32,000 bases of DNA. Source: Candidatus Saccharimonadota bacterium (GTDB taxonomy: Bacteria; Patescibacteriota; Gracilibacteria; UBA1369; 2-02-FULL-48-14). The stretch spans positions 1,020,001-1,052,000 of the forward strand of contig OZ246396.1 in NCBI GenBank assembly GCA_965230905.1. Reading direction: 5' to 3'. A model generated the notes under the pieces. It was given only the letters and a program-made list of their open reading frames with translations, was not told where the DNA came from and did no database searches. Each line of letters opens with the position of its first letter. Position 1 is the first letter of the stretch. The position numbers and the translations under genes are program-made. This document shows, piece by piece, positions 1-32,000 of this stretch.

Positions 1-2
1 CT

Positions 3-569
3 CCCGAAGAATGGCTGTTTGAGGATATATCTTTTGCCAATCCACATTACGCCGCGATTGAGAACTTAGTGGAAATGGGAATATTTGAAGGTTATGCCGA
101 TAATACTTTCCGACCAGAAACTGAAATCAACCGAGCTGAACTCTTGAAGATTTTGGTGGAAGGTCGGGACATTGAGGTGGATGCTTCCTTGAATAAGAAC
201 TGTTTCCCTGATGTTGGGGAAGAATGGTATTCCCAGTACGTTTGCTACGCCAAATACCGAGGATGGATCAAGGGCTACAGTGACGGTACTTTTAGGCCCA
301 GCGACACGGTGAATAAAGTGGAGGCGCTCAAGATGCTCTTCAATGTCTATGAAATGGAGCTGAGTGAAGACGCTACGGTTGCGAATCTTAAGTACACCGA
401 TCTCGATGAAAATGCTTGGTACGCCATCTACGTATGGAAAGCCTCTAGCTTGGGAATTTTGGAAGAAACCGTGGGTGGAACCTTTAACGGTGCTGACGGT
501 AGAAACCGGGGTGATATGGCCGAAGAACTCTACCGCTACTTAGTGGTGGAGGAAGGGCTTAAGGAATAA
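3..569 (+). CDS. S-layer homology (SLH) domain protein, C-terminal part (5' end lies off the window)
   Basis: Frame 3 is open from the window edge, so the ORF-track GTG at 69 is internal. There are three tandem ~55-aa repeats with an SLH-like signature: FEDISFANPHYAAIENLVEMGIFEGYADNTFRPETEINRAELLKIL, then FPDV..WYSQYVCYAKYRGWIKGYSDGTFRPSDTVNKVEALKML, then YTDLDENAWYAIYVWKASSLGIL. The stop is TAA at 567-569. Confidence 0.8.
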   Translation, partial: PEEWLFEDISFANPHYAAIENLVEMGIFEGYADNTFRPETEINRAELLKILVEGRDIEVDASLNKNCFPDVGEEWYSQYVCYAKYRGWIKGYSDGTFRPSDTVNKVEALKMLFNVYEMELSEDATVANLKYTDLDENAWYAIYVWKASSLGILEETVGGTFNGADGRNRGDMAEELYRYLVVEEGLKE

Positions 570-1155
570 GTAATTTGCGTGGGATTTTTCCCAGATGAAG
601 CTCTATCAATACCTCTTTTACCGCCGCCGCTAGGTCATCTTGGCTTGTTCGTAAAACGGTTACACCTCGTTCCAAGGCCAACTTTTGTACTTTTTCTGGA
701 CCCGATGGATCGTAAAAAGTATCGTCTACCGTCTTCTGATCCCTGTCTTTCCATCGCATAGTGTGGCTGACCTCGGTTATCACCAAAGTGGGCAAAACAC
801 CTCTCATTTGTTTTCTAGTTAGCATGAATTGGTCTTTGTCAAAAACTTGGATTGCTCCTTGAGGCAAGTTGTTCATTCGTGTGGCTTGCAACATGTACAG
901 TGTTGCCCATCTACTATTCATGTCATCTGGATGGTACGACAGGGCTCCAGCCCGTGACGACGTTATTTTAGGTGGATGTGTAGGCAAGGCCTTTCCAGCT
1001 GCGCATGCTTTGTCAATTGCTTCAAAAGCGGCTTTTGAGATTGAATCCAGGTCGTTTTTACGCACGGCAATGTGATGCCCTCCAATGTGAGTGTGTGCCG
1101 CTCGTTTAAGTGCAGCTTCAGGATTCCATGTGGTCAACATGTCACTATGATACAA
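559..1155 (-). CDS. hypothetical protein (ORFan, no recognisable domain)
   Basis: 198-codon ORF. The start as called is TTG at 1155, and the first ATG is at 1140 (MLTTWNPEA...). No motif I can place, no TM segment and no signal peptide. It uses TCA/CTA/TTA/AGA/ATA codons that the core genes avoid. Its 3' end overlaps the convergent SLH gene by 11 nt. Confidence 0.5.
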   Translation of the reverse strand: MYHSDMLTTWNPEAALKRAAHTHIGGHHIAVRKNDLDSISKAAFEAIDKACAAGKALPTHPPKITSSRAGALSYHPDDMNSRWATLYMLQATRMNNLPQGAIQVFDKDQFMLTRKQMRGVLPTLVITEVSHTMRWKDRDQKTVDDTFYDPSGPEKVQKLALERGVTVLRTSQDDLAAAVKEVLIELHLGKIPRKLLIP

Positions 1156-1196
1156 CGTTTTTAGAGTACGTCAATAGGCCGCACTTTGTACAGTGA

Positions 1197-1273
1197 TGGT
1201 GCACCCAGAGGGATTCGAACCCCCAACCCTCGGTTCCGAAGACCGATGCTCTATCCAGTTGAGCTATGGGTGC
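1197..1273 (-). tRNA. tRNA-Arg (anticodon UCG), CCA-encoded
   Basis: The reverse complement reads GCACCCA TA GCTC AACTGGATA GAGC A TCGGT CTTCGGA ACCGA GGGTT GGGGG TTCGAAT CCCTC TGGGTGC ACCA. This gives a 7-bp acceptor stem, D, anticodon and T arms with one G:U pair, a GTTCGAAT T-loop, anticodon TCG at positions 34-36, and 77 nt including the encoded CCA. Confidence 0.9.
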
Positions 1274-1355
1274 ATGCTTGGGACAGTGTAGGGAAAAGAA
1301 CGCTCGAAAGAAAGAGATTCTTTTAAATCTACAGAAAGTGCTTTAAACTGCTCAC

Positions 1356-1988
1356 ATGGATTTGATCGATCTCTTTTTACATCTGGACGAGCACCTGGCT
1401 TCGTTGGTGGAACAGTTTGGATGGGGCAGTTACGTGGTGCTTTTTGCAATTGTTTTTTGTGAGACAGGCTTGGTGTTTACGCCATTTCTACCGGGAGATT
1501 CCTTGATTTTTGTGGCGGCGACTTTGGCGGCGCAAGAGGTGATGAATGTGCTTTTACTTTGGCCGCTGCTTTTGGTGGCGGCGATTGTGGGAGACAGCGT
1601 GAACTACTGGATTGGTAGTCGTTTTGGTAGAAAACTGGTTCGAGAAAAAGGACTGATTCGGCACGAGCACTTGGATCGCACGCGGGCTTTTTATGAAAAA
1701 TATGGGAAGAAAACCATTGTGATTGCACGCTTTATTCCCATCGTTCGCACCTTCGCGCCTTTTATGGCGGGGATGGCCCACATGGATTATAAAGTTTTCT
1801 GGTTCTACAACGTGCTGGGTGGTTTTTTGTGGGTCACGCTATTTACCTTTGCCGGATACTTTTTTGGAGAACTGCCTTGGGTCCAAGAGAATTTGCACTA
1901 CCTAATACTGCTTATTATTTTCCTTTCCTTACTGCCGCCCGTGTGGGAGTACTGGAGGAATAGAAAGGCTGTCCGGAGCGAGAAGTAA
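1356..1988 (+). CDS. DedA/VTT-domain family inner-membrane protein
   Basis: 210 aa with an ATG start. Typical DedA pattern: CETGLVFTPFLPGDSLIF, then GDSVNYWIGSRFGRKL, then YEKYGKKTIVIARFIPIVRTFAPFMAG. Multiple hydrophobic helices. Confidence 0.85.
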   Translation: MDLIDLFLHLDEHLASLVEQFGWGSYVVLFAIVFCETGLVFTPFLPGDSLIFVAATLAAQEVMNVLLLWPLLLVAAIVGDSVNYWIGSRFGRKLVREKGLIRHEHLDRTRAFYEKYGKKTIVIARFIPIVRTFAPFMAGMAHMDYKVFWFYNVLGGFLWVTLFTFAGYFFGELPWVQENLHYLILLIIFLSLLPPVWEYWRNRKAVRSEK

Positions 1989-2015
1989 ATATTCCTGAGC
2001 GTAAATTGTAGAAAG

Positions 2016-2045
2016 AAAAGGGAGGGCTCATGAGCCCTCCCTTTT
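2016..2045. terminator. bidirectional Rho-independent terminator between the convergent dedA-like gene and secDF
   Basis: AAAA GGGAGGGCTC AT GAGCCCTCCC TTTT. The GC-rich stem is about 9-10 bp around a small central loop. It is flanked by an A-tract on one side and a T-tract on the other, so it reads as hairpin plus U-tract on both strands. It lies in the 77-nt gap between two convergent stops. Confidence 0.75.
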
Positions 2046-2065
2046 CGCTTCCAGCGAAGGAATGT

Positions 2066-5000
2066 TTACTTTGAGCGTTTCTCTTGCCACTCGGTCCACC
2101 ACACCAGCATGGGGCTGGCGATGAAGATGGAAGAGTAGGTTCCAGCCGTGATACCAATGATGAGCGCGAGTACGAACCAACGGATGCTTTCGGCACCGAA
2201 GATGAAGAGCGCGGTGATGGTGATCAAAGTACAAACGGAAGTGTTGATAGAACGAGCCATGGTTTGGTTGAGCGCCTTGTTGGCGGTTTCGGCCAAGGTT
2301 TCGTTGTTGCCGCGGAAGCGGAGGTTCTCACGAATACGGTCGAACACCACAATGGTGTCGTGAACCGAGAATCCCATGATGGTCAGCAGCGCGGTGATGA
2401 AAAGGGCGTCCACTTCCACGTCCATGTAGTGGCCCAGGATAACGAAGATTCCAATCACAATGATCACGTCGTGGAGCAGCGCTGCAATGGCAGAGAGCCC
2501 GAACTTCCAGGCGCTGATTTCCTTAGTCACTTTGCGGAAGGCAAAGGCGATGTAGAGCACGATCATGATGGCCGTGATCACAATGGCGATGAGCGCTTTG
2601 TTCTTCAAAGTTTGTCCGATGGTGGGTCCTACGGTTGTGAAGCGGATCTCTTCAAAAGCTTCTTGATCGGTTGAGAGGGCAGTCACAATGGCTTGATGCT
2701 CCACTTCGGAGATGTGCTTCATGCGGATCAGGAAGGTGCCTTGATCGGTGCTCACGATTTGTGGAGTTCCGAAGTCAGCCACCAAAGTGGTTTCCACTGT
2801 TTCTAAGCTTTCAGTCAGAGTTTCGCTGGTGGTGCTTTCGTTCATGCGAACTTCAATCATGGTTCCTCCGGTGAAGTCCAGACCGTAGTTAACGGGGAAG
2901 ATCAGGATAGCGATGATAGCAATGAGCGCGAGGCCTCCAGAAATGGCGGCCCAGAGTTTGGTGTTTTGAATGATGGGAAGCATTTTGGTGCGAGCGACGC
3001 GAGGCTTGCCCCAGAGACTGAGTTTTTCAGCCAAGGTCTTGTTGGAGGCAGCTGCGGTGAGCAAGGTGCGTGTGAGCATGATGGCGCTGAACATGGAGAG
3101 CAGAATTCCGAGTGCGAGGTTGAGAGCGAATCCACGGATGATAGAGGAACCGAAGTAGAACAAAATGATACAAGTAATAAGTGAAGAGAAATTGGAATCG
3201 CGGATGGAATCCCAGGCGCGTTTGAACCCTTCTTCAATGGCTTGAGTAACGCTGCGTCCGTGTCCGAGTTCTTCTTTCATACGTTCAAAGATCAGTACGT
3301 TGGCGTCCACGGCCATACCAATAGAAAGGATTACTCCGGCGATACCCGCCAGCGTGAGAGTGATTTTGGTGGAGAGCACCATGGTCAGGAAGAAGAGTAC
3401 GAAACAAGCCACCAAAAAGGCGATGAATTTTTCTCCGCCGGAATCCCGGCTCTTAAGAATGATGTGAACCACTACGCCGAATACCACGAGCGCAATGAGC
3501 AAGGCCACGGCGGTGGGGAGAGCGGTTTTAATGATGAAGATGAGGAGCAGGGAATAGATTCCAAGCGCAATGCTTGCGATGAACCCAGGCAGACGGTAGT
3601 AAAGGATCATGAACAGAGCCAGGATGATCACTCCAATCATTCCTCCGAAGAGGCTTTGATCGAGGGCTTCCTGACCGAGCGTTGCGCTGATGTTGTATTG
3701 TCCTACGAGTTCAACGGGAGCGGGAATAGCTCCGGTGTTGAGATCACGGGCGAGGTCTTGTGCTTCTTCTAAAGTGAAGCTTCCGCTGATTTGTGCCTGA
3801 CCACCGGAGATTTTTTCATTCACATTGGGGGCAGAAATTAGGTTTCCTCCCACAAAGATGGCGATGCGTTTTCCCACGTTCTTTTCGGTGAGCTGTTCAA
3901 ACATTGTTGAGCCTTCGTCGGTGAAGGTGATGCTCACAAAAGGTTGGTAGGCTTGGTTGAACTGCACGTCCGCATGTTCAAAGTGTTCTCCGGTCATCAC
4001 AGATTCTTCGGCCCAAGGGCTGGGGGCAGTGCTGAAAACGATTTTATTGAAGGCCACTTTTTCGACTTCAATGGTTTCGGTGCCGGCTTCCACTTTTTCG
4101 TAAATCTGAATGAGGTGGTATCCGAATTCTGTTTCCACTACTTCGGAAACGCCGTTCACCGGCAAGTCGAAGGCTGCCTTTTCAAAGTCTTCGGTCATGG
4201 CGCCTTTTCCAAAAGAGCCCAGGTCACCCCCTTTCTCCTTTCCGGTGCTGTCATCGGTGTATTCCGTAGCGAGGGTTTCAAAAGAGCCTCCTTCCTTGAG
4301 TTTAGCTTGAACTTCTTGGATGCGAGCCAAGGCTTCTTCTTGGGTTCGGGTGATGCTTTCTTCCGCTCGTTCGGCCCCGGTGTAGGCCACCAAAATGTGG
4401 CGTGCGCTCACTTTTGCTTCGATTTCCTTAGTTTCTTCCTCGAGCTTGCGATCGGTGATTTGAATAACGCCCATTCCTTTGTTTTGTACGGCCGCTCCAC
4501 TTTCATCGATGGTGTAGCCATCGTCGAGTTCAAAAGGTCCAAACACAGCACCCACTTCTTTATCTGCCACGGCGGCTTGCAGGGCGGTGCTGAGGACGCT
4601 TACGTCGGTGAGTTCCACGGTTTCATACATCACTTCGTCTCGGAATTCTGTTTTTGCATCTTCAGCCAAGGCTTCAAACTCTTCTCCGGCTTTCACGCTG
4701 GCTTCAAAAGCCTTAGAAGCTTCGCTAGCCCAGGCTGCTTGTTCCGCATCTTCGGGATTTGGATTCTCTTCACGGAATTCCAATTGAATGGTTTTTCCCA
4801 CGGTGTTCTTGGCTTCGTCCAAATCGGTGATTCCAGCCAGTTCCACTACTACATGGTAAGCATCTCCAATATTGGAAACATAGATGCTGGGTTCAGAAAC
4901 GCCCAAGCTATCCACACGGCGGCGGATCACTTCCTTAACCCCTTCCACAATTTGGTCGCGGTCGGCTTCGGCCACTTCCGTCAGGTCAATGGAGTAGTCG

Positions 5001-5128
5001 AGCTGGGTTCCTCCTTTGAGGTCGAGACCGAGCTTGAGCTCGGTAGCGTGGTCAACGTAACCCAGGACACCTGCAAAAATTAGAATGAGTAGAACCTTGC
5101 CCGCTAGAAGTCTTTTAAAGGAAAACAT
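2066..5128 (-). CDS. secDF: fused protein-export membrane protein SecDF with an inserted parvulin-type PPIase domain
   Basis: 1020 aa. N-terminal TM, then the P1 start LGLDLKGGTQL. SecD core: GKRIAIFVGGNLISAPNVNEKISGGQAQISGSFTLEEAQDLARDLNTGAIP, TLTLAGIAGVILSIGMAVDANVLIFERMKEEL. SecF core: NYGLDFTGGTMIEV, LLHDVIIVIGIFV, LTIMGFSVHDTIVVFDRIREN. Residues ~239-345 are a full PpiC/parvulin domain (see findings). Confidence 0.9.
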   Translation of the reverse strand: MFSFKRLLAGKVLLILIFAGVLGYVDHATELKLGLDLKGGTQLDYSIDLTEVAEADRDQIVEGVKEVIRRRVDSLGVSEPSIYVSNIGDAYHVVVELAGITDLDEAKNTVGKTIQLEFREENPNPEDAEQAAWASEASKAFEASVKAGEEFEALAEDAKTEFRDEVMYETVELTDVSVLSTALQAAVADKEVGAVFGPFELDDGYTIDESGAAVQNKGMGVIQITDRKLEEETKEIEAKVSARHILVAYTGAERAEESITRTQEEALARIQEVQAKLKEGGSFETLATEYTDDSTGKEKGGDLGSFGKGAMTEDFEKAAFDLPVNGVSEVVETEFGYHLIQIYEKVEAGTETIEVEKVAFNKIVFSTAPSPWAEESVMTGEHFEHADVQFNQAYQPFVSITFTDEGSTMFEQLTEKNVGKRIAIFVGGNLISAPNVNEKISGGQAQISGSFTLEEAQDLARDLNTGAIPAPVELVGQYNISATLGQEALDQSLFGGMIGVIILALFMILYYRLPGFIASIALGIYSLLLIFIIKTALPTAVALLIALVVFGVVVHIILKSRDSGGEKFIAFLVACFVLFFLTMVLSTKITLTLAGIAGVILSIGMAVDANVLIFERMKEELGHGRSVTQAIEEGFKRAWDSIRDSNFSSLITCIILFYFGSSIIRGFALNLALGILLSMFSAIMLTRTLLTAAASNKTLAEKLSLWGKPRVARTKMLPIIQNTKLWAAISGGLALIAIIAILIFPVNYGLDFTGGTMIEVRMNESTTSETLTESLETVETTLVADFGTPQIVSTDQGTFLIRMKHISEVEHQAIVTALSTDQEAFEEIRFTTVGPTIGQTLKNKALIAIVITAIMIVLYIAFAFRKVTKEISAWKFGLSAIAALLHDVIIVIGIFVILGHYMDVEVDALFITALLTIMGFSVHDTIVVFDRIRENLRFRGNNETLAETANKALNQTMARSINTSVCTLITITALFIFGAESIRWFVLALIIGITAGTYSSIFIASPMLVWWTEWQEKRSK

Positions 5129-5183
5129 GGAAAATTGGCTTAGGGATTAGAATGCGGGCCCTTTCGGGAACGCTTGCGGGAAG

Positions 5184-5211
5184 ATTATACGAGCAAATAG
5201 CTTTAAAACAA
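5184..5211 (-). promoter_or_regulatory. candidate sigma70-type promoter for secDF (TTGTTT-16-TATAAT)
   Basis: On the minus strand, TTGTTT (5206-5211) is followed by a 16-nt spacer and TATAAT (5184-5189), about 55 nt upstream of the secDF ATG. The predicted leader contains a small GAAA-tetraloop hairpin (GCGTTCCC GAAA GGGCCCGC). Confidence 0.4.
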
Positions 5212-5283
5212 GCCATCCGTCACCTGTTTTATTGGCAGAAGTGGCTTTGTATGTTATTGATAGCTTAGCACTTCACCTGCTTC

Positions 5284-6207
5284 GTGGACGTATTTCTTAC
5301 TCTCCTGGTTAAACTCCTGCCTCTCTACTTAATCATGGGGCTTGGCTACGTGGCTGTGAAAGTCTTGAAGGTGGAGCGGACCAGCATCGCCCGCCTGTTG
5401 ATTTATATGGTTGCTCCGGCGGTGGTATTTTATGGTGTTTCACAAACGCCCATCTCACTGGCCACACTGTCTTTGCCATTTTTGTTTTTCTTTTTGTGCT
5501 GCTCGCTTGGGTTGGTCTTTTGGGTCGTGGGTAGCTGGGTGTGGGGAAAGGAATCAACCAAGAATTTGCTGGCGTATGCGGCGGGGGATGGAAACACGGG
5601 TTACTTTGGTCTCCCAGTGGCGTTGATTTTGTTTGATGAAAAGGTGCTTGGTTTGGTGGTGCTTTCGATGCTCGGTTTCATATTGTATGAGAATACGCTG
5701 GGATTTTTTATGATGGCGCGAGGAAATTACTCGCTGCGAGACAGTTTGGTGCGCATGAGCAAACTGCCTGCGGTTTATGCTTTTTTGGCGGGAGTGGCGG
5801 TGGCGGCGCTGGGTTGGATTTTTCCTCAGCCGGTGGTGGATTTCTTCCAATACTTCAAAGCATCTTATTCTTTATTGGGAATGATGGTGATTGGGATGGG
5901 CCTGGCCACGGCGACTCGCAGTTCTTTTGACGGGAAGTTCATTGGGCTTGCGTTTTTTGCAAAATTCATCCTGTGGCCGGCGATTGTGTTTGGGCTGATT
6001 TGGCTCGATCAGACTTATTTCCATTTTTATAACGCAGATATTTACGGCGTCATGATTTTAATGGCGATTGTGCCGCTGGCGGCTAACACGGTTACGTTTG
6101 CAACGGAACTCAAAGTGCATCCCGAAAAAGCCGCAGTGACGGTTTCACTCAGCACGGTGTTTGCGTTGGTCTATATTCCGGTGATCGTGATGTTCTTTTT
6201 GAGTTAG
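5284..6207 (+). CDS. AEC (auxin efflux carrier / Mem_trans) family permease
   Basis: 307 aa with a GTG start. About 10 hydrophobic helices. N-terminus LLVKLLPLYLIMGLGYVAVKV and C-terminal half IVPLAANTVTFATEL are typical of AEC-family transporters. Confidence 0.75.
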   Translation: MDVFLTLLVKLLPLYLIMGLGYVAVKVLKVERTSIARLLIYMVAPAVVFYGVSQTPISLATLSLPFLFFFLCCSLGLVFWVVGSWVWGKESTKNLLAYAAGDGNTGYFGLPVALILFDEKVLGLVVLSMLGFILYENTLGFFMMARGNYSLRDSLVRMSKLPAVYAFLAGVAVAALGWIFPQPVVDFFQYFKASYSLLGMMVIGMGLATATRSSFDGKFIGLAFFAKFILWPAIVFGLIWLDQTYFHFYNADIYGVMILMAIVPLAANTVTFATELKVHPEKAAVTVSLSTVFALVYIPVIVMFFLS

Positions 6208-6257
6208 GGTTGAAATGCTTGCATGGGATATTTGAGCTTTGGTATAATCATTACGTT

Positions 6258-6306
6258 AAAGCTTTCGGCCGTGGTTTATAAGCCACAACTTGGCGGAGAG
6301 CTTTTT
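6258..6306 (+). terminator. candidate Rho-independent terminator of the AEC permease gene
   Basis: AAAGCTTTCGGCC pairs with GGCGGAGAGCTTT, giving a 13-bp stem with one G:U and one mismatch. The stem encloses an inner GTGGT...GCCAC hairpin and ends in CTTTTTC. It lies 50 nt after the TAG stop. Confidence 0.5.
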
Positions 6307-6336
6307 CACTATTATGTAGTCCGAAATTTTGAACCT

Positions 6337-6358
6337 GAAAAATCACCCCCGGGGGTGA
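6337..6358 (-). terminator. Rho-independent terminator of the 117-aa ORF
   Basis: The minus strand reads TCACCCCCGGGGGTGA (perfect 16-nt palindrome, 6343-6358) followed directly by TTTTTC. It lies 58 nt downstream of the stop at 6416. Confidence 0.6.
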
Positions 6359-6415
6359 AAGCTGATCTGTAAAATTGTACGTCAGCGAACAAAGAGAGTG
6401 TGTTATTTCCCAGTT

Positions 6416-6769
6416 TTACCTGAGTCTTCCATGTCTTTCTTCCAAAGGAGACATCGCCCCCGAGAAAATTTTCTCCCTTAGTAGTTTTATTTGGCAACCA
6501 ACAGGTAAAAGAGTCCGTTGCCATCCTGGTAAATGGCTGGAGTCTATTACCACATCCGAACCTCGTACTCTGTCGCTGGCTCTACCCATGACTATTCTTA
6601 TTAGTGGATTTCCAGTTTCATCAAAGTGAGAGGATTGCCCTTCTACTTGCAACATTCTGCCAGGCTGAAAAACTGTTTCGCAAACTGTCCTTTCGGCTGG
6701 ACTGACTATGCACTCTCCTGTCTTTAAGTCTTCAAAGCGAATGGCAGCGGGCTCTTTGCTTAATCTCAT
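6416..6769 (-). CDS. hypothetical protein (ORFan, 117 aa)
   Basis: This is the longest ORF in a region where both strands carry 70-120-codon ORFs. The minus-strand choice is supported by a promoter-like element upstream (6791-6820) and a hairpin plus T-tract downstream (6337-6358). No recognisable domain. Confidence 0.45.
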   Translation of the reverse strand: MRLSKEPAAIRFEDLKTGECIVSPAERTVCETVFQPGRMLQVEGQSSHFDETGNPLIRIVMGRASDRVRGSDVVIDSSHLPGWQRTLLPVGCQIKLLREKIFSGAMSPLEERHGRLR

Positions 6770-6790
6770 AGTTATTATTAATAGGGGGTG

Positions 6791-6820
6791 ATTCTAGCTT
6801 ATTTAAATTGTGAATGTCTA
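6791..6820 (-). promoter_or_regulatory. candidate promoter of the 117-aa ORF (TAGACA-18-TAGAAT)
   Basis: On the minus strand, TAGACA (6815-6820) is followed by an 18-nt spacer and TAGAAT (6791-6796), 21 nt upstream of the ATG at 6769. Confidence 0.4.
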
Positions 6821-6880
6821 GCTCAAGAGAGGCGAACTTAGTGGGAGGAGAAATAGAAACGAGTTACGCCCGGGCGTACT

Positions 6881-7087
6881 TTACTGCTCTGGAAGCTGGG
6901 ATGACTCTAGAGCGTCTTTTACTTTCCATTCATATTCGGAGATCACGCTTCTGCAGTTGCCTACGGTTCCTTGTACCGAGCTTAAATCCCCATTTGGGTC
7001 TAGTTGCTCTATTTTTCTTCTGGCTTCTTCACGCACGGCTTCACAGTCGCGATCGTTGAGCCTATCCATCAGAGGCAGGATTGCCAT
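6881..7087 (-). CDS. hypothetical small protein (62-68 aa, charged, 2 Cys)
   Basis: ORF with ATG at 7087. A second in-frame ATG at 7069 overlaps the stop of the upstream small ORF (ATGGATAG). The TAA stop is followed immediately by the palindrome TACGCCCGGGCGTA (6865-6878). No recognisable domain. Confidence 0.35.
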   Translation of the reverse strand: MAILPLMDRLNDRDCEAVREEARRKIEQLDPNGDLSSVQGTVGNCRSVISEYEWKVKDALESSQLPEQ

Positions 7088-7253
7088 TATTATAGACCAC
7101 GCGATCAGCCATGCCGCGGCCCACCCGCATAATCTTTACTTCGGTGTGATCACAGTCTTCCTTGTTATTATCAACCTCGACGTAGGCAAGGACTGACACC
7201 ATTAGTCCGGCGCCTGTAAGGTAACGCAGTGCTACAGGTAGATTTTCTAGCAT
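7062..7253 (-). CDS. hypothetical small membrane protein (63 aa)
   Basis: The ATG lies 3 nt after the stop of the cupin gene. There is an N-terminal hydrophobic segment (LRYLTGAGLMVSVLAYV). No homology recognised. Confidence 0.4.
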   Translation of the reverse strand: MLENLPVALRYLTGAGLMVSVLAYVEVDNNKEDCDHTEVKIMRVGRGMADRVVYNNGNPASDG

Positions 7254-7256
7254 AGC

Positions 7257-7661
7257 TTAGGAGTTTTTAGAAAGCTTGGCATCGGTTTCAAAATCGTTCC
7301 CCTTTCCGGTGCGGCCGTAGTCGTCGGAGAGTTTTACCACGTCGTCGAGGTCGTCGGTGGAGACTTCTAGGATTTCTGCGTCTTCCAAAGCTTCGGCGCG
7401 GTGCACCATGCCGGGGTAGACGTCCAGTTTGTCGCCGGGGTTAAGGATGATTTCTTCAAGCGCATCTGCCGATTCGCCGAGGTAAAATTTAACCTGGCCT
7501 TTGAGGAGGTATTGGGTTTCTTTTTTGCGTTCGTGGTACTGCAAAGAGTAGCGGTGACCCTTAGTGATGCACAGGATTTTGCCCACGTATTCAGGCTGGT
7601 TGGCGAACCAGATTTCCTTGCCCCAGGGTTTGAGGACGGTTTTAATTTCCGTTTGATTCAT
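7257..7661 (-). CDS. cupin-domain protein, type II phosphomannose-isomerase-like (stand-alone ManC C-terminal domain)
   Basis: 134 aa. KPWGKEIWFANQPEYVGKILCITKGHRYSLQYHERKKETQYLLKG....GDKLDVYPGMVHRAEAL matches the cupin motifs of type II PMI domains (G-x5-H-x-H ... H). Confidence 0.8.
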   Translation of the reverse strand: MNQTEIKTVLKPWGKEIWFANQPEYVGKILCITKGHRYSLQYHERKKETQYLLKGQVKFYLGESADALEEIILNPGDKLDVYPGMVHRAEALEDAEILEVSTDDLDDVVKLSDDYGRTGKGNDFETDAKLSKNS

Positions 7662-7684
7662 AATATTGTTGTGGCTTCGCCACG

Positions 7685-8743
7685 TTATTGCCTAGCAAAC
7701 CCTTCGGGTCCGCCTGGAAGTTTGCTTAAGAGAGTTTTAAGATCGGAACTTTTGTCTTTGGGACAGATGAGGGTGTAGCCGTCGGAGCTCACCACCACCA
7801 TATTCTTGAGGCCAAAGGCGGCAATGCGAGTAGTGCCTTCATTGTAAACCAGGCTTCCTTCGCAATCCACTGCGGTGGCGTCGCCTTTAACGATGTTTGA
7901 ACGAGGGGTTTCGGCGAGTTCTTCGTGCAGGGAGGCAAAGGTGCCAATATCGCTCCAGCCTAGGTCGGCGGGGATGATGCGCACGCGAGCGGGGTCGACT
8001 TTTTCCATGATTCCGTAGTCGACGGAAATTTTATCACAGAGGGGGTAGCACGTTTCAAGGGAGTCGCCGGACTGGATTTTTTTGAGTTGTTCGTAGGTTT
8101 GAGGAAGGTGCTTTTCGAATTCATCTAAAATCGTGCTGACTTTCCACACATAGTAACCCGTGTTCCAGAGATAGCTATAAGACGAAAGGAAACGTTTGGC
8201 GGTTTCGTAATCGGGTTTTTCTTTGAAGGCTTTGAATTCATAAACTTCGATGCCGTCGCGTTCGCTGAGCATGCGGCCGATTTTTACATAACCCAGGTTC
8301 ACGTTGGGGTACTTGGCTTTTACTTCAATAATATTGAGGGTGTTTTCCTCCTGGGCCAGGCGTTCTGCTGCATACAATTTTTGTTCAAACTCGGCGGCGT
8401 CTTGGACAAGGTGGTCTGCGTAAACCACGGCCATCACGGCGTTGGGGTCTTTTTTAGCGATGAGCGCAGCCGCGAGACCAATGCAGGGTCCGGTGTCTTG
8501 CATGCTGGGTTCGAGGATGAGGTTTTCTTCCGGTACTTGAGGGAGTTGCTGGCGAACCAGGTCTTTGTACTGGGCATTGGTGCTCACGTAGATGTCTTCC
8601 GGTTTCACAAAAGAAACGCGATCGTAGGTCTCCTGGAGCATGGTTCGGCTGGAAACCAGTTTTTGAAACTGCTTGGGTTTTTCGGCGTGGCTCATGGGCC
8701 AGAGGCGCGTGCCCACTCCACCGGCTAAGATCACAATTTTCAT
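7685..8743 (-). CDS. manC: mannose-1-phosphate guanylyltransferase (nucleotidyltransferase domain only)
   Basis: 352 aa. The N-terminal MKIVILAGGVGTRLWPMSHAEKPKQFQKL is the NTP-transferase G-loop typical of ManC/CpsB. Its start overlaps the pilD stop (ATGA). Confidence 0.85.
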   Translation of the reverse strand: MKIVILAGGVGTRLWPMSHAEKPKQFQKLVSSRTMLQETYDRVSFVKPEDIYVSTNAQYKDLVRQQLPQVPEENLILEPSMQDTGPCIGLAAALIAKKDPNAVMAVVYADHLVQDAAEFEQKLYAAERLAQEENTLNIIEVKAKYPNVNLGYVKIGRMLSERDGIEVYEFKAFKEKPDYETAKRFLSSYSYLWNTGYYVWKVSTILDEFEKHLPQTYEQLKKIQSGDSLETCYPLCDKISVDYGIMEKVDPARVRIIPADLGWSDIGTFASLHEELAETPRSNIVKGDATAVDCEGSLVYNEGTTRIAAFGLKNMVVVSSDGYTLICPKDKSSDLKTLLSKLPGGPEGFARQ

Positions 8744-9492
8744 AAGAGGCTTAAATAAAGGTCCAGAATAGGGTCTCCGAAGAAGAAGGCTAACACGGTT
8801 CCGAGCACAAGGAAAGGACCCAGGGGAATGGCCGTTTTACCTGTCGCCGCTTTGGTGGCCAGCAAATACACGCTCACGATGCTGCCAATGATGTAGCTCA
8901 TCATGATGGCGAGCAGGGTCATGGGCCAGGCGAGCAGAAAGCCCATGAAGGCACCGATGCGCAGATCGCCGCTACCGATCCATTTTCCACGGGAGAGCAG
9001 ATATTGAAGTGCAAAAAAGGTCGTGCCCACGGCCGCGCCCAGGAGTCCGCTCTGCACGTCTCCAATCCAAATATTTGCAAAAAAAGCGTAGGCAATGGCG
9101 GGCAGCAGGATGAGGTCGTGGATTTCTTGGTAGCGCAGGTCGTAAAAGAAAATGAAGAGGAGCACAAAGAAATGCGGAGCGAGCCAGGCAAAGAGTTCCC
9201 AGTTTTGCACTTGCAGGTAGAGTGCGGCAAAGAGCAGGGCGCTCACCAGTTCGGTGACGGGGTACCAAAAAGAAATTCGATCTTTGCAGGCGTGGCATTT
9301 GCCGCGCAGCCACAAATAGCTGAGCAGTGGAATCAGGTCGCGGGCGCGCAAGGTTTTTTTGCAGTTGGCACAGTGGGAGCGTCCGGCAAAAATTCCTTTT
9401 TCGCCAAAGTGTAGGCGGGGCAGTAGCATGCTGAGAAAACTCCCCACCAGGAGTCCGCCTATAAAACACAGAAGCGTGTTCCAAAGGGTCAT
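8740..9492 (-). CDS. pilD: type IV prepilin peptidase (A24 family)
   Basis: 250 aa and polytopic. Cytoplasmic Cys pairs CANCKKTL...CHACKDRISFWYPVTE match the N-terminal domain. The downstream GSGDLRIGAFMG matches the second catalytic-Asp motif of A24 peptidases. Confidence 0.85.
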   Translation of the reverse strand: MTLWNTLLCFIGGLLVGSFLSMLLPRLHFGEKGIFAGRSHCANCKKTLRARDLIPLLSYLWLRGKCHACKDRISFWYPVTELVSALLFAALYLQVQNWELFAWLAPHFFVLLFIFFYDLRYQEIHDLILLPAIAYAFFANIWIGDVQSGLLGAAVGTTFFALQYLLSRGKWIGSGDLRIGAFMGFLLAWPMTLLAIMMSYIIGSIVSVYLLATKAATGKTAIPLGPFLVLGTVLAFFFGDPILDLYLSLL

Positions 9493-10895
9493 GGAGCTTG
9501 GCCCGTTAGGATTAAAGCGTTGTACTGTTCGGCAGCTTTTACGCTGAGTTCATTGCCGGGTTTGGAGAGTTCGTAGGCTTTTTTGAATTCCCATTTGGCG
9601 CCTTCGGGGTTTGCTTGGGCGAGGCGAATTTGGCCGGCGATGTAGTGAGCTTCAGCCAGGTCAGGGTCGATGTCGAAGGCGATTTCAATGCTGCTGGCGG
9701 CTTTTTCAAGCTCGCCCCGTTTTAGGTAAATTTCTGCTAAGTAAGTGTGGCTTTGGGCTTCCTCCGGAAAATACGAGGTGCTTTCTTCCGCCAGGGTCAG
9801 GGCGCGGTCCAGGTCGCTGAGTAGATCCGTGGCTATGTGCAGGGGCTCCGCAAATAGAGTGAGGCTTTGCTTGTCGATTTTTATAAGGTATTCGTAGGCG
9901 GCCAGTGCGTCTTCAAAATTCCCGAGTTTGGCTTGGCTTTCGGCGAGTTTTAAATAGGCTTCGTTTTCTGGAGTGAAATCGTAGAGCAGGGCGAGTTCAA
10001 AAGAGTCCACGGCTTCGGCGTATTCTGCTTGCTCGTAGTGCGCTACGCCCAGGAAGTAGTGGGTCTCTGGCTTCACGGCGTCCAATTTTTTAGCTTGCTT
10101 GAAGGCATCCTCCGCTTCGGTGAATTTTTCTAGTTGCAGTTGCGAGTAGCCCAGCAGCACCCACACATCGCGGTAGTCATTTTTTGTGTTGAGTACTTTG
10201 AGGGAGAGCTCTTCCGCTAAAGGATATTCTTCTGCGTCGATCAGGGCTTTGGTGAGCAGGGCTTGCAGATAAATGGTCTGGCCACCTTGTTGAGCCTTGT
10301 AGTTTTGAAAAGCACTTTGGAAATTTTGAAGGTAGGTGGTGGGAACGCTGCCACTGAGGGAGATGGCTTTTTCTAGCTTGGCTTGGGCTTCGTCGGTCTT
10401 GCCTTGGTAGGCCAGCAGCAGGGATTGATAGAAGGCAGTGGCTTGGTGTTCGCCGTTTCCTCCGTTCAAAAGCGTTTCTGCTTCATCGAACTTTTTATTG
10501 CGAAGCAGGGCGATGGCGTAGTTCACGCGGGCGTCGTCGTTGGGGTTGAGTTCATAGGCGCGTTTGAGGCTGGCCAGCGCTTCTGTGTAGGAACCCAGTT
10601 TCAAATAACTTTTCCCGAGTTTGGTGTAGGCACTTTCCACGTTTTCTTCAAGGGTCACGGCGATGGAGTATTCGCTGGCGGCGAGGCTGTAGTAACCCGC
10701 TTCGAAAAGTTGGTCACCTTTGGTGATGCGAGTTTCGTAAGTCAGGGAGAGCTCGGAATCGTCTTCTGTTAGGGTTTCGCTCAAAAGATTCGCGCTCATG
10801 AACTGGCGCGCCACCCCGAAGGAAAGCAGAACAACCGTGATTAAAAGGGCGGCTGAAAGAGAAATGATACCAATTTGAACGGCGGGCGTTTTCAT
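9489..10895 (-). CDS. membrane-anchored tetratricopeptide (TPR) repeat protein
   Basis: 468 aa. N-terminal TM (VQIGIISLSAALLITVVLLSFGV) followed by about 10 or more 34-aa TPR-like units (A..Y..A......A...LG..Y...G.Y.EA). Its TGA stop overlaps the pilD start (ATGA). Confidence 0.8.
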   Translation of the reverse strand: MKTPAVQIGIISLSAALLITVVLLSFGVARQFMSANLLSETLTEDDSELSLTYETRITKGDQLFEAGYYSLAASEYSIAVTLEENVESAYTKLGKSYLKLGSYTEALASLKRAYELNPNDDARVNYAIALLRNKKFDEAETLLNGGNGEHQATAFYQSLLLAYQGKTDEAQAKLEKAISLSGSVPTTYLQNFQSAFQNYKAQQGGQTIYLQALLTKALIDAEEYPLAEELSLKVLNTKNDYRDVWVLLGYSQLQLEKFTEAEDAFKQAKKLDAVKPETHYFLGVAHYEQAEYAEAVDSFELALLYDFTPENEAYLKLAESQAKLGNFEDALAAYEYLIKIDKQSLTLFAEPLHIATDLLSDLDRALTLAEESTSYFPEEAQSHTYLAEIYLKRGELEKAASSIEIAFDIDPDLAEAHYIAGQIRLAQANPEGAKWEFKKAYELSKPGNELSVKAAEQYNALILTGQAP

Positions 10896-10900
10896 TGGAC

Positions 10901-11371
10901 CTATCTTAATGTAGCGGCCAGGGTCAGGGCAAGGCTCACTGCGTCGGCTGCGTCGTCAGGTTTGGGTACATCGGTGAGCTTGAGTTCCAGCTTCACCATT
11001 TTTTGAATGGCTTTTTTGTCGGCGCGGCCATCCCCGGTGAGCGCGCGCTTCATGGCGCTGGGCGAGTATTCATGCACTTCCACGCCGTGTTCATACAGGG
11101 CCATGATAATGACGCCGCGCGCGTGAGACACTTGAATTCCGCTCGTCACATTCTTTGAGAAAAAAAGTTGTTCAATGGAGCAGAATTTTGGCTTGTACTC
11201 ATTTAAAAGCTCATTAATATCTGTGTACAATTCTTTGAGGCGCTGCCCCAGGTCGGTTTTGGCAGGAGTGCGAATAACTCCCACGGTGACCAGGCGTTTT
11301 TGGTGCCCTTCCACATCTAAAACCGCAAAACCAGTGGTGGCGAGTCCGGGGTCGATGCCAAGAATGCGCAT
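10901..11371 (-). CDS. ruvC: crossover junction endodeoxyribonuclease RuvC
   Basis: 156 aa. MRILGIDPGLATTGFAVLD (catalytic Asp), SIEQLFF (catalytic Glu), and the C-terminal DAADAVSLAL motif. Confidence 0.9.
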   Translation of the reverse strand: MRILGIDPGLATTGFAVLDVEGHQKRLVTVGVIRTPAKTDLGQRLKELYTDINELLNEYKPKFCSIEQLFFSKNVTSGIQVSHARGVIIMALYEHGVEVHEYSPSAMKRALTGDGRADKKAIQKMVKLELKLTDVPKPDDAADAVSLALTLAATLR

Positions 11372-11390
11372 GGGACGAGTCTAGTATTTT

Positions 11391-11406
11391 TTGTGCCCGG
11401 GCACAA
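11391..11406. repeat. intergenic perfect palindrome TTGTGCCCGGGCACAA (CCCGGG core)
   Basis: 16-nt perfect inverted repeat between the small ORF stop (11419) and the ruvC start (11371). The adjacent homopolymer run (T6 on the plus strand) sits on the wrong side for a terminator on either strand. Confidence 0.6.
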
Positions 11407-11418
11407 CTTCCAGACAAT

Positions 11419-11607
11419 TTACTGTCGGCTTCGATCCATTCTCAGTATGCCTTCTCCTGTAGCTGCCAAAATTTCATCTACAACGCCACTGGCAGAAGTG
11501 TGGGGCTCTTGTATACGGACTTCCGACGTAGAAAGCTTAAGGTCGTGAGTAGCTCTCACTATAGGATCGTCCGATCTATTCATGTCTTGGTCTGGGTTGT
11601 ATGTCAT
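11419..11607 (-). CDS. hypothetical small acidic protein (62 aa from ATG 11607; the ORF track extends to TTG 11640)
   Basis: The track start is TTG within TTGTATAAT, which looks more like a -10 box (TATAAT at 11632-11637, minus strand) than like coding sequence. The first ATG gives MTYNPDQDMNRSDDP.... AT-richer than its neighbours. No domain recognised. Confidence 0.3.
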   Translation of the reverse strand: MTYNPDQDMNRSDDPIVRATHDLKLSTSEVRIQEPHTSASGVVDEILAATGEGILRMDRSRQ

Positions 11608-11664
11608 AAAACATCTAAAGATTAAGTTTAGATTATACAAGCTTTTTTATTGAAGTACAGTTTT

Positions 11665-13059
11665 TTAAATCGTCATCATCACAAGAGCACGTTTTTCGTC
11701 GGAGAGTTTGATGGAGACGATTTGTTGGCCCTTCTTGATGGCCTTTTGTTTTTTGAGTTCGGCGATGATTTCGTCGGTGCGGAAAGGGCCGGTGTGGTGG
11801 TACACATGGTGCACGCCCCACAAAAAGTGGAGTTGGCGCGCGAGGTGTTCGGAGTTTGTGACTACGAGTACGGGATTTTTTGGTCGGTGTTTGAGTACGC
11901 AGCGCGCGGTATAGCCGTGTTTGGTGAGCACCACAATGGCGGCTGCATCTATTTTGTCGGCCATCACGCAGGCATTGAGCGCCACGGTTTCATCTTCAAA
12001 CTGAGCGGGATTGATGGAAGCGGGCACGGGGAAGAGTTCGACGTTTTCAAAAATGGCTTTTTCCGTGAGTTCGGCCACGCGGGCTAGGGTTTGAACGGCC
12101 TTGTTTGGGTATTTGCCCACGGCGGTTTCGTTGGAGAGCATGAAGGCGTCGGCGTGGTCGAAAATAGCGGTGGCGGCATCGCTGACTTCGGCGCGGGTGG
12201 CGATGGGATTTTCCACCATGGATTGCAAAATTTGGGTAGCGATGATCACGGGTTTTCCTTCCTGGCGGCAGAGTGCGAGTATGCGTTTTTGTTCCACTGG
12301 CACGCGTTCTGCTTCAATCTCAATGCCCAGGTCGCCACGGGCCACCATAATACCGTCCGCACTTTGAATGATTTCGTTTATGTTTAGGAGGGCTTTGGGA
12401 CGTTCCACTTTTGCGATGAGCATCAGAGGGCGCTTGGTGTGAGCTTGAACCGCTTTGCGTACGCGTTCAATGTCTTCCGCAGTTTCCACAAAGGAAATCG
12501 CCACGGCGTCCACGCCCAGGGTTTTTACTCCAAAGGCGAGGTCGGCTTTATCTTTTGCATTGAGGGCTTCTGTGGAGGGAAGTTTGGAATCAGGGATGTT
12601 CACCCCTTTGTGCGATTTTAGCACGCCGCCTACGATTATTTTGGCTTTCACAAGCGCTCCCTTGATGGATACAATTTTTGTTCGTATTAGTCCGTCTTCA
12701 ATCAAAAGCGCGTGGCCGGGTCGGACCACTTTGGGTAGGGCGGCGTAGGGAAGAGGGATGCTGCCATTTTCTCCTTTCATAGAGAAGGTCACCGTTTCGC
12801 CTTTTTTAACAAGCAGGCCGGCGTCGGGGAGTTTGCCGAGGCGGATTTTTGGGCCCTGCAAATCTTGCATCAAAACAATGCATTTGCCAGTTTCTTTTTC
12901 TACGGCGCGCACGTTCTTCACGATCTTTTTGAATTGTTCATAGGTGCCATGCGAAAAGTTGAGACGAGCAATGTTCATGCCCGCCTCAACTAAAGCTTTA
13001 ATTTCGGATTTTTCTTCCGTTGCAGGCCCGAGGGTCGCAACGATTTTGGTGTGGCGCAT
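11665..13059 (-). CDS. pyk: pyruvate kinase
   Basis: 464 aa. MRHTKIVATLGPAT, MNIARLNFSHG, MVARGDLGIEI and MLSNETAVGKYP are canonical pyruvate kinase motifs. The start overlaps the upstream stop (TAATG). Confidence 0.92.
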   Translation of the reverse strand: MRHTKIVATLGPATEEKSEIKALVEAGMNIARLNFSHGTYEQFKKIVKNVRAVEKETGKCIVLMQDLQGPKIRLGKLPDAGLLVKKGETVTFSMKGENGSIPLPYAALPKVVRPGHALLIEDGLIRTKIVSIKGALVKAKIIVGGVLKSHKGVNIPDSKLPSTEALNAKDKADLAFGVKTLGVDAVAISFVETAEDIERVRKAVQAHTKRPLMLIAKVERPKALLNINEIIQSADGIMVARGDLGIEIEAERVPVEQKRILALCRQEGKPVIIATQILQSMVENPIATRAEVSDAATAIFDHADAFMLSNETAVGKYPNKAVQTLARVAELTEKAIFENVELFPVPASINPAQFEDETVALNACVMADKIDAAAIVVLTKHGYTARCVLKHRPKNPVLVVTNSEHLARQLHFLWGVHHVYHHTGPFRTDEIIAELKKQKAIKKGQQIVSIKLSDEKRALVMMTI

Positions 13060-16000
13060 TACGCTTCTAGTTTACGGTTTCGGTAGAAGAGTGCAAGGGC
13101 GGTTAAGCTGGCGAGTACCGCGATGCTTCCCAGTGCAATGGTCCAAGGTGAGGCTCCGGTTTCTCCGCTTGCGAAGGCGGTGTTGGTCACTTCAAAGGAA
13201 ATTTGTGTGGGGGTGCTGGTGGCGCCCGTTTTGAGGTCTTGAGCGTACCAAGTCACCGTGTGATCTCCGAGTTCCAGGTTTTCTACGGGACGAGCGTTTA
13301 GGGTTTGGTCAGAAGCGTCTGCGATCAAGGTTTGGCTGAAAATAGTACTTTTCCATGCAATCACGATCATGTAATCGCTGGCTGCTTTGAGTGAGAGGGT
13401 AGGAAGACGTTCGGTTATTGCGGATTGGTTTTGAAGGCCGAGTCCATCGAACAATGGTTTTTTAACGGTGGACATTGCCGTGAGACTGATGGGGCGTGAA
13501 AGGTCTGTGAGTTCCTCTAAACTATCTCCAGTGGTCAGCACTAAAATGTGTTTTCCCGCCTTCAATTCAGACGTGGTCAACAAGATGTAGCGGCCGTTTT
13601 CATCTGACTTGGTTTCTCCGAGTAAGGTCAAGCTGCCATCGCTGTTCACTTCATGAGCTTGCACGGTAGTTTCTTCAGCGGCGTGTCCCATGAAGAGTTG
13701 CTCTCCTTCTTCAACGATTGCGCCATCATTCATATTCACAATGCTCACTCTGCCAGCGGCTATACTTGATGTGCTTACCTTAGGATTGGTTCCGTAGTGA
13801 AGCACTTCATCTCCATCGGTGAGGCCGTCTGCATCGCTATCATTATCTTGAGGGTCGGTTCCGTTGTAGAATTCAGAAAGGTCGGAAAGGCCGTCTTCAT
13901 CGGAGTCCAAAGTTCCCAAAGGTTCAGTGATTTGTTCTGATTCAATGTAGCTGATCAACTCCTGTGAACTGACGTAAGGTTGATTGTAAACCAAGGGTTC
14001 CTCATCTTCAGCATCGGCGGTTCCGTCATGATCGCTGTCGTAGCTTTCTGGATCCGTTTCTCCAATGAAGAGTTCTTCAGCATCGGTGAGGCCGTCGTCA
14101 TCGGAATCTGCTGAGTTGATGTTTCCTCCGTATAAAATTTCTTCCCAGTCGTAGGCTCCGTCTTTATCGCTGTCGCGAGTTGCTGGAATGGATTTACCAC
14201 CTGCTCGTAGGTCAATCAGAAGCTGGGGAACGCCTTGTGCATTGCTTTCTCCAAAAGCTGCGTTGGTTAAAGCGGCGGTCTCGTAGGTTTCTTCACTAAT
14301 GACAGTGGAGATTAAGGTCTCACGAACCGATACTTCCTGAATGGGGTCGATGAATTGATAAATTCCGCTGTAGAAACTGCTTTCCGTTTCACCTGATTCA
14401 CCTGAGTTGTTTGAGTCATTGCTGTCTTCTTCAGACTCAGTTTCAGAGCCCGTGGAGGTCTCTGATTCGGTAGAGGTTTCAGAGCCCGTGGAGGTCTCTG
14501 AGCCGGACTCTTCACCTGATTCTGCTTCGTCCTCTTCTTCTCCAGCCATGCTTTCTTGTTCTTCATCATCATTTCCAACGGTTTCTTCGCTTGAATTATT
14601 TGAGTTAGAGCTGGTGCTGCCTCCGTTGCTGCCTCCGCTGCTTCCCCCTCCTGAGGTATTGGTGACGGTGGCAATGCTAGCTGTGGAGGTGTTTGCTGCA
14701 TTGTCCACAATAGTAATGGAGATGGAGTTGCTTCCGGGTTGAACCGATACGCTCACCGAGAAATTTCCAAGGCCATCTACATTAGCTCCTGAGTCGGTGC
14801 CGTTGACGTAAACGTTTGCACCCACTTCTGTTCCGGAACCAGTAATGGTTACCGTGGAAGTGGAGGTAGAAGGGTAGCTCAAGGCAGGCGCGGTGGGTGT
14901 TATGGTGTCGCGAGTGATGGTGTGACTTGCTGTGGTGGAAATGTTGCTACTGAAATCTACGGATGCAATGGATAGGTTGTTCTCACCTTCACTCAGGGCA
15001 TAATTCGTCACGGTCCAGGTGGTGAGTGCGTCACTTACTACTTGTTCGACGCCACCGATCCACAGGCTGGTGTTGGCTTCTTTTGTACCGGTGAGCGTAG
15101 CGGTAGTGCTTGAGGTGTAGCTACTGTTGGCAGGGCTTGTCACCGTGGGCACCACGGGCGCGGTGCTGTCTGTAACGGTAGAAAAAGTCGCTGAGCTTGC
15201 CGAGGTACTAAAGGTGGAGTTGGTGGCGGTTACGGAAACCACACTGCTGGCCGAAATAGCCATGTGGTTCTCCCAGGTCCCTCCACTAGTGGCGGTGGTA
15301 TTTGCTACATAGACTCCGTTCACAAAAATCTCAACGGTGGCGTTGGCTGCGCTGGTACCTCCTGCATAAGAGGTAGTGGCTGAACTTATGGTAGGAGTGG
15401 CGATGCTTTCGTTTGCTGGATTGGTACGGCTTATATAGGAGCTGGTACCGTCGGTGCTACACGTGTTTTTTCTAATATGGTTGAAGTCACCGGCTGTGGT
15501 TGTCATGTTTATGCAAGACTTTCCAGTTGTAGCCAGTATTGTGTTGGCAGCACCCGTAGCGGTTCCACCAATTACATTTGAATTGGATGTGGAATCTATA
15601 AGGATTCCATGCTCGGTGTTCAGCCTTTGGTTTAGGCCCTCGGTACCAATCAGGTTGTATACAACCACCATGCTGTCGGCTCCATTTATATAAAGTCCGC
15701 TGCCCCCGTTTGAGGCAATGCGATTTCGTCTACCGCTTACGTTTGCCTCGCCTATGATTCCAGAGTCTGCAACGGTTCTAATCCCATGAGCTCCATTGGC
15801 CAGCGCTGTTGAGTCATCCGCTTGGAGCCCAATGGTGTTGTCGTAGATTTGTGCACCGGTTGCTCCTGTGGCGGCGATATGAATTCCATTGCCGGTGTTT
15901 CCGGATATCAGGTTACCTTGATCGGTGCCTCCAATGATCAGGCCTGTAGCCGTTCCTCCGGTAACCACGAGAATACCATCTCCACCGTTGGCGATGGCAG

Positions 16001-17132
16001 CGGTTCCTAGTGCGTTGGTACCTATTTTATTATATTTAATAATATTAGAGCTCGCGTTGTTTATGGTTCCATCTATTCGAATACCAGACAGTGTGTTTCC
16101 TGAGATGATGTTTATGCTGGAACTGGTGGTACCTCCTATTGTATTGGATCCGCTTGCTAAGAGTATACCGGAGGCGCCGTTCGCAAGTGCAGCCGTTCCG
16201 GCTGAGCTCACCCCAATGTAATTTTTTTCAATCACGATTCCATCTGAGCCATCCACATATATACCGTTTCCGGTGTTACCTGAGATTACGTTTGTAGTAC
16301 CTACGTCAGTTCCACCAATGGTGGTACTGGTTACACCGCTACCGATGTAGATTCCGTTTGAACCGTTTCCAAGGTCGTTGCTTCCGGTGCTCGTTCCTAT
16401 GTAATTTCCTTTTATGATGGCTGCGGAATCTGACAAGAGAATTCCATTCCCTGTGTTGTTCACTATGACGTTCCGTTCTGCCCCGCTGGTACCCCCAATC
16501 ACCACTCCAGTAGAGGTGTTTATTACGCTGATCCCGGTTCCATTTGCGACATCTACTCCAACATAATTATTTATGAGGGTTACGTTGTCTGCACCGTTGA
16601 CGCGAATACCTGAACCGCTGCAATTGTCCCAGTAATTGAGGTCTGGAGTAGCACTTCCTCCAATGGTTGCCCCACTTACACTGGAGCTAAGCACTATCCC
16701 GTTCGTTGCCCCAAGACAGCCGATTCCTTTTACAACGTGACTGGCTCCGCTACTTATACTCAAACAGTGATCCAGCCCGGTGGCTCTTAAGGTCACGTCT
16801 GGATTGGGCGATATGAAGTTATGTGCCGTTGTTCCATCAATGGTGATGGTTTCAGTGATGACCGGAAGGTTGGAGGACAAGGTAATTCCAGTTTGAAAGA
16901 GACCTTCGGTGCCGTCAAAATTAACGGTATCGGCCCCTACGTTGGCATTTGCGTCGGTGATGGCTTGGCGAAGGGAGCCGGCTCCTGAGTCACTTGCATT
17001 GATTACGGTGTAGGTGGCGGCTTGTGCTGAGGGCGCTTGCATCAATACCCCCATGAACAGGGCAACTCCTGCGAGAAACAGGAAGTTGAATAAACCGTTT
17101 TGCGGTTTGATTTGGTTTGACGTTTGTGCCAT
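13059..17132 (-). CDS. giant tail-anchored surface protein: signal peptide, parallel beta-helix repeats, Ig-like domains, acidic Ser/Thr/Glu linker, thrombospondin-type-3-like Ca-binding repeats, C-terminal TM
   Basis: The ORF is open to 17192, but MAQTSNQ (ATG 17132) precedes a signal-like LFNFLFLAGVALFMGVLMQAPSAQA, and a promoter-like element covers 17164-17192. GSLRQAITDAN is followed by about 20 or more turns of G-N-x-G-N-G-I type beta-helix repeats (~15440-17020). There are five DSD-x-DG-x-x-D repeats (~13803-14180). The C-terminus is PWTIALGSIAVLASLTALALFYRNRKLEA. Confidence 0.85.
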   Translation of the reverse strand: MAQTSNQIKPQNGLFNFLFLAGVALFMGVLMQAPSAQAATYTVINASDSGAGSLRQAITDANANVGADTVNFDGTEGLFQTGITLSSNLPVITETITIDGTTAHNFISPNPDVTLRATGLDHCLSISSGASHVVKGIGCLGATNGIVLSSSVSGATIGGSATPDLNYWDNCSGSGIRVNGADNVTLINNYVGVDVANGTGISVINTSTGVVIGGTSGAERNVIVNNTGNGILLSDSAAIIKGNYIGTSTGSNDLGNGSNGIYIGSGVTSTTIGGTDVGTTNVISGNTGNGIYVDGSDGIVIEKNYIGVSSAGTAALANGASGILLASGSNTIGGTTSSSINIISGNTLSGIRIDGTINNASSNIIKYNKIGTNALGTAAIANGGDGILVVTGGTATGLIIGGTDQGNLISGNTGNGIHIAATGATGAQIYDNTIGLQADDSTALANGAHGIRTVADSGIIGEANVSGRRNRIASNGGSGLYINGADSMVVVYNLIGTEGLNQRLNTEHGILIDSTSNSNVIGGTATGAANTILATTGKSCINMTTTAGDFNHIRKNTCSTDGTSSYISRTNPANESIATPTISSATTSYAGGTSAANATVEIFVNGVYVANTTATSGGTWENHMAISASSVVSVTATNSTFSTSASSATFSTVTDSTAPVVPTVTSPANSSYTSSTTATLTGTKEANTSLWIGGVEQVVSDALTTWTVTNYALSEGENNLSIASVDFSSNISTTASHTITRDTITPTAPALSYPSTSTSTVTITGSGTEVGANVYVNGTDSGANVDGLGNFSVSVSVQPGSNSISITIVDNAANTSTASIATVTNTSGGGSSGGSNGGSTSSNSNNSSEETVGNDDEEQESMAGEEEDEAESGEESGSETSTGSETSTESETSTGSETESEEDSNDSNNSGESGETESSFYSGIYQFIDPIQEVSVRETLISTVISEETYETAALTNAAFGESNAQGVPQLLIDLRAGGKSIPATRDSDKDGAYDWEEILYGGNINSADSDDDGLTDAEELFIGETDPESYDSDHDGTADAEDEEPLVYNQPYVSSQELISYIESEQITEPLGTLDSDEDGLSDLSEFYNGTDPQDNDSDADGLTDGDEVLHYGTNPKVSTSSIAAGRVSIVNMNDGAIVEEGEQLFMGHAAEETTVQAHEVNSDGSLTLLGETKSDENGRYILLTTSELKAGKHILVLTTGDSLEELTDLSRPISLTAMSTVKKPLFDGLGLQNQSAITERLPTLSLKAASDYMIVIAWKSTIFSQTLIADASDQTLNARPVENLELGDHTVTWYAQDLKTGATSTPTQISFEVTNTAFASGETGASPWTIALGSIAVLASLTALALFYRNRKLEA
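14441..14501 (-). repeat. in-frame tandem repeat (25-nt exact core at 36-nt period) in the acidic linker of the giant surface protein
   Basis: TTTCAGAGCCCGTGGAGGTCTCTGA occurs at 14441-14465 and again at 14477-14501. It encodes the SETSTGSETSTESETSTGSE low-complexity run. Confidence 0.8.
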
Positions 17133-17163
17133 TGACGTGGTTTTTATTTTTATAAATCTTAAT

Positions 17164-17192
17164 ATTGTAGCACAAAAATGCCTGTTAAACAA
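17164..17192 (-). promoter_or_regulatory. candidate promoter of the giant surface-protein gene (TTGTTT-17-TGcTACAAT)
   Basis: On the minus strand, TTGTTT (17187-17192) is followed by a 17-nt spacer ending in TGC and then TACAAT (17164-17169), an extended -10. It sits in the gap after the glmS stop. Confidence 0.45.
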
Positions 17193-17211
17193 GAGTCCTG
17201 CCTCTGAGGGA

Positions 17212-19005
17212 TTACTTCACCGTAACGGATTTGGCCAAATTGCGTGGCATGTCGGGATTGTTTTGGCGAGCCACAGCCAATTTGTAGGACAAAATTTGAA
17301 TGGGAATTAAGTTGAGAATCGGAGCCGCGGCGCCGGCGCTTGGCACTTTAATCCAGGCGTCAAAAACCTCCGCATTTTCCGGTGAAACTCCAATCAAGAA
17401 CGCGCCGCGGGCCTTTAGCTCCATGGCATTGGAAAGGATTTCTTGGCGGTATTCGTCGTTTGAGGCGATCACAATGCAAGGCGTGCCTTCGGAAATCAGG
17501 GCAATGGGGCCGTGCTTCAGCTCGCCGCCGGCAAAACCCTCCGCGTGAATGTAGGAAACCTCCTGCAATTTGATGGCAGATTCCAGGGCAATGGGGTAGT
17601 TCACGTCGCGGCCAATGATCATGATGTCTTGAGCGGTTTTGATCTGCTCCGCCAAGGCTTCGATGTGTTGCTCGTAGCGCGGGTTCAGCAGGTCGTTGAG
17701 TTTTCCGGCAGCTTCAATCAGCATGGTTTTTCCTTCCGCGAGGCGACCGGCCGTGGCGTAGGCCAGCAGCGTGAGGATGGCGATTTGAGAAGTGGTTGCT
17801 TTGGTGGAGGCCACGGCTTTTTCGGGGCCGGCCTTCAGTGGCAAAACCAGGTCTGCCACGCGCGCCATGGTGGAGGTTTCCACGTTCACAATAGCTACAA
17901 TCGTCGCTCCTTTTTCCTTCGCGATTTCGAGCGCTTCCAAAGTGTCGGCGGTTTCACCGGATTGTGAGATGGCAATCACGAGCGAGCGGTCCGTGAGGAA
18001 ATGGCGCGCGCTTTTAAACTCGCTGCCAAATTTTACGTTCACATGTTTGTGCGCCACATTGGCAAAAAGGTACTCGGCGGTCATGGCCACTTTCCCGGCG
18101 GTTCCACAGCCCACAATGTAGGTTCCGTAGGCGTGCTTGATGGCGTCGGCTACTTTGAGCAAAGTTTCTTCATTGGAATTGATTGCGCGGGTGAGGGTTT
18201 CTTTTTGTTCCATGATTTCCTTGATCATGAAGTGTGGGTAGTCGCCTTTGTCGGCTTCTTCCTCCTTCCAATCTATGGAAATGAGGCGCTTTTCAATGGG
18301 CATATTCTTATCCATATCGAAGAAAAGTGCTTGGCCTTCGGTCAGCACGACCATCTGATTGTCGTCCAGGTACATGATTTCCTTGGTGTATTCCAGGAAG
18401 GCGGGCACGTCGGATGCAATGAAAAGGGCTCCATCGGCGGCTTTACCAATGATCATGGGCGAACCACGGCGGGCCGCGATGATCTTTTTTTCTTTAACGT
18501 GCATGGTCACTACGGCGTAGCGCCCGGTGACTTGTTTGCTGGCGCGAATGAACGCGGCCTCAAAACTTTTTTCTAGTGGGTCATCCGTCATTTCTTGCTC
18601 AATAAGGTGCGCAAAAACCTCGCTGTCGGTTTCGGAGCGGAACTGATGCCCCTTGGCGATGAGTTTTTCCTTCAGCTCAAGGTAGTTTTCAAAAATTCCG
18701 TTGTGGATGATCACAATATCCTGGTTTTCGGTGGTGTGTGGGTGGGCGTTGTACTGCGTCACGCCTCCGTGCGTGGCCCATCGTGAATGCCCCATGGCCA
18801 TGTGCGCGGGTTTGGTCATCGCCTCATTCAGGTTGATCACCTCCGAAATCTTTCCCACATGCTTTTCAATTTCAAATTCTCCGTCGGCTTGCTGCGCAAC
18901 AATGCCCCAGGAGTCATACCCGCGGTATTCCAGTTTCTTCAAACCCTTCAGCACAATTTCCGCCGCTTTTTCACTGGGCCCAAGGTAGGCAAAGATTCCA
19001 CACAT
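17212..19005 (-). CDS. glmS: glutamine--fructose-6-phosphate aminotransferase (isomerising)
   Basis: 597 aa. MCGIFAYLG supplies the N-terminal nucleophile Cys. GHSRWATHG, two SIS domains (SQSGETADTL), and the C-terminal NLAKSVTVK-type end. Confidence 0.95.
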   Translation of the reverse strand: MCGIFAYLGPSEKAAEIVLKGLKKLEYRGYDSWGIVAQQADGEFEIEKHVGKISEVINLNEAMTKPAHMAMGHSRWATHGGVTQYNAHPHTTENQDIVIIHNGIFENYLELKEKLIAKGHQFRSETDSEVFAHLIEQEMTDDPLEKSFEAAFIRASKQVTGRYAVVTMHVKEKKIIAARRGSPMIIGKAADGALFIASDVPAFLEYTKEIMYLDDNQMVVLTEGQALFFDMDKNMPIEKRLISIDWKEEEADKGDYPHFMIKEIMEQKETLTRAINSNEETLLKVADAIKHAYGTYIVGCGTAGKVAMTAEYLFANVAHKHVNVKFGSEFKSARHFLTDRSLVIAISQSGETADTLEALEIAKEKGATIVAIVNVETSTMARVADLVLPLKAGPEKAVASTKATTSQIAILTLLAYATAGRLAEGKTMLIEAAGKLNDLLNPRYEQHIEALAEQIKTAQDIMIIGRDVNYPIALESAIKLQEVSYIHAEGFAGGELKHGPIALISEGTPCIVIASNDEYRQEILSNAMELKARGAFLIGVSPENAEVFDAWIKVPSAGAAAPILNLIPIQILSYKLAVARQNNPDMPRNLAKSVTVK

Positions 19006-19035
19006 ACGTTTAAAATTAGATGTGCTTATTGTAGA

Positions 19036-20475
19036 CTATCGAATCATTTCTCGCAAAGTGGCTCGTTGCTCTAGACTGGTTGGAATAAAACGAGCCGCTA
19101 CTACCACTTGTCCTTTACCTTCGCCATTTACTGCATCTAGTTCTCTAGCCAAGGTGTTTACTTTATCCCCGTAGTTTCCGTTGAACCCACCAATGGCAAT
19201 GATATGAGGAACCACTGACCAAGTTTTATTTCTGCTTCCAGCTACACGATCGGTTAAGGAAATGTCTCCTCCCAGGTTTTCTAGGCCAGCTTTGGCTATG
19301 GCTTGTTCAACGGCGGCTGAGCTACCCCTTTGCGTGCTTCGAGCCACGCGTAGCAACATGTTGCCTTCTACTTTTAGTGGAGCAGCATCCATCACTTCAT
19401 GTTGGAAAACACGAGATCCATTGAAGCTACCTTCATTGATCCAGGTTGATAAAACTTGATCCACATCTTTTCCAGTATTGATTTCAATTCTTTTCCCAGA
19501 TCCTCCAATGTGTGGTGTAGTCACTAGTCCTGGATGGGCATCTGGTGGAAGCGCGAATCTTCCTTTCACTTCCATTTCTTTTGCATGAGTGTCTACGAAG
19601 GCAGAGTGAAGAACGCCTTCTTTGAGTAATACGTCTAGTTCCGCTAAAGAAGGTGCAAGTGAACCTCTGGCGATATTTAAAAGAATGCCGGTAGGGATGC
19701 CATTTACTGTGTTCTTTTCACCCCATTGTCTCAATCGGTCGACACTTATTAAGCCCTTGTTTGGAGTGCCCATCGCGTCCATTTCATCCACATGTAAACT
19801 GAGGACATTAGCCCACGCTAAGAGTTTATCCAGGGTTGGAAACCATCCGACCTGGAGCCCTTCAGCATGTTGTTGAATTCGTCTATCGTACGTTCGTTCT
19901 AGCTCGAATCGGTGATTGTGAGCGCCTATACCCTCCACATGTGGAGAAAGTCTTTCAGCTACTCCCTGGCCAATGTCACCATAGCCTACAATACCTACGC
20001 GCATTTCATCCATTGGCAAAATCGTTTGAGAAGTTTCTCCTTTTGACCACTCACCATTACGTCCGTAGTTGTTTCCAATAGCCAAGCCACTGGCGGCGGC
20101 ACGCATGCACGCTTCTACCAGATCAATTACTTGCTGTCGGTTGGTGTCTACTTTAAGTACTTCGGTACCCAACTCTTGTGCAGCTGCTACGTCGGCATGT
20201 GGCCCCTTGCATGCACCTTGAACCACACTCAGTCCAGATTCTTCCAAAACTTGTCGATTGAAGGTGGATGAAGTTCGAGTTACAGCAACGTGTGCGTCTA
20301 CTGCTAATAAAGCGGCTACTAAGGTGTCAGGATCTTTCGAATTTTTAATCCTATGGGGTTGTAGTCCACGTGCTTCAAGCATTTTATCTAGGCCACCGCT
20401 TTTATCTACATCATCTACAATAGCGATGTTAACGGGGTCCGGTTGTAGGTGCAGTCCGTTTTCTAGAATTGGCAT
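19036..20475 (-). CDS. D-isomer-specific 2-hydroxyacid dehydrogenase family protein, SerA (3-phosphoglycerate dehydrogenase)-like with a C-terminal regulatory-type domain
   Basis: 479 aa. Rossmann GxGxxG (VGIVGYGDIGQG). Family catalytic motifs NIARGSL (Arg), a Glu in VDTHAKEM, and TTPHIGGSG (His). WINEGSFNGSRVF resembles the SerA segment that precedes the ACT domain. The Asp that usually follows the second beta-strand of the NAD fold is not obvious (IGAHNHRF). Confidence 0.7.
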   Translation of the reverse strand: MPILENGLHLQPDPVNIAIVDDVDKSGGLDKMLEARGLQPHRIKNSKDPDTLVAALLAVDAHVAVTRTSSTFNRQVLEESGLSVVQGACKGPHADVAAAQELGTEVLKVDTNRQQVIDLVEACMRAAASGLAIGNNYGRNGEWSKGETSQTILPMDEMRVGIVGYGDIGQGVAERLSPHVEGIGAHNHRFELERTYDRRIQQHAEGLQVGWFPTLDKLLAWANVLSLHVDEMDAMGTPNKGLISVDRLRQWGEKNTVNGIPTGILLNIARGSLAPSLAELDVLLKEGVLHSAFVDTHAKEMEVKGRFALPPDAHPGLVTTPHIGGSGKRIEINTGKDVDQVLSTWINEGSFNGSRVFQHEVMDAAPLKVEGNMLLRVARSTQRGSSAAVEQAIAKAGLENLGGDISLTDRVAGSRNKTWSVVPHIIAIGGFNGNYGDKVNTLARELDAVNGEGKGQVVVAARFIPTSLEQRATLREMIR

Positions 20476-20481
20476 GCGTGA

Positions 20482-20790
20482 CTATTTAGTTAATTCTCCA
20501 GTCGCTCCATCAAAAGTCCAGTTTCCTTTGCCGGGTACGTCAACCATAATGATATTGCGTCGGCCGTCGCCACTTACTGAGCGAGTTGCGCTGACTCCGT
20601 CTACCACTAAAGTCCCCACTCCAACTGGAGAAGGATCGGGTTCGCTGGGGTCACGAAGTAGGTCCAATACAGCTTGAGAAAGGGTTGTTTCAACAGGAAG
20701 GTCGCCACTTTGAGCTACTTCAAGTAATTCACGGAATTCGGGTCTGACTGCGTCAACGAGCGCGTCGGTTTCAAATTGTCCTTCTGCCAT
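20482..20790 (-). CDS. hypothetical acidic protein (102 aa)
   Basis: ATG-started ORF ending 6 nt upstream of the dehydrogenase start. No TM or signal peptide and no recognisable domain. Confidence 0.5.
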   Translation of the reverse strand: MAEGQFETDALVDAVRPEFRELLEVAQSGDLPVETTLSQAVLDLLRDPSEPDPSPVGVGTLVVDGVSATRSVSGDGRRNIIMVDVPGKGNWTFDGATGELTK

Positions 20791-20831
20791 AAAGTGAGAT
20801 TAAGGGAAGAGCGTAGATTATTACGGCTGGC

Positions 20832-21839
20832 TCAGTTCGTCAACTTTTCATACTTGGTGAAATTCTCATATCCTGTTTTGGTAACCCTTCCCATGTCTTC
20901 AATGCGCACGCCGAATTTACCGGGCAGGTAGATGCCGGGTTCCACGGTGACGATCATGTTTTCCTTGAGCACGTCTTTGCTGCGGCCGCTGAGGCTGGGG
21001 GATTCGTGAACGTCGAGGCCGATGCCGTGGCCGAGTGAGTGGCCGAAATGCTGCGCGGCTTCTTTGCCCATGGATTTGCGGGAAATTTCGTCGAGCTTGG
21101 AGCACTTTACGCCGGACTTCAGGGCTTTGATGGCGTCCAACTGGGAGTTGAGTACCTTGAAATAAACATCTTCTTGTTCGGCGGTCGGTTTTTTGGTGAA
21201 AAAGGTGCGGGTCATGTCGCTGCAATAGCCTTTGTATTTCATCCCCATGTCCACCAAAACTACGTCGCCGATTTTCAGTTTTTTGTTGGAATTTTGATGG
21301 TGGGGCGTGGCGCTGTTGGGGCCAAAGGCGATGATGGGTTCAAAGGAAATGTCCTCGGCACCCAGGTCGTGACCGATGGTTTTGATGCGCCAGGCCAATT
21401 CTTGCTCGGTGACGCCGTTTTTGAATAATTTAGTTATTCGCTTGAGCGTTTCTTCATTTATCTGCTGCGATTTTTTGAGGTATTTTATTTCTTCCTTGTC
21501 CTTGAGCAGGCGAAGTTCTTCGATGGGGTGCTTTGCAGGAGAAAAGGCGATGTTTTTAAAGCGTTTTTTCCAGCCTTGAAGGTCTGTGACACTTAAATGT
21601 TCCGCCTCAAATTCGAGCTTACGGCCAGCCAATTTCTTGAAAGTCTGTTCAAATTCTTTATTCAACTCAATGAAAGTGAAGGGAATTCTGGTTTTGGATT
21701 TTTCCAGCTGTTCAGCAAAACCGCGGTAACGGAAATCCGTAAAGAAAAAGTTTTTCTTAGCGCCTTTTAATAAAAATCCATAGGTTCCGGTGAAGCCTAT
21801 AAGATAGCGAACGTTCGTGAGGTGCGTGATGAGTTGCAT
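20832..21839 (-). CDS. M24B family Xaa-Pro peptidase
   Basis: 335 aa. Pita-bread metal ligands lie in VLVDMGMKYKGYCSDMTRT, HSLGHGIGLDVHE, VTVEPGIY and VRIEDM. The start overlaps the ruvA stop (TAATG). Confidence 0.85.
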   Translation of the reverse strand: MQLITHLTNVRYLIGFTGTYGFLLKGAKKNFFFTDFRYRGFAEQLEKSKTRIPFTFIELNKEFEQTFKKLAGRKLEFEAEHLSVTDLQGWKKRFKNIAFSPAKHPIEELRLLKDKEEIKYLKKSQQINEETLKRITKLFKNGVTEQELAWRIKTIGHDLGAEDISFEPIIAFGPNSATPHHQNSNKKLKIGDVVLVDMGMKYKGYCSDMTRTFFTKKPTAEQEDVYFKVLNSQLDAIKALKSGVKCSKLDEISRKSMGKEAAQHFGHSLGHGIGLDVHESPSLSGRSKDVLKENMIVTVEPGIYLPGKFGVRIEDMGRVTKTGYENFTKYEKLTN

Positions 21840-22393
21840 TAAGCTTTTTGTAAGAAAACTCGGATGAGCGTTTCGGTGTCGGTTTCGGTCGCATCGGCCA
21901 ATACTTTTTGTATGTGGTTGCGTTTGTAGCCCAGGTTCTCCAGGGCAGAAACCACATCGGGGTGCACGTCCGAAGTCTGCGGTCGCAGACTTTCGTTGAG
22001 ATCGGTGGGCGTGATTTTTCCTTTGAGCTCCAGCACCATGCGCTCGGCGATCTTTTTGCCGATGCCAGAGATGCTGGTGAGGGTGGCGAGGTTGCCGCTG
22101 AAGATGGCGTTTTGGATTTTATCCACGGGTTCGCAGCAAATATCCATGGCGCTTTTAGGCCCGATTCCGTTTATGGTCAGCAGTAATTCAAAGAATGCGA
22201 GCTCATTTTTTGTTCGAAAGCCAAACAGCGAAAAAGCGTCCTCGCGAATGTGGGTGTGAATGTAGAGTTCCAGTTCGTTTTTTTCTTCTAAGAGGTTTTT
22301 AGGTACGCGAACATGGTAGCCCACGCCGTTCACGAGCAAAATAATGTTCGATTCATCGTGATCAAAGACTTGTCCCTTCAGGTAACGGATCAT
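21839..22393 (-). CDS. ruvA: Holliday junction DNA helicase subunit RuvA
   Basis: The canonical N-terminus MIRYLKGQVF...VNGVGYHV begins at ATG 22393. The ORF-track start at 22456 lies inside tgt. The HhH motifs are LLTINGIGPKSA and LTSISGIGKKIAERM. It overlaps the tgt 3' end by 32 nt. Confidence 0.85.
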   Translation of the reverse strand: MIRYLKGQVFDHDESNIILLVNGVGYHVRVPKNLLEEKNELELYIHTHIREDAFSLFGFRTKNELAFFELLLTINGIGPKSAMDICCEPVDKIQNAIFSGNLATLTSISGIGKKIAERMVLELKGKITPTDLNESLRPQTSDVHPDVVSALENLGYKRNHIQKVLADATETDTETLIRVFLQKA

Positions 22394-23501
22394 GGGTGGC
22401 GAGGAAAGAGGCGAGGAAGCTTTTTTTAAATGTGGAAAAGCTGTCGTTGGCAACATGATAGCGAATTTGTTCCATGAGGTGAAACAGAAAAGCGATGTTG
22501 TGGAGGGAAAGTAGACGCATTCCCAGGAGTTCGTTTTCCACCATCAGGTGGCGGAGATAACTGCGTGAGAATTCTTGGCTGGCGTAGCAGGGAATTTCTG
22601 GGCAGAGGGGGGCTTCGTCGTATTTATATTGCTCTTTGAAGATGCTGTGCCGGCCGTCGAAGTCCCAAAAGGCTCCGTGGCGCGCGAGGCGGGTGGCGAG
22701 CACGCAGTCGAACATATCGATTCCGCGGTCCACGGCTTCTAAAATATCGTCCGGGGTGCCCACGCCCATGAGGTAACGAGGTTTGTTTTCCGGCAGATGC
22801 GGCATAGCCCAATCTACTGCACTAAATTTTTGTTCAAAGTTCTCGCCAACACTCACACCGCCGATGGCGATTCCAGGTGTATCGAGGCTGGCCATGAACT
22901 TTGCGGATTCTTCGCGCAAATTCTGGAAATGGCTGCCTTGTACGATTGGAAACAGCGCTTGGTCAGGCCGAGTTTTGGCTGCGAGGCAACGTTTGGCCCA
23001 CGCGTGGGTGCGTTCCATGGCTTTGCGCGCGTATTTTTCATCTACATCCGCCGCCGCACATTCGTCAAACGCCATAATAATATCCGCCCCTAGTTCCTCC
23101 TGAATCTGCACCGCGCGTTCGGGTGTGAAAAAATGTTTATTCCCATCAAGGTGCGATTGAAACTCCACGCCGTCATCGGTGATTTTTACATTTCCTTTGA
23201 GCGAAAATACCTGAAAGCCGCCGGAGTCCGTGAGGATGGGCTTGTTCCAGTTCATCCATTTGTGCAGGCCGCCCATGCGTGCCACGAGCTCGCTGCCGGG
23301 GCGCATAGCCAAATGGTAGGTGTTGGCCAAAATGATTTCACTGCCCAGCGCTTCGAGGTCTTTGTAGTCCAGGGATTTCACCGTGGCTTTGGTTCCCACC
23401 GGCATAAAAACCGGAGTGTGGATGTCTCCGTGGGGGGTACTAAAAATTCCCAAGCGAGCTTGGGAATCCTTGGATTTTTGCAGGAGTTGAAACTCAAACA
23501 T
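22362..23501 (-). CDS. tgt: queuine tRNA-ribosyltransferase
   Basis: The start is taken at MFEFQLLQKS (ATG 23501), directly after the rpmE stop. Motifs: TPVFMPVGT, LTDSGGFQVFSL (nucleophile-region Asp), LMGVGTPDDILEAVDRGIDMFDCV. The zinc motif is atypical (see findings). Confidence 0.9.
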   Translation of the reverse strand: MFEFQLLQKSKDSQARLGIFSTPHGDIHTPVFMPVGTKATVKSLDYKDLEALGSEIILANTYHLAMRPGSELVARMGGLHKWMNWNKPILTDSGGFQVFSLKGNVKITDDGVEFQSHLDGNKHFFTPERAVQIQEELGADIIMAFDECAAADVDEKYARKAMERTHAWAKRCLAAKTRPDQALFPIVQGSHFQNLREESAKFMASLDTPGIAIGGVSVGENFEQKFSAVDWAMPHLPENKPRYLMGVGTPDDILEAVDRGIDMFDCVLATRLARHGAFWDFDGRHSIFKEQYKYDEAPLCPEIPCYASQEFSRSYLRHLMVENELLGMRLLSLHNIAFLFHLMEQIRYHVANDSFSTFKKSFLASFLATHDPLPEGTSL

Positions 23502-23502
23502 A

Positions 23503-23868
23503 TTATGCTTCGAGTGAAGCTTCGGCAGAAGCAGCCTTCTTTGCAACTTTTGCTTCCTTAGCTTTTTCTTCTTTTACTTTCTCTTTCATCATTTGAGCTG
23601 ACAATTCTTCGTTCACTTTGTCTTCCAAAGTCTTCTTTTTTCGTACTTTCTTATCTCGTCCAGTAGCTCCAGACATCTTTTGTCGGAACTTATCTACACG
23701 TCCTTCGGTATCAATAAGCACCTTCTTACCAGTGTAGAAAGGGTGGCATTTGCTGCAGATTTCCACACGAATTCCTTCTTTGGTAGAACCAATGGGGAAA
23801 TTGTGGCCGCAGTTGGCACATTGAATACCTACTTTTGCGAGATACTGAGGGTGAATGTCCGTTTTCAT
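23503..23868 (-). CDS. rpmE: 50S ribosomal protein L31 (Zn-ribbon type) with a long Lys/Glu/Ala-rich C-terminal extension
   Basis: MKTDIHPQY...CANCGH...CSKCHPFYTGK...GRVDKFRQK is the L31 core with CxxC...CxxC. The ATG at 23868 lies 1 nt after the upstream stop, and the ORF-track start at 23928 lies inside the upstream gene. 121 aa in total. Confidence 0.85.
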   Translation of the reverse strand: MKTDIHPQYLAKVGIQCANCGHNFPIGSTKEGIRVEICSKCHPFYTGKKVLIDTEGRVDKFRQKMSGATGRDKKVRKKKTLEDKVNEELSAQMMKEKVKEEKAKEAKVAKKAASAEASLEA

Positions 23869-23869
23869 G

Positions 23870-25150
23870 TTATTTCTTCTTTTTAATCGAACGGGTTTTG
23901 CTGCGTTTGGCAGGTTTAACCGGTTCATTTTTCAATAAAGCCCGCCGATTATAGCGATAGATGATATAGAACGCAAGTAAAACGAGGAGCAAGCTGAAGC
24001 TGATAGCGCCAGCCAGGAATTTGTAATCAAAGACGCGAACCTTCACCTCGAGGGTATCCGATTGGCCTTTGTCGTCGTAAACGGTGAGGATGGCGGTTTG
24101 TAAACCGGTTGCGTCGAAGCTGCGGGTAACCTGGGCTCCTTCTACGGTTTCATCTCCAAACTGCCACACAAATTTTACGATTCCCGTGTCATCTTGCGAT
24201 GCTGAGGCGTCGAAGGTGATCTCGTCACCCAAACCTGCAATGATCACGTCTTGGTCCATTTCCGCAACGGGCGAGGGGTTGGAGGGGTCGGTATCATTTA
24301 CATTGGCGAGGCCGTCTCCATCAATGTCGTCGTCGCTGTTGTCTCCGGTCCCGTCGTTGTCCACGTCAAACCATTCTTTAGGATCGCTTGGGAAGGGATC
24401 TTCACCATCGTTCTTGGCGTCGCCGTCAGTGTCGGAGTTTTTTGGGTCGGTTTCTTGATTGTCTTCGTCGTCGTTGAGCACCCCATCTCCATCAATATCG
24501 TCGTCGATTTCATCGGGGCTGCCGTCGGAATCTTGATCTTTGGTGTAACGCGAATCTTCGGGCATTTGGTCATCGGCGTCCAGGGTGCCGTCGTTGTCGT
24601 CGTCCGTATCGGCATTGTTTCCTTGGCCGTCACCGTCCGTGTCCTTGGATTCCAAAGAACTGATGGGGAAGGTGTCTTCTTCGTTGTTCACTCCGTCTCC
24701 GTCTTTATCGGGATCGGTGGAGTTGGGAATTCCGTCGTGATCGGTGTCCTGCTGCACATTCACCGTCTTTTGCACCACATTGTTGCCAGGGTTGTCGGAA
24801 GTTCCGTCCCAAGGAATCACGGTAACGGTAATCGTGTATTCGCCGTAGCTGGGTGGCGTCCAATCTACAAACACGTCATCACTTTTACCGGCGAGCGCGG
24901 AAATGGGCTGATCGGTGCCGATGTTCCCATCCTTACTGGTGAAACGAACGGTTCCAAGTAGGTCGGAGGGGCTGTTGTTTTGAACGGAAGCCCAGATTCG
25001 GGTGGGGCTGCCTTCAAAAAAGTAGGAGTTGCTGAACCAAACATTGGCATCTGAAACAGAAAGATCGCCACTCACGGCAAAGGCCGGGGTGGCGAGGCTG
25101 AGTAGAGAAACCAACAGCAAACTAGCAAAGGCATGGATGGATTTTTTCAT
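23870..25150 (-). CDS. tail-anchored surface protein: signal peptide, CARDB-like domain, thrombospondin-type-3-like Asp-rich repeats, PKD domain, C-terminal TM plus basic tail
   Basis: 426 aa. Signal peptide MKKSIHAFASLLLVSLLSLATPAFA. A CARDB-like beta domain (DLSVSDANVWFS...YTITVTVIPWD). About 10 DxDxDG-type repeats (~24272-24757). A PKD-like segment (FDASASQDDTGIVKFVWQFGDE...LTVYDDKGQSD). TM segment FLAGAISFSLLLVLLAFYIIY followed by RYNRR...KRSKTRSIKKKK. Confidence 0.8.
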   Translation of the reverse strand: MKKSIHAFASLLLVSLLSLATPAFAVSGDLSVSDANVWFSNSYFFEGSPTRIWASVQNNSPSDLLGTVRFTSKDGNIGTDQPISALAGKSDDVFVDWTPPSYGEYTITVTVIPWDGTSDNPGNNVVQKTVNVQQDTDHDGIPNSTDPDKDGDGVNNEEDTFPISSLESKDTDGDGQGNNADTDDDNDGTLDADDQMPEDSRYTKDQDSDGSPDEIDDDIDGDGVLNDDEDNQETDPKNSDTDGDAKNDGEDPFPSDPKEWFDVDNDGTGDNSDDDIDGDGLANVNDTDPSNPSPVAEMDQDVIIAGLGDEITFDASASQDDTGIVKFVWQFGDETVEGAQVTRSFDATGLQTAILTVYDDKGQSDTLEVKVRVFDYKFLAGAISFSLLLVLLAFYIIYRYNRRALLKNEPVKPAKRSKTRSIKKKK

Positions 25151-25159
25151 GGCGTGGGA

Positions 25160-27793
25160 TTAAACGAGAGTTGCCTGTTCTTCGCTTTCCGTTTCCTCGG
25201 CTCCTGTGGATTCGGGAACCTCGCTTTGAGCGATGAAGGACATGGAAGCGACCTTATCATCCGTCTTAACGCGCATAAGGTAAACCCCTTGTGTCGCGCG
25301 GCCTCGGCTTGGAACGCTCTTCAGTTGAGTGCGGATCATCACTCCTTTCTTAGAAACGATGATGATGTCGCCTTCGGTTTCAGGTTCCAGTACTTTGGCT
25401 CCCACGAGTTTTCCGGTTTTGCTGGTGAGATTTGCGGTCTTCACTCCACTTCCTCCACGGGTCTGGAATCGGTATTCCTTAATAGGCGTTCGTTTTCCAA
25501 GTCCGTTTTCCATCACCACAAAGAGGTCGGCTTCAGCGGATTTAACGTTGTCCATTTCCACTACCTCATCTCCACTTCGCAGTTTGATTCCACGCACTCC
25601 CATAGAAGCGCGGCCCATTGGGCGTACGTCTTCTTGGTCGAATTGGATGCATTTCCCTTCATGAGTCACGATCATAATATGGTCGCCTGGGCTGCTTTGT
25701 TTCACCCAAGAGAGCGAATCGTCGTCACGGAGTTTAATGGCAATGAGTCCGGATTTTCGCACAGCTTTGAATTCTGCTACGGCTGTCTTTTTAACGGTTC
25801 CTTTTTTGGTCGCCATGAAGAGGAAGTCTCCTCCGAATTCTTCGTTGGTCACCACGAGCATCGCGGTAACGTACTCTTCTTTAGTGAGCTGAATGAGGTT
25901 GATGAGAGGGATTCCCTTGGCCTGACGGCTGGCCTGAGGCAGTTCGTACACAGGGAGTTGGAACACACGGCCCGTGTTCGTGAAGAACAGGAGTTTATCG
26001 TGGTTTTTGGCGTAGCGGAGGATAGCTATCTCATCTTCTTCCTTGGTGCTCATGGCCACCTTGCCCTGACCTCCACGTTCTTGACGGCGGAAAGTAGAAG
26101 GCGGAACCCGCTTAACGTAATTTTCCTTGGTGAGGGTCACCACCATTTCTTCGTTCGGGATGGTGTCTTTTACAGAGAAATCGCCGAGGGCATGAGGCAC
26201 GATTTCGGTGCGGCGTGCGTCGCCGTATTGTGCTTTGATTTCGTTGAATTCCTTCATCATGATTTTAGCCACTTTCTTGGTGTCAGCCAAAATGCCTTCG
26301 AGTTCGGCGATGAGCTTCATCTTTTCCGCGAGTTCGTCTTCGATCTTGCTGCGTTCGAGTCCAGCCAGGGTTTGCAGACGCATTTCCAGAATGGCCTGAG
26401 CCTGGAGTTCGCTGAGTTTGAACTTCTTCATCAAAGCCGCGTGCGCCTCCTCTTTAGTCTCGCTCTTACGGATGGTGTCGATCACGGCATCGATGTTGTC
26501 GAGCGCAATCTTAAGTCCTTCCAAAATGTGAGCGCGCGCCTTGGCGATTTTGAGTTCGTAAACCGTGCGGCGAGTGATCACTTCCTTGCGATGCTTAATG
26601 AAGTATTCAAGCACCTCTTTAAGGTTGAGCAGGCGAGGTTGGATTCCGTCCACGAGCGCAATCATGTTCATGTTGAAGTTCGACTGCATGGTCGTGTACT
26701 TGTAGAGCTGATTGAGGATTTTGCTTGGGTAGGAATCCTTCTTAAGTTCGATCACGATGCGCATTCCTTCTCGGTTGGATTCGTCGCGGAGATCGGAAAT
26801 ACCGACGATTTTTTTGTCGGTCACGAGTTCGGCGATTTTTTCTACGAGCGTGGCCTTGTTGATTTGATAAGGAATCTCGGTGACGATGATACGGTGGCGT
26901 CCGTTCTTTTCTTCTTCAATTTCTGCCTTAGCGCGAACGGTGAGTCCTCCGCGTCCGGTCACGTACATTTCTTTAATAGCAGCTTTCCCGTAAGCGGTTG
27001 CGCCGGTGGGAAAGTCGGGTCCCTTGATGTGCTCCATCAGTCCGTCGATATCGATTTCAGGATTGTCGGCCAGGTCAATGAGCGCGTCCATCACTTCCGT
27101 TAGGTTGTGAGGAGGAATGTTGGTGGCCATACCCACGGCAATACCCATGGTTCCATTGAGGAGCAATTGGGGAATTCGAGTGGGGAGTACGCGGGGTTCT
27201 TCGTGACGTCCGTCGTAGTTGGCAACAAAATCCACGGTTTCTTTATCGATGTCGGCCATCATTTCATCCGAAATCTTTTCCATTTTTGCTTCGGTATAAC
27301 GCATGGCGGCGGCGTTGTCTCCGTCGATGGATCCGAAGTTCCCCTGCCCACGAATGAGTGGGTAGCGGAGTGAAAAGTCCTGAGCCATACGCACCATAGA
27401 GTCGTATACGGCGCTGTCTCCGTGAGGATGGTATTTAGCCAACACTTCTCCCACCACGGCGGCTGATTTTCGGAAACCGGCGCTGGAGCGAAGTCCAATC
27501 TCTTGCATGGCGAACAAAATACGTCGGTGAACCGGTTTCATACCGTCGCGAACGTCGGGCAGAGCACGGGAAACGATCACGCTCATGGCGTAATCCAAAT
27601 AACTTTCTTCCATTTCATCCACCACATTTCGGTTCGTGATTTTTCCGGCTGCAAAAAGTTCTGTAGGAGCTTCGGGTTCCGCAGCAAGGTGTGCGGCGGT
27701 CTCTTTGGCGTCCTCCTCACTTTCTATTTCCTCGTTGCCTTCGGGTTGTTCATCCTCGGGGTTTAAGTTGTCCTCAATTTTCTTTTTTGGCAT
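25160..27793 (-). CDS. gyrA: DNA gyrase subunit A
   Basis: 877 aa. [39 protein letters not shown] (active-site Tyr), the GyrA-box-like QGNFGS region, C-terminal beta-pinwheel repeats and an acidic tail. Confidence 0.95.
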
Positions 27794-27856
27794 AGGTGTT
27801 TTTAAATGTGCGCGGGAAGTTTACCCCACCGCAGCAAAATACAAAATTCAGATTGG

Positions 27857-27884
27857 TTGACTGACGCTGGATTTATTTTATAAT
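27857..27884 (+). promoter_or_regulatory. near-consensus sigma70-type promoter (TTGACT-16-TATAAT) for the 226-aa ORF / VirB4-like pair
   Basis: TTGACT at 27857-27862, a 16-nt spacer, and TATAAT at 27879-27884, 32 nt upstream of the ATG at 27917. It lies in the 123-nt divergent gap with gyrA. Confidence 0.5.
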
Positions 27885-27916
27885 GAGGCCTATAGTGCTA
27901 CTCACTAACTTACTTT

Positions 27917-28597
27917 ATGCACGAACAAAGAACTGAAACTGACTTCAATCGAATTGAAGCGATGGTGAAGGCACAGTACGAACCTGCAAAAGAACTCATA
28001 GATCGTACGCGCCTGTCTAAAGGGATCACGGTCCCATCTCTTCAAGAAACTATAGATATTTTGGGTGAAGAGGCCAGCGATGAACAAATTGCCGAGATTT
28101 TAAAAATGCAAAAAGCAGCGCTTATACTTCAGCCAAAAAAGCCTTTTACTGACTATGTTTCGGCAATTGATGGCAATCGAAAGGCAAGGCACTATCCCAC
28201 TTACGTTCCCTCTTTTCTTAAGAATAGGTTCGCTGCCATGCCTTCCAGTAATAGTGTTTCCTTGGGTTTTGTGGAAGGTCTTCCTGAGCTTGCCGGTGAC
28301 CCTGCTTTAATGGGACGAGAACTAGAAGATCAAGAAATGGATGTGAAACGTAGCCTGGCTATAGGTGTGAACATCGTAAATCCTCGTGCTTATTCTTTGC
28401 TCCAAATGGCTGGAATGCAGAGTGATAATTTAGTGGATCAACAAAACTGGTCTGTTGTAGTGGAAGATGATTCTAAAAGATCTTACTTGCCCAAGGCTGG
28501 TTGGGACCATGTTAGAGTGCTTTTCGCTGAGTTCTCTGAAGGTCGTGAGCTTCCCCTTGTTCGTTGGCGGAAAGCGGTGATGAAGGAGAGGGATTAA
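27917..28597 (+). CDS. hypothetical protein (226 aa ORFan upstream of the VirB4-like ATPase)
   Basis: ATG-started ORF with no TM, signal peptide or recognisable motif. It uses ATA/AGA/AGG/TTA/CTT codons unlike the core genes. It is co-oriented with the ATPase gene, which starts 73 nt downstream. Confidence 0.55.
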   Translation: MHEQRTETDFNRIEAMVKAQYEPAKELIDRTRLSKGITVPSLQETIDILGEEASDEQIAEILKMQKAALILQPKKPFTDYVSAIDGNRKARHYPTYVPSFLKNRFAAMPSSNSVSLGFVEGLPELAGDPALMGRELEDQEMDVKRSLAIGVNIVNPRAYSLLQMAGMQSDNLVDQQNWSVVVEDDSKRSYLPKAGWDHVRVLFAEFSEGRELPLVRWRKAVMKERD

Positions 28598-28670
28598 AGG
28601 TGCCCGTTCTGTCTCTAGTAAATCTGGTCATTTTGTGATAAGATGATAAGATTAAAAAGTAGCTCCACGC

Positions 28671-30932
28671 ATGGCTGACAATCCAACGCCTCCACAAACC
28701 GCTTCACTAAGCCCCGCAACCCCTGCGGTTGCTCCTGCTGCGCCACCTTCGATGACGTTGCCACCTTCGATGACGTTGCCAGCGGCGGTTACGGATGCTA
28801 ATGCGGCAACGGTGGCGGCTCAACAAGAAGCTCAGGCAAAATCCACCGTTTCGGCGGACAAAAAACAAGCTGCAAGTGCGGCTGCTGCCAAGGTGAATAG
28901 CGATGCGCAAAAAAACCTGCTCGAAAAGAAACAACTGCTGGAAGCGGAAAAGCTTTTTCAGGAAGGAATTGCTTCCATTCGCGACCTCATTGCACCGTCT
29001 TCGTTTGAAGCGGGCTACGACCACATTAAAATCGATGGGCTCTACTGCCAAACTTTCTTTGTTTACACCTACCCTCGTTACATCGACACCAACTGGCTCA
29101 GCCCGGTGGTGAACTACGATGTGACCATGGATATTTCCCAGTACATCTACCCGATTTCGTCCGAGGACATCATGAAGGTTTTGAAGACCAAGGTGGCTCA
29201 GCTCCAGTCTTCTATTCGCATCGCGGCTGACAAGGGAAATGTGCGTGACCCTGCGCTGGAAACCGCTTTGGAAGATGCCGAATCGCTGCGTACGGAACTC
29301 CAGCGTGGACAGGAAAAATTCTTCCAATACGGACTCTATTTCACGGTCTATTCGCCCAATGAAGATGAACTGCGCAAATCCACCAAAGAACTGCAAAGTT
29401 TGCTGGCCGGAAAACTCGTGCTTTCCAAGCGCGCCGATCTGCAAATGGAACGGGGATTCACTTCCACGATTCCGCTGTGTTTGGATGATATTGCGGTGCA
29501 ACGAAACATGAACACTTCGCCGCTTTCGACCACGTTCCCCTTCATTTCTTCGGAACTCACGTCGAACGACGGAATTTTGTACGGACTCAACCGTCACAAC
29601 GAAGGGCTGATTATTTTTGACCGTTTCTCCTTGGAAAATGCCAACTCAACGGTGTTTGCTAAATCCGGAGCCGGAAAATCCTACGCAGTAAAATTGGAGA
29701 TTTTGCGCTCGCTGATGTTTGGAACCGATGTGATTGTGATCGACCCCGAGAATGAATACAAAGCGCTTTGTGACACCGTTGGAGGAACCTATTTGAGCGT
29801 GTCACTCAACTCGGACAGACGTATCAATCCCTTTGATTTACCCACGCCACTCGAAGGCGAAGAGCTCAAGCCGGGAGACTTGCTGCGCAGCTCTGTGATC
29901 AACCTGACGGGACTCATGCGCCTCATGCTGGGAACTATTACTCCTCAGGAAGAGGGGATTTTGGACAAGGCTTTGATCGACACGTATGCAACCAAGGGTA
30001 TCACCATGGACAGCATCGATCCTTCCAAGTTCACGGTGCCCACCATGACGGACTTTTACAGTGTGCTTTCGTCCATGGACGGAGCTGCCGATATGTCGCA
30101 GCGCATTGCCAAGTACGTGACGGGGACTTACGCCGGGGTATTCAACAAAGAAACCAATGTGACGCTCGACACCGGGCTCATGATTTTCTCGGTGCGAGAT
30201 TTGGAAGACGAGCTGCGGCCCGTGGCCATGTACATTATTTTGAACTACATCTGGAATCGCGTGCGCTCCACGCTTAAGAAACGAATTCTGGTGATTGATG
30301 AAGCCTGGACATTGATGCAGCACGAAGATTCTGCGAAATTCTTATTTGGACTGGTGAAACGTGCCCGAAAATACTTTTTGGGAGTGACGACCATTACGCA
30401 GGACGTGGAAGACTTTATTAATAGCCCGATGGGGAAACCAATTGTGACCAACTCCTCGATGCAGTTGCTTTTGAAGCAATCGCCGTCGGCGGTGGAACCG
30501 CTGGCCAAGGTGTTCAACCTCACGGAGGGAGAAAAATATATGCTGCTCAATTCCGGCGTGGGACAAGGACTCTTTTTTGCCGGTCTCAAGCACGTGGCCA
30601 TTCAAATCATTGCTTCCTTTAGTGAAGACCGAATCGTGACCACGAACCCTCAAGAACTCTTGAACCAAAGCAACGCGACGGCTCAGTTTGAAACTGAGGA
30701 AGCTTTAAAGAAAGAAGCCGAGACGCTGGCAGCTCCAGCTGTGACGCCCGCTCCAGCGGCGCCCGTTGCGGCCACTCCCGAAGAAGCTAAAATGGAGGCG
30801 GAATTCACCGAAAACGTAGCGGCGGTTTTGGACCAGCCCATTGAAGCACCTGCTTCGGTGGTGGCCACGGAAGCGACGGTTTTGGCACCTTCAACCCAAG
30901 ATATCCCGGTGGTCTTTGAGGAGAAGAAGTAA
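28671..30932 (+). CDS. virB4: VirB4/TrbE/CagE-family type IV secretion-like ATPase with low-complexity Ala/Pro-rich N- and C-terminal extensions
   Basis: 753 aa. The VirB4 N-domain pattern (IRDLIAPSSFE..DHIKIDGLYCQTFFVYTYPRYIDTNWLSPV) starts only at about residue 95. Walker A is FAKSGAGKSYAVK, followed by VIVIDPENEY and RINPFDL. Walker B is RILVIDEAWTLM, followed by TTITQDVEDF. Confidence 0.8.
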   Translation: MADNPTPPQTASLSPATPAVAPAAPPSMTLPPSMTLPAAVTDANAATVAAQQEAQAKSTVSADKKQAASAAAAKVNSDAQKNLLEKKQLLEAEKLFQEGIASIRDLIAPSSFEAGYDHIKIDGLYCQTFFVYTYPRYIDTNWLSPVVNYDVTMDISQYIYPISSEDIMKVLKTKVAQLQSSIRIAADKGNVRDPALETALEDAESLRTELQRGQEKFFQYGLYFTVYSPNEDELRKSTKELQSLLAGKLVLSKRADLQMERGFTSTIPLCLDDIAVQRNMNTSPLSTTFPFISSELTSNDGILYGLNRHNEGLIIFDRFSLENANSTVFAKSGAGKSYAVKLEILRSLMFGTDVIVIDPENEYKALCDTVGGTYLSVSLNSDRRINPFDLPTPLEGEELKPGDLLRSSVINLTGLMRLMLGTITPQEEGILDKALIDTYATKGITMDSIDPSKFTVPTMTDFYSVLSSMDGAADMSQRIAKYVTGTYAGVFNKETNVTLDTGLMIFSVRDLEDELRPVAMYIILNYIWNRVRSTLKKRILVIDEAWTLMQHEDSAKFLFGLVKRARKYFLGVTTITQDVEDFINSPMGKPIVTNSSMQLLLKQSPSAVEPLAKVFNLTEGEKYMLLNSGVGQGLFFAGLKHVAIQIIASFSEDRIVTTNPQELLNQSNATAQFETEEALKKEAETLAAPAVTPAPAAPVAATPEEAKMEAEFTENVAAVLDQPIEAPASVVATEATVLAPSTQDIPVVFEEKK
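28743..28778 (+). repeat. perfect 2 x 18-bp in-frame tandem repeat (PPSMTL x2) in the N-terminal extension of the VirB4-like gene
   Basis: CCACCTTCGATGACGTTG occurs at 28743-28760 and is repeated exactly at 28761-28778. Confidence 0.9.
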
Positions 30933-30935
30933 TTT

Positions 30936-32000
30936 CTAGCGCTTCACCTCGTGCAGCCAAGCTTTGTAACGGCCTTTTTGGTGTTTGCCTTGCATAACCA
31001 GACCTAAACGTTCTTGGACGAGCCGTGTCACGGGTCCGATGCCGCCTTCTGAAACGTCCATTTCAAATCGGTCTTTGCGATCAGTGATACTGCCAACGGG
31101 GGCTAAGGTGACACCGGTTCCGCAGGCAAAGGCTTCCTGCATCAATCGTAATTCTGAAACGGGGATGTCCTTATCGTCCCTTACGCCTTTTAATTTGCCT
31201 TCAGCAGCTAGTTCTTTCCCAACTGCTAAAATGGAGTCTCGGGTAACGCCGTCCAAAATTTCCGGGCTCAAAGGAGGAGTCACCAGCCATTTGTCTTTTG
31301 TTACGAAGAAAGAATTGGAGGCGCGTTGCTCGCGGACCCATTTATTTTCATTGTCTATGAACAGAGAATCGTCGAAGCCGCGGTCCTTTACCTCGGCCGT
31401 GATGCGCAAAACCTGAGCATAGTTTCCACCTGCTTTCGTATCGCCCACGCCGCCTTTTGCCGCTCGATGAAAATCGCGATCCACCCACAATTTCAATGGC
31501 TCTTTTGCAAAAATGGGACCTACGGGAGAAGCCACGCAGGTGAACAGGAAACGGGGATTTCTCTCAACGCCCAGTAGATTTTGGGCAGCCCTGAGCCCCG
31601 GAGCTAAATAGACTTGAGCGGTGCCCGGATCGGGGATGAAATCCCAGTTTGCACGTACCAGCTCCTCATCAATCTTTATCAATTCTTTCGGAGTCATGGT
31701 GGGCATCATCATTCGGTCTGCATTTCTCCAAAATCGATTGGCATGTACATCCGGGCGAAACATCACCACGCGTCCGTCATCCAGTTTGTAGACCTTGTTT
31801 CCGCCAAAAATGGTTTGGCCATAGCGGTCCGCCAGAGGGTCGAGTTCCATGGTCCCCACAGGGATGATTTGAGGCTTGGTCCACGCACCTTCTTCGTGTG
31901 CGGCAACGGCCATATTTTTAAGAGGTGTGTATACAAAGGGAAGTTGGCCATGGCGCGCCTTTTCTTGAACTTCGGTCGAGTCCCCCGGCTTGCCGGGAAA
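30936..32000 (-). CDS. ilvE: branched-chain amino acid aminotransferase (class IV PLP fold), 5' end off the window
   Basis: The ORF track starts at ATG 31913, but the frame stays open to the window edge (...FPGKPGDSTEVQEKARHGQLPFVYTPLKNMAVAAHEEGAW). That upstream sequence resembles the conserved BCAT N-terminal region. Further motifs: GQTIFGGNKVYK, LYLAPGL, ACGTGVTLAPVGSI. The stop lies 3 nt from the convergent virB4-like stop. Confidence 0.85.
   Translation of the reverse strand, partial: FPGKPGDSTEVQEKARHGQLPFVYTPLKNMAVAAHEEGAWTKPQIIPVGTMELDPLADRYGQTIFGGNKVYKLDDGRVVMFRPDVHANRFWRNADRMMMPTMTPKELIKIDEELVRANWDFIPDPGTAQVYLAPGLRAAQNLLGVERNPRFLFTCVASPVGPIFAKEPLKLWVDRDFHRAAKGGVGDTKAGGNYAQVLRITAEVKDRGFDDSLFIDNENKWVREQRASNSFFVTKDKWLVTPPLSPEILDGVTRDSILAVGKELAAEGKLKGVRDDKDIPVSELRLMQEAFACGTGVTLAPVGSITDRKDRFEMDVSEGGIGPVTRLVQERLGLVMQGKHQKGRYKAWLHEVKR

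What the first reader, a model, noticed from the sequence alone, without database searches (positions are those of the whole stretch)
4094..4741. Complete parvulin (PpiC) PPIase domain inserted into the periplasmic P1 region of a fused SecDF
SecDF residues ~239-345 read ARHILV...GGSFETLATEYTDDSTGKEKGGDLGSFGKGAMTEDFEKAAFDLPVNGVSEVVETEFGYHLIQI. This is an essentially textbook parvulin/PpiC signature: an N-terminal His strand, the GGDLG loop, and the C-terminal G-Y-H-hydrophobic strand. It sits between the P1-base strand (TIQLEFRE) and the canonical SecD P1-head (LTGEHF...RIAIFVGGNLISAPNV...GGQAQISG). The preceding ~100 residues (130-226: EEFEALAEDAKTE...LQAAVADKEVGAVFGPFELDDGYTI) look like a second, degenerate parvulin copy that lacks the His strand and the Gly loop. 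Parvulin foldases such as PrsA, SurA and PpiD normally act as separate proteins next to the Sec exit site. Here the foldase appears hard-wired into the motor subunit that pulls substrates out of SecYEG. The protein is about 280 aa longer than Bacillus-type SecDF. I do not know whether this architecture is already catalogued.
Basis: partly seen in the sequence, partly recalled or inferred. Interest (0 to 1): 0.7.

Follow-up and report, generated by a model that had tools for sequence, protein, structure and literature searches.

The report
Prolyl-isomerase foldase built into SecDF
A groundwater Patescibacteria (CPR) bacterium, like many of its relatives, carries a protein-folding enzyme domain (a parvulin prolyl isomerase, plus a decayed second copy) built into the outward-facing arm of the SecDF protein-export motor, so export and folding sit on one polypeptide instead of on separate proteins.

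Summary
ORF 2066-5128 (-) encodes a 1020-aa fused SecDF. A complete parvulin/PpiC domain (Pfam Rotamase_3, E=1.5e-30, residues 228-345) lies between the P1-base strand and the P1 head. The active-site tetrad H244/D293/T333/H338 and the proline pocket L303/M311/F315 are present, and the tetrad is strictly kept in 92 of 109 relatives. The AlphaFold model superposes on the Pin1 PPIase domain at 1.1 A. Residues 123-228 are a degenerate parvulin copy lacking the His strand (hhalign 96-97%); some relatives keep recognisable motifs in this copy, and others carry a third decayed copy. The gene is not an assembly chimera: the identical protein occurs in independent assemblies and in NCBI (MEK9159140.1, labelled only "SecF"). 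The architecture is widespread in Patescibacteria (Peregrinibacteria, Gracilibacteria, Magasanikbacteria, Uhrbacteria, Falkowbacteria, Parcubacteria), usually as SecD alone. It is catalogued only by automatic annotation; I found no paper describing it. The likely function is a PrsA/SurA-like foldase tethered to the substrate-pulling P1 head. It is a covalent counterpart of the non-covalent SurA-SecDF and Mycoplasma PrsA-like "dome"-Sec associations. Enzyme activity and 3-D placement are untested. I rate it a new variant of known kinds, of moderate-to-good interest.

The parts
2066..5128 (-). Whole gene: a fused SecD-SecF of 1020 aa with a tandem parvulin insertion in the P1 domain. It is NCBI MEK9159140.1.
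   Evidence: ORF. Pfam and NCBIfam hits: TIGR01129 secD 396 bits against a cutoff of 244; TIGR00966 SecF 329 against 160. The identical protein occurs in independent assemblies.
5051..5125 (-). TM1 of SecD (residues 2-26). Everything from here to TM2 faces outside the cytoplasm.
   Evidence: AF2 helix 2-26. Aligns to T. thermophilus SecDF residues 11-117.
4763..4945 (-). N-terminal part of the P1 base (SecD_1st, residues 62-122), ending in strand TIQLEFRE. The insertion begins immediately after it.
   Evidence: PF21760, E=9.9e-16. The 3AQP alignment stops at residue 120, which matches Tt residue 117.
4445..4762 (-). Copy 1 (residues 123-228): a degenerate parvulin. It has no beta1 His strand and no GGDLG loop, the C-terminal His is replaced, and the last hairpin carries a 12-14-aa insertion (DDGYTI...GMGVIQI).
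   Evidence: Weak Rotamase_2 hit, E=1.9e-4. hhalign against copy 2 gives 97.4% and 95.8%. It aligns to a motif-bearing first parvulin in relatives P0111, P0120 and P0104, which have two significant Rotamase stretches. It evolves fast: 19% identity and 4% conserved columns.
4415..4444 (-). Charged linker or strand extension between the two copies (residues 229-238).
   Evidence: In the AF2 model, strand 213-236 runs on from copy 1 towards beta1 of copy 2.
4091..4414 (-). Copy 2 (residues 239-346): a complete parvulin/PpiC PPIase domain. Tetrad: H244 (nt 4397-4399), D293 (4250-4252), T333 (4130-4132), H338 (4115-4117). Pocket: L303, M311, F315.
   Evidence: Rotamase_3 E=1.5e-30. Closest solved sequences are PrsA PPIase domains, E=3.5e-19. 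Foldseek to the Pin1 PPIase gives rmsd 1.1 A and TM 0.88. Residue mapping to Pin1 and Par14. Strict tetrad in 92/109 relatives. 47% mean identity.
4010..4090 (-). Return strand (residues 347-373): a long beta-strand hairpinned to the last parvulin strand, leading into the P1 head. In relatives it resembles a parvulin beta1 strand (SRILV, ARLLV).
   Evidence: AF2 strands 336-346 and 349-366. Alignment A3. The idea that it completes copy 1 is not established.
3719..4009 (-). SecDF P1 head subdomain (residues 374-470), the substrate-binding, swinging part of the motor.
   Evidence: PF22599, E=4.4e-30, profile positions 17-114. Aligns to Tt SecDF from residue 159 onward.
3011..3673 (-). SecD TM2-TM6 (residues 486-706), including D608 (nt 3305-3307), which is equivalent to T. 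thermophilus D340.
   Evidence: PF02355. HMMER alignment to 3AQP: GMAVDANVLIFER against GAAVDGNVLSFER. AF2 helices.
2069..2983 (-). SecF half (residues 716-1020), with the Sec_GG motif, the P4 domain, TM7-12 and the conserved HDTIVVFDRIRE.
   Evidence: TIGR00966, 328.6 bits. Alignment to SecDF 5XAM/3AQP residues 451-733, E=4e-52.

Best explanation
This is an intact proton-driven SecDF export motor. Its extracytoplasmic P1 domain carries a tandem parvulin module, about 250 aa long, spliced into the connection between the P1 base and the mobile, substrate-binding P1 head. The second parvulin (residues 239-346) is most likely an active, non-phospho-specific prolyl cis/trans isomerase of the PrsA/Par10 type. 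The first (residues 123-228) is a catalytically dead remnant that probably serves as a scaffold or peptide-binding surface, as the inactive P1 domain of SurA does. Unfolded chains leaving SecYEG are captured by the P1 head. The tethered foldase would meet them at very high local concentration, speed up proline-limited folding, and shield them, and early folding would also oppose back-sliding. In these small-genome, outer-membrane-less Patescibacteria, the fusion would replace the separate PrsA, SurA or PpiD proteins that other bacteria recruit to the Sec exit site. Shown here: the architecture, the intact active-site residues, the fold, conservation across the clade, and the reality of the gene. 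Inferred: enzymatic activity, action on Sec substrates, and the geometry relative to the SecY exit.
For: Domain order SecD_1st, Rotamase, P1_head, TM, SecF. The SecD and SecF models score above their curated cutoffs. The motor residues D608 and the SecF DR motif are conserved. The parvulin fold superposes on Pin1 at 1.1 A, in models with mean pLDDT 90.8 and 88.6. The tetrad H244/D293/T333/H338 and the pocket L303/M311/F315 map onto Pin1 H59/C113/T152/H157 and L122/M130/F134. In 109 SecD-parvulin relatives the strict tetrad is present in 92, and 12 more have Glu at the acidic position. The parvulin is about as conserved as the SecD core: 47% identity against 56-60%, while copy 1 has 19%. The closest solved sequences are PrsA foldase PPIase domains. 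Only one of the three basic residues of the Pin1 phosphate loop remains (A248/E253/R254). The architecture recurs across Patescibacteria classes, with secF fused or immediately downstream. Independent literature links parvulin chaperones physically to SecDF. AlphaFold places both SurA parvulin domains on the SecDF P1 head, and SurA binds the holo-translocon (PMC9987972). In Mycoplasma, PrsA-like PPIC lipoproteins form a dome over SecYEG-SecDF, and the active PPIC domain touches the emerging substrate (bioRxiv 10.1101/2025.04.25.650208; 10.1101/2024.09.05.611430).
Against: No activity data exist. For SurA, PpiD and PrsA, the literature (my own knowledge, not re-checked here) reports that PPIase activity is partly or wholly dispensable for their in vivo role, so conserved residues do not prove that catalysis is the selected function. 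A few relatives (P0099/P0122, P0102, P0070) have lost the catalytic histidines yet keep the insertion. I could not read the model coordinates, so I do not know whether the active site faces the P1-head groove or the SecY exit. I also could not test whether these genomes lack stand-alone parvulins.
Confidence: 0.6

Rival explanations
1. The parvulin module is a non-catalytic chaperone, holdase or structural extension. It would enlarge the substrate-binding surface of P1 or act as a spacer reaching into the cell wall or S-layer space, and prolyl isomerase chemistry would be irrelevant to its selected role.
For: Copy 1 has already lost every catalytic feature yet is retained in all relatives. The 781-aa relatives carry a further decayed copy. 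P0099/P0122, P0102 and P0070 lost the catalytic His residues but keep the insert. From my own knowledge, the SurA P1 and PpiD parvulin domains are inactive yet functional.
Against: Copy 2 keeps the strict His/Asp(Cys)/Thr(Ser)/His tetrad in 92 of 109 relatives, with Glu at the acidic position in 12 more. It keeps M311 in 101/109 and F315 in 108/109. It is far more conserved than copy 1 (47% against 19% identity). That pattern is what selection on the catalytic site would produce.
Confidence: 0.25
2. The module is a regulatory or mechanical element of the motor. Because it sits at the base-head connection, it would act as a lid, brake or substrate sensor that gates the swing of the P1 head (the F-form to I-form transition) rather than folding substrates.
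For: The insertion replaces the roughly 40-residue base-to-head connector of T. thermophilus SecDF (Tt 118-158) with 256 residues. Long beta-ribbons (213-236 and 349-366) join the module to the flanking SecD parts. Troman et al. note that SecDF adopts the extended I-form when SurA parvulins are docked on the head.
Against: Nothing here tests dynamics directly. A purely mechanical role does not explain conservation of the catalytic tetrad and proline pocket. The copy number varies between two and three repeats among relatives, which argues against a finely tuned mechanical element.
Confidence: 0.1
3. The ORF is an artefact: a chimeric assembly or a read-through fusion of a prsA-like gene with secD (and secF).
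For: None was found.
Against: The identical 1020-aa protein is encoded on a 138-kb ENA contig, on two separately assembled Logan runs and on a 1,307,106-bp NCBI contig. The parvulin lies inside the P1 domain, flanked on both sides by SecD sequence in one frame. At least 100 relatives from many samples have the same order. Other fused SecDF forms of 1015-1099 aa exist.
Confidence: 0.01

Closest known systems
PrsA (lipoprotein foldase of Bacillota; e.g. B. subtilis 4WO7, B. anthracis 6XD8/6VJ4, Listeria 5HTF)
   Same: PrsA PPIase domains are the closest solved sequences to copy 2 (E=3.5e-19 to 1e-15). Both are non-phospho-specific parvulins with an Asp-type active site. Both sit on the outer face of the cytoplasmic membrane of an outer-membrane-less cell, and both presumably act on Sec substrates.
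   Different: PrsA is a separate, lipid-anchored dimer whose parvulin is inserted into an N/C 'SurA-like' chaperone domain. Here there is no lipobox and no SurA_N-type domain (no such Pfam hit). The NCBIfam PrsA models score 69 bits against cutoffs of 343-361. The host scaffold is the SecD P1 domain itself.
SurA (E. coli periplasmic chaperone, 1M5Y) and its reported docking on the SecDF P1 head
   Same: Both have tandem parvulins with the first inactive and the second active. Foldseek aligns 254-308 columns of the model to SurA, spanning both copies. Troman et al. 2023 show that SurA binds the holo-translocon, and AlphaFold puts both SurA parvulin domains on the SecDF P1 head. The fusion makes the same pairing covalent.
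   Different: SurA is soluble, has the N- and C-terminal chaperone core (PF09312 and PF13624, absent here), and serves outer-membrane protein biogenesis, a pathway not expected in Patescibacteria.
Mycoplasma pneumoniae 'dome' complex (Mdp444/436/489 PrsA-like PPIC lipoproteins on SecYEG-SecDF)
   Same: It is also a genome-reduced bacterium without an outer membrane. It also couples parvulin-type foldase domains physically and almost obligately to the Sec translocon including SecDF, with one active and several inactive PPIC domains.
   Different: That coupling is a non-covalent assembly of very large, separate lipoproteins forming a chamber. It is described as unique to Mycoplasmas. It has no insertion into SecD.
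Canonical SecDF (T. thermophilus 3AQP/5YHF, D. radiodurans 5XAN)
   Same: Shared features are the TM core, the P1 base and head, the P4 domain, the conserved TM Asp and the SecF DR motif. Foldseek gives E=1e-20 and phmmer gives E=2e-62.
   Different: The roughly 40-residue base-to-head connector is replaced by 256 residues that hold two parvulin-derived domains, making the protein about 280 aa longer.
PpiD/YfgM (E. coli)
   Same: It is a membrane-tethered parvulin-containing chaperone stationed at SecYEG (PMC9643414, listed).
   Different: PpiD has its own N-terminal TM anchor, a SurA-like chaperone domain and an inactive parvulin. It is a separate protein.

Membership tests
SecD/SecF protein-export membrane proteins (TIGR01129 SecD, TIGR00966 SecF, Pfam PF02355) | Family HMMs score above their curated cutoffs | tested here: met
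   TIGR01129 scores 396 bits (cutoff 244.4), TIGR00966 328.6 (160), TIGR00916 340.7 (148.6) and PF02355 211.9 (20.5). The fused-SecDF equivalog models stay below their cutoffs (613 against 721), presumably because of the insert.
SecD/SecF protein-export membrane proteins | P1 domain with base and head subdomains between TM1 and TM2 | tested here: met
   PF21760 at 62-122 and PF22599 at 374-470. Foldseek to SecDF structures gives E about 1e-20.
SecD/SecF protein-export membrane proteins | Conserved charged TM residues of the proton path (Tt D340 in SecD; the D..DR motif in SecF) | tested here: met
   D608 aligns to Tt D340. HDTIVVFDRIRE aligns to LNDSIIVSDRIRE of 5XAM. D608 is nearly invariant in alignment A1.
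SecD/SecF protein-export membrane proteins | PMF-dependent stimulation of translocation | not testable with these tools
   This needs biochemistry or genetics.
Parvulin / PpiC-type PPIase (Pfam PF00639, PF13616) | Family HMM scores above the gathering threshold | tested here: met
   Rotamase_3 scores 106.6 bits (cutoff 22.5) and Rotamase 90 bits (21.7).
Parvulin / PpiC-type PPIase | Parvulin fold: four-stranded sheet with four helices | tested here: met
   AF2 pLDDT is 95-98 over the domain. Foldseek to the Pin1 PPIase gives rmsd 1.1-1.3 A and TM 0.88; to PrsA 6XD8, TM 0.91.
Parvulin / PpiC-type PPIase | Catalytic His-Cys/Asp-Thr/Ser-His tetrad and hydrophobic proline pocket | tested here: met
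   H244/D293/T333/H338 and L303/M311/F315 align to Pin1 H59/C113/T152/H157 and L122/M130/F134. They are conserved in relatives.
Parvulin / PpiC-type PPIase | Measured prolyl isomerase activity | not testable with these tools
   This needs an enzyme assay.
Parvulin / PpiC-type PPIase (copy 1, residues 123-228) | HMM above threshold and catalytic residues present | tested here: not met
   Rotamase_2 scores 22.6 bits, below the cutoff of 27. Copy 1 has no beta1 His and no GGDLG, and the C-terminal His is replaced. Homology to parvulins is nonetheless supported (hhalign 95.8-97.4%). It is a parvulin-derived remnant, not a functional family member.
PrsA foldase lipoproteins | N-terminal lipobox, and a parvulin nested in an N/C SurA-like chaperone domain | tested here: not met
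   The domain is internal to SecD. There are no PF13624, PF13623 or PF09312 hits. The NCBIfam PrsA models score 63-69 bits against cutoffs of 343-361.
SurA | SurA N-terminal chaperone domain plus tandem parvulins (P1 inactive, P2 active) | tested here: not met
   The tandem inactive/active parvulin arrangement is present. The defining SurA_N domain is absent.
Pin1-type phospho-specific parvulins | Basic cluster K63/R68/R69 in the beta1-alpha1 loop | tested here: not met
   The equivalents are A248/E253/R254, and the loop is 4 residues shorter.

The most novel reading that the evidence does not exclude
The parvulin array is mechanically coupled to the motor and not just tethered near it. Because it is spliced into the base-head connection, each PMF-driven swing of the P1 head would move the PPIase active site and the dead copy's binding surface onto and off the emerging chain. 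That would make a single-polypeptide, energy-coupled translocation-and-folding machine. It would be the only extracytoplasmic foldase in these minimal cells and a lineage hallmark of large parts of the Patescibacteria.
Probability: 0.12. Interest if true: 0.8.

Novelty: new variant of a known kind. Interest (0 to 1): 0.55.

Why it matters
How proteins fold after leaving SecYEG, in a compartment without ATP, is an open question. So is whether SecDF hands substrates directly to chaperones. Recent work argues for physical coupling: SurA docks its parvulin domains on the SecDF P1 head in E. coli, and a PrsA-like dome covers the Sec translocon in Mycoplasma. A natural, widespread covalent fusion of tandem parvulins to the P1 head is 'Rosetta-stone' evidence that this partnership is functional and ancient enough to be fixed in a whole radiation. 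It also offers a simple, single-chain model system: one polypeptide, no partner stoichiometry, and a ready high-confidence AlphaFold model. That system could test whether folding catalysis at the exit site aids translocation. For Patescibacteria biology, it indicates how cells with minimal genomes and heavy dependence on surface and secreted proteins economise on envelope proteostasis. For annotation, it flags a systematic error: full-length proteins are named only SecD or SecF, and fragments are named 'peptidylprolyl isomerase'.

Tried and rejected

2. The genome-contig scan with alignment A2 was largely swamped by free parvulins picked up through the VETxFGYHII pattern. Only about a dozen of the 80 loci were SecD-embedded, and the window's own genome was not among them.

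3. The profile search with alignment A3 and the representative search were dominated by free two- or three-parvulin proteins and SurA. They were of little use for counting the SecD-embedded family. They do show that the insert resembles free tandem-parvulin proteins.

4. I had the idea that the strand after copy 2 (residues 349-366; 'SRILV'-like in relatives) is the missing beta1 of copy 1, which would amount to a circular permutation. Prepending it to copy 1 did not raise Rotamase HMM scores in four proteins; only in P0104 did Rotamase_3 coverage extend further. The result is inconclusive, and model coordinates cannot be inspected with these tools.

5. My first hhalign test of the extra segment in the 781-aa relatives was a self-match, because the template columns overlapped the query. 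I discarded it and redid it cleanly.

6. I at first took D302 of GGDLG to be the catalytic Asp. Alignment to Pin1 and Par14 corrected this to D293.

7. Tsukazaki et al. 2011, which gives the exact head/base residue limits, is not held in the library. Head and base limits here rest on the Pfam models and the 3AQP alignment.

8. I rejected the chimeric-assembly explanation. I rejected Pin1-like phospho-specificity. I rejected membership in PrsA or SurA proper.
Full report
**What is in the sequence.** The finding lies inside one long ORF, window 2066-5128 on the minus strand, 1020 aa. Coordinates 4094-4741 correspond to residues 130-345.

Pfam gives this order of domains:
- SecD_1st at 62-122
- Rotamase_3 at 228-345 (E=1.5e-30; 106.6 bits against a gathering score of 22.5), with Rotamase at 244-342 (E=2e-25)
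- SecDF_P1_head at 374-470 (E=4.4e-30)
- two SecD_SecF_C membrane domains and two Sec_GG motifs

NCBIfam's SecD (TIGR01129, 396 bits against 244) and SecF (TIGR00966, 329 against 160) models both pass their cutoffs. The protein is therefore a genuine fused SecDF.

The head begins MTGEHF rather than LTGEHF.

**Where the insertion sits.** Against T. thermophilus SecDF (3AQP), residues 8-120 align to Tt 11-117 and residues 377-532 align to Tt 159-315. The roughly 40-residue connector between the last N-terminal strand of the P1 base and the P1 head is thus replaced by 256 residues.

P1 lies between TM1 and TM2, so the whole insert is on the outer face of the cytoplasmic membrane.

The rest of the motor looks intact. 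D608 aligns with the essential Tt D340. The SecF motif HDTIVVFDRIRE matches the solved SecDFs.

**Copy 2 is a complete parvulin.** The closest solved sequences are PrsA PPIase domains from Bacillus and Listeria, followed by Pin1.

AlphaFold models built on alignments of relatives are confident. Residues 1-715 have mean pLDDT 90.8, and residues 103-385 have 88.6, with 95-98 over the parvulin. Foldseek matches the model to SecDF structures (E about 1e-20). It also matches Pin1's catalytic domain at rmsd 1.1-1.3 A (TM 0.88) and PrsA 6XD8 at TM 0.91.

Pairwise alignment to Pin1 and Par14 gives the residue equivalences:
- Tetrad: H244 (Pin1 H59), D293 (C113; Par14 D74), T333 (T152), H338 (H157)
- Proline pocket: L303, M311, F315 (Pin1 L122, M130, F134)
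- Phosphate-binding basic cluster: Pin1 K63/R68/R69 corresponds to A248/E253/R254

I therefore infer a non-phospho-specific, PrsA/Par10-like enzyme.

**Copy 1 is a decayed parvulin.** On its own, region 123-242 gives only a sub-threshold Rotamase_2 hit (E=1.9e-4). A profile of this region from 109 relatives aligns to the copy-2 profile with 97.4% probability (E=1e-11). The probability is still 95.8% (E=7e-9) after removing all relatives that have parvulin-like motifs there.

Some relatives carry GGDLG and GYH motifs in this first copy and give two significant Rotamase stretches (P0111, P0120 from a Magasanikbacteria MAG, and P0104). Copy 1 always lacks the N-terminal His strand.

In the window, copy 1 has also lost the Gly loop and the C-terminal His, and it has a 12-14-residue insertion in the last hairpin.

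Foldseek aligns 254-308 columns of the models to SurA, spanning both copies.

**The gene is real.** The identical 1020-aa protein is encoded in three independent sources:
- a 138-kb contig of an ENA groundwater assembly
- contigs assembled independently from two sequencing runs
- a 1,307,106-bp NCBI contig, where it is MEK9159140.1, 'protein translocase subunit SecF [Patescibacteria group bacterium]'

**Distribution.** A search with the P1 region returned 987 hits. Nearly all of the best 120 combine Rotamase, SecD_1st, P1_head and SecD_SecF_C. Where a source names them, they come from Peregrinibacteria, Gracilibacteria, Magasanikbacteria or the 'Patescibacteria group'.

Genome loci add Uhrbacteria, Falkowbacteria and Parcubacteria. 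In all of these the parvulin lies between the SecD N-terminus and the P1 head, and secF follows directly.

SecD and SecF are fused in one frame in several Peregrinibacteria-type loci and in one Magasanikbacteria locus. They are separate genes elsewhere. Other fused forms of 1015-1099 aa exist.

One locus labelled 'Ca. Binatia' (65% GC) has the two-copy form at 56% identity to CPR proteins. Whether that is a true case outside the radiation is unresolved.

**Selection.** In the 109-sequence alignment:
- the first His is kept in 106 sequences and the second in 107
- Thr or Ser is kept in all 109
- Asp or Cys at 292/293 is kept in 94, with Glu in 12 more
- the strict tetrad is present in 92

Mean identity to the window protein by region is 47% for copy 2, 56% for the P1 head, 60% for the TM core and 19% for copy 1. 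Copy 2 is thus conserved like a working part of the machine, while copy 1 drifts. Three lineages (P0099/P0122, P0102, P0070) have lost the histidines yet keep the insert.

**Repeat-number variation.** About half of the aligned relatives (the ~781-aa group) carry an extra ~80-residue segment between the two copies. It is itself a truncated parvulin remnant (hhalign 96.2%, E=2e-9).

The strand after copy 2 looks like a parvulin beta1 strand in two-copy relatives. P0113 continues it into a loop and a helix. This suggests the module arose from a tandem parvulin array. A test of whether this strand completes copy 1 was inconclusive.

Free proteins with two or three parvulins, and SurA, are the nearest non-SecD relatives of the insert.

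[quoted passage not shown] A catalytically competent parvulin and a second parvulin-derived surface are spliced next to that head. This would expose every exported chain to a foldase at very high local concentration. That would speed proline-limited folding, shield the chain, and probably disfavour back-sliding.

This is an inference from architecture and conservation. Activity and geometry are untested.

The main rival is a chaperone or structural role that does not need catalysis. Such a role is known for other parvulin chaperones and is hinted at by the decayed copies and the few His-less lineages. A regulatory role at the hinge is possible but unsupported.

**Comparison with what is known.** Functionally the module works like PrsA or SurA, but it is a member of neither family:
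- It has no lipobox and no SurA-type chaperone domain.
- Troman et al. (PMC9987972) showed that SurA binds the holo-translocon, and AlphaFold docks both SurA parvulin domains on the SecDF P1 head.
- Two Mycoplasma studies describe PrsA-like PPIC lipoproteins assembled on SecYEG-SecDF, with the active PPIC domain contacting the substrate.

The Patescibacteria protein is the covalent version of these partnerships.

Seven full-text searches found no description of a SecD-parvulin fusion. Databases hold it only under automatic names.

**Verdict.** The finding is real and correctly interpreted. It is a previously undescribed (as far as I could search) but widespread variant that combines two well-known modules. 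Interest is moderate to good, mainly as natural fusion evidence for SecDF-foldase coupling and as a simple experimental system.

Noticed in passing
Relatives P0041-P0098 (the ~781-aa group); alignment A1 columns between window residues 224 and 242: 54 of 109 relatives carry an extra ~80-aa segment between copy 1 and copy 2. It is a third, truncated and degenerate parvulin (hhalign 96.2%, E=2e-9), so the number of repeats in the SecD insert varies between lineages.
   Followed up: yes
window 4010-4090 (-), residues 347-373; the same position in P0100, P0104, P0117 and P0118: The strand after the intact parvulin reads like a parvulin beta1 strand in two-copy relatives (VSRILVK, VARLLVKK, VSHIFIG). 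P0113 continues it into a loop and a helix. It may complete the sheet of copy 1, a circular-permutation-like arrangement derived from a longer tandem array. An HMM test with permuted constructs was inconclusive.
   Followed up: partly
Relatives P0100, P0104, P0111, P0112, P0117, P0118, P0120 (beta1-alpha1 loop of copy 2): The two-copy (Magasanikbacteria/Parcubacteria-type) proteins have a conserved Cys pair, 'HILICYxGAxxCE', which may form an extracytoplasmic disulfide. The window protein lacks it (ILVAYTGAERAEE).
   Followed up: no
L014:3485-5683 (DATJFD010000021.1, labelled Candidatus Binatia bacterium): This 65%-GC contig, assigned to Binatia, encodes a two-copy SecD-parvulin that is 56% identical to Patescibacteria proteins. 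Either the taxon label or bin is wrong, or the architecture exists outside the radiation.
   Followed up: partly
P0099/P0122 (1015-aa fused SecDF on a 1.0-Mb contig), P0102, P0070: These relatives have lost one or both catalytic histidines of the otherwise conserved parvulin but keep the whole insertion. In P0099 no Rotamase hit reaches significance.
   Followed up: partly
window 2066-5128 (-) and database records: Automatic annotation is inconsistent. The window protein is named only 'SecF' at NCBI. Full-length relatives are named 'SecD'. Contig-truncated relatives are named 'peptidylprolyl isomerase'.
   Followed up: yes
window 2084-2674, 3242-3772, 3944-5083 (+); also 25133-27103 (+): Long ORFs run antisense to secDF (up to 379 aa) and to gyrA (656 aa). 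They have no family hits of their own in the ORF list context and are most likely shadow ORFs of the coding strand.
   Followed up: no
window 69-569 (+), 13059-17192 (-), 23870-25150 (-): Several probable surface proteins lie near secDF: an SLH-domain protein (with another SLH/fn3 protein just upstream on the longer contig L001), a 1377-aa protein with a bacterial TSP3 repeat and a glucodextranase-B-like domain, and a PKD-domain protein. These are likely Sec substrates of this cell.
   Followed up: no
window 28671-30932 (+): A 753-aa VirB4/TraC/TraG-type P-loop ATPase sits among housekeeping genes (gyrA, tgt, ruvA, glmS). It may belong to a type IV secretion or conjugation-like system, or to a pilus-related system.
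   Followed up: no
window 8740-9492 (-), 20832-21839 (-), 1197-1273 (-): These positions hold a prepilin peptidase (A24), an Xaa-Pro M24 peptidase (prolidase type) and a tRNA-Arg(TCG). All long ORFs read through with the standard code, which argues against the UGA-recoded Gracilibacteria and fits a Peregrinibacteria-like genome.
   Followed up: no

What the first reader, a model, noticed from the sequence alone, without database searches (positions are those of the whole stretch)
27857..30932. Orphan VirB4-family ATPase with disordered termini, paired only with an ORFan under a near-consensus promoter
The 753-aa protein has the VirB4/TrbE N-domain and the Walker A/B ATPase core typical of conjugative T4SS energisers from monoderm-type systems (IDPENEY, NPFDL, ITQDVEDF). 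The window shows no VirB6/TrbL-like polytopic protein, VirD4 coupling protein, relaxase, pilin, lytic transglycosylase or integrase. Downstream is a convergent ilvE only 3 nt away. Upstream is a 226-aa soluble ORFan with atypical codon usage and the best promoter match in the window (TTGACT-16-TATAAT). The ATPase core is flanked by ~95-aa N-terminal and ~90-aa C-terminal Ala/Pro/Thr/Glu-rich low-complexity extensions that are not part of the family core. The pair may be a remnant of a mobile element, or a minimal VirB4-based machine repurposed for DNA uptake or host interaction, with the ORFan as an unrecognised partner.
Basis: partly seen in the sequence, partly recalled or inferred. Interest (0 to 1): 0.65.

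Follow-up and report, generated by a model that had tools for sequence, protein, structure and literature searches.

The report
Core Patescibacteria VirB4 ATPase, unlinked neighbour
The 753-aa gene is the chromosomal VirB4 secretion ATPase that nearly all ultra-small "CPR" bacteria carry, as constrained in sequence as gyrA; the small gene in front of it is a recently acquired, unrelated neighbour, so most of the finding is already explained by published work.

Summary

- **VirB4 identity.** The ATPase belongs to the Patescibacteria-specific, chromosomal, relaxase-less VirB4 clade described in 2025 (PMC12102498). Core identity is 56-96% across CPR classes but at most 37% to any plasmid VirB4.
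- **Not a remnant.** Core dN/dS is 0.018, against 0.022 for gyrA, and housekeeping synteny is conserved.
- **"Orphan" status is lineage-typical.** In other CPR classes prgI and trsD lie directly upstream (44/47 loci). In Peribacteria-like genomes they do not (5/33), as published for class Gracilibacteria.
- **The 226-aa gene is not a partner.** It encodes a well-folded protein (pLDDT 93.7) from a small, fast-evolving family of unknown function. The family is absent from 80/80 species-representative virB4 loci, and three of the four closest relatives looked up sit in unrelated contexts. It is unrelated to TrsD. The gene occupies a variable slot, and virB4 has its own conserved upstream region.

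One modest point was not mentioned in the one paper checked. Where virB4 is uncoupled from trsD/prgI, the protein is about 160 aa longer through low-complexity tails. In the window's closest relatives the C-tail ends in a conserved VQ[ED][IV]PVxF[ED]EK tip.

The parts
27857..27884 (+). Sigma-70-like promoter match TTGACT-16-TATAAT, 33 nt upstream of the 226-aa ORF
   Evidence: It matches 11 of 12 positions and is the best match in 27000-32000; the sequence was read. This is a consensus match only, and function is not shown.
27917..28597 (+). 226-aa soluble protein of a small, fast-evolving CPR family of unknown function; a compositionally foreign occupant of a variable slot, not a T4SS component
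   Evidence: No Pfam, NCBIfam, PADLOC or PHROGs hit. The exhaustive search finds 25 distant relatives. The AF2 model has pLDDT 93.7 and pTM 0.91, and no structural neighbour reaches E<=1e-3. GC3 is 0.379. Family members are absent from 80/80 virB4 loci.
28613..28670 (+). Conserved non-coding region directly upstream of virB4, with two overlapping extended -10-like elements (TGaTAAGAT at 28636-28644 and 28644-28652; TGaTAAAAT in relatives)
   Evidence: The alignment of the window, L011, L001, L003 and L004 is nearly invariant over this block although the upstream genes differ. I infer that virB4 has its own promoter or leader; this was not tested.
28671..30932 (+). virB4: VirB4-family T4SS ATPase of the Patescibacteria clade (753 aa)
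   Evidence: NCBIfam CD1110 scores 360 bits, above the 325 cut-off. PDB 4AG5 matches at 5.9e-44. Core identity is 56-96% to CPR genomes of many classes and at most 37% to plasmid VirB4s. Core dN/dS is 0.018-0.042.
28671..28940 (+). N-terminal low-complexity tail (aa 1-90; Ala/Pro/Thr/Ser-rich), with a perfect 18-nt tandem duplication at 28742-28777 (PPSMTL x2)
   Evidence: Composition is and the tandem repeat. No family profile covers it. dN/dS of 0.13-0.32 indicates it is translated but relaxed. An N-tail is present in 97/98 close homologues.
28941..30665 (+). Conserved VirB4 core (aa 91-665): partial N-domain plus RecA-like ATPase domain; Walker A GAGKS at 29667-29681, Walker B ILVIDEAW at 30285-30308
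   Evidence: The core matches the CD1110 profile only from position 176 of 752, so the extreme N-terminal (TrsD-equivalent) part is missing.
30666..30929 (+). C-terminal low-complexity tail (aa 666-753; Ala/Glu/Pro/Thr/Val-rich) with two conserved islands: EFTENVAAVLDQPIEAP (30801-30851) and the terminal tip QDIPVVFEEKK (30897-30929)
   Evidence: See the alignment. The tip motif [IVL]P[IVL]x[FY] lies in the last 20 aa of 61/200 VirB4s, against 0.2% of shuffled tails. The NVAxVLD island occurs in 38/98.
30936..32000 (-). Convergent class IV (IlvE-like) aminotransferase running past the window edge (438 aa in the source genome); a lineage-specific insertion, not part of the system
   Evidence: Pfam Aminotran_4 hit. 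The gene is absent at this position in L001, L003 and L011.

Best explanation
The 753-aa gene is the vertically inherited, chromosomal VirB4 ATPase of the Patescibacteria (CPR) type IV secretion system, here in a Candidatus Peribacteria / Peregrinibacteria-like genome.

**How it most likely works (inferred).** As in other VirB4s, it most likely forms a hexameric motor at the cytoplasmic face of a monoderm-type T4SS. That system would be built from TrsD-like, PrgI/VirB3-like, polytopic VirB6-like and pilin-like proteins. ATP hydrolysis would drive assembly of the apparatus or pilus and macromolecule transfer at the epibiont-host interface. This is not conjugation.

**Why it looks orphaned.** In this lineage the ancestral prgI-trsD-virB4 operon has been broken up. 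virB4 therefore stands alone between gyrA and gyrB, with its own conserved upstream region. It has gained long low-complexity N- and C-terminal tails, and the C-tail carries a conserved terminal peptide that I infer to be a docking motif.

**The 226-aa gene.** It is not part of the machine. It is a compositionally foreign member of a small, rapidly diverging family of soluble proteins. It sits in a variable slot that holds unrelated genes in sister genomes.
For: **Shown**
- VirB4 membership and catalytic motifs.
- Nearest relatives are all CPR. Core identity is 96-63% to Peribacteria and 56-61% to Saccharibacteria, Doudnabacteria, Berkelbacteria, CPR2 and others. The best plasmid VirB4 reaches 37%.
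- Purifying selection on the core equals that on gyrA (dN/dS 0.018 against 0.022).
- The synteny glmS-M24-ruvA-tgt-L31-PKD-gyrA-[variable]-virB4-sprT-S41-742aa-gyrB is conserved in relatives.
- prgI (PF12666, above cut-off) and trsD-like genes (NF041427; they match the N-terminal part of full-length VirB4 profiles) lie directly upstream of virB4 in 44/47 loci of other classes. They do so in only 5/33 Peribacteria-like loci. None occurs in the window plus 9 kb.
- The 58-nt virB4 upstream block is conserved irrespective of the upstream gene.
- VirB4 has a median length of 616 aa with adjacent trsD/prgI and 775 aa without.
- 226-aa gene: 0/80 co-occurrence with virB4. Relatives lie in greA-fur, yraN-dnaB and rlmH contexts. 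hhalign probability is 0.2% against both the TrsD-like family and VirB4. Against its only syntenic counterpart pN is 0.40 and pS 0.77, while the flanking genes have pS 0.47-0.48. GC3 is 0.379.

**From the literature**
- VirB4 is present in 2,417 of 3,035 Patescibacteria genomes, in a monophyletic clade within MPF_FATA. Relaxases are mostly absent. In class Gracilibacteria TrsD and VirB3 are not near virB4 and VirB6 is undetectable (PMC12102498).
- T4SS genes are essential for epibiotic growth of S. epibionticum (PMC10633639; PMC12857230).
Against: - The rest of the 1.3-Mb genome could not be scanned. The presence of TrsD, PrgI, VirB6-like or pilin genes elsewhere is inferred from the published class-level survey, not shown for this organism.
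- Assigning the organism to GTDB class Gracilibacteria rests on my own knowledge that Peregrinibacteria/Peribacteria fall there. The paper does not use those names.
- No terminator-like site lies between the 226-aa gene and virB4. Read-through co-transcription from the strong promoter is therefore possible, and a lineage-specific functional link cannot be strictly excluded.
- The function of any Patescibacteria T4SS is unknown experimentally.
- The link between tails and operon break-up is essentially one clade, so it amounts to a single evolutionary event.
Confidence: 0.85

Rival explanations
1. The pair is a minimal two-gene module. The 226-aa protein would be a lineage-specific partner of VirB4 (adaptor, regulator or substrate/effector), co-transcribed with it from the strong promoter and functionally replacing the missing TrsD.
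For: The gene has the same position, strand and size as trsD in other CPR classes (~233 aa at -1). It has a near-consensus promoter, and no terminator-like site lies before virB4. The arrangement recurs in one related contig, L011. The protein folds confidently.
Against: The family is absent from 80/80 species-representative virB4 loci. P0122, P0124 and P0125 lie in unrelated housekeeping contexts. Sister genomes with 92-96% identical VirB4 cores carry unrelated genes in the slot. There is no profile similarity to TrsD, PrgI or VirB4, and no VirB4 structure appears among the listed top Foldseek PDB matches. virB4 keeps its own conserved upstream region. The gene has foreign GC3 and saturated divergence from its only syntenic counterpart.
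Confidence: 0.07
2. The VirB4 is a decaying or domesticated remnant of an integrated conjugative element, left behind after the rest of the T4SS, coupling protein and relaxase were lost.
For: No other T4SS, relaxase or integrase gene lies in 41 kb. Its closest non-CPR relatives are conjugative-element VirB4s of Firmicutes and Actinobacteria. The neighbouring 226-aa gene looks horizontally acquired.
Against: Core dN/dS is 0.018-0.042, equal to gyrA. The Walker A and B motifs are intact. GC3 is host-typical at 0.598. The chromosomal position is the same in several species. No flanking repeats bound an element. The clade is conserved phylum-wide at 56% identity or more. An ancient origin from a monoderm conjugative system is likely (PMC12102498), but the gene is not a remnant today.
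Confidence: 0.03
3. VirB4 in this lineage works with a machine other than a T4SS, for example the type IV pilus or competence apparatus. The disordered tails and terminal peptide would dock it to new partners, giving a genuinely re-wired system rather than a dispersed classical one.
For: trsD and prgI are lost from the locus, and VirB6 is undetectable in the class (PMC12102498). The extra ~160 aa of tails correlates with the uncoupling. The tip motif is conserved. A prepilin peptidase lies in the window. The review PMC12857230 notes VirB4/T4CP systems that operate with T4P or T7SS.
Against: There is no direct evidence. The published survey finds TrsD and VirB3 homologues elsewhere in genomes of the class. 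The VirB4 core, including the N-domain surfaces, is nearly invariant relative to classes with full operons, which argues for the same partners.
Confidence: 0.05

Closest known systems
Patescibacteria-clade VirB4 / T4SS (Quinonero-Coronel et al. 2025, PMC12102498; Wang et al. 2023, PMC10633639)
   Same: It is a chromosomal VirB4 with no relaxase nearby. It derives from monoderm MPF_FATA-type systems and is extremely conserved across CPR (56-96% core identity). The protein lacks the extreme N-terminal portion, which TrsD supplies in trans. In the Gracilibacteria-class lineage the other components are not adjacent.
   Different: Here virB4 lies between gyrA and gyrB rather than next to dnaA/dnaN or in a prgI-trsD-virB4 operon. 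It carries N- and C-terminal low-complexity tails of about 90 aa each, with a conserved terminal peptide, which the paper does not mention.
CD1110-family VirB4 of Firmicutes conjugative elements (NCBIfam NF045971; structure 4AG5 of Thermoanaerobacter pseudethanolicus VirB4)
   Same: Same domain order and catalytic motifs. The hit is above the curated cut-off. 4AG5 matches aa 296-652 at 5.9e-44.
   Different: Identity is only 27-37%. The first 175 profile positions are missing. There is no conjugative-element context: no relaxase, T4CP, VirB6, VirB1 or integrase.
TrsD/TraD-TrsE arrangement of pGO1/pSK41-type staphylococcal plasmids (NCBIfam NF041427 TrsD)
   Same: A gene of about 230 aa lies directly upstream of a short VirB4 on the same strand. 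This arrangement is found in 44/47 CPR loci of other classes.
   Different: The window's 226-aa protein is not TrsD. It has no hit to NF041427 or to VirB4 profiles at E<=1. hhalign probability against the CPR TrsD-like family is 0.2%. Its predicted secondary-structure order differs.
SSB-type architecture: a disordered linker ending in an acidic-hydrophobic tip (E. coli SSB ...DDDIPF). Recalled from memory only, as a lead.
   Same: The C-tail is a low-complexity Ala/Pro/Glu/Val-rich linker of ~90-200 aa. It ends in Q[ED][IV]PVxF[ED]..., within 0-6 residues of the C-terminus in 55 of the 61 motif-bearing VirB4s.
   Different: The motif is IPVxF rather than IPF and is usually followed by EEKK. 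No binding partner is known and nothing was tested.

Membership tests
VirB4 / TraC / TrbE T4SS ATPase family | Hit to a curated VirB4 family model above its threshold | tested here: met
   NCBIfam NF045971 conju_CD1110 scores 360.1 bits against a 325 cut-off. Pfam P-loop_TraG scores 94.8 bits against 25.8, and TraC_F_IV 29.7 against 28.1.
VirB4 / TraC / TrbE T4SS ATPase family | Intact Walker A (GxxGxGKS/T) and Walker B (hhhhDE) motifs in a RecA-like C-terminal domain | tested here: met
   GAGKS lies at aa 333-337 and ILVIDEAW at 539-546. Both are invariant in the alignment. The region aligns to the VirB4 C-terminal domain structure 4AG5.
VirB4 / TraC / TrbE T4SS ATPase family | VirB4-type N-terminal domain preceding the ATPase domain; closer to VirB4 than to HerA/FtsK/VirD4 | tested here: met
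   TraC_F_IV and CagE_TrbE_VirB hit aa 130-271. TIGR00929 VirB4_CagE hits at 3.5e-37, against DUF87/HerA at 2.4e-7 and CedB at 1.6e-13. Full-length TrwK matches aa 192-626.
VirB4 / TraC / TrbE T4SS ATPase family | Encoded with other T4SS components (VirB3/PrgI, VirB6, VirB8, VirB1, T4CP) | tested here: not met
   None is present in the 32-kb window or the following 9 kb. This is a contextual feature, not a protein-family criterion. The rest of the genome could not be scanned.
Patescibacteria-specific VirB4 clade (PMC12102498) | Closest relatives are exclusively Patescibacteria VirB4s, clearly separated from VirB4s of mobile elements | tested here: met
   Core identity is 56-96% to 80 species-representative CPR loci of at least 8 candidate phyla or classes. 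The top 120 database hits are 66-86% identical and carry Peregrinibacteria, Gracilibacteria or Patescibacteria names. The best of at least 5,000 plasmid hits is 36.8%. No formal tree was built.
Patescibacteria-specific VirB4 clade (PMC12102498) | Chromosomal location with no associated relaxase | tested here: met
   Housekeeping neighbours include gyrA, tgt, ruvA, glmS and gyrB. No relaxase or integrase family occurs in 41 kb.
Patescibacteria-specific VirB4 clade (PMC12102498) | TrsD-like and PrgI/VirB3-like genes present in the genome (adjacent in most classes, dispersed in class Gracilibacteria) | not testable with these tools
   They are adjacent in 44/47 loci of other classes and 5/33 Peribacteria-like loci, and absent from the window plus 9 kb.
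TrsD/TraD family (candidate identity of the 226-aa protein) | Sequence or profile similarity to TrsD (NF041427) or to the N-terminal portion of full-length VirB4 | tested here: not met
   No NCBIfam or Pfam hit at E<=1. hhalign probability is 0.2% against the CPR TrsD-like family and against the VirB4 alignment. Genuine CPR TrsD-like proteins do hit NF041427 and VirB4 profiles.
TrsD/TraD family (candidate identity of the 226-aa protein) | Conserved co-occurrence directly upstream of virB4 | tested here: not met
   0/80 species-representative virB4 loci contain a family member. Only L011 shares the arrangement. P0122, P0124 and P0125 are elsewhere.

The most novel reading that the evidence does not exclude
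In the Peribacteria/Peregrinibacteria lineage virB4 has been uncoupled from trsD and prgI. There VirB4 may have acquired a new way of finding its partners: long disordered N- and C-terminal tethers, with the C-tail ending in a conserved acidic-hydrophobic peptide (VQ[ED][IV]PVxF[ED]EK). That peptide would act as a short linear docking motif, formally like the SSB C-terminal tip, recruiting a still unidentified protein to the T4SS motor. A weaker corollary concerns the variable, strongly promoted gene slot immediately upstream of virB4. It may hold lineage-specific cargo or specificity factors of the system, the 226-aa protein being one of them.
Probability: 0.15. Interest if true: 0.55.

Novelty: new member of a known kind. 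Interest (0 to 1): 0.27.

Why it matters
The Patescibacteria T4SS is one of the few machines shown to be essential for the epibiotic lifestyle of CPR bacteria, and its substrate and direction of transport are still unknown. This locus adds no new system. It does give a clean example of the dispersed arrangement in a near-complete Peribacteria-like genome.

It shows that virB4 here is as constrained as gyrA, so it is a core gene and not mobile-element debris. It removes a tempting false lead, the "partner" ORF. It also points to two testable details:
- the lineage-specific disordered tails with a conserved terminal peptide, which could be used as bait to find partners of the motor;
- a conserved virB4 upstream element that may carry its regulation.

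Tried and rejected
1. **226-aa protein as TrsD-like or split VirB4 N-domain.** Rejected by curated models and by hhalign against the VirB4 family and the CPR TrsD-like family (0.2% probability each). No VirB4 structure appears among the listed top Foldseek PDB matches.
2. **226-aa protein as a defence or phage protein.** PADLOC and PHROGs gave nothing.
3. **Function from fold.** The model is confident, but Foldseek against PDB and BFVD gave no match at E<=1e-3. The only hits were weak C-type-lectin-like / Bd2740 C-domain resemblances over the C-terminal half (E ~0.1).
4. **Slot genes in L001, L003 and L004 as diverged family members.** Rejected. There was no HMM hit at E<=10 with filters off and no Pfam hit.
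5. **The ~742-aa and 683-aa neighbours as a conserved unrecognised T4SS component (VirB6-like).** Rejected. The 742-aa protein has a single N-terminal TM segment only, and the 683-aa protein has none detected. The two proteins are unrelated and have no family hits.
6. **Alternative genetic code to explain the 438-aa versus 325-aa aminotransferase.** Rejected. There is no in-frame stop; the gene simply runs off the window. TGA is used as a stop in 4 genes.
7. **AF2 model of full-length VirB4 to test disorder of the tails.** It failed at pLDDT 39, probably because the alignment of 15 close homologues was too shallow, so it was not used.
8. **Element-bounding repeats around the pair.** None were found.
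9. **Source names for the closest VirB4 clusters.** None were available.
10. **Supplementary tables of PMC12102498.** They do not contain GCA_000989635, so the T4SS components of that related assembly (L005) could not be read off.

Full report
**1. The observation**

The quoted motifs are present, along with Walker A GAGKS (aa 333-337) and Walker B ILVIDEAW (aa 539-546).

The 753-aa protein passes the curated threshold of NCBIfam NF045971, the CD1110-family VirB4-like conjugal transfer ATPase (360 bits against 325, aa 91-643). It also hits Pfam P-loop_TraG, AAA_10, TraC_F_IV and CagE_TrbE_VirB. Its best solved-structure relatives are the VirB4 C-terminal domain of Thermoanaerobacter pseudethanolicus (4AG5, 5.9e-44) and TrwK.

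Family profiles and plasmid homologues cover only aa ~91-666. The flanks are Ala/Pro/Thr/Ser-rich (aa 1-90) and Ala/Glu/Thr/Pro/Val-rich (aa 666-753).

The remaining points also hold:
- TTGACT-16-TATAAT lies at 27857-27884, an 11/12 match.
- The aminotransferase stop lies 3 nt after the virB4 stop.
- The 226-aa gene is compositionally atypical. GC3 is 0.379 against ~0.59, and its codon distance is 0.259 against 0.145 +/- 0.017 expected.
- No T4SS, relaxase or integrase family is found in the rest of the window, which is chromosomal housekeeping. It holds SecDF, prepilin peptidase, ruvC, pyruvate kinase, glmS, ruvA, tgt and gyrA.

**2. What the VirB4 is**

Thousands of homologues exist. The top 120 are 66-86% identical and, where named, come from Peregrinibacteria, Gracilibacteria or Patescibacteria MAGs. 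In species-representative genomes the nearest loci are "Candidatus Peribacteria" (63-96% core identity). Saccharibacteria, Doudnabacteria, Berkelbacteria, CPR2, Komeili-, Falkow- and Kerfeldbacteria are still 56-61% identical. The best of at least 5,000 plasmid VirB4s is 36.8%.

This is the pattern published in 2025 (PMC12102498):
- VirB4 occurs in 2,417 of 3,035 Patescibacteria genomes.
- It forms a monophyletic clade nested in MPF_FATA.
- It is chromosomal, with relaxases mostly absent.
- In class Gracilibacteria specifically, TrsD and VirB3 homologues are not located near virB4 and VirB6 homologues are undetectable.

T4SS genes are essential for epibiotic growth of the Saccharibacterium S. 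epibionticum, and their role is still unknown (PMC10633639; PMC12857230; PMC11665869).

**3. Not a remnant**

I compared the window with the close relative L011.

| Region | dN/dS | Note |
|---|---|---|
| virB4 core | 0.018 | 98% aa identity at dS 0.75 |
| gyrA | 0.022 | same genome pair |
| virB4 tails | 0.08-0.32 | relaxed but under constraint |

Against L001 and L003 the core gives 0.033 and 0.042.

The source genome is a 1.3-Mb ENA contig (L006). It and its relatives L001, L003 and L011 share this gene order:

glmS - M24 peptidase - ruvA - tgt - L31 - PKD protein - gyrA - [small variable gene] - virB4 - SprT-like - S41 peptidase - ~742-aa single-TM protein - gyrB

No element-bounding repeats flank the pair, and virB4 has host-typical GC3 of 0.598.

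**4. The "orphan" state in context**

I clustered the neighbours of virB4 in the 80 species-representative loci.

| Group | prgI/trsD-like genes adjacent | Typical neighbours |
|---|---|---|
| Other CPR classes | 44 of 47 loci | ~150-aa two-TM gene at -2 and ~233-aa gene at -1, same strand; a polytopic ~800-1000-aa protein further upstream; a beta-propeller protein downstream |
| Peribacteria-like | 5 of 33 loci | gyrA (14 loci) and S41 peptidase (17 loci) instead |

Curated models identify the two upstream genes:
- The -2 gene is PrgI (PF12666, above cut-off).
- The -1 gene is TrsD/TraD-like (NF041427, E down to 1e-9). It also matches positions ~11-102 of the CD1110 profile and ~100-260 of the VirB4_plasma profile.

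This explains why the window's VirB4 matches the CD1110 profile only from position 176. The extreme N-terminal part is a separate protein in CPR.

HMMs of these families find nothing in the window, L006, L001 or L003. The window therefore shows the lineage-typical dispersed arrangement, not a uniquely minimal machine. Whether this genome encodes the other parts elsewhere could not be tested.

**5. The 226-aa gene**

It is a real gene. The AF2 model from a 17-member alignment has pLDDT 93.7 and pTM 0.91. It is not a strict ORFan: the exhaustive search finds 25 relatives, five of them full-length at 36-43% identity. A profile search adds more, all unnamed.

No function can be assigned:
- There is no Pfam, NCBIfam, PADLOC or PHROGs hit.
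- No structural neighbour reaches E<=1e-3. There are only weak lectin-like hits on the C-terminal half.

It is not a VirB4 partner by the comparative test:
- P0122 lies between greA and fur-znuABC.
- P0124 lies between yraN and dnaB.
- P0125 lies next to a SPOUT methyltransferase.
- Only P0123 (L011) repeats the gyrA-X-virB4 arrangement.
- 0 of 80 species-representative virB4 loci carry a family member within 8 kb.
- L001, L003 and L004 have unrelated small genes in the slot.

Even the one syntenic counterpart differs at pN 0.40 and pS 0.77, while both flanking genes have pS 0.47-0.48. The slot therefore turns over by replacement or extreme divergence.

The tempting idea that it is a diverged TrsD, given the same size, strand and position, fails. 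hhalign gives 0.2% probability against both the CPR TrsD-like family and VirB4.

virB4 also keeps a 58-nt upstream block (28613-28670) that is nearly invariant across relatives with different upstream genes. The block contains extended -10-like TGnTAAAAT/TAAGAT elements. I infer that virB4 has its own promoter or leader. Read-through from the strong upstream promoter is not excluded, because there is no terminator-like site between the genes.

**6. A point not mentioned in the 2025 survey**

| virB4 context | n | Median length | Range |
|---|---|---|---|
| trsD/prgI adjacent | 48 | 616 aa | 591-698 |
| trsD/prgI not adjacent | 26 | 775 aa | 687-896 |

Mann-Whitney p is 1.8e-12, but this is essentially one clade, so it is one evolutionary event. 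The extra length lies in low-complexity tails:
- An N-tail is present in 97/98 close homologues and a C-tail in 69/98.
- A perfect 18-nt tandem duplication (PPSMTL x2) shows how the N-tail grows.
- The C-tail carries two conserved islands, EFTENVAAVLDQPIEAP and a terminal VQ[ED][IV]PVxF[ED]EK.
- The terminal motif is present in 61/200 VirB4s, and in 55 of those 61 it lies within 0-6 residues of the C-terminus. It occurs in 0.2% of shuffled tails.

The 2025 paper does not mention tails.

A disordered linker ending in an acidic-hydrophobic tip recalls the SSB C-terminus. That comparison comes from memory only and is a lead, not a test. Disorder itself could not be tested, because the full-length AF2 model failed at pLDDT 39.

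**7. Mechanism**

*Shown:*
- an intact, strongly constrained VirB4 ATPase;
- chromosomal, syntenic and relaxase-less context;
- separation from trsD and prgI;
- its own conserved upstream region.

*Inferred from family knowledge and the cited literature:*
- a hexameric motor at the cytoplasmic face of a monoderm-type T4SS assembled from dispersed genes;
- that motor powering pilus or channel assembly and macromolecule transfer between epibiont and host.

*Speculative:* the tails act as tethers and the tip as a docking peptide.

**8. Verdict**

The VirB4 identity and "repurposed machine" agree with published work. "Mobile-element remnant" and "ORFan partner" are rejected.

Novelty is low. This is a new member of a described clade, in the arrangement already reported for its class. 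The tails and tip motif are a modest addition to that.

Noticed in passing
window 28613-28670: A 58-nt non-coding block directly upstream of virB4 is nearly invariant across relatives whose upstream genes differ. It contains a tandem GATAAGAT repeat that forms extended -10-like elements. It may be virB4's own promoter or a regulatory site.
   Followed up: partly
window 30801-30851 and 30897-30929 (VirB4 aa 711-727 and 743-753): Two conserved peptide islands lie inside the otherwise variable C-terminal tail. The terminal VQ[ED][IV]PVxF[ED]EK occurs in 61/200 homologues against 0.2% of shuffled tails. Its shape recalls the SSB C-terminal tip; that comparison is from memory only.
   Followed up: partly
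window 28742-28777: A perfect 18-nt tandem duplication encodes PPSMTL-PPSMTL in the VirB4 N-tail. It points to slippage-driven growth of the low-complexity region.
   Followed up: yes
window 6208-7256: About 1 kb has no ORF matching any family, and no Rfam match even at E<=1. It lies between a membrane transporter gene and a cupin gene. It could be a decayed gene or an undescribed RNA.
   Followed up: partly
window 19036-20475 (-): The 2-hydroxyacid dehydrogenase gene has GC3 0.358, as atypical as the 226-aa gene. It is absent at this position in relatives L001 and L003, so it is probably another recent acquisition.
   Followed up: partly
window 30936-32000 (-), continuing in L006 to 13582: The class IV aminotransferase is 438 aa, with an N-terminal extension of ~113 aa beyond the Pfam domain. 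It is inserted between virB4 and the SprT-like gene relative to L001, L003 and L011.
   Followed up: partly
window 2066-5128 (-): The SecD-SecF fusion protein (1020 aa) has a PPIC-type peptidyl-prolyl isomerase domain (aa 228-345) embedded between the SecD N-terminal P1 segment and the P1 head.
   Followed up: no
L006 14110-15777 (-) and equivalents in L001, L003, L004, L011: An S41 (C-terminal processing) peptidase with PDZ and a faint SLH domain lies within a few genes of virB4 in 17 of 33 Peribacteria-like loci. In S. epibionticum, a peptidase downstream of virB4 is reported to be essential (PMC12102498).
   Followed up: partly
L016 8001-8975 and 9193-10068: Two tandem paralogues of the 226-aa family lie in GCA_021733565.1, at the edge of a block of unannotated genes. 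Two further family members lie on the same contig.
   Followed up: partly
L020 and L095: Contigs labelled Oceanicoccus sp. and Bdellovibrionales carry CPR-type virB4 (85% and 56% core identity). L095 also has the prgI-trsD operon. These are probably mis-binned MAG contigs.
   Followed up: no
window 8740-9492 (-), 13059-17192 (-), 23870-25150 (-): The window holds a prepilin peptidase, so the genome has a type IV pilus system. It also holds two large TSP3/PKD-repeat surface proteins that are plausible adhesins of an epibiont.
   Followed up: no
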